Shown one piece after another: positions 1 through 64,000 of a stretch of 64,000 nt of DNA. The notes under the pieces were generated by a model that searched no databases, was not told where the DNA came from, and worked only from the letters and a program-made list of their open reading frames with translations. How positions within the stretch are numbered: position 1 is the first letter of the stretch; every line of letters starts with the position of its first letter. The position numbers and the translations under genes are program-made. This stretch comes from Clostridiales bacterium (lineage in GTDB: Bacteria > Bacillota > Clostridia > Oscillospirales > CAG-272). The stretch lies in NCBI GenBank assembly GCA_012522015.1, contig JAAYLD010000044.1:3829-67828 (forward strand), read 5' to 3'.

Positions 1-428
1 AGCCTTTTTCGGGGCTGGATCCGGTGAACGCAATGCTCCTAAAGGATGTGGTCAAGGAAGTTATAAGAAAAGGCAAAATTGTTTTTCTCTCAAGCCATCA
101 GATGAATTACATAGAGGAATTCTGCGACAGCATCGCTATTATAAACGGAGGCCAAGTTGTCCTTGAAGGAGATTTGCGCGACATCAAGCGTAATTATCCC
201 AGAAATCGTCTTGTTGTTCGTTCACTGCAAAATGAAAAAATCGCAAGAGAATACAAAGGCCGCTTTGAATGGGGCGAGAATGGTGAAATCATCATTATAC
301 TTGATACCCTTGAGGATAAGAAGAGAGTTATGAGTGAACTTACAGAGACTTATGACATTGACGAAATAAAGGTCTATGAGCCGTCGCTCAACGATATTTT
401 CGTTGAGTACGCAGAGAACCAAATATAA
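1..428 (+). CDS. ABC transporter ATP-binding protein, C-terminal part (5' end outside window)
   Basis: Reading frame is open to the window edge. FLSSHQMNYIEEFCD matches the H-loop region of ABC ATPases. An ABC-2 permease gene follows immediately. Confidence 0.8.
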   Translation, partial: PFSGLDPVNAMLLKDVVKEVIRKGKIVFLSSHQMNYIEEFCDSIAIINGGQVVLEGDLRDIKRNYPRNRLVVRSLQNEKIAREYKGRFEWGENGEIIIILDTLEDKKRVMSELTETYDIDEIKVYEPSLNDIFVEYAENQI

Positions 429-444
429 GGAGGGGGTGAGCACA

Positions 445-1689
445 GTGAAACAGTTTTGTAAAATACTAAAATTTGAACTTAAACATTATCTGACAAATAA
501 AATATTTATCGGCGTGACACTTATCCTTGTCGCTGTAATTGCTGTTGTAATGTTCTTTCCTCGTATATGGGGAATTTTCAAAAAAGAAGATAGTACCCCC
601 GATGTAGGCAAATATTTGCCGGTAATGCTCGTCGTTAGCGATGCAAAAGAAAACAGCGAAGCTGTAAAAGAAGCGTTTGCCGCTGTCTTTACAGGTTACG
701 AGGTTAAAGTTGCTGATACCGACGTCGAAGATGTGAAGGATCAGATTAAATCAGGCGAGGCAGAGTGTGCTTTTGTTTTGAACAGTCTCACCTCTTATAC
801 CTACTATGTCAACAACCTTTCGATGTATGACAATAATACTGCCATCGCTGATGAAGTGCTGAAGAGTATTTACCGTATAAATGCCATGGTACAAGGCGGC
901 TTTACTCCGGAGGAGGCAAGCGCTATACTAACAGCACCTATTGAAGGTAGGATTGAAAACCTTGGCATAGACCAGATGCAGAATTTCTTATACACATACA
1001 TAATGATATTGGCGCTTTACATGGTAATTCTGCTTTATGGTCAAATGGTCGCCACCAATGTCGCAACAGAAAAAAGCTCCCGTGCGATGGAATTGCTTAT
1101 TACAAGCGCAAAACCGACATCTATGATGTTTGGCAAAGTCATAGCTACTTGTTTTGCAGGCCTTTTACAAATTGTTGTTGTCTTTGGCTCCTCAATTTTG
1201 TTTTTTAATATAAACGACGATTATTGGGGTGACAATCCTATTGTAAACTCCATTTTTGGAATGCCGATCGGTCTTTTTGTATACATGCTTATCTTCTTTA
1301 TACTTGGATACTTAATCTACTCATTTATGTTTGGCGCCGTAGGTTCCACAGCATCGAAACTTGAGGATATAAACACCTCTGTTACGCTGATTGCAATGAT
1401 GTTTGTTGTAAGCTTTTTAGTAGTTATAGTATCAATGTCAAGCGGGAATGTTGATACAGTTTTGACGAAGGTTTGCTCATATATTCCGTTCACATCTCCC
1501 ATAGCAATGTTTACCCGCATTGCAATGAGCACAGTTTCAATTTATGAAATCTGCGCTTCTATTGCTATACTGATTGTTTCAGTCATCGGTATCGGTGTAT
1601 TATCTGCAAAGATATACCGGGTCGGAGTATTACTTTACGGCAACAAACCTAAGCTTGGGTCAATTATCAAGGCTGTGCTGAAAGCATAA
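445..1689 (+). CDS. ABC-2 family (NatB-like) transporter permease
   Basis: GTG at 445 lies 7 nt after AAGGAGGGGG. N-terminal TM helix, a large extracytoplasmic loop, then about 5 C-terminal TM helices. Adjacent to the ABC ATPase. Confidence 0.75.
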   Translation: MKQFCKILKFELKHYLTNKIFIGVTLILVAVIAVVMFFPRIWGIFKKEDSTPDVGKYLPVMLVVSDAKENSEAVKEAFAAVFTGYEVKVADTDVEDVKDQIKSGEAECAFVLNSLTSYTYYVNNLSMYDNNTAIADEVLKSIYRINAMVQGGFTPEEASAILTAPIEGRIENLGIDQMQNFLYTYIMILALYMVILLYGQMVATNVATEKSSRAMELLITSAKPTSMMFGKVIATCFAGLLQIVVVFGSSILFFNINDDYWGDNPIVNSIFGMPIGLFVYMLIFFILGYLIYSFMFGAVGSTASKLEDINTSVTLIAMMFVVSFLVVIVSMSSGNVDTVLTKVCSYIPFTSPIAMFTRIAMSTVSIYEICASIAILIVSVIGIGVLSAKIYRVGVLLYGNKPKLGSIIKAVLKA

Positions 1690-1711
1690 AATTTTCGAAA
1701 GCCATAAAAAT

Positions 1712-1743
1712 AGGATGCCAATGAATCGGCATCCTTCTTTTTA
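1712..1743. terminator. Bidirectional intrinsic terminator between convergent genes
   Basis: AGGATGCC / GGCATCCT stem followed by TCTTTTT. Confidence 0.7.
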
Positions 1744-1759
1744 TCTCATATTATATAAA

Positions 1760-2302
1760 TTAAAAACGCGCAATAAGTTCATCAAGCGAGCAGACCTCAG
1801 CACCGTAGACCTCCTTAAGATATTTGAGCCCTGATATATAATCCTCCTCGGTGAAGGCGTTTGTCGTTTCGCGCGGCACAACTATATCATAACCGAGGTA
1901 ATATGCGTCCGCCGATGTGTGGCGGTAGCACATATGTGTGTGAAGCCCCGTAATTATGAGTGTGTCGACCACCAGCTCTGAGAGAAGCATCTGCATATCG
2001 GTCTGATAAAAGCCGCTGTAGCGGCGTTTCGGTACTACATAATCGCATGGCTGCGGCGTAAGCTCCGGTATGACCTCCGCGCCCGGAGTGCCCTTTATCG
2101 CGTGGTCGCCCCAAAGCTTAAGCTCGCGGTCGATTCCTGGCAGGTGGCAATCATTCGAGTAAATAACGGGAATGCCATGTTCTCGGGCTGCATTCGTTAG
2201 TTTAACTAAATCGGGGATAATAGCGCGCCCGCGTTCACATCCAAGAGTACCGGTGACAAAATCGTTTAGCATATCAACAACAATAACAGCATACTTGCTC
2301 AT
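1760..2302 (-). CDS. Isochorismatase-family cysteine hydrolase (nicotinamidase-like)
   Basis: VIVVDMLNDFV, HAIKGTPGAE, KRRYSGFYQTD and ITGLHTHMCYRHT follow the PncA/isochorismatase pattern. Start taken at MSKYAV. Confidence 0.7.
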   Translation of the reverse strand: MSKYAVIVVDMLNDFVTGTLGCERGRAIIPDLVKLTNAAREHGIPVIYSNDCHLPGIDRELKLWGDHAIKGTPGAEVIPELTPQPCDYVVPKRRYSGFYQTDMQMLLSELVVDTLIITGLHTHMCYRHTSADAYYLGYDIVVPRETTNAFTEEDYISGLKYLKEVYGAEVCSLDELIARF

Positions 2303-2455
2303 AAAAAGCTCCTTCAATAAAAATGATATATGTTAGTGATTATAGAAAGAAAATAGTTACATGGTATCACAACATTATCAGTTATTATGAATTATATTGT
2401 GTCGATGTGTTGATATACGGGGTTATATACGTGAAAAAGTTATGGCTTTACTTTA

Positions 2456-3319
2456 TTAATTGCCCTCGCTTTTTTTATCCGGTGTGATAATTGCTGCCAT
2501 AACACCGAAACTGTCGCCCTGCCTGCGGTGTGAATAAAAAAGATCGGGCGAGCAGCATGTGCAAAGAGGGCAGATGTCGATATTTTCGCTTTTTATGCCT
2601 GAGGACTCAAGTATAAGCCGGTTGATAGCCTTCAAATCAGCTCTATGTGTGCCGTTTGATATTGTGAAAAACTCCGCCGCTTTATCAGAAGAAGCCCTTG
2701 TGACCTCAGAGCGTGATGTGAGCATCATTTTTATGAAAGTTTCCTTAAAATCAGGCGCTACGGAGTAACAGCAAACACCGATAGCAGGGCCTATCGCTGC
2801 TTTTATGTAAGGGAGTCTTGCGCCGCGGCGCAGCATTTCGTCGACTGCCAGCGCAGCGATCCCAGCCGCTGTGCCACGCCATCCGGCATGGACGGCACTG
2901 ACAATACCTGCGTCAGCGTCGGCGAGAAGTATAGGCACGCAGTCTGCAGTTTTTACAGCAACAACAGCGAGAGGTGAGTCGGTAACAAAGCCGTCACAGT
3001 AAAACTCATTTGCTGCGTTATTCGGTGTGACGTATTCAACAGTATCAGAATGTAGCTGCTTTGTGGCAAGTGTGAAAATGTAATCGCCCGCAGCGTACGG
3101 TGGCAATGTGCCGCAGGCGGCAGCTAAGCGGCGCCTGTTTTCCGTTATAATATCGGCACTGTCAGTACCCTTATCACCACCGGATGTGTAGCTGATATTA
3201 AGCTCCGCTGTGTGCGGAAGTGTGGATACACCGCCAATACGCGTAGAAAATGCGTGTTTGACACCTAAGATGTCAGATGTGAAGAAAACAACTCCACCTG
3301 ACGTTTTCATCTTGAACAT
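2456..3319 (-). CDS. pgeF: YfiH/PgeF laccase-domain (purine nucleoside phosphorylase / peptidoglycan editing factor) family protein
   Basis: GVKHAFSTRIGGVS, TADCVPILL and SAVHAGWRGT motifs. ATG at 3319 with a GGAGGA RBS. The longer ORF to 3460 only translates a hairpin repeat array. Confidence 0.8.
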   Translation of the reverse strand: MFKMKTSGGVVFFTSDILGVKHAFSTRIGGVSTLPHTAELNISYTSGGDKGTDSADIITENRRRLAAACGTLPPYAAGDYIFTLATKQLHSDTVEYVTPNNAANEFYCDGFVTDSPLAVVAVKTADCVPILLADADAGIVSAVHAGWRGTAAGIAALAVDEMLRRGARLPYIKAAIGPAIGVCCYSVAPDFKETFIKMMLTSRSEVTRASSDKAAEFFTISNGTHRADLKAINRLILESSGIKSENIDICPLCTCCSPDLFYSHRRQGDSFGVMAAIITPDKKSEGN

Positions 3320-3369
3320 AAAGTCCTCCGTTTTGTGTGGAAGCAAGAGAAGAAAAGAAAGAGAAGACG

Positions 3370-3483
3370 CCAGAGGGCGCTGCCCTCTGGAATACACTAG
3401 GGGACAGCGTCCCCTGGACCCCTGCCAAAGGGGCCATGCCCCTTTGGAATCCCGAATCACACAGCGAAACTTTGTTTCGCTGT
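3370..3483. repeat. Array of four GC-rich short-loop hairpins (REP-like)
   Basis: CCAGAGGGC-gct-GCCCTCTGG (3370-3390), CTAGGGGAC-agc-GTCCCCTGG (3397-3417), CCAAAGGGGC-cat-GCCCCTTTGG (3425-3447), ACAGCGAAAC-tttg-TTTCGCTGT (3461-3483). Confidence 0.8.
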
Positions 3484-3502
3484 TGGGGTTATATTATTTT
3501 AA

Positions 3503-3533
3503 AAGTCAAGCTCATATAAAAAGCTTGACTTTC
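3503..3533 (-). terminator. Intrinsic terminator downstream of the aminotransferase gene (shared-stem family copy 1)
   Basis: AAAGTCAAGCT / AGCTTGACTTT stem. T-rich run follows on the minus strand. Confidence 0.7.
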
Positions 3534-3616
3534 TATTAATAAGACTATATGTGCTGTATTCTTTTGTGGTGACACAGAGCGTCAGTGCTTTTTATACGAA
3601 ATAAGCCATGCCGCTG

Positions 3617-4903
3617 TCACGCCTTAAGACATTTTTCAATAGCGGCAATTTTTATACACGTTGTGAGGATGTATATAGCGGTGGTGAGGTCATCATTTGA
3701 CAGGTATGTCGGAGCTATGCGCAGGTTTTTATCAAGAGGGTCGTGACTGTACGGGAATGTTGCCCCGACGTCGGTAAGGCGCACGCCAGCATCGCGGCAA
3801 AGCTCGTAAACGCGCGTGGCACAGCCAGACATAACATCAAGGCTGACAAAATAACCGCCTTTAGGGTTGCTCCAAACAGCAGCGCCGGTGCCGTCAAGCT
3901 CGCGCGAAAGAATATTTTTAACTATCTCAAACTTTGGACGCAGTATTTTGGCATGCAGCTCCATCTGACGCCGCACAGCGGCGGCATTTGGGAAGCAGCG
4001 CACGTGGCGAAGCTGGTTTAATTTATCATAACCGATAGTCTGCACTGCAACAATACGCTTGATATCGGCGATATTTTCTTTGCTTGCAGCTATAATAGCG
4101 ACACCAGCCCCGGGGAATGTTATTTTTGAGGTTGAGGCGAAATAATAAATCATATTTTCGCTCTCCGGTCCGATTTTCGCAGCCTCGTCAAATATACTCA
4201 GAAGTTTATCACCGTCGCTGTAAAGGTCATGGACGGCATAAGCATTATCCCAGAAGATGCAGAAGTCCTTTGCCTTTGGACGAAGTGCGGCAAAGCGGCG
4301 AACGACATCATCTGAGTATGTAATGCCAGTTGGGTTGCTGTGTTTAGGTACGCACCATATGCCCTTTATCGATTCGTCGGAAGAAACAAGGTCTTCAACA
4401 GTGTCCATATCAGGGCCGTCGTCTTTCATTGCAACAGGGATCATCTTAATTCCAAGCGTCTCGCATATTGCAAAATGACGGTCATAACCTGGGGTAGGGC
4501 ATAAAAACTTTACGCCACCTTCAACACGTGACCACGGAAGTTCCCTGCCGGACACACCAAAAAGCATGGCGCGTACAATGGTGTCGTACATTAAATTTAA
4601 GCTGGAGTTGCCGCCGACGATGATGTTTTCAGCGGGTATATCAAGAAGTTCGGAGAAAAGCTCTTTTACCTCAGGCAGACCATCAAGGACGCCATAATTA
4701 CGGCAGTCGACCCCGTCTTTGGATATGCAGTTGTCGCCACTTAATGCCGTCAATACGCAATTTGATAGCTCAAGCTGCTCCGGGCATGGTTTGCCTCGTG
4801 TAAGATCAAGTTTATAACCCTTTGACTTAATTCGCTCGTATTCGCTCCAAAGCGACTTTAGCTGTGAGGCAAGTGTCTTTTTATCAGTGTTTTCGTATGT
4901 CAA
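3617..4903 (-). CDS. PLP-dependent aminotransferase, class I/II fold
   Basis: LDLTRGKP, SNPTG and FASTSKITFPGAGV (Lys in the SxSK context) are typical of fold-type I aminotransferases. Start is uncertain: TTG at 4903 with a GAGAAGG RBS is preferred, and the ORF is also open to TTG at 5005. Confidence 0.75.
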   Translation of the reverse strand: MTYENTDKKTLASQLKSLWSEYERIKSKGYKLDLTRGKPCPEQLELSNCVLTALSGDNCISKDGVDCRNYGVLDGLPEVKELFSELLDIPAENIIVGGNSSLNLMYDTIVRAMLFGVSGRELPWSRVEGGVKFLCPTPGYDRHFAICETLGIKMIPVAMKDDGPDMDTVEDLVSSDESIKGIWCVPKHSNPTGITYSDDVVRRFAALRPKAKDFCIFWDNAYAVHDLYSDGDKLLSIFDEAAKIGPESENMIYYFASTSKITFPGAGVAIIAASKENIADIKRIVAVQTIGYDKLNQLRHVRCFPNAAAVRRQMELHAKILRPKFEIVKNILSRELDGTGAAVWSNPKGGYFVSLDVMSGCATRVYELCRDAGVRLTDVGATFPYSHDPLDKNLRIAPTYLSNDDLTTAIYILTTCIKIAAIEKCLKA

Positions 4904-5035
4904 CGATATTTGCCTTCTCTCTAATTTATTATTAGTAATATTTTTGCTTTTTAAGTTAGATGTTTGATATACAGCTTGTGTTATGTATTGTTGGATATAA
5001 CACAAACTCTTTTGCTATCTATATCAAATGATGAT

Positions 5036-6442
5036 TTAAAACTCCGCATTTCCTGTTGTTCTCGGGAATGGCTGAACGTCGCGAATGTTTTGCATACCTG
5101 TTATATACATAAGCAAGCGCTCAAAGCCAAGGCCGAAACCTGCGTGTTTGACGCTGCCGTATTTGCGCAGCTCCATATACCACCAGTAGTCTTCCTCAGA
5201 GAGGCCGAAGTGCTTGATGGCAGCAGCAAGGTATTCAGGTCTCTCCTCACGTTGTGAGCCGCCAATCAACTCACCAACACCGGGTACAAGCATATCGGCT
5301 GCTGCAACTGTTTTTCCGTCATCGTTTAGGCGCATGTAGAAAGACTTTATATCGCGCGGATAATCGGTTACAAACACAGGCTTGCCAAAAACAGTCTCGG
5401 TAAGGTACCGCTCGTGCTCGGTCTGAAGATCCATGCCCCACGAAACCGGGAACTCAAACTTTTTGTCAGCTTTTTTAAGAATTTCGATGGCTTCTGTATA
5501 TGAAATGCGGCCAAAATCGCCGCCTTCGACGAGTAACCTTAAGCGTTCTATGAGAGTTTTATCAATAAACTTATTGAAAAACTCCATTTCAGCAGGGCAG
5601 TTTTCAAGCACATACGAAACGATGTATTTAATCATCGCTTCGGCAAGGTCCATGTTGTCTTCAAGGTCGGCAAATGCAATTTCCGGCTCAATCATCCAGA
5701 ATTCAGCTGCATGACGCGGCGTATTTGATTTTTCAGCACGGAATGTAGGTCCGAAGGTGTATACGTTTGAATATGCCATCACAAATGATTCAACATTTAA
5801 CTGGCCTGAAACAGTTAAGTTTGCCTGCCGTCCGAAAAAGTCCTCTGAATAATCGACTTCCCCGTTTTTGTTGCGCGGCGGATTTTCAGGCTCAATCGTT
5901 GTAACGCGGAACATCTCGCCCGCGCCTTCACAGTCGCTGCAGGTGATTATCGGGGTGTGGACATAGACGAAACCACGCTCCTGGAAAAAGCGGTGGATCG
6001 CATATGCGGCAACACTGCGGACGCGGAAAACAGCATAAAATGTTGCAACTCGCGGACGCAGGTGAGCTATGCTGCGCAAATACTCCATAGTATGGCGTTT
6101 ATTCTGTATAGGATAATCGGGTGTCGATTTACCCTCGACTGTTATTTTGGTTGCGTGCAACTCATAAGGCTGCGGTGCGTTCGGCGTTAATATAAGTTTT
6201 CCTGTGACGGTGATTGAGGAGCTGATGTTTAAAGCGGCGATTTCACTGTAGTTTTGCAGAACAGACGCTTCAAACACAATTTGCAGATTTGTAAAATACG
6301 TGCCGTCGTTAAATTCGATAAAACCGACGGCGTTACTTGCGCGAAGCTTCCGTACCCATCCTTTTAATATAAGAGCTTTCTCCGTGTATGACTCCGGAGA
6401 GTTGTGTATCTCTCTTATTGTGGTAACGTCTTTTCTTTCCAT
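5036..6442 (-). CDS. asnS: Asparagine--tRNA ligase
   Basis: N-terminal OB fold ([20 protein letters not shown]), class II motifs ([30 protein letters not shown]) and the AsnRS-type C-terminus. ATG at 6442. Confidence 0.9.
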
Positions 6443-6520
6443 GTCAAAATCCTTTCGTGCACGCGAAAAATGAAACAGCAAATTAACTTAATTGCATTTT
6501 ATAGCCGTGGAGCACTACTT

Positions 6521-6549
6521 ATTATATTATATTTATCTCAATTATGCAA
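6521..6549 (-). promoter_or_regulatory. Sigma-A type promoter for asnS
   Basis: Minus strand reads TTGCAT-17 nt-TATAAT, about 80 nt upstream of the asnS ATG. Confidence 0.6.
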
Positions 6550-6582
6550 GTGTGATATAGAAAAAATCTAAATATAGCGCAC

Positions 6583-6611
6583 TTGCAAAAAATGATTTCA
6601 TGTTGTATTAT
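6583..6611 (+). promoter_or_regulatory. Sigma-A type promoter for the queT leader
   Basis: TTGCAA-17 nt-TATTAT. Confidence 0.6.
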
Positions 6612-6617
6612 GTTATT

Positions 6618-6701
6618 GGTGAGTTCGAAACCATCCTCACCCTCGCTGAATGCTAAATGCTGAACGCGAGAAAAATAAAAAAAACTACGGGAGAAAACAT
6701 A
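6618..6701 (+). promoter_or_regulatory. Candidate preQ1 riboswitch (class uncertain) in the queT leader
   Basis: Hairpin GGUGAG-UUCGAAACCAUC-CUCACC, whose loop is like preQ1-I aptamers. A second hairpin CUCGC...GCGAG follows, then the A-rich tail AAAAAUAAAAAAAACUACGGGAG, which runs into the RBS. The downstream gene is a QueT-type transporter. Confidence 0.5.
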
Positions 6702-7307
6702 GTGAAACTCACAAGAAAAGTACGTCCGGGCATGACAACTTCACCGGGCGCAAAAGAATCGGCTGAAAAAGCTGCCGCTATCATGCAAAACGGAAAAGCC
6801 CCTGCGGCACGGGTAAGTGCGAAAACGGTACTCATCTGCCGCGCAGCAATAATAGCCGCTCTTTATGTAGTACTAACGTATTTATCGAACATTTTTGGGT
6901 TAGCTTCAGGCGCCATCCAGCTTCGTCTTTCAGAGGCGCTATGTGTTTTGCCTTACTTCAGCTTTATAGCTGTTCCGGGGCTTACAATCGGATGCCTTAT
7001 CTCAAATATACTGTTCGGAGTTTCCTTTTACGACGTCATTTTTGGAACGCTTGCAACGGCGATTGGCGCCGTCGCTTCTTATTATATACGAAAATATAAA
7101 TTCGCTGTCCCAATACCGGCAGTTTTAGCAAATGCTATAATTGTTCCTCTTGTGCTTCGCATTTCAGGAATGTCGGAAGATGGCTTTATTTATTTGATGC
7201 TGACTGTTGGCACTGGCGAGCTTTTAGCTTGCTGTGCGCTTGGCATACCGCTCATGCTTGTACTCGAAAAGTATGGCAGCAGGATATTTGATAAAAACTT
7301 TATATGA
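6702..7307 (+). CDS. queT: QueT family queuosine-precursor transporter (ECF S-component-like)
   Basis: Small polytopic membrane protein with AALYVVLTYLSNIFGLASGAIQLRLSEAL, typical of QueT. GTG at 6702 lies 8 nt after GGGAGA. The ATG at 6657 falls inside the predicted leader RNA. Confidence 0.7.
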   Translation: MKLTRKVRPGMTTSPGAKESAEKAAAIMQNGKAPAARVSAKTVLICRAAIIAALYVVLTYLSNIFGLASGAIQLRLSEALCVLPYFSFIAVPGLTIGCLISNILFGVSFYDVIFGTLATAIGAVASYYIRKYKFAVPIPAVLANAIIVPLVLRISGMSEDGFIYLMLTVGTGELLACCALGIPLMLVLEKYGSRIFDKNFI

Positions 7308-7409
7308 ATTATACAAATATAGTATAATTTATTATAATAAATAATATAAGATTAAAATTACTTTTTATATTGAAAAATCAATATTGCTAAGCGAAAGGAA
7401 CCGTATCCA

Positions 7410-8033
7410 ATGACCGATAAGTCAAAAGCGCAACGCAAGACAGGCGCGAAATTGAGTTATGATTCACCTGTTATATTAACCTTCGCGCTTTTGGCTCTGA
7501 TAGTTTATATCATACAGAGTATATTTCCTGCAACAACATATAAATATTTTTGCATATATGATGCATCTGTTTCCGATCCGCTTTTTTACGTGCGCCTCTT
7601 CGGTTACACGCTTGGTCATGCAAATTTTACACATTTCATTTCAAACATAGGCATGTTGCTTCTCATAGGACCGTCCGTTGAAGAAAAATACGGCAGCGGT
7701 TATCTTGTTGCTTCCATGGTATTCACGGCTGTTGCCGGAGGGCTGGCTCATTGCCTGTTAACGGACAACCTCGCTCTTCTTGGCGCAAGCGGAATCGTAT
7801 TTATGCTGATGTTTTTATCAGTTGGCACGCGGACAAAGGACGGCAGGATAGCGCTTTCCTTTATCTTAGTTGCGCTCATATACTTAGGCGGCGCTATTTA
7901 TGATATGATTTTTACAAGCGACAATGTTTCGCAGCTTGGACATCTTGTCGGCGGGTTTTGCGGTATAGGCTGTGGAGCGTTGATCGACAGGTACCGAGAC
8001 CAAAGAAAAACGAAAAAACGGCGCTATGCTTGA
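7410..8033 (+). CDS. Rhomboid family intramembrane serine protease
   Basis: Six TM helices, a GASGIVF catalytic Ser motif and a GHLVGGFCG catalytic His motif. Confidence 0.8.
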   Translation: MTDKSKAQRKTGAKLSYDSPVILTFALLALIVYIIQSIFPATTYKYFCIYDASVSDPLFYVRLFGYTLGHANFTHFISNIGMLLLIGPSVEEKYGSGYLVASMVFTAVAGGLAHCLLTDNLALLGASGIVFMLMFLSVGTRTKDGRIALSFILVALIYLGGAIYDMIFTSDNVSQLGHLVGGFCGIGCGALIDRYRDQRKTKKRRYA

Positions 8034-8242
8034 TAGCTTAGGTTAATTTTCAATTCATATTATCATGGTATCAATCAAACCATACGATGGATGAACATGG
8101 TGGCGGGTGTGTATTATATTGAGCATATACATGACAGGTGCTGTCATAAACACTTTTCCGGCATACGCCGCCATGCATCTGCCATGAAGCTGTCATGCAC
8201 GACCCGAAACACGTGCAAACAGAGTTTTTTTAAAATTAAACA

Positions 8243-8271
8243 TTGACAAGACGGCGGTATTCTGATACAAT
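8243..8271 (+). promoter_or_regulatory. Sigma-A promoter for tRNA-Gln
   Basis: TTGACA-17 nt-TACAAT with an upstream TGn (extended -10), about 20 nt before the tRNA. Confidence 0.7.
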
Positions 8272-8289
8272 ACTCTTTACTTGATATGA

Positions 8290-8360
8290 TGCGGAATTGT
8301 GTAACGGTAGCACGACAGACTCTGACTCTGTTTGTGAGGGTTCGAATCCTTCTTCCGCAG
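8290..8360 (+). tRNA. tRNA-Gln (anticodon CUG)
   Basis: Hand-folded cloverleaf: acceptor UGCGGAA/UUCCGCA with U1-A72, T arm GAGGG-UUCGAAU-CCUUC, anticodon arm ACAGA-CUCUGAC-UCUGU. No encoded CCA. Confidence 0.85.
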
Positions 8361-8370
8361 TATTAAAACA

Positions 8371-8400
8371 CCCCGCTGTGCTTTGGCGGGGCTGTTTGTA
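8371..8400 (+). terminator. Intrinsic terminator after tRNA-Gln
   Basis: CCCCGC / GCGGGG stem followed by CTGTTTGTATTT. Confidence 0.65.
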
Positions 8401-8713
8401 TTTAATACAATTGTTATGTACCTTTAGAGTACCCTTAATTTATCTTAAATTCATAATATTTATCATATATAAGGCTAACGCACTGCTTCCGTGTCGATAA
8501 TATTTTTAGAACATCTCGTTTATAATTGTGAAAATGCAAATCGTCCGAAGCCTCTTTACACAAAAACATGATTCGGTGCTGAGTGGCAGCCGCCAAATCA
8601 AGACGAAACTGATATGCAAACACCAGTTTCTTTTATAAGTGCAAGTACGGATGATTTGTGTGATGGTGTAATAACGAATTTATTGAAGTAATGTAAGGAT
8701 TGCGGAAGTAAAT

Positions 8714-9859
8714 ATGAAGGTACTGATTTTGTCGGAAAACACAGGCGAGGGACATAATTCGACGGCTGTTGCCATAAAGGAAGCGCTTGCTGAGGTGGGT
8801 ACGGATTGTGACATACAGAACGCACTGTCGCTGCAGTCTGTTCGCCTTTCAAAATTTATAAGTAACTCCCATTCGTTCTGCTATAAATATATACCGCGGC
8901 TTTATGGCATCGGTTATATGTATGAGGAAAAAAAACATAATAAGCTCAGCAGTATAAAGACAAAAGCAGCGCGCCGACTTTATGAAACGGTTGTAGCAGG
9001 CGGGTACGAAGCTGTAATATGTGTCCATGTATTCGGAGCAATTATATATACAGAAGCAAAAAAAAATTTCGGGCTGTCTGTACCCGGTTATTTTGTCGCG
9101 ACCGATTATACGTGCAGCCCCGGTGTCAATCTCACCGATATGAATGCATATTTCATTCCACACCGGCACTGCGCACATGATTTTATCAGAAAAGGCGTGC
9201 CAGAGGAAAAGCTTGTTGTCTCAGGTATTCCTGTAAGACGCACTTTCCTTTACAAAACCGATAAGGCAGTGGCGAGAGCTGAGCTTGGCCTTCCAGTGGA
9301 GGGAATTATCGTACTTTTAGCATTCGGCAGCATTGGGTGTGGCCCGATACTTGAAATATACAAGCTCCTAATATCACGTCTGCCGAAGGATGTAACTATT
9401 GTCGTCATTACCGGTAGAAACAAACGGATATATAATAAGCTCACCGAGGGCAACATCAATACCCCTAAAAATGTGCATATCGTCGGTTATACGGACAAGA
9501 TGATGCTGTATATGGATGCTGCGGATTTTTTCATGACAAAATCGGGGGGATTGAGCACAACGGAAGCAATAGCAAAAGGAATTCCGCTTTTTTGCATTGA
9601 TGCTGTTCCCGGCTGTGAAACCCGCAATTATGAGTTTTTTACCAAGCATAATTATGTCCTTTACGGTAAAACAAACGATGAGCTTGTCAACCTCGTTGTG
9701 AGGTGTGTAAAAGACCCCGCACTTACAAAGCCTTATTTGGAGCGCTGGAAGATTGATTTTCCATCCGGTGCCGCCGATATGATTGTGCGTTATATCATGA
9801 GCGGTAAAAGTGACGGGCATGATAACGTGACGCCCCAAATAGACAAAAACAACGATTAG
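8714..9859 (+). CDS. Diacylglycerol glycosyltransferase (MGDG-synthase / UgtP-like, GT28 family)
   Basis: N-terminus MKVLILSENTGEGHNSTAVAIKEAL is typical of the MGDG-synthase domain. C-terminal GT-B nucleotide-sugar half contains KSGGLSTTEAIAKGIP. Confidence 0.75.
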   Translation: MKVLILSENTGEGHNSTAVAIKEALAEVGTDCDIQNALSLQSVRLSKFISNSHSFCYKYIPRLYGIGYMYEEKKHNKLSSIKTKAARRLYETVVAGGYEAVICVHVFGAIIYTEAKKNFGLSVPGYFVATDYTCSPGVNLTDMNAYFIPHRHCAHDFIRKGVPEEKLVVSGIPVRRTFLYKTDKAVARAELGLPVEGIIVLLAFGSIGCGPILEIYKLLISRLPKDVTIVVITGRNKRIYNKLTEGNINTPKNVHIVGYTDKMMLYMDAADFFMTKSGGLSTTEAIAKGIPLFCIDAVPGCETRNYEFFTKHNYVLYGKTNDELVNLVVRCVKDPALTKPYLERWKIDFPSGAADMIVRYIMSGKSDGHDNVTPQIDKNND

Positions 9860-9967
9860 AAAAATTTTAAACGAAAAAGCCGGACATAAGCACTTTTTAT
9901 AAAATCGAGGATAGTTACAAGGAAATTAAACCATAGACGAAATGCAAAGACGAAAGACAAACGTCAA

Positions 9968-11461
9968 GTGAAACGGACAATTTATATGGACATTAATAGA
10001 AAAGAAAAACTAAAACTTAGGCTGAAAAAGTATGATTATTTATTTTATACGCTTTTAGTACCGCTTTATATTCTTGCCTTTTTTGTTGAAGAGCGCTTAA
10101 TAGTAAGCGATTATCATGTAGTGTACCTGCCTGTTGACGATAAAATACCGTTTATAGTATGGTTCATCTATGCATACATACTCTGGTATCCTTTTCTTGT
10201 ATGTCCGGGCATATTTTTTTCTATTAAGGATAAAAATGAGTTTAGAAGGTATGTTACAGCCATATGCTTTTCGTTTTTCTCTGTCCTTGTGATTTACGCT
10301 CTAATTCCGAACGGGCAGGATCTTCGTCCATCACTTGATGGACTCAGTGGTATTTCCGTCGACATCTTACGGCTAATTTATGCTGCTGATACAAATACAA
10401 ACGTTTGCCCAAGCATGCATGTCATCGGTTGCATCATCGTTGTATTTGCTGTATTTAAAAGCGAGTATGTTTCAAAAAAAGCGCGTTTGCCAGTCATTAT
10501 TGGTGCTGTTATAATCAGCATTTCGACTTTATTTATAAAGCAGCATTCTATACTTGATCTAATAATAGGCATACCTTATGGAATTGTGTGCGGCCTTATC
10601 GCATATCCTCCCAAAAAGGTTTCCCGTGTTTCAAATGATATGGCCGACAGGCTTGCGGAAAAATATAATAAGCACTTCCGCAAGCGTGCCAAGGCATATC
10701 CAGACCTCGCTTCGCTGAAATCACCAGACAAATTTGATAAGCGGGTATTTTCTCATATGCTATCGAAATTCAGAGTAGAAGCATTTTCAGTGCCAAATAT
10801 TTTAAGCTATTTCCGCATTATACTGATACCGTTGTTCGCAGTTTTATATTTCAACAGCAAGTATTACGCTGCCGTCGGAACACTTATTTTATCTGCTGCA
10901 ACCGATGTAGTCGATGGGAAGATAGCTCGCCGTCTCGGACAGGTAACGGATCTTGGGAAGGTGCTTGACCCGTTTGCCGACCATATGACGCAGATAACGA
11001 TGGTTATGTGTGTCGCTGCGAAAAACAAGGCTGTTTTAATTCTGCTCAGTTTACTTTTAGTAAAAGAAGCGGTTATGGTAACACTTGGCGGCATTGTTGT
11101 AAAAATAGCAGGGGCTGTCAACAGCGCACGCTGGTACGGTAAATATTGTACTGCATCCCTTTACGCTACTATGATGCTTTTTGTCCTCTTCCCGGAGATG
11201 CCAAGGGCAGTTGCTACGACTCTCATAGTTTATTGTGCAGCCGTCATTATACTGGCTCTTACACTATATTCTATGTGGTATGCGGGGCAGATCAAGCTTC
11301 ACCGAAACAGTAATAAGGGAAAAGAAGACGCAGATACAAGCGAAGTAATATCGCCAGAATTGGAGGCTATGTCTTTGCCTTTATCACAAACATCGAGTGA
11401 GCCTCAAGAAAACGGCAGTTTGTTAGTCGACAAAGACAAGCATATGAAAAAATCAGAGTGA
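9968..11461 (+). CDS. Fusion protein: PAP2-superfamily phosphatase-like domain plus CDP-alcohol phosphatidyltransferase (PgsA-like) domain
   Basis: N-terminal half is polytopic with CPSMHV and KQHSILD (PAP2-type His/Asp motifs). C-terminal half carries DVVDGKIARRLGQVTDLGKVLDPFAD, which is D-x2-DG-x2-AR-x8-G-x3-D-x3-D. Confidence 0.75.
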   Translation: MKRTIYMDINRKEKLKLRLKKYDYLFYTLLVPLYILAFFVEERLIVSDYHVVYLPVDDKIPFIVWFIYAYILWYPFLVCPGIFFSIKDKNEFRRYVTAICFSFFSVLVIYALIPNGQDLRPSLDGLSGISVDILRLIYAADTNTNVCPSMHVIGCIIVVFAVFKSEYVSKKARLPVIIGAVIISISTLFIKQHSILDLIIGIPYGIVCGLIAYPPKKVSRVSNDMADRLAEKYNKHFRKRAKAYPDLASLKSPDKFDKRVFSHMLSKFRVEAFSVPNILSYFRIILIPLFAVLYFNSKYYAAVGTLILSAATDVVDGKIARRLGQVTDLGKVLDPFADHMTQITMVMCVAAKNKAVLILLSLLLVKEAVMVTLGGIVVKIAGAVNSARWYGKYCTASLYATMMLFVLFPEMPRAVATTLIVYCAAVIILALTLYSMWYAGQIKLHRNSNKGKEDADTSEVISPELEAMSLPLSQTSSEPQENGSLLVDKDKHMKKSE

Positions 11462-11488
11462 AAACAAGAATTAATCATAAATATAAAA

Positions 11489-11526
11489 GTATAACGCCCA
11501 GAAGCAACAGCTTCTGGGCGTTATAC
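11489..11526. terminator. Long perfect hairpin after the lipid-synthesis genes
   Basis: GTATAACGCCCAGAAG / CTTCTGGGCGTTATAC, a 16-bp stem. No strong T-run. Confidence 0.55.
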
Positions 11527-11998
11527 TTAGAGGAAACGGAGGATTTACACGAAACGCGCACATGCGCGTTTATGCAGTGAATTTTGGGTTGAAAACTAAA
11601 CACATATATTTAAAATCAAGCTATCGGTGTTAGCGCCGCAGCTTGATAAGACGATAAACGAGCAAAAGCTGTGTTAACATCATGAGAACAAATGTAAGCA
11701 TTAAAGCGGCGTTATATAACAAATGTGCTTTATAGTATGCACCATATAACGTCTTTTATCATATGTTATGCCACCAATATAATATTAATACAAATAATCG
11801 TTTCTGTGTTGAAAATAATTGGACAGAATAGGACATTATTTTGTTTATTATAGACATACTGGTCATAACATATGATTGAACGCGACGAAATTCGTGTATA
11901 GCTTTTGCTATACATAACAATATCAAAAAAAAACGCTTGTCATATAATGAAAGCAGCAAGTATTAAATTAATTATTGTAATGGGGGATTAGTTGGGCC

Positions 11999-12088
11999 AT
12001 GAGAATTGTTGTGGTTAAACCGCCACGGTTTTTAGTTCCGCTTTTGAGGCGGATGTTTCGTGTACATAAGGGAAGAAGGTATGGCTGA
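11999..12088 (+). CDS. spoVM: SpoVM-like 29-aa sporulation micro-protein (absent from the ORF track)
   Basis: ATG at 11999 preceded by GGGGGA. The product MRIVVVKPPRFLVPLLRRMFRVHKGRRYG resembles B. subtilis SpoVM (MKFYTIKLPKFLGGIVRAMLGSFRKD) in length, amphipathic pattern and the KxPxFL core. It has its own terminator. Confidence 0.55.
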   Translation: MRIVVVKPPRFLVPLLRRMFRVHKGRRYG

Positions 12089-12106
12089 GTGAATTAACAA
12101 AAGGAA

Positions 12107-12168
12107 GGGGAGTGCATGACAGCAGCACTCCCCATCGCCGCTGTATAATAAGCGGCGTTCCTTTTTGC
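12107..12168. terminator. Two back-to-back hairpins terminating convergent transcription
   Basis: GGGGAGTGC/GCACTCCCC has a T-run on the minus strand. CGCCGC/GCGGCG is followed by TTCCTTTTTG on the plus strand. Confidence 0.65.
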
Positions 12169-12170
12169 CT

Positions 12171-12626
12171 TTAAAGATACTTTTTCATCCGCTCAAGGTT
12201 CTTTTGGCGAAATGCCAGAAGTTCACCACCCAGCTCATACGCTTCACTTACGTTGGCCGATGGTTCAATCGATCTTTCAGCTTTATTCCTTGCGCGGTCA
12301 AGCGTTACTACGTCATTGCTATTTTCTCTAATTAATAGCTCTGCTATATGAGATGGCGATGCGTCGAACATTGTTTCTGCGGCAATACCCGCTTTTGTTG
12401 CGAAGGTTTTCGCTTTGCTTTCTTCCTTCGGCTTCGCATGGCACTGCGCCAGTCCGCCTTCTGCCCGAAAAGCAAAAGATAAATATCCGTTGAGCTGTGT
12501 TGTTAAATCTCCCATAAGCTGCTCATTTTTTACACGCGGCAAAAGAGCTAAAATTGTATCAGCTCCGCTTTTTGCACTGCGATACACCTCGCCAAACATA
12601 TCCTTTTCCGACTTATCCATAAACAA
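12171..12626 (-). CDS. Hypothetical all-helical soluble protein
   Basis: Intact 151-aa ORF with its own terminator. I recognise no motif. Confidence 0.4.
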   Translation of the reverse strand: MFMDKSEKDMFGEVYRSAKSGADTILALLPRVKNEQLMGDLTTQLNGYLSFAFRAEGGLAQCHAKPKEESKAKTFATKAGIAAETMFDASPSHIAELLIRENSNDVVTLDRARNKAERSIEPSANVSEAYELGGELLAFRQKNLERMKKYL

Positions 12627-12842
12627 ATCCCGTTTTGAAGGTGATGATGCGCGGTTTTTGCCGCGATATTATCTTTGGCTGTTTGCACTTTTGATATTCG
12701 TTTTGCCAGAATGTAAATTACCACTTGATGCGATAATATTGGATTGTTAATAATATCATTTTAGTGATATTGCTATAATAAAGTATGTAGTAAAAATAAT
12801 AATTTATAATTAAAAATAATGCTAAGAAACATTGCAAACAAT

Positions 12843-12873
12843 AAAAGTCAAGCATTAAAAAGCTTGACTTTTT
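12843..12873 (-). terminator. Intrinsic terminator downstream of hslO (shared-stem family copy 2)
   Basis: AAAAGTCAAGC / GCTTGACTTTT stem flanked by A/T runs. Confidence 0.7.
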
Positions 12874-12938
12874 GCTTTGCTGAATAATAGTGTTTTTAGC
12901 AGGGGCATGCGGATGAAGCGCTCTGTTTAAAAATTCAA

Positions 12939-13883
12939 TTATTTTTTATTTTTATTAGATAAAAGCGCTTCTGTATCACTTCTGCTAAAAACATATTTTT
13001 TCTCGCAGAATTGACATGAAAGCTCAATTATTTCCGGCTTCCCTTTTGCTCTATGCTCAGCGAATATATCTTCTATCTCTTGCCGGTCAAAACCTGCGAT
13101 GATATCAGCTGTACGTTCGCGCGAGCATGTGCACCGGTATTCGACAGGAATTTCGTCAAAAATATCATATTCAATGCCACGGCAGACAACGGCAAGTATA
13201 TCGTTATTTGTCATTCCTTCGTCAATCATCGAGGAAAGGCGGGAGAGTTCTCCTGCATTTTCTTCAAATTTTGCTGCTACTGCGTCATCATAAAAAGGCA
13301 GCATTTGTACGAGCACGCATCCGGCCGCACGGCATGAGTAGTCTCGGTCGACAAGGACACCGACAGCGCATAACGTCGGTATCTGCTCGCTTCCGGCATA
13401 ATAAGCAGCAATGTCTTCGCCAATTTCGCCTGATACAAGCTCCGTTAAGCCGATATACGGTTCGGATGCGCCTGTGTCACGCAGAACCTGGAGTACACCG
13501 CGCCCGACAGCTCCGCCGACGTCAAGTTTTCCATTTGATTTAAGCGGCAAATCGACATCGGGATTTTCAATATAGCCACGCACATTCCCCATATAATCGG
13601 CAACGGCTACAATAGCGCCGGCAGGGCCGTCACCGCGGATTATGAGCGTGACAGAATCTTCAGGATCGCCGAGCATGGAGCCTATGATTGATGTTGCTGT
13701 AAGCAGGCGACCAAGAGCAGCAGTTGCAGTGGGAGTTGTGCGATGTATAGAAGCGGCTTTGTCAACGATAGCTGTAGAGTTTAAAACGTATATGCGTGTG
13801 CTGCCGTCGCGCGATATCGCGCGCAGGATAGAAGATGTGCCATACGGTTTTTTTGCGGTGTTGTTTTTATTTGCTTCATTCAT
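12939..13883 (-). CDS. hslO: Redox-regulated chaperone Hsp33
   Basis: C-terminal zinc centre YRCTCSRER ... LSCQFCEKKY (CxC...CxxC), plus Hsp33-type N-terminal and linker regions. Confidence 0.85.
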   Translation of the reverse strand: MNEANKNNTAKKPYGTSSILRAISRDGSTRIYVLNSTAIVDKAASIHRTTPTATAALGRLLTATSIIGSMLGDPEDSVTLIIRGDGPAGAIVAVADYMGNVRGYIENPDVDLPLKSNGKLDVGGAVGRGVLQVLRDTGASEPYIGLTELVSGEIGEDIAAYYAGSEQIPTLCAVGVLVDRDYSCRAAGCVLVQMLPFYDDAVAAKFEENAGELSRLSSMIDEGMTNNDILAVVCRGIEYDIFDEIPVEYRCTCSRERTADIIAGFDRQEIEDIFAEHRAKGKPEIIELSCQFCEKKYVFSRSDTEALLSNKNKK

Positions 13884-13929
13884 ATTATGGTATCACCGTA
13901 ATTCCTTTTTTATATGTGTTTATTTTCCT

Positions 13930-14712
13930 TTATTTTATTGCTCTTGCGGCAATATAAATGCGTTCGCTCTCCTCAAAGGGGGGAGACATATCATAACCAC
14001 CTGTTATAAGGAGCACATCAAAGCCTGTCTTTTTCAGTATATCCGTTAAAAGTTCAATTTTATAGCATCGCTGACGTTGCACCTCGTCATAGCGAACCCA
14101 AACATCACCCCAACGCTCAAAAAACGTAAGATAAAAGCGTGCAAGACCAGTTTTTTCATTATAGACATTGCGCCAGCCGCAAAAAACATTATCTTCTTCG
14201 AGTATTATATCGTTTTGCCCGTAAATATTCTTAAATTTATAAGGGGATGTTACGTCAAAAAGCAAAATGCCATCCGGGGCGAGATAATTATGGAGCAAAG
14301 CAAAGCATTTTTCCACATCACGGCGGTCAGTGATGTAATTAATTGAATCGCAGCAAGAGACAGCGGCATCAACCGTTCCATAAAGTTCAAATGAGCGCAT
14401 GTCCTGGCATAGCCAAAGTATGTCTACACCTGCTGCATCAGCTTTTTCGCGTGCGCGGGAGAGCATATCAACCGAAATATCAATGCCGGTCATATCGTAA
14501 CCGCGCCGGGCAAGTTCTATTGTAATCGTCCCCGTGCCACATGCAAGATCAAGCACAAGCTGGGGCTTTTTTTGCGAGAAACGGCGGAAAACAGCTTCGA
14601 TAAAATCGACCCATAAGGCATAGTCAACGTGTGAGTTGAGGGTGTCGTAAAAAGCTGCCGCTATGCCGTAACCCCCTGAGCTGCAAGCGGCACTTTTATT
14701 GCCGTTACTCAT
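13930..14712 (-). CDS. Class I SAM-dependent methyltransferase
   Basis: VLDLACGTGTITIELARRGYDMTGIDIS is motif I and post-I of the Rossmann-fold methyltransferases. Confidence 0.8.
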   Translation of the reverse strand: MSNGNKSAACSSGGYGIAAAFYDTLNSHVDYALWVDFIEAVFRRFSQKKPQLVLDLACGTGTITIELARRGYDMTGIDISVDMLSRAREKADAAGVDILWLCQDMRSFELYGTVDAAVSCCDSINYITDRRDVEKCFALLHNYLAPDGILLFDVTSPYKFKNIYGQNDIILEEDNVFCGWRNVYNEKTGLARFYLTFFERWGDVWVRYDEVQRQRCYKIELLTDILKKTGFDVLLITGGYDMSPPFEESERIYIAARAIK

Positions 14713-14776
14713 AATCGTCCCCCATTTCTCATTATTATTTTATCTTATTTTTTTATTTTCCTTACTCCGCCTGTCC

Positions 14777-15805
14777 TTAACCGAGAGCTATAAGCTGCGC
14801 AAGGGTAGTAGCGTCGGCGCCGGCTATATAATCACCTACAGATGAGCCGCCCGGCAGGGATGATAATAAAGCTTCAATCTCGTTTACATCAAGCCTGACA
14901 CCGGTAAGCGACGCTTCAAGCTCGGATATGTCCCGCATGCCGAGAAAGTCGCCGGTGAGTTTAATACGTAATATGACACCGCCGTCCGTATCGAGAGAAA
15001 CGTTTACCCGTCCGAACGGGAAGCGAGCACCATATGAGCGCGCATAAACGTGCGACTCGCCATAATTCCACTCCCAGCGCGAGTATTTTTCATCAGCAAG
15101 TTTTTCAGCAAGAGTTGTTTCATCCCCGCTCATCTCGCGAACATGACAGTTATAATAAGAAGTTAAAAAATTTACAGTATAGTTGAAAAAATCGTCGCTT
15201 GACATTTGTGCGAAAGCGGAACCGGAGGTTGCGAGCATATCGCGCAAATTGCCGACGCGTGCCCGCACACTTGGGATACCTTTGCTTATAAGTTTGCCAT
15301 CATCCGGACGCAGAACTCCCTCAAGATGTGAAAGATCAGCGTCCCAGAGAAGAGTGCAGTGGCGAAGCAGCTTTGCCTGCTCGACCCCTTTTGGCGTATA
15401 AACACACGCGGCAAAACCGGATATTTTCGCCCCGTCGACTGTAACATCGTTGCGTCCGCCGGCTTTTGCTTTTATGCCGAGACTGTGCAAAAGCTCAACA
15501 ATTGGAGCGGCAGCTTCTGCATAATCAGCGCCTTCTCCACTATCATCAGTAATAAATGAAATATTTACATTGCCGTAGTCATGGAAAACAGCACCGCCGC
15601 CTGTCAGTCGCCGCACAAGCTTTATTCCGTTTTCCTCTGCATATGCGCGCCGGATCTCCGCGTATGCGTTTTGGTTGCGCCCGATGACGACGGCGGGTGA
15701 GTTTCGCCAGACGATGACAATGCCCTCGTGTGAGAGCGTGAGAAGCGCCTCTTCCGCAGCAAGGTTAAAATATGGGTCGGTGCGGTTGTTTATTATTACA
15801 GTCAT
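14777..15805 (-). CDS. lplA: Lipoate--protein ligase
   Basis: DPYFNLAAEEALL, RRLTGGGAVFHDYGN and a C-terminal LplA accessory domain. Adjacent to a lipoyl-dependent dehydrogenase operon. Confidence 0.85.
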   Translation of the reverse strand: MTVIINNRTDPYFNLAAEEALLTLSHEGIVIVWRNSPAVVIGRNQNAYAEIRRAYAEENGIKLVRRLTGGGAVFHDYGNVNISFITDDSGEGADYAEAAAPIVELLHSLGIKAKAGGRNDVTVDGAKISGFAACVYTPKGVEQAKLLRHCTLLWDADLSHLEGVLRPDDGKLISKGIPSVRARVGNLRDMLATSGSAFAQMSSDDFFNYTVNFLTSYYNCHVREMSGDETTLAEKLADEKYSRWEWNYGESHVYARSYGARFPFGRVNVSLDTDGGVILRIKLTGDFLGMRDISELEASLTGVRLDVNEIEALLSSLPGGSSVGDYIAGADATTLAQLIALG

Positions 15806-15832
15806 AATTTCTATGTTATTTTCTATGTTATT

Positions 15833-18319
15833 TTATACTCCCTTTGCCTCACGGTCAAGCTTTTCGGTGTCGGTACACGAAGTCGCCGCGACGTAGCCGG
15901 GTACTGGCAGCAGCTTTTCGCATACTATATCGACAATCCACTGCGCCTGCGGGAAGAAGTGCCCCTCAAGTTCATAAGCCGGTATTATCCAGTTGCGTGA
16001 ACCGAGAGCGGCGACGGGAGCGTCAAGATAATCAAAGGCAAGCTCGCTGATAACAGCAGCCATATCACGCATGACACTGCCACGCTCGCAAGCGTCGCCG
16101 ACAATGATGATTCGCCCTGTTTTCTTTACACTCTCAATAACAGGCGTATAGTTAAAAGGAACAATGCTTCGTGCGTCTATGATCTCGGCTGATATGCCGT
16201 ATTTTTCGTCAAGTATCTTTGCCGCATCAAGCGCGCGATAAAGAACAGCGCCGATTGATAAAATAGTCACGTCCGAACCTACGCGCTTAATATCAGGCTC
16301 GCCTATTTTTATTTCATACGACTCGCGGGGTACGCCGCCCTTTTCAAACTGTTCACCGACATCATAAATTCGCTGGCTTTCAAAGAAAACAACAGGGTCA
16401 GTACCGTTGAGAGCAGCTGTCATAAGCCCTTTCGCATCATACGGCGTCGCAGGGAAAACAACTTTCAGCCCGGGTATGTGTGCTGTCAGCGCGGACCAGT
16501 CCTGCGAATGCTGCGCGCCGTACTTACTGCCGACTGAGACGCGTAAAACGACGGGCATTTTAAGCAGGCCAGCGCTCATTGCCTGCCACTTCGGCAGCTG
16601 ATTGAATATTTCATCACCCGCACAGCCGATAAAGTCGGCGTACATCAGCTCAACAATCACCCGTCCGCCGCACATAGCATAACCGACGGCGGAACCGACA
16701 ATGGCAGCCTCCGAAATAGGTGCATTGAAAAGGCGGTGGTACGGGAGCGCTTCCGTCAGACCGCGATATACGGCAAATGCACCGCCCCAGTCGCGGTTGT
16801 CCTCGCCATAAGCGATAAGCGTTGCATCTTCGTAAATTTTATCAAGCACAGCTTCAAAAATCCCGTCGCGAAGCGTAAACAGCTTTGCTTTTGGATATAG
16901 TTTCCCCGATTCGTCATAGGCATAGCGCTTACGCGTGGCGAGCTGAACTGCACGCGGATTTTCTTCTTTAAGTATGAGTACTTCCGGTTCACGCTCCGGA
17001 TCCATGCTCGGTACGTGCTCATTCGAAAACATAAGCGAAGCAATAGCGTCGGGGGTGCGGACGAGATCCATACGCGGTGACTTTTTCTCGTCTGCGGCAA
17101 GCGAGCAGATGCGTTCCGTGCGAAGCATTATCTCTTTATCAATCGCGTCAAGCTCTGATGATGTGAAAATACCTGCAGCGATGAATTTTTCGCGGAAAAC
17201 GGCAATCGGGCAGGCGTCACGCCATGCAGCTATTTCCTCCGGTGTGCGGTATGTTGATGAGTCGGACGGCGAATGTCCCGATACGCGGTATGTAACAACA
17301 TCAAGAAGAGCAGGACCGCGGCCGGATGTGAGATTTTTCTTCTGGCGGGCAACAGCGTCAGCGACGGCGAGGGGATCATAGCCGTTGACGCGCTCAGCCA
17401 AAAGAGCATCCGGCGAAAAGCCGGCGCCGATACGGGCAGCCATGTCAAAACCCATCGTTTCGCCTTGTGTCTGCCCTCCCATGCCGTAAAAGTTATCGAA
17501 TATATTGAAAAGTATCGGCAAGCCGCCATCACCTTTGACGCCTTCTTTATCCCAAAGCTTCTTTACCTGATCCATTGCCGACATGCTGATTGCTTCAAGC
17601 ACGGGACCACGTCCGAGCGCGCCGTCGCCTATGTTTGCGACGACAATACCGCGCTTTTTGTTACAGCGCTTGTAGAGGGCAGCACCAAGTGCCATAGGCG
17701 CCGCGCCACCGACGATAGCGTTGTTCGGATAAATACCAAACGGTGTGAAAAATGCATGCATCGAACCGCCAAGACCTCGATTGAAGCCTGTGGTGCGGCC
17801 GAATATTTCGGCAAGCGTCCCATAGAGAAGGTAGCATATGGCAAGCTCCTTTATATCGCCAAACTCGCGCTGGCTGTCCTCAACGACACGCAGAATTGAG
17901 CCGTCCATGTAGGAGCTCATTGTAGTGTAAAGCTCGGCTTCGTCGAGCTGATTTATCGCCGCAAGCCCGCGTGCCAGTATCTCGCCGTGGCTTCTGTGGG
18001 AGCCGAAGGAATAGTCATCAAGTGTTAGGGCATATGCCTGCCCGACGCATGACGCTTCCTGCCCAATCGACAGGTGGGCAGGGCCGGGGTATGTATATTT
18101 TACACTGTGATATTCGCTTTTCGTCTTAATTTCGTTGAGCATTGTCTCAAACACGCGTATTATGCGCATATCGCGATAAATCCGCAAGAGATTGTCACGT
18201 CCGTAAAGGGCAATCTCTTCTTCGGGCGTTTTTTTATATTGGCAAACAGGGATATCTTTAAATTTAATATAAGTTGGTTCAAATGCTGTCGCAGGGTCGA
18301 TGAACTGAGACTTTGGCAT
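15833..18319 (-). CDS. 2-oxoacid (acetoin/pyruvate-type) dehydrogenase E1 component, fused alpha-beta subunits
   Basis: The 828-aa product has an N-terminal TPP-binding alpha part (GDGALGRGPVLEAISMS, YRVSGHSPSD) and a C-terminal beta/transketolase-like part (MYADFIGCAGDEIFNQ). Confidence 0.8.
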   Translation of the reverse strand: MPKSQFIDPATAFEPTYIKFKDIPVCQYKKTPEEEIALYGRDNLLRIYRDMRIIRVFETMLNEIKTKSEYHSVKYTYPGPAHLSIGQEASCVGQAYALTLDDYSFGSHRSHGEILARGLAAINQLDEAELYTTMSSYMDGSILRVVEDSQREFGDIKELAICYLLYGTLAEIFGRTTGFNRGLGGSMHAFFTPFGIYPNNAIVGGAAPMALGAALYKRCNKKRGIVVANIGDGALGRGPVLEAISMSAMDQVKKLWDKEGVKGDGGLPILFNIFDNFYGMGGQTQGETMGFDMAARIGAGFSPDALLAERVNGYDPLAVADAVARQKKNLTSGRGPALLDVVTYRVSGHSPSDSSTYRTPEEIAAWRDACPIAVFREKFIAAGIFTSSELDAIDKEIMLRTERICSLAADEKKSPRMDLVRTPDAIASLMFSNEHVPSMDPEREPEVLILKEENPRAVQLATRKRYAYDESGKLYPKAKLFTLRDGIFEAVLDKIYEDATLIAYGEDNRDWGGAFAVYRGLTEALPYHRLFNAPISEAAIVGSAVGYAMCGGRVIVELMYADFIGCAGDEIFNQLPKWQAMSAGLLKMPVVLRVSVGSKYGAQHSQDWSALTAHIPGLKVVFPATPYDAKGLMTAALNGTDPVVFFESQRIYDVGEQFEKGGVPRESYEIKIGEPDIKRVGSDVTILSIGAVLYRALDAAKILDEKYGISAEIIDARSIVPFNYTPVIESVKKTGRIIIVGDACERGSVMRDMAAVISELAFDYLDAPVAALGSRNWIIPAYELEGHFFPQAQWIVDIVCEKLLPVPGYVAATSCTDTEKLDREAKGV

Positions 18320-18403
18320 GGTTTTTCTCCTGTAATTTTTTGATTTTGATTTGCTGCTTTATACATGGGGCTTCTGCCCTCTTGATAATCCCGGTTATCC
18401 CCC

Positions 18404-18491
18404 GCGGCGACGCTGTGCGTCACCGCTTTTTTGGTTCTTTGCTACTTTCTTTCCTAAAGAAAGTAGTGAGGGTTCGGGGGCAACGCCCCCG
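18404..18491. repeat. Array of three hairpins (GC-rich, REP-like) in the lpd-E1 intergenic spacer
   Basis: GCGGCGACGC-tgt-GCGTCACCGC (18404-18426), CTACTTTCTTTCC-taa-AGAAAGTAG region (18442-18466), GGGGGC-aac-GCCCCC (18476-18490). Confidence 0.8.
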
Positions 18492-18511
18492 CGTTCCTCT
18501 TTAAGTTGCCA

Positions 18512-19900
18512 CTACTTAATCATGAATGCTGCTTCGCGGAGGGCTTCACCGACGGTGGGGTGCGGGAAAACAGCACGGCGGAGCTCGTCGAGTCTTACCT
18601 CGCGTGCGACGAGCATAGCGGCCCCGTAAATAATTTCCGATGCGCAAGGCCCTATCATGTGCACACCGAGGACATTGTTATGCTGCTTGCCAACAACGAG
18701 CTTTAATATGCCGTCGCCATACTCCGTTTCGGCGACATAGCGACCGCTATACACAAGCGGAACGGTAGCCGTTTTGACATCAATGCCTTTTGCTTTTGCA
18801 CTGTTTTCCGTTTCGCCGACGTCAGCAACTTCAGGATTTGTATATATAACAGCGGGAATCGCGTTATAATCGACGGTATCGCGCAAGCCTGTCATTACAT
18901 TTATGGCAACCTCGCCTTCGCGGTATGCCGTATGCGCAAGCATTGATTTTCCGTTACAGTCACCGGCGGCAAAAACGCCGGGAACTGATGTGCGGCAGGC
19001 ATCGTCGGTTAGAATAGCGCCGCGATTAGTACGGACACCGATATTTTCAAGGCCGACAGCATCCGTTTTCGGTCTGCGGCCAACAGCAACAAGAATTAGG
19101 TCGGCGTCAAGCGTCGCCACTTGCCCGCCTGATTCATATGTAACAGTGCCGTCACGCACGGATGTAACCTTTGCGCAGAGCTTGAATTTTATGCCTTTTG
19201 CTTCGTGGTTGCGCAACAGTATTGCTGAAATATCGCTGTCCGTCGCGCCGGCTATCTGTGGCATAGCCTCGATGACGGTTACGTCAGAGCCGGCAGAGTT
19301 AAAATATGACGCAAGCTCAAGCCCGATAACACCGCCGCCTATGACAATAAGACGCGGCGGGATGCTGCTAAGTGATAAAATCTCGCGGCTCGTGACGGCG
19401 TATCCTGCGGTGACAGCTTCGTCAATGCCGGGGATGGGCGGTATAAAAGCATATGAACCTGTGCATAAAAGAAGCCGCTTGGCAATGAACTTCTCACCGC
19501 CGGCTGAAACGATAAAACCTTCGCCGGACAGAGCTCTTCCGTCAATTTTGGCGCTTTCGCGCAGAACAGTGACACATGCTGTGCGCAGTGAGGCAGCGAC
19601 GCCACCTGTTAGTGTGCGAACGACCCTGTTCTTGCGCTTGATGATAGCGGCGTGGTCAAGCGATACGCTATCAACCTTGACGCCATAATCGGCGCCATGA
19701 CGGGCACTGTCGGCAATCTTTGCCGAATAAAGAAGCGTTTTTGTCGGAATACAGCCTTCGTTTAGGCATACGCCGCCCAGCGCCCGCTCTTCAAAAAGAG
19801 CCATTTTTAAACCTTCCTCAGACGCGCGGATAGCGGCGTTATACCCGGCGGGGCCGCCGCCTATAATAATTAAATCAAATTTATTTTCACTGCTCCCCAT
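18512..19900 (-). CDS. lpdA: Dihydrolipoyl dehydrogenase (E3)
   Basis: IIIGGGPAGY FAD motif, redox-active GGVCLNEGCIPTK, NAD motif VIGGGVIGLE and a C-terminal HPT interface motif. Confidence 0.9.
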   Translation of the reverse strand: MGSSENKFDLIIIGGGPAGYNAAIRASEEGLKMALFEERALGGVCLNEGCIPTKTLLYSAKIADSARHGADYGVKVDSVSLDHAAIIKRKNRVVRTLTGGVAASLRTACVTVLRESAKIDGRALSGEGFIVSAGGEKFIAKRLLLCTGSYAFIPPIPGIDEAVTAGYAVTSREILSLSSIPPRLIVIGGGVIGLELASYFNSAGSDVTVIEAMPQIAGATDSDISAILLRNHEAKGIKFKLCAKVTSVRDGTVTYESGGQVATLDADLILVAVGRRPKTDAVGLENIGVRTNRGAILTDDACRTSVPGVFAAGDCNGKSMLAHTAYREGEVAINVMTGLRDTVDYNAIPAVIYTNPEVADVGETENSAKAKGIDVKTATVPLVYSGRYVAETEYGDGILKLVVGKQHNNVLGVHMIGPCASEIIYGAAMLVAREVRLDELRRAVFPHPTVGEALREAAFMIK

Positions 19901-19947
19901 AATAAAGATATCTCCGCTTCATTTCACATTTTTGCTTTCTCGCTTTG

Positions 19948-21282
19948 TTATTTTGCAAGATAAAGGCTTATGTTTTCCATCGCGGTGCAGAGATCGCGCA
20001 AAAAACGAGCGGCTGACGCGCCGTCAAGCGCGCGATGGTCGAATGTAAGCGACACACCGACAGCGGGATATACGTCACCATTCTCACGAACTCGCGTGAC
20101 GGGCGCGCAAATGCCGATTATGACGGTCTGCGGCGGGTTGAGAACGGGCGTAAAACTCTCAACGCCGAGCGAACCAAGGTTTGTTACGGTGACGCTTCCG
20201 CCACGAAGGGCATCAGGTGAAATGCGCCCGCTTCTTGCTTCCGCAGCAAGTGAGTGGACAGCAACTGAAATTTCCGAAAGCGACATTTTTTCCGCTCCGC
20301 GGATTACGGGAACGAGAAGCCCCCTTTCCGTGTCAACGGCAACGGCAAGATTGACTGTATTAAAACGACGTATAGCGTTATTTATGAAGTGAGCGTTACA
20401 GTCAGGGTGCGAGAGAATGACGCGGGAGACGGCAAAAAGCACCATATCGTTAAGTGTAATATCCGGAAGGCCGAGAGTCGCGCTTTTTTCTTTGAATTCT
20501 GCGCGAAGAGAGAGCATTTCCGTTGCGTCAAAGGAGGAGTGGAGAGTAAGCTGTGCCGCTTCTGTCAGCGAGCGGTGCATTGACGCGGCGATTGCGCGGC
20601 GCGTCGGCGTCAGCGGTATGTCTATGTAATCGTCTGTTGCGGCTGCTGTCATTTGTACAGCGGGCGCCTGCTCTACACTTGCAGTAGAGGCGGTTGCAGT
20701 ATTTGGTGTCATTATATTGGTGCTCATATCCTCTCTTGTAGTTACCATACCTAAGCGAGCCGCTTCATCAAGCACACGGTCAATGTCGCGCTCGATGATT
20801 CTACCGCCGTACCCCGTTGGGATAGCGGATGTGATATCAGCACCTGTCCGCTCGGCCTTAAGTCTTGCGCGCGGCGATATTTTAATATTTCCTTCATTGA
20901 TAGTGCCGGTGCTTTGAGCGGTCGCTTCATTTGCGGCAGCGGCTGCAGACACAGGTGCGTCTGTTTTTGTATCCGTGGTTTTATCATTTGATGTAGATTT
21001 TTCGGTGTTTTTTATCCCTGCTAAAAGAGAACTTATGTCCTCGCCCGCCTCACCAATTATGCAGACGGGCGAAAGGCACGGAACGATGTCCCCTTCGTCA
21101 TATAAAGCGGCAAGAAGCACGCCGTTTGTATCTGAGGTTTCGTCAAAAGCTGATTTGTCTGTTTCATATGAGAAAAGAATGTCGCCTGCTGCGACCTTTT
21201 CTCCTACTTTTTTCGACCATTTTGTTATAATACATTCTTCAACGCTCTGTCCCTGACGCGGCATTATGATTATCTTTGCCAT
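19948..21282 (-). CDS. Dihydrolipoamide acyltransferase (E2)
   Basis: N-terminal lipoyl domain (ETDKSAFD), Ala/Thr-rich linker, peripheral subunit-binding domain (ISPRARLKAERTGADI) and catalytic domain with DHRALDG. ATG at 21282 is chosen because the upstream ATG abuts the RBS. Confidence 0.85.
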   Translation of the reverse strand: MAKIIIMPRQGQSVEECIITKWSKKVGEKVAAGDILFSYETDKSAFDETSDTNGVLLAALYDEGDIVPCLSPVCIIGEAGEDISSLLAGIKNTEKSTSNDKTTDTKTDAPVSAAAAANEATAQSTGTINEGNIKISPRARLKAERTGADITSAIPTGYGGRIIERDIDRVLDEAARLGMVTTREDMSTNIMTPNTATASTASVEQAPAVQMTAAATDDYIDIPLTPTRRAIAASMHRSLTEAAQLTLHSSFDATEMLSLRAEFKEKSATLGLPDITLNDMVLFAVSRVILSHPDCNAHFINNAIRRFNTVNLAVAVDTERGLLVPVIRGAEKMSLSEISVAVHSLAAEARSGRISPDALRGGSVTVTNLGSLGVESFTPVLNPPQTVIIGICAPVTRVRENGDVYPAVGVSLTFDHRALDGASAARFLRDLCTAMENISLYLAK

Positions 21283-21348
21283 ATGTATATTCATTCCTCC
21301 GAACTAACTTGTTTGTCATGTTGTTATGCCACAATAGCAGTTTTTAGA

Positions 21349-22119
21349 TTAGGCGATAATAATGGAGGTTTTCGATGAAGTAAAATCCTGCGCAAAATGC
21401 AGAGGAAGCTCGGCATCCGTTATAATTGTTGAAATATCATCAGGTGACGCAAAGGTGTAAGGTTGTTTCAGCCCCCATTTTGAGCTTGTTATCAGCATTG
21501 CGACACTACGCGAGCGCTCAATGACTTTTTTCTTGAATTCACACTCGCTGTAATTGCCTGATGAAAAGCCGCCCTCTTTCGTATAGCCTGACGGCGCCAT
21601 GATAGCAAGGTCAAATGTCATATCGGAGATGAATTTTATCGCTCCTTGCCCGGACAGCGTGTGATTTTCACGGTTGTACATCCCGCCGACAATGTTTATA
21701 ACAGCGAGCGGAGTGCGGTGAAGCTCCCTTGCAAGATCGGGCGACGATGTTGTTATAAGAAATCTGTCGTTTGGCAAATAATCAGCTATGTGCAGCGTTG
21801 TCGTGCCAGAATCGATGAATATCGACATTCCCGTGTCAAACAATCGTATGGCAGCCGACGCTATTTTTGCCTTTGCTGTGGTGTCGAGCGAAAGGCGCGC
21901 CTCGTAGCTATCCTCATACGTTGCCGTGATAAACTTCATTGAACGGGCGCCACCGCGCACGCGTATGACAGCACCCTCCGCTTCAAGGGTATCAATGTCA
22001 CGGCGAAGCGTCATCTCCGATATTTCCGGGAAAATGGCGGCAAGCTCCGATAGTGATATATACGGCATTTGTAAAAAAAGCTCTCGCATTCTCTCAAGCC
22101 TTGTTGTTTTCATCCTCAA
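21349..22119 (-). CDS. DeoR/GlpR family transcriptional regulator
   Basis: N-terminal wHTH ISLSELAAIFPEISEMTLRRDIDTLEAEG and a C-terminal DeoR sugar-phosphate sensor domain. First gene of the dehydrogenase operon. Confidence 0.85.
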   Translation of the reverse strand: MRMKTTRLERMRELFLQMPYISLSELAAIFPEISEMTLRRDIDTLEAEGAVIRVRGGARSMKFITATYEDSYEARLSLDTTAKAKIASAAIRLFDTGMSIFIDSGTTTLHIADYLPNDRFLITTSSPDLARELHRTPLAVINIVGGMYNRENHTLSGQGAIKFISDMTFDLAIMAPSGYTKEGGFSSGNYSECEFKKKVIERSRSVAMLITSSKWGLKQPYTFASPDDISTIITDAELPLHFAQDFTSSKTSIIIA

Positions 22120-22184
22120 AGAAATCTTCCCCCGTTTTACTTTATTGGTTGAACACTGTTAATTATGACCTCTCTGTATGTGAT

Positions 22185-22225
22185 TTTTGTGAAAAAATTG
22201 CGAAACACAGCTCATTTTGTGAAAA
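22185..22225. promoter_or_regulatory. Direct repeat TTTTGTGAAAA x2 in the divergent deoR / large-protein promoter region
   Basis: Identical 11-mers at 22185-22195 and 22215-22225, 30 nt apart (start to start). Candidate operator. Confidence 0.35.
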
Positions 22226-22399
22226 TTCTATCATATAAGTTATCAACTTAACAATAATTATACTAATAACGCACATTTTTGTCAACTCAATTTACATAAT
22301 TAACATGAGAATACAGTATATCACTTTTGCTGAAACGTTTTATATTTATTTATCATAATGCTTATGATATAATGGAGAAAACGAAAATTCGGCGGGGAG

Positions 22400-25300
22400 G
22401 TGGCAGCAATTATAGCGATGAAAAAATGCGATACGGCAAAGCATAGCGCCGTTTTTTTGATATGGCGAAGAAAAGCTATCGCAACACTATTTTTTGCTGT
22501 CACTTTTTTATGTGCTGGGCTATTATGCTTTGATTTTTTTGCTATGGCAGCGAATGAAGACACTGCTGTCGGCGATGTCTATGTTTTAGATAATTTATGG
22601 GATGGCGCCGTATGGATTGCGTCCGACGCTGGAACGACACTGTCAAGGGAGGAATACACTGCCGCTGATATCAACTCTGCTGCTGATGAAACAGATTATG
22701 GCTACTTGTCCTTGCGGAGAGAGACTGCCCGTGCAGGTGCCATTTACAGTGTGAGCACAAGTTTTAATGAGCCTGTTAATCTTTATGAATACCAGAGCAT
22801 TGAGCTTCGAGTAAAAGCGGACACGCTGGTTTTCCCGAGGGCGAGCGCGAATACGGGCAAAAATGTTGAATTTATGGTTACCGTCAATATCCACTCAACC
22901 GACGACACTATAACTACATCAAGACGCATCTACGCTGATATTTGGACGAGTATTATAGTGCCGATGTCGGGCTGGAGCGGACGCACGCAGATTACAGGAA
23001 TATCTGTTGCAATAAAGGTTATGTCAAGTATTGATGGTGTATTCAGCCTTTCGTGGCAGCTTGACAATATAACATCAAAAGTAAAGGCTGATACATTACA
23101 TGAAGATACATTCATGACAAGCCAATTTGTAATAAATAAAGGCTTATACTCAAACGAACTTACCTCCGGATATATAAAATTAGCTGCTGGTGCTGACGGG
23201 ATAGTATCGCTTACCGCGAAACCAGTTTTCGCCGATACGACGTCGGCGCCGTCGTATAATGCGATACGTATCGTTGCCGGCAGCACTGAAACAGATGTTT
23301 TCCTTTCGATAACGTATGTTTATAAAGATGGCACAACAAACACGACAGACGTAAAGATAGTCAAGGGCAGGGCAAGCCGGGGAGCTTATTATTTCGATGT
23401 GCCAAATCTTGCCTCAATAGAATCTTTTACACTGACAGCTGAAAACGTCATTGACGGCAATTTATATATCTACTCCATATCACCGCATTCGCTGCCGGTG
23501 CCACAAGAGGCAGGTATAGGTGCGCTTGAATCGTGTAAGGTATCGGTTGATGGTTCTGTAACTGTCAGGGGAACTGTTCCGTTTGATGTGGCAGGCGATT
23601 ATATCAATGGTAAAATAGCTATTTTTGCAATTCCGTCGTGGGCGGACGATAAGGAATATATGGCGGCGGCACAGCCGTGCGCAGAGATAAAAATGACGAC
23701 GCGATTCAGCGTTACGGTGAGCTCATCGGCGCTTCCTGCCGGGTATCTTACTTACAGGTACGCCGCTGCTGTAATTTATGACGGCACCACTTTACAAATC
23801 GGTTCTTCTATGTATATATCGAATCCGTCTTTACTTGGATCTGCCTTACCAAAAGCCATATCGGACGGAATTAAGGGGCTTTGCGGCGTGAAGGAGCATA
23901 GCGGCCTTGGCGTGTCTGCCACTGTAATTGACGTTGATTTGACAAAGCTGCTTGGCACATCGTCCGGCGGACGGCTTTATACTTTCGGTGGTGAGATTTA
24001 TTACTTCGACAGTGCCTTTATATCAGAGCTTGACACGCTCATTCGGTGCTATTCGCTGACAGGCGCCCGTGTTTATATCCGGCTTTTGTGCACCGATCCG
24101 GGGCTTTCCGCAGGTGATATGGAAGAGGACAAGGTGTCAAAATCAGCACATTATTATGCCCTGCGGGCGGATGATGAGCGGTCTTTTGGCATCCTTTACT
24201 CAGCAGTTGATTTTCTTACGTCAAGGTACCGTAGCTCAGAATACGGATACGTCGCCGGTGTGATAGCCGGTGCTGATGCGTCGGATACCGTATCAAAGAA
24301 TAGTCCCGGCACGAATGTATCGCCTGTCGAGTATGCGAAGCTGCTTGAGGGAGCAATGCGGCTCATTTATGAGGTCGGTTGTGCCAATATATCAAACTTT
24401 GAGGTGTATTTGCCGATGGGTCCCGTTTTATGTGCCGGTTCGGGCATTGACGGAGGGGTCTATGACGCGGCGCACCTCCTTCGAACAGTGTCTTCTTTCA
24501 TTAAAGAAGGCGGAGCGTTTGACTATCGCGTGCTCTGGCAATCGCCGCTCTCATCATCAGGAGAATACAGCGGCGCTGCTGTGTATGTCGGGGCCGATAA
24601 TATTGAACTTCTTGCCGATTATTACAGTAAGCTCAAAAATTCGGGGCTTCCGGCGCCAAGCGGTGTAATGTTTTACTGGAGACCGGAGGGAAGCGTAAAC
24701 ATTTCATCGCTTGCATCGGGTTATGTATCTGGTTATTATTCCACAGCTAAATCTCCGATTGTCTCAGCGTTTATTTTGGCGCCTGACAGCATGACAATAG
24801 CTGATGCCGACTGGAGCATTTTTACTGATGTCCTTCGTTTTATTGACACGGACAAGTATGCATCGGCAGCCAACATACTGGCACAGGCAACCGGTACTAA
24901 CGCTATGCGGATAATAATGGCGCTTGATGATAATGACCCTGTCGCCAATAGAGCACGTCCGCTCTCGATTGTATATGGAAGTGTGGTTCCGGAGCCTCCG
25001 GCTGACTTTGCCGGAAGCTACACCTACTTTGATTTCTCATCTGCTTATGACACGCGTGGCTGGCTTACCTATGACGGCTGCAAATCGCTTGTTTCAGCCC
25101 CCCGCGCCGGCGGTCGTGTGCTCAGGGCGTTGTTTGGCAGCGGAGTCGGTGGGATTTTATATTCATCCCTGGCCTTCCCCCTTGATTTTTCACCCGCGCC
25201 GGTCATAAGATTTGATATTACACTTGTCTCTGGCAGCGACGCTGACATAACAGTCGAGTTTATGTCGGAGAGCGGCTCTTATATCACACAGACTACGCTC

Positions 25301-25615
25301 ACGGCCGGCGCTGAAAATAATGTTTACATCGATCTTACGGATTACAGCGAAGTTGACAAAATCTACGCCATATCTCTCTACTCCGATTTCACAGCGGGCG
25401 ACGAGATTTATATATCAAAAATAACTGGCTACAGCAGTCAGTACACGTCAGATGAGCTTGAATCAATGACAAAAAAGAGTACTGATACAATAAATGCTAC
25501 AGATGATAACAAAAACAGCGAAGGAGACTTTTTGATGCCGCTTGCGTTTGTATTTATCATTGTAGTTGTGAGCGGAGCTGTTTTTATTGCTCTTAGGCGG
25601 CGGAGCGGAGTTTAA
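22400..25615 (+). CDS. Large (about 1070 aa) extracytoplasmic protein with an N-terminal signal/anchor and a C-terminal TM anchor; function unknown
   Basis: N-terminal hydrophobic segment ATLFFAVTFLCAGLLCFDFFAMA. C-terminal LAFVFIIVVVSGAVFIALRRRSG. The body is beta-rich and repeat-like. Start is either 22400 (GTG) or 22418 (ATG). Confidence 0.6.
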   Translation: MAAIIAMKKCDTAKHSAVFLIWRRKAIATLFFAVTFLCAGLLCFDFFAMAANEDTAVGDVYVLDNLWDGAVWIASDAGTTLSREEYTAADINSAADETDYGYLSLRRETARAGAIYSVSTSFNEPVNLYEYQSIELRVKADTLVFPRASANTGKNVEFMVTVNIHSTDDTITTSRRIYADIWTSIIVPMSGWSGRTQITGISVAIKVMSSIDGVFSLSWQLDNITSKVKADTLHEDTFMTSQFVINKGLYSNELTSGYIKLAAGADGIVSLTAKPVFADTTSAPSYNAIRIVAGSTETDVFLSITYVYKDGTTNTTDVKIVKGRASRGAYYFDVPNLASIESFTLTAENVIDGNLYIYSISPHSLPVPQEAGIGALESCKVSVDGSVTVRGTVPFDVAGDYINGKIAIFAIPSWADDKEYMAAAQPCAEIKMTTRFSVTVSSSALPAGYLTYRYAAAVIYDGTTLQIGSSMYISNPSLLGSALPKAISDGIKGLCGVKEHSGLGVSATVIDVDLTKLLGTSSGGRLYTFGGEIYYFDSAFISELDTLIRCYSLTGARVYIRLLCTDPGLSAGDMEEDKVSKSAHYYALRADDERSFGILYSAVDFLTSRYRSSEYGYVAGVIAGADASDTVSKNSPGTNVSPVEYAKLLEGAMRLIYEVGCANISNFEVYLPMGPVLCAGSGIDGGVYDAAHLLRTVSSFIKEGGAFDYRVLWQSPLSSSGEYSGAAVYVGADNIELLADYYSKLKNSGLPAPSGVMFYWRPEGSVNISSLASGYVSGYYSTAKSPIVSAFILAPDSMTIADADWSIFTDVLRFIDTDKYASAANILAQATGTNAMRIIMALDDNDPVANRARPLSIVYGSVVPEPPADFAGSYTYFDFSSAYDTRGWLTYDGCKSLVSAPRAGGRVLRALFGSGVGGILYSSLAFPLDFSPAPVIRFDITLVSGSDADITVEFMSESGSYITQTTLTAGAENNVYIDLTDYSEVDKIYAISLYSDFTAGDEIYISKITGYSSQYTSDELESMTKKSTDTINATDDNKNSEGDFLMPLAFVFIIVVVSGAVFIALRRRSGV

Positions 25616-25676
25616 TTAATATAAAAACACGCATTTTAATATTTTGCGATATAAATCTTAAAGGAAAAATATAAAA

Positions 25677-27290
25677 ATGAAGATAACTTTTATCGGTGCG
25701 GCACATGAAGTGACGGGTAGCTGTACGCTAATAGAATCATCCGGTATATATTACCTTATCGACTGCGGCATGGAGCAGGGGAAAAACGTTTATGAAAACA
25801 TCCCGCTGCCGGTCGCACCGTCTGAGATTGCTGCTGTTGTTTTGACACATGCTCATATTGATCACTCCGGAATGCTGCCGAAGCTATATCGTGATGGTTT
25901 TAGAGGTGAGATATATTCGACGGAGGCGACACGACGCCTTGCCGATATTATGCTTCGCGACACTGCTCACATCGAAGAAATGGAAGCAGAATGGAAAAGC
26001 AGAAAGTCTGTTCGCTCAGGCGGGGAGCCTGTTTTGCCGATGTACGACATAAACGATGTCAACGGCACGATGAAGCTTTTCCGCGGTTATGCGTATGGTG
26101 AAGAAATATCAGCGGTGGGCGGTGTTAAACTGCGCTTTTTTGATATCGGGCACCTGCTCGGCTCCGCCTGCGTAGAAATAAAGCTAAATGAAGCGGGAGT
26201 GGAGAAAACAATAATTTTAAGCGGCGACGTAGGCAATACAAACCATCCGATAATACGCGATCCGCAGCCGGTTTATGGCGGTGATTATCTTGTTCTTGAG
26301 TCAACGTACGGCAACCGCCTTCATTCTCCCTCCGACGGGGATCCATATAAAGAGCTTGCCGGCTACATAAATCGCGCCTTTGACCGCGGTGGAAGTGTTA
26401 TAATACCGTCATTCGCCGTTGGCCGGACGCAGGAGCTTTTATATATGATACGGGAGATAAAATTAAGAGGGCTTGTAAAAAGCCGTCCCAATTTCCCCGT
26501 TTACCTTGACAGCCCCTTGGCGAAGGAAGCAACAGAGATATTCATGAAGTGTGACCCCGATTACTTTGACGGTGAAATGAGGGCACTTATTGATGCGGGA
26601 ATCAACCCTATATGGAACGATGATTTAATTTTCTCGGAAACAGCGGAAGATTCAAAGCGCATCAATACCGACATGCGACCGAAGGTTGTTATATCGGCAA
26701 GTGGTATGTGCGAGGCCGGTAGGATACGTCACCACTTAAAGCACAATCTTTGGCGTCCGGAAAACATCATTCTTTTCGCCGGTTATCAGTCGGCAGGGAC
26801 GCTTGGGCGCTCGATTCTTGACGGTGCGCGTTCGGTGAAGCTGTTCGGTGAGGAAGTGGCTGTCCGCGCCGAGATATGCGCTCTTCACGGGACAAGCAGT
26901 CATGCCGACGCCAACGGCCTTATAGAATGGTATGAAGCAATGAAAAAGCGTCCGGGCACCGTTTTTGCAAATCATGGCGACACTGAGTCATGTGAAGCGC
27001 TCCGCGACAGGCTGATAGAACAATTTGGATGTAAAGCAATAGCTCCATTCAGCGGCACAGTATTTGACCTTGCGACAAATAAAGTTATATATGATGCGGA
27101 AGGCGTGCCTGTTAAGGAGCGCCATGAAGGCAAGAGCGCGTCGACGAGGAGGGCTGAGCGGGTATATAATACACTTGTTGAAACAGCGACGGAGCTTCTT
27201 GCGGTAGCAAAACGCTGCGCCGGACGCTCGAATGCTGAGCTTGCTGCGTTTACATCTCGTATACGCGAGCTTATCAATAAGTATAGGTAA
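25677..27290 (+). CDS. MBL-fold beta-CASP ribonuclease-like hydrolase
   Basis: THAHIDHSG metal motif, beta-CASP insert and C-terminal RNA-metabolising MBL motifs (HGTSSHAD, ANHGD). Confidence 0.8.
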   Translation: MKITFIGAAHEVTGSCTLIESSGIYYLIDCGMEQGKNVYENIPLPVAPSEIAAVVLTHAHIDHSGMLPKLYRDGFRGEIYSTEATRRLADIMLRDTAHIEEMEAEWKSRKSVRSGGEPVLPMYDINDVNGTMKLFRGYAYGEEISAVGGVKLRFFDIGHLLGSACVEIKLNEAGVEKTIILSGDVGNTNHPIIRDPQPVYGGDYLVLESTYGNRLHSPSDGDPYKELAGYINRAFDRGGSVIIPSFAVGRTQELLYMIREIKLRGLVKSRPNFPVYLDSPLAKEATEIFMKCDPDYFDGEMRALIDAGINPIWNDDLIFSETAEDSKRINTDMRPKVVISASGMCEAGRIRHHLKHNLWRPENIILFAGYQSAGTLGRSILDGARSVKLFGEEVAVRAEICALHGTSSHADANGLIEWYEAMKKRPGTVFANHGDTESCEALRDRLIEQFGCKAIAPFSGTVFDLATNKVIYDAEGVPVKERHEGKSASTRRAERVYNTLVETATELLAVAKRCAGRSNAELAAFTSRIRELINKYR

Positions 27291-27343
27291 ACAAAATGCG
27301 AAAATATGGTGGTGTGCCGAGCTGTCGAAGTTAAAGTGAGAGC

Positions 27344-27373
27344 TTGACAGTATGAAGCGGTGAGCAGTATAAT
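27344..27373 (+). promoter_or_regulatory. Sigma-A promoter for tRNA-Val
   Basis: TTGACA-18 nt-TATAAT, 12 nt upstream of the tRNA 5' end. Confidence 0.7.
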
Positions 27374-27385
27374 AATAACTACTCC

Positions 27386-27459
27386 GGAGGCATAGCTCAG
27401 TTGGTTAGAGCGTACGGTTCACATCCGTGAGGTCGAGGGTTCGAGCCCCCCTGCCTCCA
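27386..27459 (+). tRNA. tRNA-Val (anticodon CAC)
   Basis: Hand-folded cloverleaf: acceptor GGAGGCA/UGCCUCC, D arm GCUC-AGUUGGUUA-GAGC, anticodon arm UACGG-UUCACAU-CCGUG, T loop UUCGAGC. Confidence 0.85.
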
Positions 27460-27480
27460 CCCGCCTTGCATCAATAATGA

Positions 27481-27518
27481 AGCCGCAGGATAAATTGAGA
27501 TATCTTGTGGCTTTTTTG
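27481..27518 (+). terminator. Intrinsic terminator after tRNA-Val
   Basis: 12-bp stem AGCCGCAGGATA / TATCTTGTGGCT (with G-U pairs) followed by TTTTTT. Confidence 0.75.
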
Positions 27519-27762
27519 CTCAGTTGTGTTATAAAGGTTCTACGAACAAAAAAAGCAAGATCCCATGCCATAATTAAGCAGTGTTTACAAGCGATTAATA
27601 ATAAACTATAATCATTATATAGTCATCTGACAGACTCATATGTGGGATGAGTCGTTTTATTTTTTCAATATTGGATATTGTATAAATTTGACGACATAAT
27701 CAGCATAGCATGCTGTGCGCACTCGCCTTTTAGGATAATATATAAAGGGAGGGATATATCAG

Positions 27763-28899
27763 ATGGGAAATAGAGAAGTGAAGAGTTTTATCTTCATATG
27801 TGTTTTTGTTTTAATTTTATCGGCAATCAGCATAATTGCATATATAAACATAAGGGATGCGTGGATGGTAAAAGCTGTTTATGCCGGCACAGAAGACGCG
27901 CAAAGATTTTATGAAAGATTAAGCACTATGACGGAGGAGGATTTTTACCGCGCGCTAAATAAAATAAATACGAGGTGCGATGCAGGACGGGGAGACAACA
28001 TTTATTTAGCTTCGCTTGCACTGCATAATAGGTTTAATCTTCTTGACGCAGAAAAAATCATGGCGCAGATAAATAATAAAGAAAATAACTCGGACTACCG
28101 TATTCAAATGATAGCGGTGGCAGGCAAATTTTTCACATATGAGGAATATTCGGCTCTTTATTCGATTATCAGCGATACAACTGATAATGATGGTGTGAGG
28201 GGAGCCGTTCTTACGTGGTTTCCGGAAGTAAAAAACGACGAGCTTTCGCTTCTTATTTCATATGCTAAAGATAAAAACGAAAGCGAAATATTAAAGTGCC
28301 GCGCTATGATAAAACTGTACAGTGCAAATGCTGATTTGTGGGCTGATACGTTATCTGATATAATCGATAGCTACGATGCAGCAAAAAAAGACGCCCTGAA
28401 AACAGCGCTTCAGAATCTTTCATACAACTATTATCTTGACAATAAGAGGTTTTTGAAAAACGGCTCATACGAGCCGACAAATGACCAGACGGAATATATT
28501 GAGTTTATAAAATATGTATATAGTACTGATTTTCTAAGCCTTACCGACACTGCTTTTAGGTGCCTTGCCGACATAATAAGCCCGGTGACGGCTGAATATC
28601 TTTTAATAGATATAAAGGAAGAGCTGACAGACGAACAGATAGCATATGTGGCGGAGAAAAACTATTTGCCTATAACATACATTGCGAAAAACACCTCTGA
28701 TATTGAAAGCACGGCAGGGCTGCTCTGCCTTGCGGCAAAACATAAGCCATATTATGACTTCATAGAACTGATAAATGAGTTTCGGCAAAAAAACGCATTA
28801 TCTCTTAACAAAGACACACTTTCGCTCATAGACGAAACAGTTGCTTTCATTGAAGAAGCCAACAAAGAGACAAAGATTCAGTATGAAAGCGAAAATTAA
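27763..28899 (+). CDS. Hypothetical membrane-anchored helical-repeat protein (AT-rich orphan)
   Basis: RBS AAGGGAGGG. One N-terminal TM helix (FIFICVFVLILSAISIIAYI). The rest is helical and rich in Asn, Lys and Tyr. Composition is visibly more AT-rich than the flanking genes. Confidence 0.5.
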   Translation: MGNREVKSFIFICVFVLILSAISIIAYINIRDAWMVKAVYAGTEDAQRFYERLSTMTEEDFYRALNKINTRCDAGRGDNIYLASLALHNRFNLLDAEKIMAQINNKENNSDYRIQMIAVAGKFFTYEEYSALYSIISDTTDNDGVRGAVLTWFPEVKNDELSLLISYAKDKNESEILKCRAMIKLYSANADLWADTLSDIIDSYDAAKKDALKTALQNLSYNYYLDNKRFLKNGSYEPTNDQTEYIEFIKYVYSTDFLSLTDTAFRCLADIISPVTAEYLLIDIKEELTDEQIAYVAEKNYLPITYIAKNTSDIESTAGLLCLAAKHKPYYDFIELINEFRQKNALSLNKDTLSLIDETVAFIEEANKETKIQYESEN

Positions 28900-29002
28900 A
28901 GCAAAATATAATTAAGGCGATATATAAACATAAAGTAAAGACTCATCGCTTGCCAAAGAAAGCGGTTTTTGCGGTATTCGGTGAGATTTTTGGTGAGGTA
29001 TT

Positions 29003-31747
29003 ATGGCAGTTCGGTTTCAAGAGAGGAGTATTGTAAGTCTTACCGGCATATGGACAGTATCAATTCCCAGCCATGGTGATGTGCCTATCCGGTTGCCGGG
29101 GACGCTTGATGAAGGCGGCATCGGCACACCTGAGCCGGGCGGGATTTCGACATCGCGCTTATCGCGGCGCTTCACATATGAAGGGAAGGCTGTTTTCTCT
29201 CGCACAGTAAAGGCGGATGTTCTTCGCCGCCTCACAGATGGCGGACAGCGCGTTTTTCTCGACATTGAGCGCAGCCGTAAGCTTACTCTTAATGCCGGCG
29301 GGGCCGATGTGACGCCGTACATTGAGGGGACGCTATCAACGCCGTATACCTTTGAAATTACTGACGCTGTAAAAAAGGCAGCGATAAGTGGTGATGACCT
29401 TTTACTGTCACTTTGTTGCGATAATTCATACAACGGCTGGCCGCGCGAGGCGATTCTTTCGTCGTCAGCTGCAACGGATGAAACACAGACGAACTGGTGC
29501 GGGCTCCTCGGTTACATACGATTGCGTAGCGAGGATAAAAACTTCATCTCTGCCGTCCGTGTATACCCGCGCTGTGGCGCCACGAAAGTTGATGTCGAGT
29601 TAGAGCTTGAATGTGCTGAAGAATACGAGGGAACACTTACTGTTTCGTGCCCTTTATTCATGCAAGATGAGAAAAAGGATGTCCGACTGGCGGTGGGACG
29701 TCACCTGCTGCGCTTTGACTGCATACCGGTGTCGGATATGGCGGCGAGGTGGGATGAATACGAGGGCAATCTTCACACGCTTTTCGCTTCTGGCAGCGGA
29801 CTTTGTGGCGTCAGCGCAACGTTTGGCCTGCGCGATTTTTGCTCATCTGACGGAAAGCTCATGCTCAACGGGCGCGCTGTTTTCCTTCGTGGGGAGACAA
29901 ACTGCTGCGTTTTCCCCGAGACGGGATATATGCCAATGACAGTCGATGAATGGAAAGCTGTTCTCTCGAAATATATATCATACGGGGTAAACAGCGTTCG
30001 TTTCCACTCGCACTGCCCGCCGGACGCGGCATTTACAGCGGCCGACGAGCTTGGCGTGATGCTGGCGCCGGAGCTTTCATGCTGGATGAAGCGAGGTGCC
30101 TTTGAGGACGATGAAAGCTTTGGTTATTATATGCTTGAGCTTAAAAGTATCCTTGCAGCATACGCCAACCATCCATCATTTGTCATGCTTTCCCTCGGGA
30201 ATGAGCTTTGCGCAGGGGCTCTCGGGCATAAGCGCATGGATATTCTTCTTGACACAGCAAAAAAAGTTGACCCGACGCGGCTTTACGCGTGCGGCTCAAA
30301 CTTCCATTACGGACGCGCAGGGACTGATCCCAAAAGCGATTTTTATACAGCATGCAGCTGGCGGTTGCTACACCTCCGTGCGACATCGTCAAACATGGAA
30401 GGGCACCTAAATGAAAAATACCCGTCCGCGAAAACTGATTATGACGCGGCAATGACAGCGCTTCGCACCGAATATTCAGGGCCTGTCATCGGTTTTGAAG
30501 TCGGACAGTATGAAATTTTGTCGGATTTTGATGAGTGGGAAGAACACAAGGGTGTAACAATCGCCAGCAATATTAACGCTGCTCGCGAAAGGGTAGAAAA
30601 AGCGGGGTTTTTGCCGGGGTGGAAAAAGAGGGTAGAAGCGTCAGGTGAGCTTTCGCTTTTATGCTACCGCGAGGAGGTAGAAGCTGCGCTTCGCACAGAG
30701 GGAATGTCAGGGCTGTTTTTGCTCGGACTTCAGGATTTTCCGGGGCAAGGAACGGCTCTTGTCGGCATGATAAATTCGCATATGAACGAAAAACCGTTTG
30801 ATTTCGCACGTCTCGAACGCTTCCGCAGCTTTTTTACGGACTTTTTACCGCTCGTACTGATTGAAAAGTACACTTATACGGATGGTGAGACATTATCAGC
30901 CGAGGTAAAGGTCGCAAACTACGGAAAGAGCGATATTGAAGGGGATTGCATAGTAACAATAGAGAAGAACAGCTCTAATGCGCAAAGCAAAAACGGCGAA
31001 CATACGGAAGCTATTGTAAAATTGCCGTGTACTTCATTCCCGCAGGGGAAGCTGACGAGCGCCGGATTCATAGACTTTAAGCTTAACTGTGGTGGCGAGC
31101 CTTTATCACTTGTGATTAAAGCTGCTGTTGTGGAAAGCGGCAAAGCAAGTGGTGATAGTAAACGAACAATAGAAAATGCGTACCGCATTTGGGTCTATCC
31201 GCGCGAGAGGGGAGTTGATACAGGCGATGTAATCATTGCACGCAGTCTCAGAGAGGCTATAACGGCACTTGAGGCGGGCAAAAAGGTGTTTTTATCGCCA
31301 CCTGCGACGGAAGAAGCCATACCCGGCTCAATAAAAGCGCAATTTTCGACGAATTTCTGGTGTGTGGGGACATTTCCCGGGCAATCCGGTTTTATGGGCT
31401 TAATGATGGATCCGAAACATCCTGCCTTCACTTATTTCCCGACGGAACCCCACACAAATTATCAGTGGTGGCCGATGACAAACGGACGCGCAATCCTCTT
31501 ACCGCCGCACATAGAGCCGATTGTATATGCTCTTGATTCGATTGCACATATGCGGCACATGGGAATGCTTTTTGAAGCGAACGTTTGTGGCGGGACACTT
31601 ATGGCAAGCGGCATGGGGCTTTTTGAAAACTTTTGTTATCCGGAGGCTAGGGCTCTTTATTCAAGCATAATGTCATATATGAACTCCCAAGCTTTCGCAC
31701 CAAAAAAGAGCCTGACAAAAGAAGAGCTTGCCGCAATGTTCCGATGA
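29003..31747 (+). CDS. Glycoside hydrolase family 2-like protein (sugar-binding, Ig-like and TIM-barrel domains)
   Basis: 914 aa. GH2-type N-terminal sugar-binding region, LRGETNCCVFPETG, a TIM-barrel segment VNSVRFHSHCPP and SLGNEL (acid/base NE). Substrate unknown. Confidence 0.6.
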   Translation: MAVRFQERSIVSLTGIWTVSIPSHGDVPIRLPGTLDEGGIGTPEPGGISTSRLSRRFTYEGKAVFSRTVKADVLRRLTDGGQRVFLDIERSRKLTLNAGGADVTPYIEGTLSTPYTFEITDAVKKAAISGDDLLLSLCCDNSYNGWPREAILSSSAATDETQTNWCGLLGYIRLRSEDKNFISAVRVYPRCGATKVDVELELECAEEYEGTLTVSCPLFMQDEKKDVRLAVGRHLLRFDCIPVSDMAARWDEYEGNLHTLFASGSGLCGVSATFGLRDFCSSDGKLMLNGRAVFLRGETNCCVFPETGYMPMTVDEWKAVLSKYISYGVNSVRFHSHCPPDAAFTAADELGVMLAPELSCWMKRGAFEDDESFGYYMLELKSILAAYANHPSFVMLSLGNELCAGALGHKRMDILLDTAKKVDPTRLYACGSNFHYGRAGTDPKSDFYTACSWRLLHLRATSSNMEGHLNEKYPSAKTDYDAAMTALRTEYSGPVIGFEVGQYEILSDFDEWEEHKGVTIASNINAARERVEKAGFLPGWKKRVEASGELSLLCYREEVEAALRTEGMSGLFLLGLQDFPGQGTALVGMINSHMNEKPFDFARLERFRSFFTDFLPLVLIEKYTYTDGETLSAEVKVANYGKSDIEGDCIVTIEKNSSNAQSKNGEHTEAIVKLPCTSFPQGKLTSAGFIDFKLNCGGEPLSLVIKAAVVESGKASGDSKRTIENAYRIWVYPRERGVDTGDVIIARSLREAITALEAGKKVFLSPPATEEAIPGSIKAQFSTNFWCVGTFPGQSGFMGLMMDPKHPAFTYFPTEPHTNYQWWPMTNGRAILLPPHIEPIVYALDSIAHMRHMGMLFEANVCGGTLMASGMGLFENFCYPEARALYSSIMSYMNSQAFAPKKSLTKEELAAMFR

Positions 31748-31772
31748 ACTAATGAACTAATATAAAAACATA

Positions 31773-31800
31773 GCGCCCGAAGGATATATCCTTCGGGCGC
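31773..31800. terminator. Bidirectional terminator between the GH2-like gene and kdgK
   Basis: GCGCCCGAAGGA / TCCTTCGGGCGC perfect 12-bp stem. Confidence 0.75.
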
Positions 31801-31823
31801 AGAACATATTATTGCATTTTTTA

Positions 31824-32849
31824 TTATCTTGAAACTCGTCCGCTTCCGTCTCCCGCAACAAGAGCGAGGACTTCTTTTTTTGTTACGCGATTAAAATCTC
31901 CCTCAATTGTATGCTTGAGAGCGCTTGCCGCAACAGCAAATTCAAGCGCGTCCTTTGAATCGTAGCCATCAAGGATAGCATATATAAGTGCCCCTGTAAA
32001 GCTGTCGCCGCCGCCGATGCGGTCAATGACGGTAATGGAGTATTTTTTAGAGCGGAACATCTCGCCGCCGGTATAAAGAACTGCAGACCAGTTGTTTTGG
32101 CTTGCGCTGATGCTTTCGCGCAGTGTAATAGCAACAGCCAAAAACTCAAAGCGTTCGGTCAGCTCACGGCACACATAGCTGTAGCCTTCCTCTGACAACT
32201 CACCGGTGATGACATTCGTATCCGGGGCTTTGATGCCGAATACTTTTTCCGCATCCTCTTCATTTCCAATGCAAATATCGACATACTGCATAAGCCCGCT
32301 CATTACGACACAAGCACGTTCGGGCGACCACAGCTTTTTTCTGTAGTTTATGTCACACGAAACAGTCAAGCCTTTTTCTTTGGCTTTTTTACAAGCGATA
32401 AGGCAAATCTTGGCGCACGAATCTGACAGTGCCGGTGTTATGCCTGTGAAGTGGAACCAGTCAGCCCCGTCAAATATTACATCCCAGTCAAAATCATCAG
32501 GTGTTGCTTCTGCGATTGCCGAATGAGCACGGTCATATATGACATTTGAGGCTCGCTGTGAAGCGCCGCGCTCGACAAAATATATGCCCATGCGATCGCC
32601 GCCACGTATGATGCGGGAGATGTCAACGCCAAGCCCGCGCAGCTCGGCAATGCAGGCATCAGCAATGGGGTTGTCGGGCAGCTTTGTGACAAAGGTAGAT
32701 TTAAGCCCATAATTTGCGGCTGATACGGCGACATTTGCTTCTCCCCCGCCATAAACGGCGTCATATGAGCGTGCTTGGGAAATGCGTGCGTAGCCAGAGG
32801 GCTGCAGCCGTAGCATAATTTCACCAAATGTAACGATTCTCTTTGCCAT
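31824..32849 (-). CDS. kdgK: 2-dehydro-3-deoxygluconokinase (PfkB family)
   Basis: IVTFGEIMLRLQP, GGGEANVAVSAANYG, DINYRKKLW and GGGDSFTGALIY match KdgK-type ribokinase-fold kinases. Start taken at MAKRIV. Confidence 0.85.
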   Translation of the reverse strand: MAKRIVTFGEIMLRLQPSGYARISQARSYDAVYGGGEANVAVSAANYGLKSTFVTKLPDNPIADACIAELRGLGVDISRIIRGGDRMGIYFVERGASQRASNVIYDRAHSAIAEATPDDFDWDVIFDGADWFHFTGITPALSDSCAKICLIACKKAKEKGLTVSCDINYRKKLWSPERACVVMSGLMQYVDICIGNEEDAEKVFGIKAPDTNVITGELSEEGYSYVCRELTERFEFLAVAITLRESISASQNNWSAVLYTGGEMFRSKKYSITVIDRIGGGDSFTGALIYAILDGYDSKDALEFAVAASALKHTIEGDFNRVTKKEVLALVAGDGSGRVSR

Positions 32850-32991
32850 TACTAAATGCTCCATTATCTAAGTATATATAATCAAAGCTATCTATAATTA
32901 TAACATAACTGAAGTATAAAAGCACAAAAAGACATCATACAGTCATATGTCACCTAATAATTTTTCCCTTTTGAGATGGCCGCTTCAGCAT

Positions 32992-33025
32992 AAAAGCCCC
33001 GGGATATTCTGTCTCGGGGCTTTTG
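32992..33025. terminator. Intrinsic terminator
   Basis: AAAGCCCCG / CGGGGCTTT stem with flanking A and T runs. Confidence 0.7.
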
Positions 33026-33078
33026 CTATGCAATTATGTGAAGTGGGGGACAATAGTGCATAAATATAAATCCGAATA

Positions 33079-33615
33079 TTACAGCTCTATAACCATAATT
33101 TCTTTACCGTCTAAGAAATCACGTCCTTTTTCGGTTAGGATGTAAAATCCGTCTCCCTGCGGCTTAAGATAGCCATTTTCGGTCATCATGCCAATTAGGA
33201 GCAGCACTTCATCTTTGCTGCTGGCATAACATAAGGCAGGCTGCTCGCCGTGGTAAAGGTTTACGGGTTCACCTGTGCGCCCCATGCGTCTCTCAACATA
33301 TTGTAGAAGTTTCATTGCTTTTTCATCGAAAGTCTTTGGAACTAATTCATCGTTTAAAATAGAGACCCATAATGTGCTGGTAAGGCACTTGCTGTGATGC
33401 CCTATCTCATTCATTTCACGAATATATCCGGAAATGACAGCGGCATGACGGCGAACTTCCTCAAGAGCTTGCGGTTTTTTATGGTAAAACTTATATGAAA
33501 CGTAGAAATTACCGCAGTTTGGGCATTTGTAAAAACAATGATGATATAGGTTGCTTCTGTCTATTAAAGTCCCGGCGGCGCTGCCGCATATGATACATTT
33601 TTCTGTATCAGACAT
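33079..33615 (-). CDS. Hypothetical zinc-ribbon protein with a probable C-terminal winged-helix domain
   Basis: CIICGS...YKCPNCGNFY (CxxC...CxxC) at the N-terminus. The C-terminus LLIGMMTENGYLKPQGDGFYILTEKGRDFL is wHTH-like. Monocistronic. Confidence 0.45.
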   Translation of the reverse strand: MSDTEKCIICGSAAGTLIDRSNLYHHCFYKCPNCGNFYVSYKFYHKKPQALEEVRRHAAVISGYIREMNEIGHHSKCLTSTLWVSILNDELVPKTFDEKAMKLLQYVERRMGRTGEPVNLYHGEQPALCYASSKDEVLLLIGMMTENGYLKPQGDGFYILTEKGRDFLDGKEIMVIEL

Positions 33616-33813
33616 CGTCTTGCCATCCTCCGCAAACAGTTTATTCACACTTCTGCTTAGTTTTATAATTACTATAGCACAAGAGCGCTGTTAAATCAAT
33701 ACTAATAAGTAATATAATAGAACTAATACTATTAATTGGCTGACCGGAGGTGAGCGGGGCAAATAATTGTTAGCTCAACTGATGTCTTACATCTTTGCGT
33801 AAATCTTTATATA

Positions 33814-34149
33814 TTACAGTCTGTCGCAGGCAGCGGTTAGTTTTATCAGTAAATTGATATCATCTGGTTGAACGTTAGCCTTGTGAGCTGCACGGCAGCG
33901 GCTGATGGCGCCGCATTTTTCGCATTTATGGACTATTATAAACCCTCGCCGCGCGTCAGTTTCGGCGCGTATGGGGCGCATGAGCCCGCCGCAATCGCTT
34001 GCTCTGTCACCAGGGTTGACATCAAGATGAAGAGACCATAGGCATTTTGGACAATGGTTGCGGGATGTATAACCAAGCGGTTTTACTTCAAAGCCGCAGT
34101 ATTTACAAATAAATCCTTCGTCATTTTTACGGAATCTTTTTTCTTCCAA
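33814..34149 (-). CDS. RNHCP domain-containing zinc-ribbon protein
   Basis: Literal RNHCPKCLWSLH motif plus CKYCGF and HKCEKCG. Confidence 0.75.
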   Translation of the reverse strand: MEEKRFRKNDEGFICKYCGFEVKPLGYTSRNHCPKCLWSLHLDVNPGDRASDCGGLMRPIRAETDARRGFIIVHKCEKCGAISRCRAAHKANVQPDDINLLIKLTAACDRL

Positions 34150-34364
34150 AATGCCTAAACCTCCTAAAAGTAAACATAGTGTGAATAATTATATTTTATT
34201 CGTGTAAAAATACTACTGAACAAAGGTACAAAGCAATTATCGCCAAGCGATTATTATCATCAAGCGATACTCTTGCCTGATGAAATATAATTATATACCA
34301 TTTTCAAGGAAAGGACAATCTTCGCCGCCACTTGGCAGCGAAGCGAATAGAAAGATAATATATT

Positions 34365-34799
34365 ATGTTTACACGGAAGTATAAGCCAATTATAGCCGCT
34401 GTATTGACAGTTGCTTTTGTTATTGTTTTAGGGGTAGCAGTTATTGCAGTAACTGATTACGGAACCCGTAGCGGGATAACGACTGACATGTATAACGGTG
34501 GCACAGTTACCGGAAATCAAAACTCCCCCGCAGCCGGCGGAAATAATGAAACAACAGACGGTATGGCAGGCGGCACGACTGGTGGCGTGGCAGGTGATAC
34601 CAGAGCAAATATGGGCAACGAACAGACATATGACAACACAAATAACTATGCAAACGGAACAAACAACGGAGAAGTGCTTGGTGTTCAGGATACCGACAGA
34701 AGCATGACAGTAGCGGGAATTGTCATATCCGTACTAATAGCCGTTGCAGTTATAGTCCTCGTTGTTGCTCTCATACCGAAAAGCGCAAACCGCACATGA
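34365..34799 (+). CDS. Hypothetical bitopic membrane protein with a Gly/Asn/Thr-rich low-complexity ectodomain
   Basis: TM helices at both ends (IIAAVLTVAFVIVLGVAVIAV and VAGIVISVLIAVAVIVLVVALI). The central region is GGNNETTDGMAGGTTGG-type. Confidence 0.5.
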   Translation: MFTRKYKPIIAAVLTVAFVIVLGVAVIAVTDYGTRSGITTDMYNGGTVTGNQNSPAAGGNNETTDGMAGGTTGGVAGDTRANMGNEQTYDNTNNYANGTNNGEVLGVQDTDRSMTVAGIVISVLIAVAVIVLVVALIPKSANRT

Positions 34800-34831
34800 C
34801 GTGGGTGCTTATAAAACATAAGCAAAAAGTA

Positions 34832-34862
34832 AAAAGTCAAGCTATCAAATAGCTTGACTTTT
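34832..34862. terminator. Bidirectional terminator (shared-stem family copy 3)
   Basis: AAAAGTCAAGCTAT-caa-ATAGCTTGACTTTT between convergent genes. Confidence 0.75.
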
Positions 34863-34876
34863 ATTATGAGTAAAAT

Positions 34877-35902
34877 TTAGGTTTGTGTATCGCATGCGGG
34901 TTCGTCGGATATTGGCTTGCCATCCTCTGTATAATACGGGTCTATCATTATTTCCTTAATCTTCGGATAAGCTGTGTACACATTGATTGCCATAAGCGTC
35001 GCCGGAACAATAACGAACGGCAAGATGATGCCTATTGGGAAATATATTGCCAGGGCGCAGTAATTGAAGGCAAAGACGAAAATATAACCAACTAAGGCAA
35101 CGATATTCCGCTTGATACCGAGGATAGCGAAAATAAGGGAGTTCTTTATGATTTTCTTTATCTTAAGGTCAAATGTAACTAACATGAGGTACGCATAAAA
35201 GCGCATGAAGATGAATACGACAAGCATTAAAAGACTTAAATAGAAGAAAATATACATCATTACGGAATTAAGACTATTCCAGAAGAAGATGACGTCGTAT
35301 ATAAGAAGGAAAAGACCGAGGATATCTATTATTCCGAGCGAGATCGCCTGTTTGAGGTTCTTCTTAATTGTCTGGAAGAAATCACTCATGAAGAATACAG
35401 GCTCACCGCGAAGCATATTGCGCAAAAGGTACGTTATCCCGACATTGACCGGTCCGAATGTAAAGATAACAAGGTACGTCAGGTAGTGAAGGACGAGTGT
35501 TCCGACAGTGTTTACCACAATCGGAATTTGCTTGCCGTATATGCCATAAAGAGCGGATATTACGGGCGAGGGATTAATTTGATAAGCACCAAATAGTGGT
35601 GCGAACAACCACTCATCTGGCATTGTTGATTTAATACCAAAGTATCCGGCACGTGAGAATAAGAAAAAGAAGATAGGGAAGTTGCCGAACACAAGAAGTA
35701 AGTTTATTGAAAGAAGCTCACGGAACTTTCGGAAGTAAAATACGAAGAAATTCCCAAAGTTCGGGTTTTTAAGTATAGGCTCTTCATTGGGGTCGACGCC
35801 CGGCCCGTCTTTACGGCCGAAACCAAAGAAGCTAAAGCGCCGTTTTTTCTCGTTATCATTGTTACTACTGCGATTTGTTCGTTTTTTTCTTTCGTCACCC
35901 AT
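34877..35902 (-). CDS. Polytopic membrane protein (possibly DUF624/YesL-like)
   Basis: Basic N-terminal tail followed by at least 6 TM helices. Family assignment is tentative. Confidence 0.45.
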   Translation of the reverse strand: MGDERKKRTNRSSNNDNEKKRRFSFFGFGRKDGPGVDPNEEPILKNPNFGNFFVFYFRKFRELLSINLLLVFGNFPIFFFLFSRAGYFGIKSTMPDEWLFAPLFGAYQINPSPVISALYGIYGKQIPIVVNTVGTLVLHYLTYLVIFTFGPVNVGITYLLRNMLRGEPVFFMSDFFQTIKKNLKQAISLGIIDILGLFLLIYDVIFFWNSLNSVMMYIFFYLSLLMLVVFIFMRFYAYLMLVTFDLKIKKIIKNSLIFAILGIKRNIVALVGYIFVFAFNYCALAIYFPIGIILPFVIVPATLMAINVYTAYPKIKEIMIDPYYTEDGKPISDEPACDTQT

Positions 35903-35975
35903 TAATTTAAACGTCCTTTCGGGGCATATGCAAGCTATATGTAATTATTATATCTAATTTTCTTTAAAAATTAAG

Positions 35976-36884
35976 TTATTTGGTCGTGGAAATAAACGCA
36001 ACAGCGTATGCGGCAGCGTGAACGATGGCAGCACCGCCGCAGAACATAAGACACCGCAGGGCAAGAACATAAAGTGATGTGGCGTGTGATTTCATCTTCG
36101 GCGTATGTGCCTTTGCCTCAATAAAACTGTCCGCACGCATAACAGCGCCGGTTGCCGCAGCAACGAGCATTGCGGACGTGACGGTAGCGGCGGTTGCAAA
36201 TGCGGCAAGAACTACATCCTGCGATGCCGAATACGATAAGGCGCAGCCGGCTGACACACCGCGTATGAAAAGGAGGGAACAGCATACATACCGCGACATG
36301 TATGTTACCGACGATAAAAAGATAAAAGCAATCAGCAGTATTTCAGGCAAAGCTGCCATACACAAAGCACGAAAGAAAGATATGATGGAGTCAAACCTTA
36401 CGGAGTAAAACGATGCAATAAACGCATCAAGCCGCCCGCCGGCGATGGCGGCAAAATCAGCTATAAGTTTACTGTCGACTTTTGATAAAGCGGCGCCTGT
36501 TGCAGCACCTACGATTAAAACAGCTGAAAACAAAAGCCCGAGTAAAGCCTCGCTGTGGCGTGGCTGTTCCTTTATTGAAACACCCGCTTCAATTTTATTT
36601 TTAGCTGTTTCTGTTTCATTCGGCGATATAACCTCTGCTGCCGATTCATTCTCAGATGAGCTGACAGCGTTTTTTGCCGCTTGCGCATCATCTTGCGACG
36701 CCGTCACAAGTGTCGGTGCCGATGACTCCGATAGTATGTCATCAGGCGCCGGTAAGTCGCCCGGGATAGGACTGTGGCATGATATATCCGTTATTTTTAT
36801 CGCAGGCGTCAAATGCGATGTCTCGCCCGGTGTTGACGTGTCTTTTGTGATAGCATTATTATTAATTTCCAATTCGATTCCCAT
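35976..36884 (-). CDS. Hypothetical membrane protein with a disordered N-terminal region
   Basis: N-terminal 110 aa are Ser/Ala/Glu/Pro-rich. The C-terminal half has about 5 TM helices. Confidence 0.4.
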   Translation of the reverse strand: MGIELEINNNAITKDTSTPGETSHLTPAIKITDISCHSPIPGDLPAPDDILSESSAPTLVTASQDDAQAAKNAVSSSENESAAEVISPNETETAKNKIEAGVSIKEQPRHSEALLGLLFSAVLIVGAATGAALSKVDSKLIADFAAIAGGRLDAFIASFYSVRFDSIISFFRALCMAALPEILLIAFIFLSSVTYMSRYVCCSLLFIRGVSAGCALSYSASQDVVLAAFATAATVTSAMLVAAATGAVMRADSFIEAKAHTPKMKSHATSLYVLALRCLMFCGGAAIVHAAAYAVAFISTTK

Positions 36885-37235
36885 TTTCTGCCCCGCATTT
36901 TTAATTTAATTGAAGCAGTGCGAATGAAAAATACATACGTATGCTTCCGTTACATTTTACGGTCGTGTGGGGTGGAATATGAGAGCGCGGCTTTATTAGT
37001 GCCCGATATACTTATAATATCATATATCGCGCATTACCGCAATAAAATGAGAAATCATACAGACAACAGTAAAGAATCCCCGAAGAGAAACAGCATATCC
37101 CACAAGTTAAAAATTTGTTTTGCTAATAACAGCGATTGCTTGAAAAATGTGTTTATATGTGATATTATAAAAAATCAAATGTCAAAGAATTATATAATAT
37201 TTCAATTATAGCAAGAGAGCAGGGGGTACATAAAC

Positions 37236-37505
37236 ATGAGAGCTGTCATAACGGTTGTCGGTCGCGACAGTATAGGTATAATAGCAAGCGTGGCATCGGA
37301 ATGCGCTAAATACAGCGTGAACATAAGCGATATAACACAGTCGGTACTTGATGAGTATTTTGTTATGATTATGATTGTCGATATATTGCGTATGACGATA
37401 GATTTTACAAGCTTTGTCGACGCTATGGAGCGTGTAGGCAATGAGCGCTCAGTAAAAATACACGTTATGCACGAGGATATATTCAACTCGATGCATGAGA
37501 TCTAA
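37236..37505 (+). CDS. ACT domain protein (UPF0237 family)
   Basis: MRAVITVVGRDSIGIIASVA is typical of the small ACT protein that is always paired with UPF0210. Confidence 0.8.
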   Translation: MRAVITVVGRDSIGIIASVASECAKYSVNISDITQSVLDEYFVMIMIVDILRMTIDFTSFVDAMERVGNERSVKIHVMHEDIFNSMHEI

Positions 37506-37529
37506 TTGCAGAGAGTAACCGGAGGGAAT

Positions 37530-38891
37530 ATGTTCAATTTTAAAGCAATACAAGAGACAGTAAACATGATTTATGAAGAAAATCTTGACATACGTACGGT
37601 CACAATGGGAATATCTCTCTATGATTGCCAAAGCGACGATATCGGCAGGCTTTGCGATAAAATTTACGATAAGATAACGAAAAGCGCGGGAAAACTAACA
37701 TCCGTCACAGCGGAGCTTGAAAAGCGCTACGGCATACCGATTATAAACAACCGCGTGGCGGTAACGCCGATATCATATATGGCAGGTGGTCTGAGGACGA
37801 CAGACGACTGCGTGCGCATTGCACACACGCTTGATAAGGCGGCAAAAGCAATTGGCATAAACTTCATCGGCGGCTATAGCGCTATGGTGCAAAAAGGAGC
37901 GATCGATGCCGCCACACTTCTCATAAAAAGCATACCTGATGCTCTCTCTGAAACGGAGCTTGTGTGCTCTTCTGTCAATGTCGCCTCAACAAAAGCGGGC
38001 ATAAATATGGACGCCATCGCGGAAATGGGCGGTGTTATTAAAAAAACAGCATATCTTACACGCGACAGCGGCTCCGTCGGATGCGCAAAGCTCGTCGTAT
38101 TTGCAAATGTACCGGAGGACAACCCTTTTATGGCGGGAGCTTTCCACGGGACGGGTGAACCTGAGAGGGTCATAAACGTCGGCGTATCAGGCCCCGGCGT
38201 TGTCGCAGCAGCTATCCGCCGCGCGGGAGACTGTGACTTGACAACACTTGCCGAGACAATAAAAAGGACGGCATTTAAGATAACGCGTGTTGGTCAGCTT
38301 GTGGCAGCGGAGGCGTCTAAAATGCTTGGAGTCTCATTTGGCATAGTCGACTTATCGCTGGCACCGACGCCGACTATCGGCGACTCTGTCGCGCATATTC
38401 TTGAAGAAATGGGGCTTGAGAAGACAGGAGCGCACGGAACGACGGCAGCGCTCGCTATGCTCAACGATGCCGTCAAAAAAGGCGGCGTCATGGCAAGCTC
38501 GCATGTCGGCGGGCTTTCGGGTGCTTTTATCCCTGTTTCGGAGGACGCCGGAATGATGGACGCTGTAGCCTGCGGAGCACTGACGATTGAAAAGCTTGAG
38601 GCGATGACGGCCGTTTGCTCCGTCGGTCTTGATATGATAGCAATACCCGGCGATACGCCCGAAGACGCAATATGCGGTATTATAGCCGACGAAATATCAA
38701 TCGGCGTCGTAAATAATAAGACAACAGCAGTCCGCATCATCCCTGTTTATGGCAAAAAATCCGGTGATGAAGTCAACTTCGGCGGACTTCTCGGCCGCGC
38801 CCCCGTGATGGAAGTAAACAGCATGTCGCCGGCGCGGTTTATATCACGGGGCGGACGCATACCGGCGCCGATACATAGCCTGCGCAACTAA
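37530..38891 (+). CDS. UPF0210 (DUF711, PFL-like fold) family protein
   Basis: [25 protein letters not shown]-terminus, about 450 aa, directly downstream of the ACT gene. ATG at 37530 follows GGAGGGA. Confidence 0.8.
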
Positions 38892-38904
38892 CTTAAGTAT
38901 AAAT

Positions 38905-38945
38905 ATAAAAAACCCGGTGCGGAAATCTTCGCACCGGGTTTTTTA
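38905..38945. terminator. Bidirectional terminator separating the UPF0210 gene from the phage-like cluster
   Basis: AAAAAA-CCCGGTGCG/CGCACCGGG-TTTTTT. It lies 33 nt beyond the stop of the last phage-like gene. Confidence 0.85.
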
Positions 38946-38977
38946 TGCCGTATTTTAGCTTTCTAACTGCCGCTTTT

Positions 38978-39445
38978 TCATCCTTCACGCGAAACCGACA
39001 CAACAAGATTCGCCGGGACCATCCGGACTATCATATCTTTTATAATTTCAAACTCCTCATCAGATCCCGCCGATATCACAACCGACAGCGAAGAAGCCGC
39101 GGCATTGACGTCAAGCGTAAAATTCTCCTCGCCACACAGTTCAGCAAGTCGATGACGCAACATACTTTCTGTATACGGCATACCGAAGCGTCCCTTTGCC
39201 GCTAATCGCAGGCGTCTTACGGCGTCTGTGTCTGTAGGTTTTGACGTAACACCGAGGACATCTTCATGACGGGCGAGCCAGCGCTCCTCTGCGTATTTAG
39301 TGAATGGAGCGTCACACATCGCAGCAATATCATCGTAAGCGCGTCTGATGGCGTTGTCGATAACATATGCTAAAGCGCGAAATTCGCGTACATTTGAAAA
39401 AAGCTGAGGCAGATAATCAAGATAATCCTTTTGTTTTATATTCAT
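38978..39445 (-). CDS. XkdU/YmfQ-like baseplate-associated protein (DUF2313-like)
   Basis: 155 aa, immediately after and 4 nt overlapping the baseplate J gene, as in PBSX-type modules. The N-terminus KDYLDYLPQLF resembles this family. Confidence 0.5.
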   Translation of the reverse strand: MNIKQKDYLDYLPQLFSNVREFRALAYVIDNAIRRAYDDIAAMCDAPFTKYAEERWLARHEDVLGVTSKPTDTDAVRRLRLAAKGRFGMPYTESMLRHRLAELCGEENFTLDVNAAASSLSVVISAGSDEEFEIIKDMIVRMVPANLVVSVSREG

Positions 39446-40533
39446 ATAATAGTCACGCTCTCGAAGACTGGCACGATGTTGCTATCAAGCGTTATGCTTG
39501 ATGACACATATGACCCAGATGCGCTGTCATAAATAGTTGTACCGGATACACCTGTAACACATTCCGTCGATAGAATAGCGCTTTCAATGTCTGCTATGTG
39601 TATTATACAGTTATCTACAAAAGCCCACTTAGTGGCGAGCGCATTTACATATTTATCGACGGCTGATCTTATTAACTTGGAAGCTGTTAACTGGTTCCAG
39701 CCGGGAGCATATGTAACGCTTGTCTTGACGATAACGCTGTAACTATCGACTGCCTCGACCGTAACAGAATGGCCAATGGGTGCAACGCCAGAGCCAAGCC
39801 CTGTTTTATCAGCGGGGTCAAGGATATTCTTAATTGATTTAATAAGAGATGTTACGGGCACGCCGTAATCACTTGCTTGAACGACAATTTTTACCGTTCC
39901 GCCACCTGCATGAGCGGGGAAAACCTTGACTCCACCGACGCCGTCTATTTCCGATACATATTCAATATAATCAGCGGCATTACCTCCAAAGGGGACGCCT
40001 GATGCCGCACGCAACACACGTACACGGAACGCTTCTGTACTTTCTTCATCTTGTCCGGGAGAGATGATTCCGCCTGCGCTTGAGTATTTAAGGCCCTCAA
40101 TATATGATACCGGGCTCAAAGTACCATGCGAAAAAGCGTTTGGTTCAGAACCGGGTGTATCACATATTACCTCATATTCTATTACGTGACTACTATCTGA
40201 AATAAACTTACCTAATGTGTAAACATAGTCACGTAGGGTGAACTTACTTCCTTCTGGTAAATATGAATCAAATCTTCCCCTTAAAACTGTGCGCGTTGCC
40301 TCCTTTGGTCTTATGCCATATTCAGCACCGTGCCGGATTAAATACTCGCGTGATGCTGTATCGGAGAACATTTCGGATGCCACTTTAGAACATGCCTTAT
40401 AAAGCTTATCAAGCTCTGCGGCTACCGGTACGACTGCGTCATAGAAAATAGACCCCACGCTTGTGTCTATTCCATCGGGCGCTGCCGAAAGCATGTCAGA
40501 TAAAATTGCGTCAAACGTTTTTCCCTCAAACAT
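39442..40533 (-). CDS. Baseplate J-like protein (XkdT-like)
   Basis: FEGKTFDAILSDMLSAAPDGIDTSVGSIFYDAVVPVAAEL and TASREYLIRHGAEYGIRPKEAT follow the baseplate J pattern. ATG at 40533 with a GAGGG RBS. Confidence 0.7.
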   Translation of the reverse strand: MFEGKTFDAILSDMLSAAPDGIDTSVGSIFYDAVVPVAAELDKLYKACSKVASEMFSDTASREYLIRHGAEYGIRPKEATRTVLRGRFDSYLPEGSKFTLRDYVYTLGKFISDSSHVIEYEVICDTPGSEPNAFSHGTLSPVSYIEGLKYSSAGGIISPGQDEESTEAFRVRVLRAASGVPFGGNAADYIEYVSEIDGVGGVKVFPAHAGGGTVKIVVQASDYGVPVTSLIKSIKNILDPADKTGLGSGVAPIGHSVTVEAVDSYSVIVKTSVTYAPGWNQLTASKLIRSAVDKYVNALATKWAFVDNCIIHIADIESAILSTECVTGVSGTTIYDSASGSYVSSSITLDSNIVPVFESVTII

Positions 40534-40547
40534 ATAATCACCAGCCC

Positions 40548-40901
40548 TCAGTAACAAATATCGACGTACACAACAGCCAGAGCCTTACCACTATATCTTT
40601 CGTTTTTAAAAACAGCTGATTTGAAAGCTTCTCCGTATCGCATAAAAAGAGCATCTTTTATCCTCTCGGAGAGCTCAACGGCAGCATAATGATAATCCCG
40701 ACCTATAAGATCACGGCGATCCACACCAAAAAAGCCGCTATATATATCGCTGTATATGCTTCGTTCGGTGGAGACAAGTAAAAATAAATCCTGGCGAACA
40801 GCGTCTTTCCCCTCGACAAACCCGTTTATCGAATAACCGCAGCCGTCTTTATGGAGTGCATATGTTTTAGACGATGAGTACTTACCATAAAATTTTGACA
40901 T
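40548..40901 (-). CDS. XkdS-like small baseplate protein (DUF2634 / gp25-W-like position)
   Basis: 117 aa, in the position between the XkdR-like and baseplate J genes. Confidence 0.45.
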   Translation of the reverse strand: MSKFYGKYSSSKTYALHKDGCGYSINGFVEGKDAVRQDLFLLVSTERSIYSDIYSGFFGVDRRDLIGRDYHYAAVELSERIKDALFMRYGEAFKSAVFKNERYSGKALAVVYVDICY

Positions 40902-40910
40902 AACGCCCCC

Positions 40911-41201
40911 TTATTTAATGATGTCAATAATGGCATAGCATTGTCCGCCCTCAGCTCTAACCATCATGACATAGCTGCCTTTAGCAAGCTCGGATGAGAC
41001 AGTTCCGGTATACGATGTCCCGCCAATGTTCACATTAAATGTTCGGCTGTAAATCGATGCGGGTGTTATCAGCGCCGAGCCGGTGAGCGTAACATTATTA
41101 TCAATCTTCACAGATAGTGGAGATGTCGATGTTACGACACCACATATAATGTCAGCGGTGACACCGCCATCATGAGCAGTCCCCGCATACTTAATACTCA
41201 T
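40911..41201 (-). CDS. XkdR-like protein (DUF2577; spike/plug position)
   Basis: 96 aa. GVVTSTSPLSVKIDNNVTL and the C-terminus GSYVMMVRAEGGQCYAIIDII match the XkdR-type pattern. Confidence 0.55.
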   Translation of the reverse strand: MSIKYAGTAHDGGVTADIICGVVTSTSPLSVKIDNNVTLTGSALITPASIYSRTFNVNIGGTSYTGTVSSELAKGSYVMMVRAEGGQCYAIIDIIK

Positions 41202-41243
41202 GCTTTAGAACCTCGTTTTATTCAATATAGTTAGTTTTATTTA

Positions 41244-42164
41244 TCAGAGCGCCGAAAGATTAAGCTTCATCGTATAAGAGCTACCAAAAATGTGTTCGGC
41301 GCGCTCACAAAAATAATCAGCAGCTCCATCGCCAAAATCAGCGGTCACAACAGCGCCGGCCCGAGCCGTCAGGTCACCTTTAGTGCATGTGCAAACAATG
41401 CTCCGTTTAGGCGTTGACAGTGAATTGAGAAGGTTAATAGCAACAGATGTTCCATTTTCCTGCGGGCTTAATCTCCCATAATATTGAAGCACACCGTCCC
41501 GGGCGATACGCTCCATATCTTCACGAATGAAAAAATGCCTGCCGGTCCCGCTTGTCTGAACAAGCTTAACTTTGTTGTAATAGTTCTTATCTATGGAAAC
41601 GGTAATTGAAAAATCAGTACATACAGATGGTGTCATGACTGTGCCACAGCGAAGAGACGTCATGCGTTTAAGGCAAAGCCTGCCACAATCATCGTAGTAA
41701 ACAAACTCACCAAAACCGGCGCCGGAGGTAAGTGTCAATGCGTAATCAATAATTTTGTAAAGCGAGACGCCATCCTCAAGACGCGCCGCAATGCGGTATT
41801 TAGTATCTTCGATTTCACCTGTGGTAAAGCCATATTGCTTGGCGATCCTTAGCAGAAGCTTGGATGCCGTCATTCCAACGTATTCAACAGTATCTTTATT
41901 TTCAAAATACCGCAGCATGTCATATGCCGTGTATTTGTAGAGCTTTTCATGCCCGTATTCATATTTAAATACAACACCTTTAAATACGTCGGTACCTCCA
42001 TAACGGAATGTAACGTTCTCACCCGTTTTAATATGCTCGTCAGCGGTAAAATAAAGCGTGCCGGCACTGCCCTGTTCCGTTACAAATCGAACATTATCGT
42101 GCGGTGTGATAACACCTGACGGGAGGATAATCTCGCCACGTGTGTTTGTGACCGACATAATCAT
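41244..42164 (-). CDS. XkdQ-like baseplate hub protein (late-control-D-like)
   Basis: 306 aa. GENVTFRYGGTDVFKGVVF, YDMLRYF, TASKLLLRIAKQYGF, VYYDDCGRLCL and SIDKNYYNKVKL follow the XkdQ family pattern. Confidence 0.6.
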   Translation of the reverse strand: MIMSVTNTRGEIILPSGVITPHDNVRFVTEQGSAGTLYFTADEHIKTGENVTFRYGGTDVFKGVVFKYEYGHEKLYKYTAYDMLRYFENKDTVEYVGMTASKLLLRIAKQYGFTTGEIEDTKYRIAARLEDGVSLYKIIDYALTLTSGAGFGEFVYYDDCGRLCLKRMTSLRCGTVMTPSVCTDFSITVSIDKNYYNKVKLVQTSGTGRHFFIREDMERIARDGVLQYYGRLSPQENGTSVAINLLNSLSTPKRSIVCTCTKGDLTARAGAVVTADFGDGAADYFCERAEHIFGSSYTMKLNLSAL

Positions 42165-42577
42165 AATATCTCCGCCCCGCCGGGATAACGCTTGAGCTTC
42201 AGCGCTGCCGTGACGCTGCCATCATTGTTACGCTTGAGTGTGGCGCGCTTTAATGTCGCATTGAAGCTATATGAATCGAAAAGTGAACCATCATCTCCTG
42301 CCGCTATTGCGATTACACGGAACGGCCACTGGGAAAGCGATGTAAGCTCGTCATAAAACTCACCCGGACGTATAAATCCACCCTCCCATGTAGCAAATTC
42401 CGTGTTGGTCGCAGGAAAATCAAGCGAAAACTCGATTTCATCTGGCGCCGGCGGCGAAAAAATGGCTCTGTCATAACCATCGGCAAGCCTTGCAATAGTA
42501 GTGCAGTCGCCACGAGTTATAACAGTCTCGTCCGGAAAAATGGGCATAAGACGACCGTTGATAAAAAGCTTATACAT
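42161..42577 (-). CDS. XkdP-like (LysM-less) protein; alternatively a divergent tail tube
   Basis: 138 aa. MYKLFINGRLMPIFP at the N-terminus, PFRVIAI in the middle, and a C-terminus LKLKRY, as in the protein that normally follows the tape measure in PBSX-type tails. It does not resemble XkdM tube proteins. Confidence 0.4.
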   Translation of the reverse strand: MYKLFINGRLMPIFPDETVITRGDCTTIARLADGYDRAIFSPPAPDEIEFSLDFPATNTEFATWEGGFIRPGEFYDELTSLSQWPFRVIAIAAGDDGSLFDSYSFNATLKRATLKRNNDGSVTAALKLKRYPGGAEIL

Positions 42578-42612
42578 AAGACGTAACCCCCGATTTTGTG
42601 ATGGCGCGCCGG

Positions 42613-43881
42613 TTAAGCCATAAAAATTGTTATACTGACGTCATATGGGCGCAAAAGTGGCGATACGGCGAGCGAAGCGGTGATAGCGCCTTCCCCGTCT
42701 GTTGTCACATCGGCGGAAATAGTATCACTTCGTACCGCACCGTACTTATGTGATAGCAGAGAAAGAAACGATCTTATCTCATCCGCAAGTGTAGAGCACC
42801 CCGCTGCGTCATCATAGACAACATCTGCATATTTATCATTAAAAATCGTGCGTATATTTGAAACTATATAATCATACAGGCGAATACAGGAGTTGTCGGA
42901 GAGCATACAATCAGATTTTGAAGCCGATGTGTTTATATCACGAAAGATACGAGGGTATAATTCAGCCTTTTTGTGATTTTGATAAACAATCTGCCCCTCC
43001 TCCGCAAGCTGGGAGCACTCTTCATCAGAAAAATCAGCCATTATACCGAAGCTTCCGGCATAACTTTTACCCGCAAGCGTTTCCCACGGATATGAGCTGG
43101 CGCAAAGTCCGGCTGTATAGTAAACAACCCCGCCGCCACCGTATGAATCTTCATTATAAACAGACGTTACAAAAGCGCTGCCATCTCCAAAATAGCGAAA
43201 AAGTACGCATTTTACACATCTCCCCGCCTCTCTCTCACGCCGAACAGCTGAAATACAAGCATCAGCATGGGCAGGTGCGCCATCAGCACACGCTAAGATA
43301 TCAATATTTATTGGATGAGCAAGAAGAGCTTCAATACCGGTGGCAAAATCAAATTCGTCAGGCGTTGCATCGGCACCTCCCGTCAAGGGAAGCCCCGCCG
43401 TCTCAAAAATCACAGCGTCGCGATTGAATATAACAAAAGCATTGTCTTTCAGCTCGGCAGCACTGATGACGACCTGACTGTCAACAGCTTCACTGCAAAG
43501 ATATGTAACAACACGGTATGAACCGTCATCCTGTAAATAAACAACAAGCCTGATTGAATTCCCTCTCGCACCGGGATAACGGGCTTGTCCGAAAGAGCAC
43601 GATGCAACAGAACCACCAGATGGGCGAAAAACAGCTACGGATGATGCGTTTGCAAGAACATCACGTATGCCGTCAAGTGATGGGTCGTCTATGTCGCACG
43701 CGAAAGCTTCTTTAATATATCGCCCCGGTATGAAGCTGCTGCGGGAATAAAGAGAAACCTCGCCGGGTGCGCCCCAGCCAGCATTATATACAATACCGAC
43801 AGTACCGCGCCCACCACCGGGTGGCACAGCGCCGCACCCGTTATAAGCGGTGACACCGCTTGACGCATATATATTTTTCAC
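42613..43881 (-). CDS. Contractile tail sheath protein (XkdK-like)
   Basis: ARYPGARGNSIRLVV (compare PBSX AKYPGARGNRISVTV) and LPLTGGADATP (compare LTGGNDGT). 422 aa. Confidence 0.75.
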   Translation of the reverse strand: MKNIYASSGVTAYNGCGAVPPGGGRGTVGIVYNAGWGAPGEVSLYSRSSFIPGRYIKEAFACDIDDPSLDGIRDVLANASSVAVFRPSGGSVASCSFGQARYPGARGNSIRLVVYLQDDGSYRVVTYLCSEAVDSQVVISAAELKDNAFVIFNRDAVIFETAGLPLTGGADATPDEFDFATGIEALLAHPINIDILACADGAPAHADACISAVRREREAGRCVKCVLFRYFGDGSAFVTSVYNEDSYGGGGVVYYTAGLCASSYPWETLAGKSYAGSFGIMADFSDEECSQLAEEGQIVYQNHKKAELYPRIFRDINTSASKSDCMLSDNSCIRLYDYIVSNIRTIFNDKYADVVYDDAAGCSTLADEIRSFLSLLSHKYGAVRSDTISADVTTDGEGAITASLAVSPLLRPYDVSITIFMA

Positions 43882-43929
43882 AGCCCTATCCCCTCCGCCG
43901 TTATATTCGTATATAAAACAAAGAAAAAC

Positions 43930-44337
43930 TTAAATAAATGAAACATTAATTTCTATTGACTTCATAGGCACGCTTCCGTATGCCGGCGGCGGGATTGTAG
44001 CAGCCATCTCACCGGAATAAACGACCGTAAGCTCCGAATACCTATCATATGCCTTACATTCGTAACTTTCGGCGACGACCTTATCATCCCCCGGTGATAG
44101 CTCCCTTACCGCGTTGAGAAGAGCTGAGCCGTCATGAACTGCCGACGGTGCTCCGGCGGTGAAATACCGAATTTTAACGGCAACCTTAGGGTCACCTCCG
44201 GAAGAATAAAAGCGGTCTACAGTAAAGAATAAGGAGGGAGCTGTGGCGTCAGCAGGAGGGCGCCCTACCGTGATGGCGACGCCGGGGAACGAAGCCCCGA
44301 GCGCCGCGCCAACAGCCGATGCAAAAATATCGGTCAT
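43930..44337 (-). CDS. Head-tail joining / tail completion protein (family uncertain)
   Basis: 135 aa, positioned between the connector and the sheath. Confidence 0.35.
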   Translation of the reverse strand: MTDIFASAVGAALGASFPGVAITVGRPPADATAPSLFFTVDRFYSSGGDPKVAVKIRYFTAGAPSAVHDGSALLNAVRELSPGDDKVVAESYECKAYDRYSELTVVYSGEMAATIPPPAYGSVPMKSIEINVSFI

Positions 44338-44452
44338 AGTTTTAAGCCTCTTTTAAAAAATAGAGTATTGCAGCAACAAATAAAACATAGAAGTCAGTTA
44401 TTTAGCTTGTAGAAGGCCATTTGTGAACATCTACAACACATACCTTCATTAC

Positions 44453-44836
44453 CTACCAGACAAGCCTGCGTTTTGCCCCCGCTACTGATAAGCCGCGTTC
44501 TCTCATCTTTTTTAGCTCCGCACGAAGACGCTCCGCGCTGCTTGTTCCCTTTGTATATGACACCGACAAAGAACCGTCGCGCCTGGAAGAGACCTCCGCT
44601 CCGTCCGTGCCGTCACGAGCCATGACGGTGAGCGCAAAATCAGCACAGACAATGTCGGCAGCCGCGTCCATTAACTCAGATGGAAGGGTGTCGTAACCCG
44701 TTATTGTGCAAAGCTCCGAAACAGCAGCTTTTGTGACAAACGACAAAAGCTCCGTGTCCTCGGGTTTTACCGTAAGACCTATTGCCGCAAGACGAGACGA
44801 TGCCCCTTCGGCAATACTATCGAAAATGTTAATCAT
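44453..44836 (-). CDS. gp6-like head-tail connector (DNA packaging) protein
   Basis: 127 aa immediately after the capsid gene. LLSFVTKAAVSELCTITGYD is a pattern typical of gp6-like connectors. Confidence 0.55.
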   Translation of the reverse strand: MINIFDSIAEGASSRLAAIGLTVKPEDTELLSFVTKAAVSELCTITGYDTLPSELMDAAADIVCADFALTVMARDGTDGAEVSSRRDGSLSVSYTKGTSSAERLRAELKKMRERGLSVAGAKRRLVW

Positions 44837-44846
44837 CGCATCAATC

Positions 44847-45926
44847 TTAACAACCTAATGAGATTATTCTTGCAATCGGAATAAGCGACACATCGATAGG
44901 ATTTTCCTCGGAGTCAAAAACAAGCTCCCAGTTGGCGGGGTTTGCGAGGTCAGTATCCTCAGGCGACAGCGAAGCCTGCTCCTTTTTGATGTAATCAAAG
45001 CCAAACGGATGAATGACCTTGCGCTGGCGAGAATAAAGAATGTCGGATCCTCCGTTGCTGCTCGGGTCGCGATACATCTCATACGGCACCTTTGCACCGA
45101 TATTCTCATAGAAGAAAGCGCCTTCTCCAAGAATATATGAGGTGTATATGGTTCCCTTATCCAGCACCGTTTTAGTAGGAAGCGCGTCACTGACAATGAC
45201 GGAGCGTCCGTTCCATGATCCGATTGAAAGATCACGTGTGATACCCTTTGAGTCTACGTATGTCATATAATTTAAAAGCTGAAGGTTTTCAAGGTTCGTC
45301 GCGATAACAGAGTGGAGGAGAGCAACCGTAAACTTACCCTTATTAGCCCCGCATGCCTTCTGAATCGCAGTATTAAGCGTCGTTGCGCCAACAAGGGCGG
45401 CCTCGCCTGTCTTATCGCTTATATCAAGCGTGTGAGTATCGATGAAATTACTTTTCGCCACACGTTTGTTGTCGTCACCCTCTTCCTCACCGTCATCAAG
45501 CTCGCGAAGCGAAAAGATACCGCCTAAAATGGCAATGAGCGTAGCTTCATCGACTGTTTCCCAGTATTCGGCGATTTGACGGGCGACAATGTCCATATAA
45601 TCATCGCCTGTCAGGTCAGCGGTAAAATCACGCTCCGTCCATGCTTTTGCCCGCCCAATGACGTTCGCACCAAACTCATATGAAGGCGTATTTACCGGTA
45701 TAATGTCAGTTATACCGTCGTAGTTTTGCGCAGCTCCCGTAATAGCACCGTAAAGCGGAATTTTTGCGTATGCTGCATTAGCGGCACCTCGGAATATGGA
45801 ACGAATCTCCGGATTCCCGATAAACGCGCGGCGTGCTTTCAACTCGTCAATTTTGATGCTCGGTACACGTGCAACAAAAGAGCCAAATGCTTCAGAGTCA
45901 AACTTTTTATAGTCAAAGTTTGCCAT
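44847..45926 (-). CDS. Major capsid protein
   Basis: 359 aa, following a GP20-type scaffold gene. Size and position fit. I recall no diagnostic motif. Confidence 0.6.
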   Translation of the reverse strand: MANFDYKKFDSEAFGSFVARVPSIKIDELKARRAFIGNPEIRSIFRGAANAAYAKIPLYGAITGAAQNYDGITDIIPVNTPSYEFGANVIGRAKAWTERDFTADLTGDDYMDIVARQIAEYWETVDEATLIAILGGIFSLRELDDGEEEGDDNKRVAKSNFIDTHTLDISDKTGEAALVGATTLNTAIQKACGANKGKFTVALLHSVIATNLENLQLLNYMTYVDSKGITRDLSIGSWNGRSVIVSDALPTKTVLDKGTIYTSYILGEGAFFYENIGAKVPYEMYRDPSSNGGSDILYSRQRKVIHPFGFDYIKKEQASLSPEDTDLANPANWELVFDSEENPIDVSLIPIARIISLGC

Positions 45927-45986
45927 TTAAAAGTCCTCCAATTTTATTTTAAATAGGTATTCAAGCTCGTTATAAAAATAAAAACA

Positions 45987-46469
45987 TCAGCTTTTGCCAT
46001 AAAGGCGCAAATATTCGCTGTATGTCAGGTCAGATGCCATAAAATCGTCATCCGATTCCTCAGCAGGTGCAATTCCGACAAAAGATAGAGCCTTACGCCC
46101 GCTGTAAGCATAATCAGAGCCGAAAAGATACGGCTCCGCTTCCGCAAGAGAGCGAACAGCCTCGGTAAGGCCCGCCGGCGTGCCCTCAAAGTCGCCGCCA
46201 TCATATGTATAATTGAGTACAGCTTTCGCCGCTTTAATGTTGCGCGCACCTGCTTTTGAAAGCTCCCGCTCAATAGCGAAATTGAGCTTCTGCTCTAAAA
46301 GCGCACGCTGCGCTTTCTCAGAAGATGCCCGTAGCTTTTCTTCAAATTCCGCCTTTATGAGCGATGTTGCCTCGTCAACCGCAGCTTTTGTAGAGCGCTC
46401 TACCTCAGCTAAGATTGCATCAGCCACATCGTCGCCAATACCGAGTGGCATGAGAAAACTTTTGTCCAT
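45987..46469 (-). CDS. Scaffolding protein (phage GP20-like)
   Basis: 160 aa, coiled-coil and Ala/Glu/Lys-rich, between the portal and capsid genes. N-terminus FLMPLGIGDDVADAILAE. Confidence 0.65.
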   Translation of the reverse strand: MDKSFLMPLGIGDDVADAILAEVERSTKAAVDEATSLIKAEFEEKLRASSEKAQRALLEQKLNFAIERELSKAGARNIKAAKAVLNYTYDGGDFEGTPAGLTEAVRSLAEAEPYLFGSDYAYSGRKALSFVGIAPAEESDDDFMASDLTYSEYLRLYGKS

Positions 46470-46502
46470 ATAAAACCTCCCCTGACATCTCGTATGCCTT
46501 CG

Positions 46503-47864
46503 TTAATTTAATTCAAGCCGCGCAAGCTCGCCTTCGATATCGTCGACATACGGATGCTGCGCGATGAGAGTTCGTCGAGATAAAATACCCTCCGAATTTT
46601 TAAGCGAATTTATAATTTCAGACTCGTTTATAAGAAGATCGCGGTTTAGCACAACCTTTGCAGCAACCCCTCTGAAATCGCCCGCCCCGGTATAGTATAA
46701 ATAAGAACGAATGTAACCAAACCACGACTCGAAAGCGCACTGAAGCTCCGATTCAAAGCCATTTGCGTCAAGGTCGATGTCCGAATAAATCGCAAGAACA
46801 TTCATTTGATTCGGATTGTTTGAAAGACGTCCGTCGTGAGAGTCAAAACCCCGGCAGCACTCCGTCAGTGCCTGCATTAACATTTTCTTTAGCGCTTCGT
46901 AATTTTCAGCCTTTACCTCAACAGCCAAGCTTTCGACGCCGCCATCGCCTCCGGCGTCAGAGCGCACCTTGACAGCTCCATACGCCGCAAGATTGCGGCG
47001 AAATTCACCAAGGTCCTCACCATCGTAATTTTTTAACACAAGAACTGTACTCCGGCTGTTCTCCTGCATGTTGTCAGCAAAATCAGACACCAAAATATCA
47101 AGAGCATCCTGCAAGTTCTTTGCCCGCCTGATAAGCGGAACCTCGCTGCTGTTATATTTAACGGGGATTATCGGGACTCTGTCCCAGAGATAGCCCTTAC
47201 CATTGCTGTCACAAAAATGATACCCGACTCGTGAAACAGGGCGCAGCCGCCCATTTGAATATGCGTACTCCTCAATCCCGCTTTTTGTATAAACAAAAAC
47301 GCTCTCTTCAACCGAACGGCGTCGGTTGCTGTAAACCTCACGTGTACACAGCCGTATAAAAGCATCAAGCCGCGTGTGAGCAGCATCGCTCCAAAGCGGC
47401 AGACACATTGTCGGATCAAATCGCCGCAGAGTAAGCATTCCACTCTTGTCTATATAAGGATGAAGCCATGCAACGCCACAGTTGACAGCGTCAGTTGCCG
47501 TATCCCGCCATATTTTTTTTGCTGTATGCTCGAAAAAACTGGCAAGAAGAGATGCAAAACGCTTATTATCACAATCAATTGAAAACGGTTTACCAAGCGA
47601 ATAATTTATCTTTTGATCGACAAGCCGCGCATATTGCCCGACAGCTATTCTGCTGCAAGCGACGTTATCAAGCACCTCAGGCTTGCCATCAGCGCCAATA
47701 GCCGTTTTATGGCGGCGCAGCACATCGTGTTCTCCTGCATAATAACGCTTAGCCGTTATCATCTCCTCTCGGCGACGGGAGGAAAGGAATCGCGCCAGCT
47801 CCGCTTCAATCATGTCAAGATAACAGCCCCGCCCGCCATTCACTCTCATTTCTTTTATCATCAT
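46503..47864 (-). CDS. Portal protein (SPP1 gp6-like)
   Basis: About 453 aa. AKRYYAGEHDVL near the N-terminus is characteristic. ATG at 47864 lies 8 nt after AGGAG. Confidence 0.75.
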   Translation of the reverse strand: MMIKEMRVNGGRGCYLDMIEAELARFLSSRRREEMITAKRYYAGEHDVLRRHKTAIGADGKPEVLDNVACSRIAVGQYARLVDQKINYSLGKPFSIDCDNKRFASLLASFFEHTAKKIWRDTATDAVNCGVAWLHPYIDKSGMLTLRRFDPTMCLPLWSDAAHTRLDAFIRLCTREVYSNRRRSVEESVFVYTKSGIEEYAYSNGRLRPVSRVGYHFCDSNGKGYLWDRVPIIPVKYNSSEVPLIRRAKNLQDALDILVSDFADNMQENSRSTVLVLKNYDGEDLGEFRRNLAAYGAVKVRSDAGGDGGVESLAVEVKAENYEALKKMLMQALTECCRGFDSHDGRLSNNPNQMNVLAIYSDIDLDANGFESELQCAFESWFGYIRSYLYYTGAGDFRGVAAKVVLNRDLLINESEIINSLKNSEGILSRRTLIAQHPYVDDIEGELARLELN

Positions 47865-48052
47865 CAAAAAAACTCCTGACCGTGTTATCGTCTGTATCAA
47901 CACAAAACAAAAACACTGCGCATAACATTAAGCAGCCTATATAAAAAAGCCTAATCAAACCCTGACAACACTTGAATTGTAACACTGAAAAAAAGTAAAT
48001 ATCGTCCAGATTTTCCCGCTGCAGTCACAACAGTATAACGGAACAAATAGTT

Positions 48053-49297
48053 TTAAAAGCTGAAAACAGCACCCGCCGCTGCATCCTCAACTGCATATCT
48101 CATTGCATCCATCAAATGATCGCACTTGCCAACCGGACGGTTGACAGCCTTCCCTGATGCATCCGTTGCCCAGACATAACTACGTATTTCTTCGGCGAAA
48201 GCGCGGCAGCACGGATGAATGATAATTTTATTTCGTCTGACAAGATCTATACCTGAAAGAAGACTGTCCCGTCCCTTTCGCGACGGAACAATCCGGTAAA
48301 GCCCAAGCTCACGCAGCTCAGATATCGACTTTGGCTCCGCAGCGTCGGCACAAATCCGCTCCTTTTTATATCCCCGCTCAATTATGAGGCGTGCGAGCCG
48401 ATCGTTTGTCAGCGAACGCTCGTATATCTCGTCGAATACATATATTTCACGTGTGGCAGGGTCAAAAATACCGCAGAAAAGAGCGCTCGGATCGTTCGTA
48501 TAACCAAAATCAAGCCCGAATATCGCCTTTGTACCGGGACGCCGAAGAATATCGGTGGGCGAAAACTCCCTTATCTCGTAGTTTTCATAAACAAGACCGC
48601 TCTCGTGCCCCCACTCGCCAAGCCCGGCAACGCGATAACGAGCCGGACGCTCCTTTTTCATTGTCTCGAACATTCGCCGGTCAGCCTCGTCAAGAAATTC
48701 GTTGCACATATAGTTTTTCGTAACAGCAAGAATATCGGGCGACGGAGGTGCGTCAAAGAACCGGCGCTTTAACCAGTGATTTTCATTCCACGGATTAAAC
48801 GTCAGCGTGATTTGCTTAAAATAACCATCAGGCACAGAACCGCGTATAAGCTCATCGAGTGTGTTAAAATCATCTTCATTCGTTATCTCAAACGCTTCCT
48901 CAATCCAAAGCCAACATAAAGCGCCGTACTCGACAGCAATTGACGTCAGCTTCATCGGATCGTCAAGCCCTTTGAAGATAATTTTTTGCCCTGTCCGCCG
49001 TCGCGTTATCTCAAGCGGAGAGGTGCGAAACTCAAACTCCCTCTCGACGCCAAGGCGACGCGCCGCCCATTTCAACTCCGTGTAACAGGAACGCTCAAGC
49101 GACGCGTAAGTCCTTCGCACAACGAGCAGATTGGCAAGCGGATACTTCCGCAGCCCGTTAATATACCAGAGAGCCGCCGTCTTTGACTTTTTCGATGCGC
49201 GTGAGCCTTTGACAACACGGTACCGCCCGCGAAAACGCCAAAAGTCAGCATATCCGCCCCCTACCGCTTGCGAAATATCAACCTTACGCCAAAGCAT
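48053..49297 (-). CDS. Terminase large subunit (PBSX XtmB-like)
   Basis: N-terminal ATPase with VKGSRASKKSKT (Walker A-like) and a C-terminal nuclease. It overlaps the small subunit gene by 14 nt. Confidence 0.8.
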   Translation of the reverse strand: MLWRKVDISQAVGGGYADFWRFRGRYRVVKGSRASKKSKTAALWYINGLRKYPLANLLVVRRTYASLERSCYTELKWAARRLGVEREFEFRTSPLEITRRRTGQKIIFKGLDDPMKLTSIAVEYGALCWLWIEEAFEITNEDDFNTLDELIRGSVPDGYFKQITLTFNPWNENHWLKRRFFDAPPSPDILAVTKNYMCNEFLDEADRRMFETMKKERPARYRVAGLGEWGHESGLVYENYEIREFSPTDILRRPGTKAIFGLDFGYTNDPSALFCGIFDPATREIYVFDEIYERSLTNDRLARLIIERGYKKERICADAAEPKSISELRELGLYRIVPSRKGRDSLLSGIDLVRRNKIIIHPCCRAFAEEIRSYVWATDASGKAVNRPVGKCDHLMDAMRYAVEDAAAGAVFSF

Positions 49298-49766
49298 CGT
49301 TACCCGCGCTCGTATTATCCTCCTCGTCAAAGAGGAGCTTCTCCTCACCGACGATTACAGTTTGCCTCATACCGCCGTCGCCATTGAAAATGCCATAACG
49401 ACGGGCTAACATTTCTGCCGCTGACATCCGCTCTTTTACCGACGCGCTTTTCTCGATTACACGAGCAGCACGCTCGGTTTTACCGGATGCACCTGTAAGC
49501 TGCTCAACAACGACAACAGGCTCGCGCACACATCCTCGCATGACAGACGTCAGCATCCGAAGAACCTCATCACACCCTGCAATACCTGAATCATTGTCAA
49601 AATCATAATCCGACAAGCCAAGCTCTTCCCTGACAGCTTTGCTTTTGAGAAGAGAAGCCCGACTTCCGGCTTTGTAACCGGCAAGGCGCGCCGCTTCGTT
49701 TACATTCTTGCAGCTTCTATAATATTCACAAAACTTCCTTTGTTTTTCAGTCAACTTCCTTTTCAT
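49284..49766 (-). CDS. Terminase small subunit (P27/Terminase_4-like)
   Basis: MKRKLTEKQRKFCEYYRSCKNVNEAARLAGYK is the canonical HTH N-terminus of this family. Confidence 0.75.
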   Translation of the reverse strand: MKRKLTEKQRKFCEYYRSCKNVNEAARLAGYKAGSRASLLKSKAVREELGLSDYDFDNDSGIAGCDEVLRMLTSVMRGCVREPVVVVEQLTGASGKTERAARVIEKSASVKERMSAAEMLARRYGIFNGDGGMRQTVIVGEEKLLFDEEDNTSAGNDALA

Positions 49767-49922
49767 ATACAAACCGCTCTGCGTTATTTTTATTGAGGTG
49801 TATAGTACCTCCTACCGAAGCAAATATTACCACGCCAAAGCGGTAAAAACCGTCATCCTGTAATCGACCTTTCATGCGCTTGCGCCATCATAAAACATAG
49901 CTTTTAAAAACGCACCTTTCCC

Positions 49923-50345
49923 TTATAGCTGCCCGTTTAGCTTCATGTATCTTTCACATCGCTTACGGGCGTATTGCTCGTCATACTCGCCGAGAGCAAA
50001 TGCTGTTTGCTGCCAGGTCTTCCCGTATAAAAACCGATGTTTCATCGCTGACCGTATAAAAGGTATATCGATCGCTTCAATATAGTGTTCAATTCTTTCA
50101 TACTTTGAGAGAAGCTCGTCCATCCGAGTCTTTATACTTGTCTCAAGCTTTGATATTCTCACATCAAAGTCAACAGTATCAGACTCCGAATATTCTTTTT
50201 CTTTGAGTGCTGCAGCCGCTTCACGAAGCGCTGCAAGCTCGCGAAGCTGCGAGCGCAGAAGCTGGAGTTCGTATTTTATGTGACGGTACTGCGAAAGCTC
50301 GTTTTTGATATTATATGTTGTCCTTTTTTCGCTAATACGACTCAC
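49923..50345 (-). CDS. Phage late-gene activator, sigma-70 region 4 / ArpU / DUF1492-like
   Basis: 140 aa. N-terminal coiled coil. C-terminal RSAMKHRFLYGKTWQQTAFALGEYDEQYARKRCERYMK is HTH-like. GTG start overlaps the upstream ORF by 14 nt. Confidence 0.55.
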   Translation of the reverse strand: MSRISEKRTTYNIKNELSQYRHIKYELQLLRSQLRELAALREAAAALKEKEYSESDTVDFDVRISKLETSIKTRMDELLSKYERIEHYIEAIDIPFIRSAMKHRFLYGKTWQQTAFALGEYDEQYARKRCERYMKLNGQL

Positions 50346-50649
50346 CAGCCTTCATAATTTTGTCTGTAATCTCAGAAAGCGCTTCGGAGACTGAGCCAAG
50401 TCCGCATATATCAAGAAATTCCGCCATCGAAAGCTTTTCAATGCACATCTCGCATATTATCTGCCCGACACCGTGACGCAGCCCGTATATGTACGTATCG
50501 TCAGGGTAAATACAGCTTCCGCACGAGCCACATACAAGCTCGCTTCCGCACCCTGAATCACAGAAGTATTCATCTGCGCATCCTGCGTCGCCAGCATTGA
50601 GCGGGCATCCTTCCATATGACTAAACCCATAACCGCAAACGTCACACAT
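50332..50649 (-). CDS. Cys-rich (multi-CxxC) small protein, first gene of the phage-like cluster
   Basis: ATG at 50649 follows a GGGGG RBS. The 105-aa product has 17 Cys, including CDVCG, CGSCGSC and CEMC. Confidence 0.5.
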   Translation of the reverse strand: MCDVCGYGFSHMEGCPLNAGDAGCADEYFCDSGCGSELVCGSCGSCIYPDDTYIYGLRHGVGQIICEMCIEKLSMAEFLDICGLGSVSEALSEITDKIMKAGESY

Positions 50650-50659
50650 GGCTAACCCC

Positions 50660-50673
50660 CAAACAAATGTTCG
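50660..50673 (-). promoter_or_regulatory. LexA (Cheo) box 1 in the leader of the phage-like cluster
   Basis: Minus strand CGAACATTTGTTTG fits GAAC-N4-GTTY and abuts the RBS of the first gene. Confidence 0.55.
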
Positions 50674-50689
50674 TTTTATGTGAGAAATA

Positions 50690-50715
50690 AAACGCGCCAA
50701 AATAAAAGCGCGTTT
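50690..50715 (-). promoter_or_regulatory. Leader hairpin (terminator-like) between the promoter and the first phage-like gene
   Basis: Minus strand AAACGCGC-loop-GCGCGTTTTATTT, starting about 8 nt after the predicted transcription start. Confidence 0.45.
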
Positions 50716-50729
50716 ATTTTATGTGCCTA

Positions 50730-50758
50730 ATTATACCATAAAATTTAGATATTGTCAA
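50730..50758 (-). promoter_or_regulatory. Consensus extended -10 sigma-A promoter of the phage-like cluster
   Basis: Minus strand TTGACA-17 nt-TATAAT with TGg immediately upstream of the -10. Confidence 0.75.
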
Positions 50759-50766
50759 TATAAAAC

Positions 50767-50780
50767 AGAACAAATGTTCG
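50767..50780 (-). promoter_or_regulatory. LexA (Cheo) box 2, 8 nt upstream of the -35
   Basis: Minus strand CGAACATTTGTTCT has a perfect GAAC-N4-GTTC core. It shares the 12-mer CGAACATTTGTT with box 1. Confidence 0.6.
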
Positions 50781-50865
50781 TATTTTTCGTACTCCGTTAT
50801 TTTGTATTATTTAATATAAAATAAGAAAAATAATAAGCTGAAAAGACATACTTCACACTTAATGC

Positions 50866-50894
50866 TTGACAAATAGAGTTCACATAATTATAAT
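50866..50894 (+). promoter_or_regulatory. Sigma-A promoter for nfo
   Basis: TTGACA-17 nt-TATAAT. This shows the ORF-track start at 50866 is spurious. Confidence 0.7.
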
Positions 50895-50952
50895 AAAAAA
50901 GATCATAGGTTCGCATATTAACAAAAATAACCATAAAAGGTTTAAGAATTAT

Positions 50953-51825
50953 ATGAAAGAAAAAGCCGCCGGGCTAATAATCGGAGCACATATGTCAATC
51001 TCGGATGGATATACTGCCATGGTGCGAGATGCAATAAGCATCGGTGCCAATGCGATACAGTATTTCACGAGAAATCCGCGCGGTTACGGGGTGCGCGCAC
51101 TTGATGAAGATGATATTAAAAACGCCTTCAATCTATTATCTGAGAACGGGATACCGTGTAGTCATATAATAGCCCACGCACCCTATACAATGAACCCCTG
51201 CTCGGCAAAGGAAGATGTGCGGCGCTTCACAATTGATATAATGCGCGAGGATATTGAGCGCCTTGAGCATTTCCCGGGAACGCTGTATAATTTCCATCCC
51301 GGTTCACATACAGGACAGGGTGTCGATGTAGGAATCAAACAGACAGCTTTGTGCCTTGCTTCGATAATGACAGCTGAGCAAAAGACAGTTGTCTTAATTG
51401 AGACAATGGCAGGAAAGGGCACCGAAATCGGCCACTCTTTTGAAGAAATAAGAGATATTATCGATGTTGCTGAAGCTGAAAATACATCGATCAAAGGAAA
51501 AATCGGCGTATGTCTTGACACGTGCCACATTAATGATGCCGGTTACGATGTAATAAACGATCTCGATGGCATTCTTGAACGTTTCGACCTTGTCATTGGA
51601 TTAAAACGCCTGCGCGCTGTTCACCTAAATGACAGTAAAAATCCGTTTGGCTCTCATAAGGACCGCCATGAAATTATCGGGAATGGCGAAATTGGTATAC
51701 AAGCGATTGAACGCGTAATAAACCACCCACATCTTCGCTCGCTGCCGTTTTGCCTTGAAACACCAAACGATCTCGCTGGATATGCCGCTGAAATTGCCCT
51801 TTTACGCACTCTTTATAAAAACTGA
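50953..51825 (+). CDS. nfo: Deoxyribonuclease IV (endonuclease IV, AP endonuclease family 2)
   Basis: GAHMSISDGY, IAHAPYTMNPCS, YNFHPGSH, VLIETMAGKG, VCLDTCHINDAGYD, HLNDSKNPFGSHKDRHE and PFCLETP. Confidence 0.9.
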   Translation: MKEKAAGLIIGAHMSISDGYTAMVRDAISIGANAIQYFTRNPRGYGVRALDEDDIKNAFNLLSENGIPCSHIIAHAPYTMNPCSAKEDVRRFTIDIMREDIERLEHFPGTLYNFHPGSHTGQGVDVGIKQTALCLASIMTAEQKTVVLIETMAGKGTEIGHSFEEIRDIIDVAEAENTSIKGKIGVCLDTCHINDAGYDVINDLDGILERFDLVIGLKRLRAVHLNDSKNPFGSHKDRHEIIGNGEIGIQAIERVINHPHLRSLPFCLETPNDLAGYAAEIALLRTLYKN

Positions 51826-51872
51826 CACTTATATATTTCACTTAAAAGCAATGTCAACTGAGGTTATCTGAC

Positions 51873-52391
51873 ATGAACTTATGCAACATTACCCCACCTG
51901 AGCAAACATGTTGTTTTACCGGGCATAGGCGGATACAGCCTTCGCAGGTAGAGGAGCTTAACAAACGTCTTAGTTCTATTATTGACACTTTATACAAGGA
52001 AGGTGTTAGGCACTTCCGCTGTGGCGGCGCACTTGGATTTGACAGCTTGGCAGCTCTTGCCGTTATACGCAGCAAGCGTGAGCACTCCGATATAAGATTG
52101 ATTTTAATATTACCATGTATTGACCAGACGCATGGCTGGAGCCGAGCCGATGAACGCATTTATGAGCGCATACGCGAAAGCGCGGACGAGGTCGTGTACA
52201 CAGCGACCGAATATTCGCGTCAAAACATGCTATTGCGCGACCGTGCGCTTGTCGACGGATGCGGTATCTGTGTAGCTTATATGAACTCCGCAAGTGGTGG
52301 AACAGGTTATACTGTACGTTATGCTGTCCGCTCAGGCTTACGTGTTCTCAATCTCGGCAAAAGTGCGATACCTATCTTTACGACTGCCTAA
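51873..52391 (+). CDS. SLOG-fold DUF1273 (YpsA-like) protein
   Basis: CCFTGHRR at the N-terminus, GGALGFDSLAA and SGGTGYTVRYA are typical of DUF1273. Confidence 0.75.
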   Translation: MNLCNITPPEQTCCFTGHRRIQPSQVEELNKRLSSIIDTLYKEGVRHFRCGGALGFDSLAALAVIRSKREHSDIRLILILPCIDQTHGWSRADERIYERIRESADEVVYTATEYSRQNMLLRDRALVDGCGICVAYMNSASGGTGYTVRYAVRSGLRVLNLGKSAIPIFTTA

Positions 52392-52809
52392 ACTATCAAA
52401 TATCATAAAATCTGCAATATCATCATTAATTAAAGCTCGGCCTTCAGGTGGCTATTCATTTATAATATAAATATCCAAAATAAGAATTGTGGCTGTTGCT
52501 ATGCAACGAGTGCGGACAACAAGAGTATGTACCCTGATGGGTGCATACCCTTGTGTTTTACAAAAATCAAATAGCAAAACAACATAGATTATCAAGATAA
52601 AAACGAACGCGCTACCCACGACATAGCTATTTACGAACGGTGTTCTTTCTGTTTATCTCAATAAAGAGGGCAACGCTTAAAAAAGTGGCTTTGCCCTTTA
52701 AATATGGTGGGATGATAAATACTATTCTCTTGATGGTCGATACTTGCAAAGAATAAATCTTACAATTTCAGACTTTCTCCTGTAGCTTTTATTTAGTCAA
52801 GAAAGTATT

Positions 52810-54008
52810 TTAAAGAGAAAACTCTTTGTCGTAGATAACAGTGAAGTTACCGCACTTTTTAAACCAATCAACATTTTCTGTGTGTACGGGAATAATATAT
52901 CTTGGCTTTACATCACTGATTAATGCCCTTATCGTTTCTTCGTCAGCATGTCCGCTTATATGTAAATCAACGATACGAACGCCTTTGTCTTGCATGAACT
53001 GAAGAAACTTTGCAACATCTTCCTTCTCTTTATATCCATTCCACATTGAGTAGAACAGAATACCGCCATTAAACGATATTTCTTCCGATAGCTTTTCCAG
53101 AGAACTTTCATAGACGGGCGAACACACATGACAAAGCGCTGTTTCGCGATACCCGCCCTTCCTATTTTTGATTTTTTGTATTTGCTATCCAGAAGTTCAT
53201 ACCGTTCATTACAACCGTTTGTGATAAAAACGCGCACACCGGAAAAAGTCACAGGATTGGGAATGTTTTCTCCGGCTGCAGAGGCAACCTCAGCCATATA
53301 CAAATCCTGTAATAAAACGCGGTTGCTTCTGCGCGCTGCCTTGAATATGGTAACAATGCGATCAATATTAGTGGCAGCTTGTAGAATGAATACAGGTGCG
53401 CTAATTTGAGAGATTTCCTCATATGCTAATTGCTCTAAATCCGTTTCTGTTTTAGGAGGAACAGGGGCTCTCGAAAGTGTCGTTCCCTCTATAATTAACA
53501 CGTCCGCTTGAGGTAGCCTATGAAGTAAATGCGAAAAGCTCTTCCTACCATTTGAACGAAAATCCCCGGAATAAATCAGTGCTTTATCACCGCAAGCTAT
53601 ATGAAACATATACGCATCAAATGCAGAATGGTAACATTGATATGGCGTAATTTGAAAATCTCCGATGGAAATTGTTTTTCCCGACTCATAATGGGCGGTA
53701 AAATGATATTCTGGTTTATTCAAATATCTTTTAGCTGCATTAGTCACATCCGCCGCCCTTTTCCCAATATAAATCGGGATTTCGGGCAATACTTGATCAC
53801 ATAAACCTAAATGATCGCCATGATAGTGAGAGATGAACACGGCATCATAAGACGCTTGTCCGAAAAACAAGCCTTCTATTTGCGGCGCAACAGGGATTTC
53901 TTCGTCCAATTCTGATCCAGCATCAAGTATGATTTTTGTTGTCTTGGAAGCGATTTCAATGATTGAGCCGCCTATTTGATTTTGTCCACGGTGAATAATG
54001 ATGTTCAT
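52810..54008 (-). pseudogene. MBL-fold metallo-hydrolase interrupted by a frameshift in a homopolymer tract
   Basis: The N-terminal frame (54008 to about 53170) carries HYHGDHLG. The C-terminal frame (open from about 53192 to 52810) carries LHISGHAD and IPVHTE. The frames overlap around the T5 and T6 runs at 53165-53177 (plus strand). Confidence 0.7.
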
Positions 54009-54778
54009 AAAGTTACTTTCTTCTTGCGGAAACAAGCATTGCTTCATACATTCGCTCAATTACATTGATTAGTAAATCAACACGGTATCCCTTATCATTA
54101 ACAATAGGCTCCTTAAAGTAAATCGGAATGATAACCGTTCGAGGATCTGCTTTTTGAGGCTTTCCTTACACTGCCTTGGTTGTCGTCTGTCCACTTTATA
54201 ATTGCAAATCGTTCCCAGAGACAGACAACACATTTTACTTGGCCACGTCTAAATCAACATTTTCGCAACAGTCGTTCTTATTTCTCCAAACTTAATGCCT
54301 AAAACAAAACTGGAGTAATATTTGCCTATTACTTGACTAAATTTATTAATAGAGAGTCAACTATCTTTCTATTTTACACATATCATGCCTTTATTGTAAA
54401 ATTATAATCAATTCTGTGGCTTTTTCAATATTTTAAAGAAAATTTGTAGAATAGCAGATTTAAGCGCTGAATGATCTTGTGAAAAAGGGACATTTCTACG
54501 CACCCGGTAAGAGTAGCGAACAAAGGTTATAGAATATAAAAATTAGTTTTGCTTGTATTGTTTTTTTGCTCGAAAGCATTATCGGAGAAATGATCAATCA
54601 CGCATTAGAAAACAGCGTGACTTTATGTCACGCTGTTCTCATTAAACACAATAAAATCTGTTTTAATAGACGCTACTTTTATGACGTGCTTTTTCGTGTA
54701 ATTATCCTAATAATTCCAGCGACAATCACAACCACCCCCGCCTCTGAATATATTAATACTAAAAAATGCGGAAAGGTT

Positions 54779-55231
54779 GTGTGTTTTTTGGACGGGGCAG
54801 TCAGTTTTCCTGAAAATCCGATTGAGCCCTTTACCGAAACGGGTTATATAAGAGTTTATGTGACCACAGCGGGCGGTGGCTTGACAGTTGAGAACGCGCT
54901 TGTAACAATCAGAATTGCTATTTCTGAGTATTCATCTGTTTGTGCGACCCTTACGACAGATGAAAGTGGTAAAATACCGAGAGTTGAGGTGCCGGCACCA
55001 CCTCGAACTCTTTCATTGACTCCAAGTGACACCCCCACAGGCAAAAATCCATATTCGCTTTACAATATCGAAGTCACAAAGGATGGATATTACCCTGCAT
55101 CGGTTCATGGCGCACAGGTTTTTTCCGGCATAACGTCAATACTAAAGGTGGATCTTGTGCCAATAATGGAAGGTGAAAGCTCGGATGGCTTAACTGTAAT
55201 GGGGAATACTGGTGTGGGGGAAGGGAAATAA
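54779..55231 (+). CDS. Carboxypeptidase-regulatory-like (beta-sandwich) domain protein
   Basis: GYIRVYVTTAGGGLTVENALVTI ... ESGKIPRVEVP ... YNIEVTKDGYY ... VFSGITSILKVDLVP fits the CarboxypepD_reg pattern. Start is uncertain (GTG at 54779 or TTG at 54788). The upstream part of the 54566 ORF looks non-coding. Confidence 0.5.
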   Translation: MCFLDGAVSFPENPIEPFTETGYIRVYVTTAGGGLTVENALVTIRIAISEYSSVCATLTTDESGKIPRVEVPAPPRTLSLTPSDTPTGKNPYSLYNIEVTKDGYYPASVHGAQVFSGITSILKVDLVPIMEGESSDGLTVMGNTGVGEGK

Positions 55232-55354
55232 CTTTGATTTTTAGCCCGGGGACTCTCGAGCTGCCATATACATATGTGAAACCTGATAAAAAAAGCCCCC
55301 GCCCATTTTGCGGAGGGCTTTTTAGATGATTAGAAGATGATAAGAACAAAACAA

Positions 55355-56833
55355 TCAACCCGTTTTGCGCCACATAGACGGCATAAAGAGCATTATAATC
55401 GGGTAGATTTCAAGACGTCCAAGCAGCATATCGACGCTCAAGGTGAGCTTAGATATATTTGATAGCGTTGAGTAATTACCAACCGCCCCCATCCTGCCGA
55501 ATCCCGGGCCGACATTGTTTATACATGCTATAACTGATGAAAAAGACTCTTTAAAACTAATTGCGTCAAGCGACAGTATTAAGAGCGAAATTGCGGAAAT
55601 AACCACATATATATTCAGATAAACATTTACCTTTGATACAACGCCCTCGTCGATAGCTTTGCCGTCTATTGTTATTACCTTCACACGGCGGTTGTGCAGC
55701 ATGCTGCGGAAGCTTTGCATAGCGCCCTTTGCAACAATCATTGAACGAATCACTTTTATACCGCCAGCTGTCGAACCGGATGACCCGCCAATTACCATTA
55801 GAATTAAAAGTATATAGTGCGAAAGCTGCGGCCAAGTATTAAAATCAACTGTTGCAAAACCCGTCGTAGTTATAATGCTCGACACAGTAAAGAAGCTGTG
55901 GTGGATAGCTTGCCAGATGTTTTTAAAATATGAGATGACATTAATCGAGATAACAGCCGTAGCGGCAAGCATTATACCGAAATAGGTTCTCATTTCTTCA
56001 CTCTTGAGTGCGCGGCGTATGTTACCGGTCAGCATTAAAAAGTAAACGTTGAAATTGACGCCGAAAAGCGCCATAAAAATGGCTATAACAACTTGACAAT
56101 ATGTGCTGTACGCCGCAATTCCCGCGTTTCTGACGGCAAAGCCGCCTGTTCCTGCGGTTCCAAGGCTGACCGTAACAGCGTCGAAGGCAGGCATTCCGCC
56201 AAGCAGCAGGAATATAACTTGTAGAAGCGTAAGGCTAACATAAATAATATATAAAATAGCTGCAGTATGCGCTGTCTTTGGAACGAGCTTCCCGACGATT
56301 GGGCCAGGTGTTTCTGCTTGAACTAAATGGAGCAAATCACCGCCGCCTGTATGCGTGGTGCGCGTACTTTTATAGGCTTCCGGCATGATAGCAAGTGTAA
56401 AAACAAGCACGCCCATCCCGCCGATCCAGTGCGTAAAACTGCGCCAGAAAAGCATACCGCGTGACAATGACTCAACATCCGTCAGTATCGTAGCGCCGGT
56501 CGTTGTTAAACCCGACACACACTCAAAAAAAGCGCTTACAAAAGACGGAATTTCTTTTGAAAGAAAGAATGGCATAGCGCCGAATACTGATAAGAGTATC
56601 CATGATATCGCGACTATGGCAATACCCTCACGGGAATGTAGCTCGCGGCTCTTTTTGCTGACAGGCAACGAAATTGCAAGACCTATCACCGCAAGAGTGG
56701 CGATTGTAATGACAAAAGCTCGCCAACTCGTAACCTCCCCGGTTAGTAGTGATATAGCCATTGAAGGTAACATAGCTAATGCTTCAACAATTAAAATGCG
56801 CCCGATATAAAAAAGCAAAGCAGATGTATTCAT
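55355..56833 (-). CDS. trkH: TrkH/KtrB family potassium uptake membrane subunit
   Basis: 492 aa, polytopic, with repeated selectivity-filter-like GLTTTGAT, LGTAGTGGF, ITTTGFAT and GSTAGGIK. Confidence 0.85.
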   Translation of the reverse strand: MNTSALLFYIGRILIVEALAMLPSMAISLLTGEVTSWRAFVITIATLAVIGLAISLPVSKKSRELHSREGIAIVAISWILLSVFGAMPFFLSKEIPSFVSAFFECVSGLTTTGATILTDVESLSRGMLFWRSFTHWIGGMGVLVFTLAIMPEAYKSTRTTHTGGGDLLHLVQAETPGPIVGKLVPKTAHTAAILYIIYVSLTLLQVIFLLLGGMPAFDAVTVSLGTAGTGGFAVRNAGIAAYSTYCQVVIAIFMALFGVNFNVYFLMLTGNIRRALKSEEMRTYFGIMLAATAVISINVISYFKNIWQAIHHSFFTVSSIITTTGFATVDFNTWPQLSHYILLILMVIGGSSGSTAGGIKVIRSMIVAKGAMQSFRSMLHNRRVKVITIDGKAIDEGVVSKVNVYLNIYVVISAISLLILSLDAISFKESFSSVIACINNVGPGFGRMGAVGNYSTLSNISKLTLSVDMLLGRLEIYPIIMLFMPSMWRKTG

Positions 56834-56853
56834 GATATTTTATTTCTTTTAAA

Positions 56854-58221
56854 TTAATGTTTGTCGTCAAAAATGTCGTTTATATTAGTAACAGCATCGC
56901 TTGATTTTGATATTGTCACGACTGTGTCACCAATATGAATCGAATCAGAACCTGTCGGAATTATAATCTGATTGCCGCGGTGTATGCAGGCGACAAGAGT
57001 GTTTTTCTTGAGCTTGATATTTGTTAGAGGCACATCAAGATGTCTCGTTTCCTCTGTTGCGATAAATTCAAGTGCTTCAACATTACCTCCGGCAATACGC
57101 CGCAGCGTGATGATAGAATCTGCCCTTGAATGTTCCATGTCGCGTGCGTATCTGACAATTTCGGTAGCTGAAAGCATCTTCGGGCTTATAAGGCTATCAA
57201 TGCCACTTGCGCGCAGGACATCTTCATATTCAATTCTGTTGATTTTCGTGATTGTCTTTGGCACACCAATATGCTTTGCATACATAGAAACGAGCAGATT
57301 CTCTTCATCAATTCCGGTTAGTGCAACAACAGCATCCGTTGAGCTGATACCTTCCTCAATCAATAGATCCTGCATCGTGCCATCGCCCTCGATAATCATA
57401 GCTTCCGGTAAAGATTCCGAAAGCTCAAGGCATCGCTCATGGTCTAATTCAATTATCTTAACGCTCATGCCCGCTTCAATCAGGCGCATAGCAAGATAGC
57501 GTGAGATGGTGCCTCCGCCGATTATCATAACGTTGCGCACGCGCGGTGCGGCGATTCCAAGATTTTTTATCAGCTTGTTGAAGTCTCGCCGCCCAGCCGT
57601 TACAGTTATGTTATCGCCCTCTTTGATTTGAAATGAACCGGATGGAATAATAGCTTCGCCATCACGCTCGACAGTGCAAACGAGCGAGCGGACTTGGGCG
57701 ATTGATTGAAAATTATTTAACATCACACCACAAAGCGGGCTTCCACTTTTAACATGAATCTCAACAAGCTCGACAAGACCGGCGGCAAAGGAATCGCGCT
57801 TTAAAAACGACGGGAACTGTAGCATACGGAATATCTCCCGTGCTGCCGCGAATTCCGGGTTAAATATCATCGATATACCGAGCTGGTCATAGAAAAAGCG
57901 TGTATTGCGGCTATGCTCGGGAGAACGGACACGAGCAAGCGTATGCCGGCATCCGAGACGCTTCGCAATGACACAAGCAAAGAGGTTTGTTTCATCGTCT
58001 GCCGTGACTGCGATGAACATATCAGCCCGGCCGACGCCTGCTTCGGTGAGTGTTTCAACGCTTGCCCCATTTTCCTTTATTGTAAGAACATCAGCTGCAT
58101 TTTGAATATAAGTTAGTGCGTCGGCAGAACAGTCAATGGCTGTAATGTCGTGGTTCTCCATTGAAAGCTGTAATACTATAGCATAGCCAACTTTTCCGAC
58201 GCCAGCGACTACGACTTTCAT
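56854..58221 (-). CDS. trkA: Trk system NAD-binding subunit TrkA (double RCK)
   Basis: Two Rossmann motifs (VVAGVGKVGY and IIGGGTISRY), each followed by an RCK_C domain. Confidence 0.85.
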   Translation of the reverse strand: MKVVVAGVGKVGYAIVLQLSMENHDITAIDCSADALTYIQNAADVLTIKENGASVETLTEAGVGRADMFIAVTADDETNLFACVIAKRLGCRHTLARVRSPEHSRNTRFFYDQLGISMIFNPEFAAAREIFRMLQFPSFLKRDSFAAGLVELVEIHVKSGSPLCGVMLNNFQSIAQVRSLVCTVERDGEAIIPSGSFQIKEGDNITVTAGRRDFNKLIKNLGIAAPRVRNVMIIGGGTISRYLAMRLIEAGMSVKIIELDHERCLELSESLPEAMIIEGDGTMQDLLIEEGISSTDAVVALTGIDEENLLVSMYAKHIGVPKTITKINRIEYEDVLRASGIDSLISPKMLSATEIVRYARDMEHSRADSIITLRRIAGGNVEALEFIATEETRHLDVPLTNIKLKKNTLVACIHRGNQIIIPTGSDSIHIGDTVVTISKSSDAVTNINDIFDDKH

Positions 58222-58295
58222 ATGTTTTTATTACCACCTGTTCTGGGGCGGCATGAAGCTGTCCCTATCTTATTACATTTGATTGATGAAATATA

Positions 58296-58324
58296 ATTAT
58301 AACACTTTTTATGTTGTAAGACAA
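58296..58324 (-). promoter_or_regulatory. Sigma-A type promoter for trkA-trkH
   Basis: Minus strand TTGTCT-17 nt-TATAAT. Confidence 0.5.
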
Positions 58325-58383
58325 CTTTTAAAATGAAGAAGTTTATATAAAAAACCGTTGAAATGATACTAAAGTTCATTTTC

Positions 58384-58424
58384 AGAAAAAAAGCGGTGTG
58401 CTCCGATATATCGGAACACACCGC
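58384..58424 (-). terminator. Intrinsic terminator of the clpC operon
   Basis: AGCGGTGTGTTCCGATAT / ATATCGGAGCACACCGCT long stem followed by TTTTTTT on the minus strand. Confidence 0.85.
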
Positions 58425-58447
58425 TGACGCTAAGCTCAAAGCGAAGG

Positions 58448-60982
58448 TTAGCTTGTCTTATTCTCTTTTACTTTGTATGAAATTTTACCATCAACTACAG
58501 TAGCTTCGACATTATCGCCTTCCTTGATACTGCCCGACAGCATTGCTTCGGAAACAGAGTCCTCAACAAGGCGAACTACAGCGCGGCGCAGAGGACGAGC
58601 ACCATATACGGGATCAAAGCCCTCCTTTGCAACAAGATCCAGTACACTGTCGTCAAACTCAATGTTAATACCGATTGACGATATGCGTTTCTTCACATCA
58701 CCAATCATCAGGGAAGCAATTTCGCGTATATTTTCGTCCGACAGCTTGTTGAAGACGACAATTTCATCGATACGGTTGAGGAATTCCGGACGGAAAGTGC
58801 GCTTGAGGGAATCCATCACTGTTGAGCGCATGCGGTCATATTCAGATGACGCGCTGACCAACGGAGCAAAGCCAAGCTGCTTTGGTTCAACTATGCTTGA
58901 GGCTCCTACGTTGGACGTCATAATTATAATAGTATTTTTAAAATCAACACGGCGTCCCTGCGCGTCAGTTAATATGCCGTCGTCAAGAATCTGAAGCAGG
59001 ATGTTAAAAACATCGGGATGCGCCTTTTCGATTTCATCGAACAGCACGACTGAATAAGGATGACGGCGAATCTTTTCTGTCAGCTGACCGCCTTCGTCAT
59101 ATCCGACATAACCGGGAGGCGACCCTATCAGTTTAGATGTCGAAAAACTCTCCATGTATTCGGACATATCGATGCGGATCATAGCGTTTTCGCTGCCGAA
59201 CATGACATCCGCCAGCACCTTTGAAATCTCTGTTTTACCGACACCGGTCGGCCCTAAGAAAATGAACGAACCAATCGGACGCCGCGGGTCCTTCAGCCCC
59301 ATTCTTCCGCGCCGGATCGCCCGTGCAACGGCCGAGACTGCTTCATCTTGACCGATTATCCGAGATTTTAAAATATCCTCAAGATGGAGTAGACGCTCGC
59401 TTTCTTCTTCGGCAAGCCTTGAGACAGGGATACCCGTCCAAGCCGTCACAATCTCAGCGATTTCATTTTCGCCAACAACCAAATCAGAGCCCTCGCGCTC
59501 AGATTGCCACTTTTCCTTCTCAGCTTCATATTCAGCACGCAGCTTCTTTTCCTTGTCGCGGCAAGCGGCAGCGCGCTCAAAGTTTTGCTCGCGCACAGCT
59601 TCCTCTTTCTCGCGCTCAGCCTCGCGTATCTGTGCCTCAAGTTCACGTAATTTGCCGGTCGGAGTAATACGTGAAATCCGCATTCTTGAAGCTGCTTCGT
59701 CAATAAGGTCAATAGCCTTATCAGGCAAGTATCTGTCATTGATATATCTGACAGACAGCTTTACAGCCGCCTCAATTGCTTCATCGGATATTTTTAGCTT
59801 GTGGTGAGCTTCATACTTGTCACGCAGACCATGGAGAATTTTAATCGTATCTTCAGGTGCCGGCTCGCCAACCATAACGGACTGGAAACGGCGCTCAAGA
59901 GCGGCGTCGTGTTCTATGTGGCGGCGGTATTCTTCTATCGTCGTAGCACCTATAACCTGTATTTCGCCCCTTGCAAGTGCTGGTTTTAAAATATTCGCTG
60001 CGTCAACAGCACCTTCCGCGGCACCAGCACCGATTATTGTGTGTATTTCATCAATAAAAAGTATGATGTCGGGGCTTCTTATAATCTCGGCCATTACATT
60101 TTTGAGGCGCTCCTCAAACTCGCCGCGATATTTAGCGCCGGCTATCATCGAGGAGATGTCAAGCGTTACGATAATTTTGTCTTTAAGCGTTTCCGGTATC
60201 GTTCCGTCGACAATCCTCTGCGCAAGACCCTCAACTACAGCAGTCTTACCTACACCCGGCTCGCCAATGAGGCACGGGTTATTTTTTGTACGCCGAGATA
60301 AAATTTGAATGACGCGTTCCATTTCATTCTCGCGCCCAATTATCGGATCAAGCTTGCCTTCGCGTGCGAGTGCGCAAAGGTCACGTCCGTAGTTTGACAG
60401 TGTCGGCGCGTTCTTTATCCTTGACCGTCCGCCGTCGCGGCGTGCAAAACCGGACATACCACCGGGAATATCGCTGTTTGAGAATCGGCCTTGTGAAGAC
60501 ATTCGCGCGTCACCGCCACCTGCGCCGGTGCGGTCGGCACCGCCTGAATTTTCGGAAAGGAAGTTTTCCGTATCTGCGCGCAGATCATCTACTGAAACGC
60601 CTGATGTTTCAAGAATCTTCACGGCAACGCAGTCACGCTCATTAAGCAGGGCGTAAAGAATATGCTCTGTTCCGATGTAGCCCTGATTATATTTCACTGA
60701 AATATAAGCCGAATTTTCGATTATGTTTTTTGTGCGCGGCGTCATGTCGGCGGGGGTGACGGAACTCTTGTCACCAGTGCCGGAAATACTGCGGACAAGC
60801 TCCTTCACCTCGTTAAGCGACGCGCTGCGTCCCTCGAGAAGCCGAGCACCGGCGCTTTCCGGCTCGGACAAAAGGCCAATTAGTATATGCTCGGAGCCAA
60901 TATATGTGTGACCCATTTCACGCGCGGCGTAAAGAGCACGGTTCATCGCATTTTGTGCTTTTTGAGTGAATTTGCTTACCAT
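58448..60982 (-). CDS. clpC: ATP-dependent Clp protease ATP-binding subunit ClpC
   Basis: Double Clp_N repeat, two AAA+ modules (GEPGVGKT and GPTGVGKT), a UVR linker motif and a ClpB_D2-small C-terminus. ATG at 60982. Confidence 0.9.
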   Translation of the reverse strand: MVSKFTQKAQNAMNRALYAAREMGHTYIGSEHILIGLLSEPESAGARLLEGRSASLNEVKELVRSISGTGDKSSVTPADMTPRTKNIIENSAYISVKYNQGYIGTEHILYALLNERDCVAVKILETSGVSVDDLRADTENFLSENSGGADRTGAGGGDARMSSQGRFSNSDIPGGMSGFARRDGGRSRIKNAPTLSNYGRDLCALAREGKLDPIIGRENEMERVIQILSRRTKNNPCLIGEPGVGKTAVVEGLAQRIVDGTIPETLKDKIIVTLDISSMIAGAKYRGEFEERLKNVMAEIIRSPDIILFIDEIHTIIGAGAAEGAVDAANILKPALARGEIQVIGATTIEEYRRHIEHDAALERRFQSVMVGEPAPEDTIKILHGLRDKYEAHHKLKISDEAIEAAVKLSVRYINDRYLPDKAIDLIDEAASRMRISRITPTGKLRELEAQIREAEREKEEAVREQNFERAAACRDKEKKLRAEYEAEKEKWQSEREGSDLVVGENEIAEIVTAWTGIPVSRLAEEESERLLHLEDILKSRIIGQDEAVSAVARAIRRGRMGLKDPRRPIGSFIFLGPTGVGKTEISKVLADVMFGSENAMIRIDMSEYMESFSTSKLIGSPPGYVGYDEGGQLTEKIRRHPYSVVLFDEIEKAHPDVFNILLQILDDGILTDAQGRRVDFKNTIIIMTSNVGASSIVEPKQLGFAPLVSASSEYDRMRSTVMDSLKRTFRPEFLNRIDEIVVFNKLSDENIREIASLMIGDVKKRISSIGINIEFDDSVLDLVAKEGFDPVYGARPLRRAVVRLVEDSVSEAMLSGSIKEGDNVEATVVDGKISYKVKENKTS

Positions 60983-61061
60983 AATGTAAACACCATCCCT
61001 TTTTTGTATTGGTATTTTGTGGGATTGTAAGAAATTTTGTTTTAATATTGCATTAATGCTA

Positions 61062-62114
61062 TTATACAGCAAGACGCCGTTTTATGGCATCAGCGCGGCG
61101 TACATCACGCTCGGCCGGCGACATCGGAGTGCCGCCAGAGAGCAGAGTAAGCACAGCAGGCTGGGATTCTATAAAAAGTGTGTCAAGAGTCTCGTATGAA
61201 AGTGAACTCGGTATGCCCGTGCCGTCTTGCTGTCCGTTCATTTTCCGAACATTGTCAAGCGCAATGCCAAGACGCACATCACACCATAGCTTCATGAACT
61301 CGGAGAACGAAAGCATCCGTGCGTACATGAGCGTACCATAGGCACGAGCCGATGCATCAGCAACGGAATTCCAAACATCATCCTTTGTCATCGCGTCACG
61401 AAGCTTCCTCTCTTGATCAACAACTGATGCAACAATGTTTTTCAGCTTTTCAATAGATTCTTCCTCGCTCACACCGAGCGTGAATTGATTGGATATCTGA
61501 TAAAGGCATCCGGTGGAACCCGAACCCTCACCATAAGAGCCACGCACGGTCAGCCCGATTTTTGACAGTTGACGAGTGATAGAGGAAAGCTTGCCGAACT
61601 TCGTGATAGCAGGTAGGAACACCATTACCGATGCGCGCATTCCTGTTCCGAGATTTGTCGGACAGTGCGTTAGATAGCCAAGCCTTTCGTCAAAAGCAAG
61701 ATTAAAGGATGAGTCAAGGATAGATTCCGCTTCAACCGCACCGGCATAAGCTTCGTCAAGCGAAAATCCGGGAGTTATACACTGTATGCGCAAATGATCT
61801 TCCTCGCAGGTCATAATATAGACGCTCTTTTTGTCATTTTTAAATAGCGTATGAGGCCCTTTTGCTCCTGCGAATTCCGGACTTACAATGTGCTCCTCTA
61901 CGTATGCTGTGGCGCCTATCATATCAAGCCCGGTAAAGTCAACAGCTTCATAGCCGTTTGAGGTAAGCACAGCGCCAATTTTCCCGATAAGCTCGCGCAC
62001 CCGATCGTCAGTTAAATGACGCCCGAACGGGTAACCCTCAACATTTCTTGCCAGTCTTACGCGCGATGAAAGGACGACATCATTATCAACACTTTTTTTA
62101 CCATACCATGCCAT
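61062..62114 (-). CDS. mcsB: Protein arginine kinase McsB
   Basis: Phosphagen-kinase-like core (EEDHLRIQ, HCPTNLGTGMRASV) in the ctsR-mcsA-mcsB-clpC context. Confidence 0.9.
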   Translation of the reverse strand: MAWYGKKSVDNDVVLSSRVRLARNVEGYPFGRHLTDDRVRELIGKIGAVLTSNGYEAVDFTGLDMIGATAYVEEHIVSPEFAGAKGPHTLFKNDKKSVYIMTCEEDHLRIQCITPGFSLDEAYAGAVEAESILDSSFNLAFDERLGYLTHCPTNLGTGMRASVMVFLPAITKFGKLSSITRQLSKIGLTVRGSYGEGSGSTGCLYQISNQFTLGVSEEESIEKLKNIVASVVDQERKLRDAMTKDDVWNSVADASARAYGTLMYARMLSFSEFMKLWCDVRLGIALDNVRKMNGQQDGTGIPSSLSYETLDTLFIESQPAVLTLLSGGTPMSPAERDVRRADAIKRRLAV

Positions 62115-62125
62115 AGTTTTTCACC

Positions 62126-62662
62126 TCAAGCTTCAGCCGTTAGATTGCTTATTTCATCACGAAGAGCTGCGGCGCGTTCAAATTCTTCATTTTTAATAGC
62201 TTCTTTCAAACGACGTCTTAAGTCATCAAGCACATTTTCTTTTTCGCATTTATTTTTGAATCGGAGAGGGAAGCGCCCCTTATGGCGCACACTACCATGA
62301 ATCCTTGTGATGCTCGGACGCAACTCGTCTGCAAACGAGCGGTAGCATTCGGTGCACCCGACCTTGCCTTCCTCTGAAAGTTCGCGGATAGATATGCCGC
62401 AAAGTGGGCAGCGTTTTTCCTTGGCTGAGCGTCTTGTGCCGGAGAGAGCAGGTGCTGATGGCACACCGAACACACTCTCGAAAAGACTGGAGAGCAGCGA
62501 CTCCCCTTCCTCAAAGGGGGATACAAAATTCAGGTTTATTTCCCCGGCTGCCTCAAGTTCGCGAGCGCAGTCGTTGCAGAGAGAGTATGATTTTTTGTAT
62601 CCATTTATATTTTCATTATAAAAAACAACAGCTTCGTTTTTTTCACATCTATTGCATAACAT
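62126..62662 (-). CDS. mcsA: McsA (UvrB/UvrC-motif zinc-finger activator of McsB)
   Basis: CxxC pairs (CNRC, CNDC, CPLC, CTEC) and a C-terminal UVR motif EEFERAAALRDEI. Confidence 0.85.
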   Translation of the reverse strand: MLCNRCEKNEAVVFYNENINGYKKSYSLCNDCARELEAAGEINLNFVSPFEEGESLLSSLFESVFGVPSAPALSGTRRSAKEKRCPLCGISIRELSEEGKVGCTECYRSFADELRPSITRIHGSVRHKGRFPLRFKNKCEKENVLDDLRRRLKEAIKNEEFERAAALRDEISNLTAEA

Positions 62663-62688
62663 AACTACATTCCTCCCATGCGAGTATT

Positions 62689-63141
62689 TTAGTTAACAAG
62701 ATCAAGTATTATATGTCGTAAGATGTCGGCGCGAATAGCACCTCTTTGATTTGGCGGAGCCTTAGCAAGTGATCCACTCGAAATCGCTCGTGATATTATT
62801 TTTGACTCCCTTTCAGTTATGATGTTTGCTCCTAAGAGATTTAATAGATAAGCATATGCCTCATCTTCTTCGATAGAATCACCGATAGCACAGAAGAAGT
62901 GCATCAGATAATCGTTTTTATGCATTCGCTTCCGTACAATCCGTATATACCCGCCGCCCCCTCGCCTGCTTTCTATAATATAGCCTCGCTCAGGTGTAAA
63001 CCGCGACGTAATGACATAATTTATCTGGCTTGGGACACATCCGACCTTGAGAGCAAGGTCATTTCGCTTCACCTCAGCGCATCCGTCCCCCGCATCAAGC
63101 ATTTCTTCAATTATTTGTGCGATGTAATCAGATATTAGCAT
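62689..63141 (-). CDS. ctsR: Class III stress gene repressor CtsR
   Basis: ISDYIAQIIEEML, VPSQINYVITSRFTPERGYIIESRRGGGGYIRI. Confidence 0.9.
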   Translation of the reverse strand: MLISDYIAQIIEEMLDAGDGCAEVKRNDLALKVGCVPSQINYVITSRFTPERGYIIESRRGGGGYIRIVRKRMHKNDYLMHFFCAIGDSIEEDEAYAYLLNLLGANIITERESKIISRAISSGSLAKAPPNQRGAIRADILRHIILDLVN

Positions 63142-63244
63142 ATGTTGCTACTCGCCTCCATTCTTTTATATGTATGTAATCATTTCTTAATTTGTTTGTT
63201 GCTATACTGTTTTTAACAGTGCGTAAGTCAAAGTCATAATCAAG

Positions 63245-63303
63245 TTTGACCTTGACTATCTTTGACCAATTAGAATTTAGCACAAAGGTCAAAGAAAGTC
63301 AAT
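63245..63303. promoter_or_regulatory. CtsR operator boxes upstream of ctsR
   Basis: Minus strand GGTCAAAGATAGTCAAGGTCAAA (63245-63267) and plus strand GGTCAAAGAAAGTCAAT (63287-63303). Both fit the RGTCAAA-NAN-RGTCAAA heptad repeat. Confidence 0.75.
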
Positions 63304-63379
63304 ACTTTTTTCAAAAAAAATGAAAATTTTTTTATGAGAATAGCTGTATATCCTTCTTAAGGGGAAAAACATAGAAATA

Positions 63380-63412
63380 AAAAAATCCCCGGCACACAGT
63401 GCCGGGGATAAT
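63380..63412. terminator. Bidirectional terminator
   Basis: ATCCCCGGCAC / GTGCCGGGGAT stem preceded by an A-run. Confidence 0.75.
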
Positions 63413-63452
63413 AGTTGCTGCTAATAATATTTCGCTCAATATACGGACTATA

Positions 63453-64000
63453 TTAAAGTGTCCCTGGTGTCTGAGGCGTCATGCCGCATATAATATCAAG
63501 GTTTCCGTTGCGGCAGCGAATCTCATCGAGCATTTCCTTTTCTTGAGCTTCATCTATCAGCTCAATATGATAATAAAGTTGATATAAACTGCCCATATTC
63601 GTTGTTCTCACACGGAGAAGCCTATAACTTTTTGTATATTTCTCAAAAATATCATCGAATATAGAAGTATAGTTAAGGCCTTCGGGAATTGTGACCTTAA
63701 GCTCTTTGCCATGAGTACGCTCAACTCCAAAGCCGAATACATTGAGTAAGATATAAACGGCAAGGATAATTATCGTATAAATTGCAGCAAGCCATATGTA
63801 TCCCATGCCTGTCATAAGACCAATGGACATTGAGAAAAAGATGACTAAAATTTCGGATGCTGTTCCCGGGTTTGAACGGTAACGTACAAGACTGAACGTA
63901 CCCATGACAGCAACTCCAGCGCCAATGTTGCCATTGACCATCATAATAACTGTCTGAGTGATCGCCGGAAGAAGAGTGAGGGTAAGCGCCATGCTCTTAT
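63453..64000 (-). CDS. DUF4956-type membrane protein (5' end probably beyond the window)
   Basis: GAGVAVMGTFSLVRYRS and TM helices, followed by a soluble C-terminal domain. The ORF reaches the window edge region. Confidence 0.6.
   Translation of the reverse strand, partial: KSMALTLTLLPAITQTVIMMVNGNIGAGVAVMGTFSLVRYRSNPGTASEILVIFFSMSIGLMTGMGYIWLAAIYTIIILAVYILLNVFGFGVERTHGKELKVTIPEGLNYTSIFDDIFEKYTKSYRLLRVRTTNMGSLYQLYYHIELIDEAQEKEMLDEIRCRNGNLDIICGMTPQTPGTL

What the first reader, a model, noticed from the sequence alone, without database searches (positions are those of the whole stretch)
38978..50790. Pared-down PBSX-like head plus contractile-tail cluster with no lysogeny, replication, lysis or fibre genes: domesticated phage / GTA-like candidate
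Sixteen co-directional minus-strand ORFs are packed with 4-14 nt overlaps. In order they are: a Cys-rich protein, a sigma-r4/ArpU-like activator, TerS, TerL, portal, GP20-type scaffold, capsid, connector, one completion protein, sheath, and XkdP/Q/R/S/T/U-like proteins. The cluster is only about 11.7 kb. Nothing inside it or next to it looks like an integrase, CI/Cro/Xre repressor, replication gene, holin, endolysin or tail fibre. The last gene stops 33 nt before a housekeeping terminator (38905-38945). The first gene sits beside the nfo promoter. I found no att-like direct repeat. All ORFs are intact and the base composition resembles the host. A decaying prophage usually shows broken genes. 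An intact, minimal, packaging-competent structural set under host control is the signature of gene transfer agents and PBSX-type defective phages. I know of no described contractile-tail version this small in Clostridia.
Basis: partly seen in the sequence, partly recalled or inferred. Interest (0 to 1): 0.78.

Follow-up and report, generated by a model that had tools for sequence, protein, structure and literature searches.

The report
Domesticated tubeless phage cluster, SOS-wired
Sixteen phage head, DNA-packaging and tail-baseplate genes are fixed in the chromosome of an uncultured Clostridia lineage, kept intact by selection across species and apparently switched on by DNA damage, yet they lack the tail tube and length-ruler genes that every contractile tail needs, so this is probably an unusual gene-transfer-agent-like particle maker.

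Summary
Sixteen co-directional minus-strand genes (38978-50649) encode a Cys-rich protein, a phage regulator, TerS, TerL, portal, scaffold, capsid, adaptor, tail terminator, sheath, a LysM-less XkdP-type tube initiator and XkdQ/R/S/T/U. There is no integrase, repressor, replication, tube, chaperone, tape measure, fibre or lysis gene in the cluster or in about 84 kb around it.

New findings:
- Three lineages that differ at dS of about 0.4-0.7 carry the same 16 genes between the same housekeeping genes. Omega is 0.05-0.31 for every gene. There are 29 indels in 1 kb of spacers against 4 in 11 kb of coding DNA.
- A perfect TTGACA-17-TGnTATAAT promoter is flanked by two conserved clostridial LexA boxes, which implies direct SOS control.
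- Every junction piece of the tail is kept, while the tube, chaperone and tape measure are cleanly gone.
- A much more distant lineage shows the same junction of sheath followed by LysM-less initiator.

Verdict: a domesticated, SOS-wired, GTA/PBSX-like element of a new, tubeless layout. Particle formation, DNA transfer and the source of the missing parts are untested. It is a new variant of a known kind, with interest about 0.62.

The parts
50768..50780 (-). LexA (SOS) box 1, CGAACATTTGTTC, 9 nt upstream of the -35 hexamer
   Evidence: It is conserved in L006 and L014, where it reads as the perfect palindrome CGAACAATTGTTCG. It matches the clostridial operator GAACnnnnGTTC/T (PMC4234289).
50730..50758 (-). 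Consensus sigma-A promoter, TTGACA-17-TATAAT with an extended TG
   Evidence: 12 of 12 matches. Both hexamers are invariant in three lineages.
50690..50715 (-). Leader stem-loop with A-tract and U-tract (looks like an intrinsic terminator), just after the predicted transcription start
   Evidence: The fold has dG -20.6 kcal/mol and z = -2.7. The stem is conserved and the loop varies in L006 and L014. Its role is unknown.
50661..50673 (-). LexA box 2, CGAACATTTGTTT, directly upstream of the ribosome-binding site of the first gene
   Evidence: It is invariant in three lineages.
50332..50649 (-). Cys-rich 105-aa protein with several CxxC motifs; first gene; function unknown
   Evidence: No family hit in Pfam, PHROGs, NCBIfam or PADLOC. 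Omega is 0.10-0.14.
49923..50345 (-). Phage-type transcriptional regulator, the putative late-gene activator
   Evidence: phrog_36, E=3e-8. A homologue sits immediately upstream of terS in phage record MT835552.1 (E=2e-10). Omega is 0.12.
49767..49922 (-). Conserved non-coding spacer between the regulator and terS, with hairpin TTACCGCTTTGGCGTGGTAA at 49827-49846; a candidate late promoter or attenuator
   Evidence: In the metagenome collection the 20-mer occurs only in this cluster.
49284..49766 (-). Small terminase subunit, with the N-terminal HTH region retained
   Evidence: Terminase_2, E=1.6e-15, covering profile positions 1-132. Omega is 0.07-0.09.
48053..49330 (-). Large terminase subunit (the start conserved in the other lineages corresponds to 49297)
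   Evidence: Terminase_3 plus Terminase_3C. It is the most constrained gene, with omega 0.04-0.05.
46503..47864 (-). SPP1-type portal protein
   Evidence: PF05133, E=1.8e-64. Omega is 0.08-0.12.
45987..46469 (-). Head scaffolding protein
   Evidence: PF06810 and phrog_194.
44847..45926 (-). Major capsid protein
   Evidence: phrog_247, E=2.6e-75. It is 50% identical to the capsid of C. tetani phage phiCT453A. Omega is 0.10-0.14.
44453..44836 (-). Head-tail adaptor
   Evidence: phrog_132, E=3.6e-6.
43930..44337 (-). Tail terminator (gpU-like fold)
   Evidence: AF2 model with pLDDT 74.5. The top Foldseek matches are the lambda gpU tail cap or terminator, the pyocin R2 collar and the diffocin collar. 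The only sequence homologues are orthologues.
42613..43881 (-). Tail sheath, highly diverged
   Evidence: phrog_279, E=2.4e-38; PF17481 and PF17482 hits are weak. The nearest non-orthologous homologue is 33% identical. Omega is 0.21-0.23.
42161..42577 (-). XkdP-type tube-initiator domain without LysM; it follows the sheath after a 35-nt gap, where tube, chaperone and tape measure normally lie
   Evidence: Homologues are the N-terminal domains of LysM proteins. hhalign gives 99.95% probability to phiCT453A XkdP and 0.1% to XkdM tubes. It has a tube-family fold, and the best match is a phiCD508 baseplate chain.
41244..42164 (-). Baseplate hub, XkdQ/YqbQ-like
   Evidence: PF24032, E=4.9e-62.
40911..41201 (-). 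XkdR-like DUF2577 protein (central spike or tip component)
   Evidence: PF10844, E=1.1e-12.
40548..40901 (-). Sheath initiator, XkdS/gp25-like
   Evidence: PF10934, E=1.1e-8.
39442..40533 (-). Baseplate wedge, Baseplate_J/XkdT
   Evidence: PF04865, E=1.6e-42.
38978..39445 (-). Baseplate wedge, Mu Gp48/XkdU-like; last gene
   Evidence: PF10076, E=1.5e-16; phrog_521.
38904..38947 (.). Bidirectional intrinsic terminator shared with the convergent DUF711 gene
   Evidence: 17-20 bp stem.

Best explanation
This is a domesticated, immobile, vertically inherited phage-derived gene cluster. The host lineage keeps it under purifying selection and has wired it directly to the SOS response.

Inferred sequence of events:
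1. DNA damage leads to LexA cleavage.
2. That de-represses a consensus sigma-A promoter.
3. The Cys-rich protein and a phage-type regulator are made, and they drive or permit expression of the 14 downstream genes.
4. TerS, TerL, portal, scaffold and capsid build DNA-filled heads, packaging from the chromosome because there is no excision or replication.
5. The adaptor, terminator, sheath, tube initiator and XkdQ-U supply tail and baseplate parts.

The locus alone cannot make a canonical contractile tail or lyse the cell. The most likely reading is therefore a GTA/PBSX-like particle system encoded at more than one locus, as in RcGTA and FpGTA, with tube, tape measure, fibre and lysis functions encoded elsewhere.

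What is shown: gene content, conserved synteny, selection, the promoter and operator motifs, and the absence of the named genes within about 84 kb.

What is inferred: SOS induction, particle formation, DNA packaging and transfer, and the existence of other loci.

My confidence is about 0.85-0.9 for the 'domesticated, selected, SOS-wired' part and about 0.4-0.45 for the 'multi-locus GTA-like particle' part.
For: Gene content.

Synteny: the same 16 genes lie between YpsA/nfo and DUF711/ACT/DUF624/RNHCP/PfkB in the window's species (the exact sheath protein is listed in 160 blocks of the collection) and in two diverged lineages, L006 and L014/L018/L029.

Selection:
- Per-gene omega is 0.05-0.31, and dS of 0.25-0.84 is similar to the flanking housekeeping genes at 0.28-0.70.
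- For the concatenated genes, omega is 0.12-0.14 for all three lineage pairs.
- There are 29 indels in 1,030 nt of spacer against 4 in 11,031 nt of coding DNA. Three of the four are in frame, and the fourth is a single base at the adaptor stop codon.
- TerL, portal and capsid are the most constrained genes.

No mobility or lysogeny functions and no att repeats.

Regulation: a perfect promoter and two LexA boxes are conserved in three lineages, and the motif matches the published clostridial operator. The divergent DNA-repair gene nfo carries its own LexA-like box.

Full-length comparators: phiCT453A and MT835552.1 have the same gene order and show exactly which genes were removed. The junctions left behind are clean, 31-35 nt long.

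Precedent: FpGTA in Faecalibacterium keeps baseplate, fibre and lysis genes at a second locus 125 kb away.
Against: - No second locus was found. There are no tube, tape measure, fibre or lysis genes in the window or within 10 kb beyond either end.
- The conserved reg-terS motif occurs nowhere else in the metagenome collection.
- The missing tube, chaperone and tape measure genes are internal to the canonical gene order. Relocating them is less parsimonious than deleting them.
- TerS retains its DNA-binding N-terminus. The FpGTA authors describe GTA TerS as lacking an obvious DNA-binding domain.
- The known distribution is narrow: three close lineages plus one distant fragmentary one.
- There is no expression, particle or transfer data.
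- LexA binding is predicted from sequence only.
Confidence: 0.5

Rival explanations
1. It makes a particle with a tubeless or stub tail. The tube, chaperone and tape measure were deleted on purpose-like lines, meaning the deletion was selected. The terminator ring then stacks directly on the XkdP-derived initiator ring above the hub, with one or a few sheath rings bridging baseplate and terminator. The result would be a podovirus-like particle derived from a myovirus. A variant of this idea is that the initiator-derived protein itself polymerises as a tube without a ruler.
For: - Every single-copy junction piece of the tail is kept and is under selection: terminator, sheath, sheath initiator, tube initiator, hub, spike and wedges. 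Only the length-giving parts and LysM are gone, and the sheath-to-initiator junction is a clean 35 nt.
- The same junction, sheath C-terminus followed after 26 nt by a LysM-less initiator and then XkdQ/R/S/T, occurs in a far more diverged lineage (L025, L023, L024). There XkdT is 51-53% identical, XkdQ 38% and the initiator 36%.
- FpGTA particles show no visible tail.
Against: - From established structural knowledge, no contractile-tail system is known to assemble sheath without a tube, and tape measure proteins are needed for tube initiation and for DNA or channel delivery.
- Fibres and lysis genes must still come from elsewhere, so other loci are needed anyway.
- The distant lineage is known only from contigs of 3 kb or less, so its wider context is unknown.
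Confidence: 0.2
2. It is a helper-dependent element. The cluster is a fixed, satellite-like parasite or partner of a resident or infecting PBSX-type phage. It borrows that phage's tube, tape measure, fibres and lysis functions, and it spreads or benefits through in-situ (lateral-transduction-like) packaging that starts at its own terS.
For: - It has its own TerS with a DNA-binding region, plus TerL, portal and capsid, as capsid-forming PICIs do.
- The missing functions are exactly those a co-resident myovirus would supply.
- SOS control would synchronise it with prophage induction.
Against: - There is no integrase, excision, replication or helper-sensing module and no att sites.
- It sits at one chromosomal site, and its dS and lineage distances track the flanking genes, so inheritance is vertical.
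- It carries sheath and baseplate genes that a tail-hijacking satellite would not need.
- No close phage relative of its tail genes exists in the phage or IMG/VR collections.
Confidence: 0.12
3. The genes are retained for a role unrelated to DNA transfer. Examples are interference with superinfecting phage assembly or another SOS-linked cellular function, with no complete particle ever made.
For: - Purifying selection shows function but does not say which function.
- The set is incomplete for a virion.
Against: - No PADLOC defence-family hits.
- It is hard to explain why all 16 genes, including terminase, portal, scaffold and each baseplate component, stay intact with the packaging genes the most constrained, unless an assembled, DNA-packaging structure is the selected product.
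Confidence: 0.08
4. It is a decaying, strain-specific prophage remnant with no function.
For: Large parts of a full phage genome are missing.
Against: - The identical gene set lies at the same site in three lineages separated by dS of about 0.4-0.7.
- Omega is 0.05-0.31 for every gene.
- Indels are about 80-fold rarer per nucleotide in coding DNA than in spacers, and there are no pseudogenes.
Confidence: 0.02

Closest known systems
PBSX of Bacillus subtilis (defective prophage / GTA-like tailocin)
   Same: It is a chromosomal, non-replicating, SOS-inducible phage-like element of a Gram-positive host. It has TerS and TerL, portal, scaffold, capsid, sheath and the XkdP/Q/R/S/T/U baseplate families in the same order (gene order as in the PBSX-type tail of phiCT453A).
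   Different: - PBSX has the tube XkdM, XkdN, the tape measure XkdO, full-length LysM XkdP, fibres and a lysis cassette, and it is controlled by Xre and Xpf (established knowledge).
- Here the tube, chaperone, tape measure, LysM, fibres and lysis genes are absent.
- Control here appears to be direct, through LexA boxes.
- This cluster is about 11.8 kb, against about 28 kb for PBSX.
FpGTA of Faecalibacterium (PMC12946183)
   Same: - It is a compact head and packaging operon of about 10 kb in an anaerobic Clostridia host, conserved across species.
- It lacks lysogeny and replication genes.
- Its particles have no visible tail.
- Other structural and lysis genes lie at a second locus.
   Different: - FpGTA is described as podovirus-like, with a TerS that lacks an obvious DNA-binding domain.
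- The present cluster carries a myovirus sheath and a PBSX-type baseplate, and its TerS has an intact N-terminal region.
- FpGTA has experimental particle and packaging data. This element has none.
RcGTA-type alphaproteobacterial GTAs
   Same: They are vertically inherited, selection-maintained head-tail clusters of about 15 kb under host regulators. Fibre, lysis and maturation genes lie at other loci, and LexA influences production (established knowledge, cited in PMC12946183).
   Different: They have an unrelated siphovirus-type tail with tube and tape measure in the main cluster, a different regulatory circuit (CtrA/GafA) and no sheath.
Domesticated defective prophages (pervasive purifying selection on vertically inherited prophage remnants; Bobay, Touchon and Rocha 2014, cited from memory)
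   Same: Vertical inheritance, purifying selection, and loss of lysogeny and replication modules.
   Different: Most such remnants are heterogeneous fragments. Here a coherent, streamlined 16-gene morphogenetic operon with its own SOS promoter is conserved gene for gene.
R-type tailocins (diffocin, R-pyocin) and capsid-forming PICIs
   Same: - With diffocin and R-pyocin: the sheath, the baseplate families, and the folds of the terminator and the initiator.
- With cf-PICIs: own terminase, portal and capsid, and an incomplete tail.
   Different: - Tailocins have no head or terminase genes and always have a tube and a tape measure.
- cf-PICIs have integrase and replication modules and no tail genes.
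- Neither set of definitions fits this cluster.

Membership tests
Gene transfer agent (viriform) | Phage-derived structural and packaging genes resident in the host chromosome, without integrase, repressor or replication genes | tested here: met
Gene transfer agent (viriform) | Vertical inheritance with purifying selection across host lineages | tested here: met
   The site and gene set are the same in three lineages. Omega is 0.05-0.31 and dS is comparable with the flanking genes.
Gene transfer agent (viriform) | Expression under host regulatory control | tested here: met
   Met at the sequence level only. There are two conserved LexA operators around a consensus promoter. Binding and induction were not tested.
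Gene transfer agent (viriform) | A gene set sufficient to build and release a complete particle (possibly spread over several loci) | tested here: not met
   Not met for this locus and about 84 kb around it. There are no tube, tape measure, fibre or lysis genes. The rest of the genome could not be searched.
Gene transfer agent (viriform) | Particles package quasi-random host DNA in pieces too small to carry the whole cluster, and deliver that DNA to recipients | not testable with these tools
   This needs sequencing of virus-like-particle DNA and transfer assays.
PBSX-type defective prophage | Complete contractile tail module, including tube XkdM, XkdN and tape measure XkdO | tested here: not met
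PBSX-type defective prophage | Own lysis cassette and an Xre/Xpf-type control module | tested here: not met
   No holin or amidase homologue. The regulator matches only PHROG 36.
R-type tailocin / eCIS | Sheath, tube, tape measure and baseplate, with no capsid or terminase genes | tested here: not met
   Head and terminase genes are present, and tube and tape measure are absent.
Capsid-forming PICI / phage satellite | Integrase, att sites, replication module; head genes but no tail genes | tested here: not met
   Sheath and baseplate genes are present.
Inducible intact prophage | Lysogeny, replication, complete virion and lysis modules | tested here: not met
   Comparison with phiCT453A and MT835552.1.

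The most novel reading that the evidence does not exclude
A myovirus-derived particle has dispensed with the tail tube, chaperone and tape measure but keeps the sheath. Either the terminator docks directly on an XkdP-derived initiator ring, giving a stub tail, or that initiator-derived protein has become a ruler-less tube. This design would have been stable long enough to be shared by lineages whose baseplate proteins are only 36-53% identical. It would be a new architecture for phage-like DNA-packaging particles, and it would be directly LexA-controlled.
Probability: 0.2. Interest if true: 0.85.

Novelty: new variant of a known kind. Interest (0 to 1): 0.62.

Why it matters
- GTA-like packaging of host DNA has just been reported as common in gut and anaerobe Clostridia, but only one gene cluster (FpGTA) has been identified (PMC12946183). 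This element is a concrete, selection-maintained second candidate with a different ancestry, a PBSX-type myovirus.
- It has a simple, testable regulatory input: two LexA boxes on a consensus promoter.
- Its gene content poses a sharp structural question. What do a sheath, a terminator, a tube initiator and a full baseplate do without a tube and a tape measure?
- Either answer is informative. Hidden second loci would extend the multi-locus GTA pattern to contractile systems in Gram-positive bacteria. A genuinely tubeless assembly would be a new particle architecture.

Tried and rejected
1. Neutral remnant or strain-specific deletion: rejected by dN/dS, the indel distribution and conserved synteny.
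2. ORF 43930-44337 as a hidden tube: rejected. Its fold is the gpU-like terminator, and hhalign against phiCT453A neck and tube proteins found nothing.
3. ORF 42161-42577 as an XkdM-type tube: rejected by sequence. Probability is 99.95% to XkdP and 0.1% to tubes. Fold alone cannot separate tube from initiator.
4. Search for a second operon through the conserved reg-terS hairpin 20-mer in metagenome contigs: only the cluster itself was found.
5. A 28-nt similarity between that spacer and the sheath gene is not conserved in the other lineages, so it is chance.
6. Apparent frameshifts in L002 (ORFs of 83 and 87 aa) are four single-base gaps in a 3.6x-coverage assembly. The odd 5' end of L023 is a palindromic assembly artefact. 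Neither is evidence of decay.
7. Defence-system libraries, NCBIfam, Rfam and PDB sequence searches gave nothing for the unassigned ORFs or spacers.
8. Scans of GTDB representative genomes and IMG/VR with the capsid, the initiator family or the distant XkdQ found only the same clade (L011, L029) or remote ordinary phages.
9. The sheath homologues P0004 and P0006 are ordinary phage sheaths, one followed by a DUF2001 tube.
10. The Cys-rich protein has no counterpart at the equivalent position in MT835552.1.

Full report
**Observation**

The region holds 16 co-directional minus-strand ORFs between a bidirectional terminator (38904-38947) and the divergent nfo promoter.

Pfam and PHROG searches assign them as follows:
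- TerS, TerL, an SPP1-type portal, scaffold, major capsid protein and head-tail adaptor.
- Sheath.
- XkdQ/YqbQ hub, XkdR (DUF2577), XkdS sheath initiator, XkdT Baseplate_J and XkdU (Mu Gp48-like).
- A PHROG-36 transcriptional regulator.
- Three ORFs had no family hit.

Gene calls on identical contigs and conservation of start codons place the true first start at 50649, giving a Cys-rich protein of 105 aa. Only some junctions overlap. The others have gaps of 9-188 nt. G+C of 0.44-0.50 lies within the window's range.

**The two unassigned structural ORFs**

ORF 43930-44337 has only orthologues in the 5.8-billion-protein search. Its AlphaFold model has pLDDT 74.5. The best matches are the lambda gpU tail terminator or cap and the collar proteins of pyocin R2 and diffocin. 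It is a tail terminator, not a tube.

ORF 42161-42577 has remote homologues whose N-terminal ~135 residues align with it. Several of these homologues carry a C-terminal LysM domain.
- A profile of this family matches the XkdP-like LysM protein of phiCT453A with 99.95% probability.
- The same profile matches the XkdM tubes of phiCT453A and MT835552.1 with about 0.1% probability.
- The model (pLDDT 73.5) has the tube-family fold, and the best match is a phiCD508 baseplate chain.

It is therefore the tube-initiator domain of XkdP, without LysM.

**What is missing**

Two full-length comparators have the same gene order:
- C. tetani phage phiCT453A, whose capsid is 50% identical.
- The uncultivated gut phage record MT835552.1, which also has a homologue of the regulator directly upstream of terS.

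Against these, the cluster lacks:
- the lysogeny and replication modules;
- the SPP1 gp7-like minor head protein;
- three or more neck proteins;
- the tube, the XkdN chaperone and the tape measure;
- the LysM half of XkdP;
- fibres, holin and endolysin.

tblastn of the phiCT453A versions finds none of them anywhere in the 64-kb window. The neighbours are core genes: nfo, ypsA, a beta-CASP nuclease, trkAH, ctsR-mcsAB-clpC, DUF711/ACT, pfkB, 2-oxoacid dehydrogenase and others. Ten kb beyond each end of the window there are no phage genes either. No flanking direct repeat exists.

The junctions left by the losses are short and clean:
- sheath to initiator, 35 nt;
- portal to scaffold, 33 nt;
- XkdU to terminator, 31 nt.

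**Is it a decaying remnant?**

No. The exact sheath protein is listed in 160 blocks of the assembly collection, always in the same context. Strains of the species are 99.9% identical over 12 kb.

Two diverged lineages carry the same 16 genes, with the same lengths, between the same housekeeping genes:
- L006, whose sheath is 85% identical.
- L014, L018, L029 and the DTU064 biogas MAG L011, with sheath about 82-86% identical.

Selection measures:
- Per-gene dN/dS is 0.05-0.31. TerL (0.04-0.05), portal and capsid are the most constrained. The sheath and the initiator are the least constrained (0.21-0.31).
- dS is 0.25-0.84, comparable with the flanking housekeeping genes at 0.28-0.70.
- For the concatenated genes, omega is 0.12-0.14 for all three lineage pairs. 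The window-L014 pair is the most distant for both cluster and flanks.
- In a global alignment with L014 there are 29 indels in 1,030 nt of spacer. There are 4 in 11,031 nt of coding sequence. Three of these are in frame, and one is a single base at a stop codon.

Those criteria were a full-length prophage in relatives and dN/dS near 1.

**Regulation (new)**

Upstream of the first gene lies a perfect TTGACA-17-TGnTATAAT promoter. Two sites flank it: CGAACATTTGTTC (50768-50780) and CGAACATTTGTTT (50661-50673).
- These are two of only three matches to this pattern in the whole 64 kb.
- They fit the clostridial LexA operator GAACnnnnGTTC/T used for C. difficile, C. acetobutylicum and C. perfringens (PMC4234289).
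- The hexamers and both boxes are conserved in all three lineages, although spacers differ by about 20% overall.

The divergent promoter of the repair gene nfo has its own LexA-like box. It is perfect in L006 and L014 and has one degenerate half-site in the window.

Two further conserved elements have unknown roles:
- A conserved terminator-like stem-loop lies between the promoter and box 2, with dG -20.6 kcal/mol and z -2.7.
- A conserved 156-nt spacer with a hairpin lies between the regulator and terS.

No Rfam family matches. The inferred circuit is that LexA cleavage leads to the early pair of Cys-rich protein and regulator, which then leads to the structural genes.

**The structural puzzle**

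The element keeps every single-copy junction component of a contractile tail: terminator, sheath, sheath initiator, tube initiator, hub, spike and two wedge proteins. It keeps them under selection. It lacks the polymeric tube and its ruler and chaperone.

A far more diverged lineage (L025, L023, L024) shows the same junction. A sheath C-terminus is followed after 26 nt by a 137-aa LysM-less initiator and then XkdQ, XkdR, XkdS and XkdT. Identities to the window are 30% for the sheath C-terminus, 36% for the initiator, 38% for XkdQ, 47% for XkdR, 38% for XkdS and 51-53% for XkdT. The odd start of L023 is an assembly palindrome. The tubeless layout is therefore not a one-off. However, these contigs are 3 kb or shorter and their context is unknown.

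**Interpretation**

The part I regard as well supported, at about 0.85-0.9, is that this is a domesticated, immobile, vertically inherited phage-derived morphogenetic operon wired to the SOS response.

How it yields a working particle is open. Lysis genes, and probably fibres, must come from elsewhere, as in RcGTA and FpGTA. I therefore rank the readings as follows:
1. A multi-locus GTA/PBSX-like system.
2. A genuinely tubeless or initiator-as-tube tail, at about 0.2.
3. Dependence on a helper phage, at about 0.12.
4. A non-transfer role, at about 0.08.
5. Neutral decay, which is excluded.

Points against a classical GTA are the retained TerS DNA-binding region, the lack of any second locus found so far and the narrow known distribution.

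**Comparison and novelty**

The element works like PBSX, RcGTA or FpGTA in being a chromosomal, selected phage-particle gene set under host control. It fails the defining features of PBSX (tube, tape measure, lysis), tailocins (no head), cf-PICIs (integrase, replication, no tail) and intact prophages.

I found no description of such a tubeless head-plus-baseplate cluster in the searchable literature. I classify it as a new variant of a known kind, with interest 0.62. The most novel reading not excluded, a tubeless contractile-derived particle, has probability of about 0.2 and would merit about 0.85.

Noticed in passing
window 50866-50913 (+): The divergent nfo (endonuclease IV) gene has a perfect TTGACA-17-TATAAT promoter. 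A LexA-like box follows it just downstream of the -10 hexamer. The box reads GATCATAGGTTCG in the window, with one degenerate half-site, and GAACACAGGTTCG in L006 and L014. nfo may therefore belong to the SOS regulon in this clade. Its likely start is the ATG at 50953, not the TTG at 50866.
   Followed up: partly
window 52810-54059 (-): The beta-lactamase-fold / RMMBL (beta-CASP-like) gene appears as two overlapping ORFs, 367 aa with Lactamase_B and 105 aa with RMMBL. Different assemblies call it differently: 363 aa, or 350+61, or 286+105. This could be a frameshift, a pseudogene, or inconsistent gene calling.
   Followed up: no
L020 (MT835552.1, 33.7 kb, human faecal phage scaffold, unannotated): This record is the best full-length comparator for the cluster. 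Its gene order is regulator, TerS, TerL, portal, gp7, scaffold, capsid, five neck ORFs, sheath, tube, XkdN, tape measure, XkdP with LysM, XkdQ-U, fibre. It has a homologue of the cluster's regulator (27% identity, E=2e-10) immediately upstream of terS.
   Followed up: partly
L025 1-992; L023 525-3063; L024: A second, deeply diverged lineage has a sheath followed directly by a 137-aa LysM-less XkdP-type initiator and then XkdQ/R/S/T. Only contigs of 3 kb or less are available. Whether head genes, the same chromosomal site or LexA boxes accompany it is unknown.
   Followed up: partly
window 42613-43881 (-): The sheath is unusually isolated in sequence space. In the 5.8-billion-protein search only orthologues at 82% identity or more were found, and the next hits are at 33% or less. 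The Phage_sheath_1 N-terminal Pfam domain is not detected, although the protein aligns nearly end to end with phage sheaths.
   Followed up: partly
window 50690-50715 (-): A conserved hairpin flanked by an A-tract and a U-tract, resembling a bidirectional intrinsic terminator, sits between the SOS promoter and the first gene. It would be expected to terminate or attenuate the cluster's own transcript. No explanation was found for it.
   Followed up: partly
window 58448-63141 (-): The canonical ctsR-mcsA-mcsB-clpC stress operon and trkA/trkH lie a few kb from the cluster. This confirms that the element sits in a core chromosomal region.
   Followed up: yes

Follow-up and report, generated by a model that had tools for sequence, protein, structure and literature searches.

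How could an operon for a contractile tail have been kept by its host if the sheath gene abuts the baseplate module, with no gene for a tail tube, an assembly chaperone or a tape measure between them, and what could such an operon build? Tape measure, tube and sheath are usually treated as the inseparable core of contractile tails. The locus was analysed within a window of 64 kb (the whole stretch of DNA considered here), in which a single 16-gene operon spans 38.9–50.8 kb of the minus strand (Table 1).

Gene content and control of the operon

The ancestry of the 16-gene operon is that of a PBSX/phiCT453A-like myophage. As in PBSX of B. subtilis (XkdK to XkdU) and in Clostridium phage phiCT453A, the closest cultured phage, genes for TerS, TerL, an SPP1-type portal, scaffold, MCP, adaptor, XkdK, the N-domain of XkdP and XkdQ to XkdU were found in the same order. 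Compared with both, XkdM, XkdN, the tape measure, the LysM domain and two or three neck proteins are missing (two neck genes are left here, against four or five in relatives), as are the SPP1 gp7-like minor head protein, fibre and lysis genes, and all the non-structural phage genes. In particular, no replication, integration or lysogeny gene was detected among the 16 annotated operon genes, and the flanks consist of host genes. An R-type tailocin would have no head or packaging genes, whereas here TerS, TerL, portal, scaffold and MCP are all present and under selection.

Table 1. Features of the operon and its control region, in the direction of transcription (positions in the window).
Feature	Position	Strand	Evidence or remark
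LexA/Cheo-box-like palindrome just upstream of the -35	50767..50780	-	CGAACATTTGTTCT; sister sublineages CGAACAATTGTTCG
Sigma-70-type operon promoter	50730..50758	-	TTGACA-17-TATAAT, 12/12, with TG; conserved in L001, L013, L094
Hairpin plus T-run in the 5' leader, possible attenuator	50690..50715	-	
Second LexA-box-like site, between leader hairpin and RBS	50660..50673	-	CGAACATTTGTTTG; invariant in four sequences
Cys-rich small protein, first gene	50332..50700	-	dN/dS 0.12
Phage-type transcriptional regulator, 140 aa	49923..50345	-	phrog_36, E 3.1e-8
Terminase small subunit	49284..49772	-	PF03592; phrog_51
Terminase large subunit	48053..49348	-	PF04466 + PF17288
Portal, SPP1 gp6 type	46503..47903	-	PF05133, E 1.8e-64
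Scaffolding protein	45987..46469	-	PF06810
Major capsid protein (MCP)	44847..45926	-	phrog_247, E 2.6e-75; 50% identity to phiCT453A MCP
Head-tail adaptor, 127 aa	44453..44836	-	phrog_132, E 3.6e-6
135-aa protein, probable tail terminator (weak)	43930..44337	-	syntenic position; hhalign; PF20765 E 0.29
Tail sheath, 422 aa, highly diverged	42613..43881	-	phrog_279 E 2.4e-38; dN/dS 0.21
Sheath/initiator spacer, 35 nt, GGGGG RBS	42578..42612	-	site of tube, chaperone and tape measure in canonical relatives
LysM-less tail tube initiator, 138 aa (XkdP N-domain / diffocin CD1367 type)	42161..42577	-	dN/dS 0.24
Baseplate hub, XkdQ/YqbQ type	41244..42164	-	PF24032, E 4.9e-62
XkdR-like protein (DUF2577)	40911..41201	-	PF10844
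Sheath initiator (XkdS / gp25-like)	40548..40901	-	PF10934
Baseplate J wedge protein (XkdT)	39442..40557	-	PF04865, E 1.6e-42
XkdU / Mu gp48-like wedge protein, last operon gene	38978..39445	-	PF10076
Strong bidirectional intrinsic terminator closing the operon	38904..38947	.	host DUF711 gene converges

The product of the first gene gave no family match, and its start is likely the ATG at 50648, giving 105 aa, as called in the related sequence L001. Pfam sheath domains scored below their cut-offs on the 422-aa ORF, and the sheath call rests on phrog_279 together with these matches; both ARYPGARGNSIRLVV and LTGGADATP lie in this ORF. The 135-aa protein was colinear with tail terminators over 124 columns at E 0.007 and a probability of 5.5% (hhalign, 54 canonical terminators), whereas no similarity to tubes was detected by the same method, and it was dropped as a tube candidate. 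The 127-aa protein was also dropped as such, being the head-tail adaptor. From gene order, the XkdR-like protein may act as the spike, as for diffocin CD1369. An antisense ORF of 189 aa within the sheath gene (42858–43427, plus strand) was discarded as spurious, as stops break it in sister sublineages. An Rfam scan of the window returned two tRNAs and nothing else.

The promoter and leader are 89% conserved, and the operon is possibly SOS-controlled via its two LexA-box-like sites, both of the form CGAAC-N4-GTT(C/T), the upstream palindrome being a candidate SOS box by comparison with the Bacillota consensus, CGAAC-N4-GTTCG.

The sheath/initiator junction and the 138-aa protein

Reading the minus strand, the sheath gene is followed by the spacer, the 138-aa gene and the XkdQ hub gene, whose start overlaps the stop of the 138-aa ORF. 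The coordinates, the 35-nt spacer, the GGGGG and the motifs recorded by the first-pass annotation were reproduced when the ORFs were re-checked, with MYKLFINGRLMPIFP, PFRVIAI and LKLKRY all located in the 138-aa ORF, and the portal, of 466 aa, was again the largest ORF in the cluster. The claim that tube, chaperone and tape measure are lacking in the cluster also held, here for the entire window: HMMs for the three proteins, built from 50–56 canonical relatives and run on all six frames, detected nothing (best E 1.1–1.8, the tube HMM reaching 1.8), and the XkdP HMM in the same search recovered the 138-aa ORF at E 1.4e-11. A hidden tube gene is impossible in the operon because no intergenic gap is longer than 150 nt. 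Larger ORFs elsewhere in the window corresponded to the Pfam families E1 dehydrogenase, GH2 and ClpB (cellular enzyme or chaperone) or to DUF5722, with no phage-family Pfam match among them.

Comparison with relatives showed what normally occupies this position. In all 61 related loci from GTDB reference genomes (61/61), a block comprising a tube of ~157 aa, a chaperone of ~145 aa, a tape measure of 630–980 aa and a LysM-bearing XkdP of ~225 aa was found between sheath and XkdQ, separating them by 2546 to 7434 nt (median 4614), against ~450 nt here; the annotated order in phiCT453A is likewise XkdK-XkdM-XkdN-TMP-LysM-XkdQ. Where a complete PBSX-like tail module would have a tube, a chaperone with frameshift and a tape measure between sheath and XkdP, this operon has only the 35-nt spacer. 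Independent assemblies from ENA, Logan, JGI and IMG/VR (L001–L005, L011, L013, L094–L098) show the same junction, which excludes an assembly artefact, and the exact 138-aa protein is present on 207 contigs.

Regarding the identity of this protein, the first-pass annotation had seen in it a LysM-less XkdP-type protein rather than an XkdM-type tube, and profile searches, hhalign and Foldseek all bore this out. An exhaustive HMMER search recovered proteins of ~215–250 aa whose first ~135 residues cover the entire query, most of those scanned carrying a C-terminal LysM domain; in the alignment, the XkdP N-terminus is kept from residue 1 and the protein ends at residue 138, truncated before the linker and LysM. 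There was no Pfam match even at E 10, nor any Pfam or PHROG match to DUF2001 tubes. Against the PDB, the HMMER profile gave E 4e-26 for the "tail tube initiator" gp61 of phage phiCD508 (9g8s_T / 9gb2) and E 3e-13 for diffocin CD1367, a protein of 140 aa without LysM, and hhalign against 48 XkdP N-domains gave a probability of 98.3% (E 1.8e-14, columns 1–132), compared to 0.1% against DUF2001 tubes, with no XkdM/DUF2001 similarity.

An AF2 model built from 32 sequences (pLDDT 76.5, pTM 0.71), used instead of an earlier, poor one from 4 sequences (pLDDT 59.7), predicted a tube-like beta-sandwich plus one helix. Its top Foldseek matches were chains of diffocin and phiCD508, with 8v3w_G first, followed by 8v3w_T (both from the diffocin baseplate entry) and 9gb2_S (phiCD508), at TM 0.56–0.59. 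By profile and by model, the 138-aa protein is thus the N-terminal tube-fold domain of an XkdP-type tail tube initiator like phiCD508 gp61 and diffocin CD1367. The latter, deposited as "tube tail" (PDB 8v3w_G), is similar also in its size (~140 aa), its lack of LysM and its gene directly before the hub gene, where canonical loci have theirs too; LysM is therefore not universal in the family. Hcp and VgrG appeared among the weak Foldseek matches.

In diffocin and phiCD508, CD1367 and gp61 form, as initiator, one hexameric ring that sits on the hub trimer and below the tube's first ring, with a separate tube protein above it and the tape measure threaded through (PMC10996793, PMC13324602). Sequence comparison makes the 138-aa protein an ortholog of this ring, with a putative hexamer here, but, unlike in diffocin and phiCD508, neither a tube protein nor a tape measure is encoded nearby. 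The suggestion that it could be a novel tube can be kept only loosely, in that tube initiators have the same fold as tubes, and not at the level of sequence similarity to DUF2001. Its gene does lie directly after the sheath, the usual place of XkdM/DUF2001, but this is a matter of position alone, brought about by the deletion.

Inheritance, selection and divergence

The operon is flanked by the same host genes in three sublineages, with all 16 ORFs intact. Its genes showed dS values of 0.36–0.84, against 0.28–0.72 for the flanking host genes, and dN/dS values of 0.04–0.25 across all 16 genes. From the shared site, the intact genes, the host-like dS and the low dN/dS, the element is to be regarded as vertically inherited, host-retained and under purifying selection, and not as decaying. 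The lineage belongs to abundant uncultured Clostridia, mostly from anaerobic digesters.

A deeply diverged sister lineage (L008–L010), available as contigs of ≤3 kb only, presented the same arrangement, i.e., a sheath C-terminus, 25 nt, a 137-aa LysM-less protein and then XkdQ, at 27–51% protein identity to the window clade. It grouped with the window clade against 45–80 canonical homologues with bootstraps of 40/40 for XkdQ, 40/40 for XkdT, 36/40 for XkdS and 32/40 for XkdR, a monophyly that could be inflated by long-branch attraction. No further relatives of the sister-lineage protein P0023 were detected in a set of 5.8 billion proteins or in IMG/VR. The 138-aa family itself gave nothing in GTDB species representatives and no match among 50,697 phage genomes, and only the close sublineage in IMG/VR and JGI.

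These comparisons indicate that an ancestor lost, long ago, the contiguous XkdM tube, XkdN chaperone and tape measure plus the LysM domain of XkdP, and that the sheath gene therefore directly precedes the initiator gene. A precise deletion, one of three readings among which the first-pass annotation stated no preference, is thus sustained as the historical origin by the full block in canonical relatives and by the XkdP N-terminus kept from residue 1, but not as a simple recent event, as the diverged sister lineage shares the junction and purifying selection has acted since. Divergence was uneven, with ratios of window-to-canonical over canonical-to-canonical identity of 0.53 (sheath), 0.67 (hub), 0.78–0.79 (wedge proteins) and 0.99 (capsid protein). 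By these ratios, divergence is greatest in the components that are usually in contact with tube or tape measure, above all in the sheath, which has just 23–27% identity to its PBSX/phiCT453A-type relatives.

What the operon may build

We read the locus as a domesticated, PBSX-like element in which everything from tube to tape measure was lost long ago, and whose operon either builds a new type of stub tail or obtains the missing parts from elsewhere. Most plausibly, it is a candidate producer of stress-induced GTA-like or PBSX-like particles, because terminase, portal and capsid genes are present, replication, integration, lysis and fibre genes are not, and LexA-box-like sites lie by the promoter. 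In its genes and their history, it resembles GTAs and domesticated prophages (RcGTA, PBSX) in being a head-tail operon of ~12 kb with terminase at a fixed site, co-diverged with the host, under purifying selection and apparent host regulation, and free of replication, integration and lysogeny genes. It differs from alphaproteobacterial GTAs in having no sequence relationship with them beyond generic phage families and, to our knowledge, the main cluster of every GTA described so far retains a tail tube and a tape measure.

Whether the operon suffices without an XkdM-type tube or tape measure, taking together a stub tail and a stacking initiator, appears to us an evenly balanced matter. In the stub tail, DNA would pass from the portal through the adaptor, the 135-aa protein as terminator, the initiator ring and the hub to the spike. 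The wedge proteins XkdS, XkdT and XkdU would hold one or a few sheath rings, which would form a collar; the length would be fixed by stoichiometry, leaving nothing to measure. We put forward tentatively, as a somewhat doubtful proposal, such a tubeless and tape-measure-less myophage-derived particle, in which adaptor and terminator would set the capsid on a single initiator ring, hub and spike, with the remodelled sheath as collar. Equally tentative is the idea that a long contractile tail would here have evolved into a short one, and that the change became fixed in a domesticated, SOS-induced GTA-like element. In known contractile systems, the sheath assembles on the tube as a scaffold and tube initiation normally requires the tape measure, and we know of no precedent for a tubeless sheathed tail; the literature yielded nothing relevant on contractile phage elements without a tape measure.

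It is quite possible, though short of probable, that an ordinary long contractile tail is completed in trans, the genes for tube, chaperone, tape measure, the absent neck proteins, fibres and lysis being located either elsewhere on the chromosome or on a related prophage in the same cell. The search covered 64 kb of a genome of ~1.85 Mb. GTAs can be distributed over several loci, RcGTA among them, whose peripheral genes are found away from its main cluster, and the rest of the present genome may likewise contain genes for tube, tape measure, fibres and lysis. A tube would most readily explain why purifying selection acts on the sheath, the probable terminator and the sheath initiator, fibre and lysis genes, also absent from the operon, would be required by any particle that leaves the cell, and scrambled gene orders in the related elements L064 and L093 indicate that modules relocate in this group. 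On the other hand, no homologue of any plus-strand ORF of 80 canonical loci was detected in the remaining 52 kb of the window, the loss of a contiguous block is simpler as deletion than as relocation, and no split GTA is known to us in which the core tube and tape measure are at a different locus from sheath and hub. The strong divergence of the sheath argues against a tube borrowed from a canonical helper phage, while leaving a co-evolving trans locus unaffected.

Stacking of the 138-aa initiator into a short tube, the less likely way for the operon to be self-sufficient, seems improbable. It would form a multi-ring polymer inside the sheath, and the tail's length would either have no control or depend on how the terminator competes, in the manner of the T6SS, which combines a sheath with gp25/gp27-type baseplate logic and works without a tape measure, but which has an Hcp tube, no capsid and a membrane anchor, with no homology to the operon beyond shared folds. 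The predicted tube fold (AF2, Foldseek), the gene position, the loss of LysM and the purifying selection on the gene are consistent with this; however, the protein is orthologous to single-ring initiators and not to tubes, and the loss of LysM is uninformative on polymerisation because the LysM-less initiator of diffocin coexists with a normal tube and tape measure. Finally, an inert prophage remnant, its tail killed by deletion and its other genes decaying, would account for the absent tail, fibre, lysis, integrase and replication genes and for three deletions of 1 bp each in the genes for the 135-aa and 138-aa proteins of a 99.9%-identical strain (L005), but it is very hard to sustain and largely refuted by the dN/dS results, with 16/16 ORFs intact at dS ~0.4–0.8, the same junction in the diverged sister lineage and a conserved promoter and leader, and with the L005 deletions, from an assembly of 3.6x coverage, set aside as probable errors.

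A lineage in which sheath, baseplate, initiator and capsid stayed under selection long after tube and tape measure were lost would offer a test of how minimal a contractile-type tail can be, and of how long-tailed particles might become short-tailed. Should the missing parts be encoded elsewhere, no other domesticated element known to us would have its core tail genes divided among loci. In both cases, an abundant lineage of uncultured Clostridia gains a GTA-like element that may be under SOS control.

Gene content of the operon and comparison with canonical loci

The minus strand of the window carries, from 50.8 down to 38.9 kb, 16 tightly packed ORFs, identified by family searches (Pfam, PHROG), and the operon they form is a descendant of a PBSX-like myophage. 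The sheath stop and the start of the 138-aa gene are separated by 35 nt with a GGGGG RBS inside the gap, and the 138-aa gene ends in an overlap with the start of XkdQ. The first-pass annotation had proposed that the cluster lacks a tube, a chaperone and a tape measure. The sequence motifs that it quoted were all found in the ORFs it named, and HMMs for these three proteins, built from 50–56 canonical relatives, gave no match in a six-frame search of the 64 kb (best E 1.1–1.8), so that their absence in cis was confirmed; the same search picked out the 138-aa ORF with the XkdP HMM (E 1.4e-11). The portal is the longest ORF of the cluster, and for the bigger ORFs elsewhere in the window the Pfam matches are confined to families of cellular enzymes or chaperones and to DUF5722. 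A 189-aa ORF antisense to the sheath gene was rejected as a gene, as it is interrupted by stops in the related contigs L001, L013, and L094.

Features of the operon and its surroundings (window coordinates)
Feature	Position	Strand	Description
Gene 1	50332-50700	-	Cys-rich small protein
Gene 2		-	phage-type transcriptional regulator (phrog_36)
Genes 3, 4		-	TerS, TerL
Gene 5		-	SPP1-type portal
Gene 6		-	scaffold
Gene 7		-	major capsid protein (phrog_247)
Gene 8		-	head-tail adaptor, 127 aa
Gene 9	43930-44337	-	135-aa protein, no assignment from family searches
Gene 10	42613-43881	-	sheath, 422 aa (phrog_279, E 2.4e-38)
Gene 11	42161-42577	-	138-aa protein, no assignment from family searches
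Genes 12-14		-	XkdQ/YqbQ hub; XkdR (DUF2577); XkdS sheath initiator
Genes 15, 16		-	XkdT baseplate J; XkdU/Mu gp48-like
Promoter	50758-50730	-	sigma-70, 12/12 match
Palindromes	50660-50780	-	CGAACATTTGTTCT and CGAACATTTGTTTG
Terminator	38904-38947		strong, bidirectional, closes the operon
Antisense ORF	42858-43427	+	189 aa, rejected
Host-side gene	35976-36884	-	302 aa
L005 deletions	44105, 44092, 42445		three of 1 bp (L005:8475-10133)

An XkdQ alignment scan of GTDB species representatives yielded 80 canonical loci from Clostridia and Bacilli, whose ORFs had no homologues in the window outside 38.9–49.3 kb. In the 61 loci with complete sheath and XkdQ genes on one strand, the spacing between both was 2546–7434 nt (median 4614), against about 450 nt in the window, and the canonical interval encodes a tube (~157 aa), a chaperone (~145 aa), a tape measure (630–980 aa), and XkdP (~225 aa). 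The nearest cultured phage by capsid protein (50% identity), Clostridium phage phiCT453A, is annotated in the order XkdK sheath, XkdM, XkdN, two small ORFs, tape measure, LysM protein, XkdQ, XkdR, XkdS, XkdT, XkdU, and fibre, an order also found in the distant sheath relatives L006 and L012. Also missing from the window element, by comparison with these, are the fibre and lysis genes, two or three neck proteins, an SPP1 gp7-like minor head protein, and any non-structural genes.

Two other arrangements were observed. Locus L090:8490-9275 (GTDB MAG RGIG8445, Bacillota) has the canonical order, yet just a 261-aa ORF between chaperone and XkdP, whose last ~40 residues weakly match several canonical tape measures at their extreme C-termini (E 0.006–0.08); this ORF may encode a tape measure drastically reduced in length, and hence represent an intermediate in tail shortening. 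Loci L093:1-11294 and L064:1-12434 have head genes among the nearest to those of the window (MCP 49–52%, portal 41–45%, and, for L093, TerL 59% identity), in a scrambled module order, which in L093 is sheath, tube, XkdS, XkdT, XkdU, ..., chaperone, TerL, XkdQ. The tape-measure HMM found no match in the retrieved parts of both; these orders may reflect real rearrangements or errors in MAG assembly.

Identity of the 138-aa and 135-aa proteins

The 138-aa protein was identified as a tube initiator. Only four close homologues came out of a word-indexed search, and HMMER, run exhaustively on 1.84 billion representatives, gave 36 matches, most of them of ~215–250 aa, with the first ~135 residues aligning with the entire query. 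The alignment showed a common N-terminus (MYxxYIDGxLLPVxP) and a PFRFI motif, and the 138-aa protein terminates directly ahead of the linker and LysM of its homologues, a C-terminal LysM domain being present in 5 of the 10 scanned. Among solved structures, the alignment profile matched phiCD508 gp61, described as "tail tube initiator / peptidoglycan-binding LysM protein" (E 4e-26), and the LysM-less, 140-aa "tube tail" protein CD1367 of diffocin (E 3e-13), which sits as a six-copy ring between hub and first tube ring and is alternatively named tail tube initiator (PMC10996793, PMC13324602). The AF2 model, from a 32-sequence alignment (pLDDT 76.5, pTM 0.71), had 8v3w_G, 8v3w_T, and 9gb2_S as top PDB Foldseek matches, and the top BFVD matches were LysM or "tail assembly" proteins of 180–260 aa. 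Finally, hhalign aligned columns 1–132 with 48 XkdP N-domains of canonical loci (98.3% probability, E 1.8e-14), versus 0.1% probability with 56 DUF2001 tubes. The earlier description of this protein as a "LysM-less XkdP-type" one is borne out by the profile, hhalign, and Foldseek matches; it has a tube fold solely because initiators and tubes have that fold in common.

The 135-aa gene lies at a position syntenic with the tail terminator. Its product was colinear with 54 terminators over 124 columns in hhalign (E 0.007, just 5.5% probability) and matched PF20765 along its N-terminal 55 residues (E 0.29), and no similarity to tubes was found by hhalign; from this weak evidence, it is probably the terminator. 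Regarding the remaining parts, the ratio of window-to-canonical to canonical-to-canonical identity was 0.53 for the sheath, the most disproportionate, 0.67 for the hub, 0.78–0.79 for the wedge and initiator proteins, and 0.99 for the capsid protein; change has thus been greatest in the parts that normally touch the tube and the tape measure.

Inheritance and regulation of the operon

Assemblies made independently for three sublineages (the window and L005; L001, L002, L011, and L013; L094 to L098) carry the operon at an identical host site, with AP endonuclease and YpsA at one end and DUF711 and ACT at the other. Contigs encoding an identical 138-aa protein number 207, reach 1.85 Mb in length, and come from MAGs with the labels Clostridiales, Eubacteriales or Bacillota. 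In comparisons of the window with L001 or L013, dS was 0.36–0.84 for element genes and 0.28–0.72 for flanking host genes, with dN/dS of 0.04–0.25 for the 16 element genes (sheath 0.21, 138-aa gene 0.24). These values fit co-divergence with the chromosome and indicate a vertically inherited element with purifying selection acting on every gene. Contig L005, 99.9% identical to the window, showed three deletions breaking the 135-aa and 138-aa genes, which are probably sequencing errors because its coverage is only 3.6x, a real inactivation being less likely. On the host side, a 302-aa gene stood out from its neighbours by much greater divergence (72% identity; dN/dS 0.36–0.40 versus 0.03–0.19 in the remaining flanking genes).

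Downstream of the promoter come a leader hairpin with a T-run, a GGGGG RBS and, at 50648, an ATG that is probably the true start of gene 1 in place of the listed TTG. The product of this gene contains several CxxC-like pairs, had no match in family searches, and is 87% conserved (dN/dS 0.12). Two CGAAC-N4-GTT(C/T) palindromes, which we take to resemble the Bacillota LexA (Cheo) box, bracket the promoter and leader; the motif is not enriched over the whole window. Conservation among four diverged sequences is 89% for both palindromes and the entire 160-nt leader, a level that appears higher than expected of unconstrained sequence at a coding dS of 0.4–0.8. This suggests that the operon may be under SOS control plus attenuation, SOS control being a lead and not a result.

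Proposed particle architecture and origin of the element

LysM-less initiators are already known from diffocin CD1367, as are PBSX-like tails, domesticated prophages, and GTAs. Literature searches returned no description of a selected, capsid-encoding cluster of contractile type with sheath, initiators, and baseplate but without tube and tape measure, and we know of none. There is about an even chance that the particle has dispensed with both the XkdM tube and the tape measure, whichever way it is built; this is favoured since deletion happens more often than relocation and selection on the element has persisted ever since. Somewhat under even is the version in which the terminator would cap a single initiator ring sitting on the hub, with the sheath serving as a short collar. 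A comparable chance, also short of even, is given to the tube, tape measure, fibre, lysis, and missing neck genes lying elsewhere, either at a second locus or on a helper prophage; the scrambled L064 and L093 elements show that modules do move within the group. Polymerisation of the initiator itself as a tube is improbable, and an inert remnant is essentially excluded by such dN/dS values and by the 16 genes all being intact in the window and in L001 or L013.

As to the origin of this gene order, contigs L008 to L010, from a deep sister lineage, all ≤3 kb, carry P0023, a 137-aa protein without LysM and 30–36% identical to the 138-aa one, in the order sheath C-terminus, ~25 nt, 137-aa gene, XkdQ, XkdR, XkdS, XkdT. 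Their proteins are the nearest to those of the window outside its own clade (XkdR 47%, XkdT 51%, XkdQ 38–39%), and the two lineages group together against 45–80 canonical homologues in NJ bootstraps (XkdQ 40/40, XkdT 40/40, XkdS 36/40, XkdR 32/40). With the caveats that these contigs are short and that long-branch attraction is possible, the most parsimonious reading is that the segment from tube to tape measure, together with LysM, was lost once, in an ancient event, and that the element was long retained thereafter.

What the first reader, a model, noticed from the sequence alone, without database searches (positions are those of the whole stretch)
50650..50790. Control region of the phage-like cluster: consensus extended -10 promoter bracketed by two near-identical LexA boxes plus a leader hairpin
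On the minus strand the sequence reads, in order, as follows. CGAACATTTGTTCT (box 2, perfect GAAC-N4-GTTC). Then 8 nt. Then TTGACA-17 nt-(TGg)TATAAT. Then a leader with AAACGCGC-loop-GCGCGTTTTATTT. Then CGAACATTTGTTTG (box 1), GGGGG RBS and ATG. The two boxes share a 12-mer and lie about 107 nt apart, on either side of an otherwise constitutive-strength promoter. No phage repressor gene is present. Host LexA would therefore directly gate the element, giving SOS-wired expression. The GC stem plus U-tract right after the start site could add attenuation or stabilise the mRNA 5' end.
Basis: partly seen in the sequence, partly recalled or inferred. Interest (0 to 1): 0.66.

Follow-up and report, generated by a model that had tools for sequence, protein, structure and literature searches.

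The report
SOS-gated switch of a domesticated phage cluster
Two conserved binding sites for the bacterial DNA-damage repressor LexA bracket a strong promoter and a leader hairpin in front of a small, vertically inherited phage-like gene cluster, so the host's SOS response most likely switches the cluster on directly; this is a neat variant of a known theme.

Summary
On the minus strand these are box 2, a 12/12 sigma-70 promoter with a TG extension, a GC hairpin with a T-tract, box 1, a ribosome-binding site and an ATG.

Within this window alone the boxes are only weakly above chance. The strong evidence is comparative. The same module was found in 13 related loci from at least three clades. 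Their intergenic DNA is only 48-59% identical between clades.

- In every instance box 2 ends 9-10 nt upstream of the -35.
- TGnTATAAT is invariant.
- Box 1 starts 54-61 nt after the -10.
- The two boxes lie 105-111 nt apart.
- Box 2, the extended -10 and box 1 are the best-conserved 12-nt blocks.
- The hairpin is kept through compensatory changes.

The cluster has PBSX-type head and contractile-tail genes. It lacks a tape measure, tail fibres, lysis genes, an integrase and a repressor. It sits in the same chromosomal place in most relatives and is under purifying selection.

Direct gating by host LexA is the best explanation, but LexA binding was not tested. Neither box overlaps the core promoter (centres about -50 and +63). 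That geometry is unusual and suggests a roadblock or a loop. I class it as a new variant of a known kind.

The parts
50767..50780 (-). Box 2: upstream LexA-type operator CGAACATTTGTTCT (perfect GAAC-N4-GTTC), centred about -50 from the predicted start
   Evidence: A perfect box stands at the same place, 9-10 nt upstream of the -35, in all 13 related loci that carry the module. It is the best-conserved 12-column block of the alignment, 0.93 against 0.60 for the background.
50753..50758 (-). -35 hexamer TTGACA
   Evidence: It varies among relatives: TTGACA, TTGATT, TTGAAT, TGGATT and TGGAAA.
50730..50738 (-). Extended -10, TGGTATAAT, 17-nt spacer
   Evidence: 12 of 12 with TG. TGnTATAAT is invariant in all 14 instances.
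50685..50719 (-). Leader hairpin. The GC core lies at 50690-50715 and is followed by the T-tract TTTTATTT. The extended stem starts about 5 nt after the predicted start site (about 50724).
   Evidence: terminator-like. (-18.5 kcal/mol, z -3.4). (15 consensus pairs, 5 with compensatory change). (91.7% of cells paired, against 36-67% when the partners are slid). No Rfam family matches.
50660..50673 (-). Box 1: downstream LexA-type operator CGAACATTTGTTTG (GAAC-N4-GTTT), centred about +63, ending 11 nt before the start codon
   Evidence: It is present in all 14 instances and also in L019, which lacks box 2. It is the same GTTT half-site class as the C. difficile lexA and recA operators (PMC4234289).
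50656..50660 (-). Ribosome-binding site GGGGG (GGAGG or GGTGGTG in relatives)
50332..50649 (-). First gene: a 105-aa cysteine-rich protein (CxxC...H...C...CxxC...CxxC), function unknown
   Evidence: invariant Cys and His. (dN/dS 0.10). There are only 8 clusters in 1.84 billion representative proteins. No Pfam, PHROG or NCBIfam hit.
49923..50345 (-). Second gene: a 140-aa putative transcription regulator. It overlaps the first gene by 14 nt.
   Evidence: PHROG 36, 'transcriptional regulator', E 3e-8. The L015 orthologue gives a sub-threshold sigma-70/ECF hit, E 0.008. The C-terminus is conserved. The gene is absent from L014, L016, L017, L018 and L019.
38978..49772 (-). Structural genes: small and large terminase, SPP1-type portal, scaffold, major capsid protein, adaptor, an unknown gene, sheath, putative tube, and homologues of XkdQ/YqbQ, XkdR, XkdS, XkdT (baseplate J) and XkdU. 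There is no tape measure, fibre, lysis gene or integrase.
   Evidence: The same gene order holds in relatives. dN/dS is 0.04-0.15.
50866..50912 (+). Divergent nfo promoter (TTGACA-17-TATAAT, 50866-50894) with a degenerate third box, GATCATAGGTTC, at 50901-50912 on its start site. The nfo coding sequence probably starts at 50953.
   Evidence: The box is a perfect GAACACAGGTTC in L011 and L012.

Best explanation
This is the SOS-controlled on-switch of a chromosomally fixed, PBSX-like phage-derived cluster.

In undamaged cells, host LexA dimers occupy two high-affinity operators. The operators flank, rather than overlap, a strong sigma-A promoter with an extended -10. Box 2 is centred near -50 and abuts the -35. 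There it would hinder polymerase recruitment. Box 1 is centred near +63 and starts 20-22 nt after the GC stem of a leader hairpin. There it would act as a roadblock.

Given how far RNA polymerase reaches downstream, LexA on box 1 would hold a polymerase with its active centre in or just before the T-tract of the hairpin. Transcripts that escape the promoter would then be terminated.

DNA damage activates RecA, LexA cleaves itself and both locks open. The transcript then begins with a long stem-loop a few nucleotides from its 5' end. That stem-loop probably also protects the mRNA. The first products are a small zinc-finger-like protein and, in some lineages, a PHROG-36 regulator. The packaging, head and tail genes follow.

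Shown here: the sequence features, their conservation and geometry, and the absence of an element-encoded repressor.

Inferred: LexA binding, damage induction, the start site, the roadblock effect and the role of the hairpin.
For: - The features are present as described.
- The module is conserved in 13 further loci from at least three clades: box 2, 9-10 nt, -35, 17 nt, TGnTATAAT, 54-61 nt, box 1, with a core-to-core distance of 105-111 nt.
- Intergenic identity between clades is only 48-59%. Box 2, the extended -10 and box 1 are nevertheless the three best-conserved 12-column blocks, at 0.93, 0.925 and 0.90 against 0.60 for the rest.
- Between the window and L011 the control region is 91% identical, although synonymous divergence in the adjacent genes is 0.36-0.73.
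- The hairpin is kept by compensatory changes. Its GC stem ends 20-22 nt before box 1 in 11 loci (read).
- The motif is the Firmicute LexA operator. Purified C. difficile LexA binds GAAC-N4-GTTT/C, and the lexA (AGGAACAAATGTTTGC) and recA (GAGAACAAATGTTTGT) operators dissociate most slowly (PMC4234289).
- There is a precedent for a phage run by host LexA without a CI repressor, with boxes downstream of the start site: GIL01 (PMC4551915).
- No S24, LexA-like or HTH repressor gene lies in the window or the close relatives.
- The element genes are under purifying selection and co-diverge with the flanking host genes.
Against: - No binding, transcription or start-site data exist for this uncultured lineage.
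- I could not retrieve its lexA, recA or uvrB promoters to build an organism-specific motif.
- Within the window alone the motif count is at chance level.
- Neither operator overlaps the -35, the -10 or the start site. That is not the classical LexA arrangement, so the strength of repression is uncertain.
- L014 and L017 keep 5' hairpins but have no T-tract, so termination cannot be the universal role of the hairpin.
- L019 keeps only box 1.
- The 105-111 nt spacing spans about half a helical turn, so strict phasing is not shown.
- It is unresolved whether one transcript covers the whole cluster or a second promoter precedes the small terminase gene.
Confidence: 0.7

Rival explanations
1. The palindromes are operators for a regulator other than host LexA. 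One candidate is the element's own cysteine-rich protein or its PHROG-36 regulator, acting in autoregulation.
For: The cysteine-rich protein is found only with this module and has no assigned function. In a more distant group of terminase-linked clusters, a similar box lies next to a divergent CI-like repressor with HTH_3 and Peptidase_S24 domains. So GAAC-N4-GTTC boxes near phage genes need not be served by LexA alone.
Against: The sequence is exactly the Firmicute LexA consensus, including the flanking C and G (PMC4234289, PMC4551915). The same motif sits on the start site of the DNA-repair gene nfo in L011 and L012. It also occurs in the distant group, where no homologue of the window's cysteine-rich protein or regulator was found. 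The regulator gene is missing from five loci that keep both boxes.
Confidence: 0.1
2. Only one box is a working operator for the cluster. Box 2 serves the divergent nfo gene, or is a relic, and box 1 alone controls the element.
For: Box 1 is the more widely kept site, since L019 has box 1 only. Box 2 lies between two divergent promoters. nfo is a repair gene and a plausible SOS target.
Against: Box 2 is always 9-10 nt from the element's -35. It lies 51-56 or 86-90 nt from the nfo -35, too far upstream to occlude that promoter. It is kept in L014 and L017, where the divergent gene is not nfo. nfo has its own start-site box in the window's clade, and L084 carries another box downstream of its divergent promoter. 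Box 2 is the single best-conserved block.
Confidence: 0.1
3. The hairpin is a true attenuator that needs a dedicated antiterminator. LexA only sets initiation, and read-through is decided by an element or host factor.
For: A GC-rich stem with a T-tract stands directly after the start site in 11 of 14 instances. This is reminiscent of the late-promoter and terminator arrangement of lambdoid phages (my knowledge).
Against: No antiterminator-like gene was recognised. L014 and L017 lack the T-tract. Covariation also covers the outer A-U pairs, which a terminator does not need. That fits a 5'-terminal protective stem-loop better.
Confidence: 0.15
4. The boxes are chance palindromes in AT-rich intergenic DNA and have no function.
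For: Motif counts in the window match the shuffled expectation.
Against: Both boxes are conserved at fixed positions in 13 loci whose surrounding DNA is near saturation.
Confidence: 0.02

Closest known systems
Temperate tectivirus GIL01 of Bacillus thuringiensis (P1 promoter, dinBox1 and dinBox1b, co-factor gp7)
   Same: Host LexA, not a CI-type repressor, holds the element silent. The operator is CGAAC-N4-GTTCG. The boxes lie downstream of the start site. Small element-encoded proteins sit next to the switch (PMC4551915, PMC6182141).
   Different: GIL01 is a replicating, lytic phage. Its two boxes are adjacent or overlapping and lie downstream only. Here the two full boxes are 105-111 nt apart and bracket the promoter and a leader hairpin. 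This element has no replication or lysis genes. No gp7 or gp6 homologue was looked for by sequence.
PBSX and skin-type defective prophages of Bacillus subtilis
   Same: The structural gene set and order match: terminase, SPP1-type portal, sheath, then homologues of XkdQ/YqbQ, XkdR, XkdS, XkdT and XkdU. Both are chromosomally fixed. PBSX is induced by DNA damage (my knowledge).
   Different: PBSX is controlled by its own Xre repressor and the sigma-like factor Xpf, and it carries tape-measure, fibre and lysis genes (my knowledge). None of these was found here.
Colicin and other classical SOS promoters with double LexA boxes
   Same: Two LexA operators on one strong promoter give a tight off state (my knowledge).
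   Different: There the boxes are tandem and overlap the -10 and the start site. Here neither box touches the core promoter.
gal operon repression by operators OE and OI of Escherichia coli
   Same: Two operators lie outside the core promoter, one upstream and one downstream, about 110 bp apart (my knowledge: -60.5 and +53.5).
   Different: The gal repressor loops DNA with the help of HU. No LexA-LexA looping is known, and spacing here varies by 6 nt. This is a resemblance in geometry only.
Gene transfer agents, for example RcGTA of Rhodobacter capsulatus
   Same: Both are small, vertically inherited phage-derived clusters under host regulation. LexA influences RcGTA production (literature listed; not read in detail).
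   Different: As far as I recall, the LexA control of RcGTA is indirect. The structural genes are unrelated siphovirus-like ones. DNA packaging by the present cluster is unknown.

Membership tests
Firmicute LexA operator (Cheo/DinR box) | Palindrome GAAC-N4-GTTC (GTTT tolerated), often with flanking C and G | tested here: met
   Box 2 is perfect and box 1 is GAAC-N4-GTTT. These are the same classes as the operators bound by C. difficile LexA (PMC4234289).
Firmicute LexA operator (Cheo/DinR box) | Lies in or next to a promoter so that bound LexA can block transcription | tested here: inconclusive
   The boxes are centred near -50 and +63 from the predicted start. They are adjacent to the core promoter but do not overlap it.
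Firmicute LexA operator (Cheo/DinR box) | Conserved in orthologous loci | tested here: met
   There are 14 instances with fixed geometry, and the boxes are the best-conserved blocks.
Firmicute LexA operator (Cheo/DinR box) | Bound by LexA, and the gene is induced by DNA damage in a RecA- and LexA-dependent way | not testable with these tools
   This needs EMSA or footprinting and expression data.
Firmicute LexA operator (Cheo/DinR box) | The same motif stands in front of lexA, recA and uvrB of the same genome | not tested
   These genes are not in the window.
Sigma-70/sigma-A promoter with extended -10 | TTGACA, 17 nt, TGnTATAAT | tested here: met
   12 of 12 plus TG. TGnTATAAT is invariant in relatives. 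The start site is not mapped.
Intrinsic terminator or leader attenuator | GC-rich stem-loop directly followed by a T-tract | tested here: met
   Met in the window and in 11 of 14 instances. Not met in L014 and L017. Termination itself is not testable here.
LexA-only temperate phage (GIL01 type) | A complete, self-replicating, lytic phage genome | tested here: not met
   No replication, lysis, integrase, tape-measure or fibre genes. So it works like GIL01's switch but is not a member.
LexA-only temperate phage (GIL01 type) | No CI-type repressor, with LexA boxes at the early promoter | tested here: met
PBSX-like defective prophage | Head genes plus Xkd-type contractile-tail genes in PBSX order | tested here: met
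PBSX-like defective prophage | Xre repressor, Xpf sigma factor, tape measure, fibres, holin and endolysin | tested here: not met
   None was detected. The 140-aa regulator gives only a PHROG-36 hit and a sub-threshold ECF-sigma hit.

The most novel reading that the evidence does not exclude
The two LexA operators work together across the promoter rather than independently. They lie outside the core promoter at a conserved distance of 105-111 bp, and the downstream one is always 20-22 nt beyond a leader terminator. One form of joint action is a gal-like repression loop. The loop might be bridged by the element's conserved small zinc-finger protein, acting as a LexA co-factor analogous to GIL01 gp7. 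The other form is LexA-roadblock-assisted intrinsic termination. Either would be a mode of LexA repression not described before, here serving a domesticated contractile particle cluster that lacks a tape measure.
Probability: 0.2. Interest if true: 0.8.

Novelty: new variant of a known kind. Interest (0 to 1): 0.55.

Why it matters
Host LexA acting as the sole repressor of a phage-derived element is known from very few systems, with GIL01 as the model. Here the arrangement is fixed over family-level divergence in uncultured Clostridia. It sits in front of a vertically inherited cluster that has lost everything a phage needs to spread.

That gives a clean natural case of a domesticated particle-making cluster wired straight into the SOS response. 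The operator geometry (-50 and +63, with a terminator in between) cannot work by simple promoter occlusion. It therefore offers a testable model for roadblock or loop repression by LexA.

It also raises the question of what a conserved head plus contractile-tail cluster with no tape measure and no lysis genes does for its host after DNA damage.

Tried and rejected
- The word-index homologue searches found the cysteine-rich protein and the regulator only in the same species. The divergent homologues came to light only through the terminase-anchored loci.
- The metagenome scan with the cysteine-rich protein alignment gave two near-identical loci only.
- The viral-contig scans with that alignment and with the full dual-box DNA pattern gave nothing.
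- tblastn against GenBank phages gave no hit for the cysteine-rich protein and one weak hit for the regulator.
- The AlphaFold model of the cysteine-rich protein was unusable (pLDDT 42).
- The regulator model (pLDDT 75.6) matched only coiled coils in Foldseek. A profile search of PDB sequences gave nothing meaningful. The regulator's family therefore stays at PHROG 36.
- Rfam has no family for the leader.
- There is no tRNA next to the element. I did not search for attachment-site repeats at its ends.
- I first took the single box in the distant terminase group as clean support for LexA control. I withdrew that when a CI-like S24 repressor gene turned up beside it.
- I ran no further search on LexA. 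The LexA of this genome would be unlikely to appear among the listed top hits.
- I looked for the position of the B. subtilis recA Cheo box in the literature as a precedent for an operator upstream of the -35. I did not find it.

Full report
1. OBSERVATION

Reading the minus strand of 50400-51000 gives, in order:
- Box 2, CGAACATTTGTTCT (50780-50767).
- Eight nucleotides.
- TTGACA (50758-50753).
- A 17-nt spacer ending in TGG.
- TATAAT (50735-50730).
- A GC hairpin (core 50715-50690) followed by TATTT.
- Box 1, CGAACATTTGTTTG (50673-50660).
- GGGGG.
- ATG at 50649.

The consensus scan scores the promoter 12 of 12 with the TG extension. It lists the hairpin as terminator-like, with 9 pairs, 5 of them G-C, and an 8-nt loop. 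The predicted leader RNA folds at -18.5 kcal/mol, z = -3.4. The shared 12-mer occurs exactly twice in 64 kb. The description is accurate.

2. CHANCE

Inside the window alone the case is weak. One perfect GAAC-N4-GTTC is found against 0.77 expected. Sites with one mismatch number 18 against 20.4 expected. The only local oddity is that three of the 18 sites lie within 252 bp, between nfo and the cluster. I therefore looked for related sequences.

3. WHAT THE PROMOTER DRIVES

The downstream genes on the minus strand, 50649 to 38978, are as follows:
- A 105-aa cysteine-rich protein with no family.
- A 140-aa protein matching PHROG 36, 'transcriptional regulator'.
- Small and large terminase.
- An SPP1-type portal.
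- Scaffold, major capsid protein and adaptor.
- An unknown gene.
- Tail sheath and a probable tube.
- Homologues of PBSX/skin XkdQ (YqbQ), XkdR, XkdS, XkdT (baseplate J) and XkdU.

There is no tape measure, tail chaperone, LysM protein, fibre, holin, endolysin, integrase or repressor. The flanks are housekeeping genes: nfo, a YpsA-family gene, trkH, trkA and ctsR-mcsA-mcsB-clpC on one side, and a DUF711 gene on the other. A tblastn probe with LexA finds no S24-type repressor anywhere in the window.

4. RELATIVES

A terminase-anchored scan of one genome per species returned 69 loci. The closest ones have terminase 66-93% identical: L012-L018, L020 and L023. L011 came from a homologue look-up. 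L083, L084 and L088 were reached through the cysteine-rich protein. All carry the same control module.

The 14 instances give this table:

| Element | Value |
|---|---|
| Box 2 | perfect GAAC-N4-GTTC |
| Box 2 core to -35 | 9-10 nt |
| -35 hexamer | variable |
| Spacer | 17 nt |
| Extended -10 | TGnTATAAT, invariant |
| -10 to box 1 core | 54-61 nt |
| Box 1 | GAAC-N4-GTTC or GTTT |
| Box 1 to start codon | RBS and ATG follow within about 27 nt |
| Box 2 core to box 1 core | 105-111 nt |

The start codon opens the cysteine-rich protein (MCD[VI]CDY...).

In a 10-sequence alignment, intergenic identity between the three clades is 48-59%. The three best-conserved 12-column blocks are box 2 (0.93), the extended -10 (0.925) and box 1 (0.90), against 0.60 for the remaining columns. 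Between the window and L011 the whole control region is 91% identical, while synonymous divergence in adjacent genes is 0.36-0.73. Both boxes are therefore under selection. L019 keeps box 1 only, behind a longer leader.

5. THE ELEMENT IS DOMESTICATED OR AT LEAST FIXED

In most relatives the cluster lies beside nfo. In L015, as in the window, it ends at the DUF711 gene. The gene order is the same, and the same genes are absent between tube and XkdQ. dN/dS between the window and L011 is 0.04-0.15 for nine element genes. Their dS is close to that of nfo and the YpsA-family gene.

Some lineages have lost the regulator gene: L014, L016, L017, L018 and L019. No tail genes were found downstream of the adaptor in L015 and L016. 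In L014 the divergent neighbour is not nfo.

The cysteine-rich protein family is tiny, with 8 clusters among 1.84 billion representative proteins. It is absent from viral collections.

6. IDENTITY OF THE BOXES

The motif is the LexA operator of Firmicutes. For Clostridia, purified C. difficile LexA binds GAAC-N4-GTTT/C sites. It dissociates most slowly from lexA (AGGAACAAATGTTTGC), recA (GAGAACAAATGTTTGT) and uvrB (PMC4234289). Box 1 belongs to the GTTT class, and both boxes share the A/T-rich spacer.

In L011 and L012 a third, perfect box (GAACACAGGTTC) sits on the start site of the repair gene nfo. The window keeps it with one mismatch. A classical SOS target beside the element thus uses the same motif.

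7. BOX 2 AND nfo

Box 2 is always 9-10 nt from the element's -35. It lies 51-56 nt (clades 2 and 3) or 86-90 nt (the window's clade) upstream of the -35 of the divergent promoter. It is kept where the divergent gene is not nfo. It is therefore unlikely to be an nfo operator.

8. THE HAIRPIN

In clades 1 and 2 the consensus structure has 15 pairs, and 5 of them show compensatory change. 91.7% of cells are paired, against 36-67% when the partners are slid. 0 of 500 shuffles reach the observed covariation score.

The stem includes an A-rich 5' arm that pairs with the T-tract. It begins 2-5 nt from the predicted 5' end. L014 and L017 have two different hairpins at the 5' end and no T-tract. So a stable 5'-proximal stem-loop is the universal feature, and the terminator shape is common (11 of 14) but not universal.

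The GC stem ends 20-22 nt before the box 1 core in 11 loci (read). Rfam has no matching family.

9. MECHANISM

With the start site taken 7 nt after the -10, box 2 covers about -56 to -45 and box 1 about +58 to +69. Neither overlaps the core promoter, which is unusual for LexA. I propose two locks.

- LexA at box 2 abuts the -35 and would hinder polymerase binding and upstream contacts.
- LexA at box 1 is a roadblock. An elongating polymerase covers roughly 15-20 bp ahead of its active centre (established knowledge). It would meet LexA when the active centre is in or just before the terminator's T-tract, which favours release.
- After LexA cleavage the terminator, with its large loop and interrupted T-tract, would leak. 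The hairpin would then remain as a 5' protective stem-loop, as is known for Firmicute mRNAs (my knowledge).

A repression loop between the two LexA dimers is an alternative. The 6-nt range in spacing neither proves nor excludes it.

It is unresolved whether the whole cluster is one transcript or a second promoter precedes the small terminase gene. A short motif, TTGAGGCTGT, recurs there in clade 2, and a weak terminator-like site lies at 49846-49827 in the window.

10. COMPARISON WITH WHAT IS KNOWN

It works like the P1 switch of phage GIL01. There, host LexA is the repressor, the boxes lie downstream of the start, and small phage proteins assist (PMC4551915). It is not a member of that kind, because it is not a phage genome.

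Structurally it is PBSX-like, but it lacks PBSX's Xre/Xpf control, tape measure and lysis genes. The operator geometry recalls gal OE/OI rather than any LexA promoter I know.

A more distant group of terminase-linked clusters (terminase about 52% identical) carries one perfect box just after TTGACA-17-TACAAT. Those loci also encode a divergent CI-like repressor with HTH_3 and S24 domains. I therefore do not count them as clean support.

11. VERDICT

I rate it a new variant of a known kind, with interest 0.55. The most novel reading still open is cooperative action of the two operators, by loop or by roadblock-assisted termination, possibly with the zinc-finger protein as a LexA partner. I give that a probability of about 0.2.

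Noticed in passing
window 38978-49772 (minus strand); also L013, L020, L023: The PBSX-like cluster has head, sheath, tube and baseplate genes. It has no tape measure, tail chaperone, LysM protein, fibre or lysis genes. The same gaps are conserved in relatives, and all tested genes have dN/dS of 0.04-0.15. A contractile tail module without a ruler protein that stays under selection is odd. The missing genes may lie elsewhere in the genome.
   Followed up: partly
window 50866-50912 (+); L011 4904-4917; L012 5417-5430; L084 upstream of its divergent promoter: The endonuclease IV gene nfo has its own consensus promoter. In the window's clade it also has a LexA-type box on the start site, perfect in L011 and L012 and one mismatch (GATC) in the window. 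L084 has a box in the leader of its divergent gene. nfo may have joined the SOS regulon in some lineages and be leaving it in this one.
   Followed up: partly
L052-L058, L060, L062, L063, L065: This is a second, more distant family of small clusters that contain a terminase (about 52% identical). They have TTGACA-17-TACAAT followed after about 10 nt by CGAACAAA[CT]GTTC. At least L054-L057, L060, L062 and L063 also have a divergent CI-like HTH_3 + Peptidase_S24 repressor gene. Several loci show a TTGCA...TGCAA inverted repeat by the -35. This suggests dual control by LexA and an element repressor.
   Followed up: partly
L015 11606-12058; L016 after 11543: In these relatives no tail genes were found. 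In L015 the cluster ends after the head-tail adaptor and runs straight into the DUF711 gene. These are head-only versions of the same element.
   Followed up: no
L083, L084, L088, about 15-35 nt upstream of box 2: A conserved inverted repeat, TCACA-N6/7-TGTGA, lies between the two divergent promoters in these loci. It is possibly a site for another regulator. It is not present in the window.
   Followed up: no
window 52810-54059 (minus strand): The metallo-beta-lactamase-fold gene appears as two overlapping reading frames, 52956-54059 and 52810-53127. The second frame corresponds to genes in L002 and L005 that carry the RMMBL domain. This is a possible frameshift or a natural split.
   Followed up: no
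window 49773-49922 (minus strand); L013, L015, L016, L018, L020, L023 between the regulator or cysteine-rich gene and the small terminase gene: A short motif, TTGAGGCTGT, recurs upstream of the small terminase gene in clade 2, followed in L015, L016 and L018 by GGGGGTGATAnCnTATAAAT. It persists even in L016 and L018, where the regulator gene is lost. It is a possible second promoter. The window has a weak terminator-like site at 49846-49827.
   Followed up: partly
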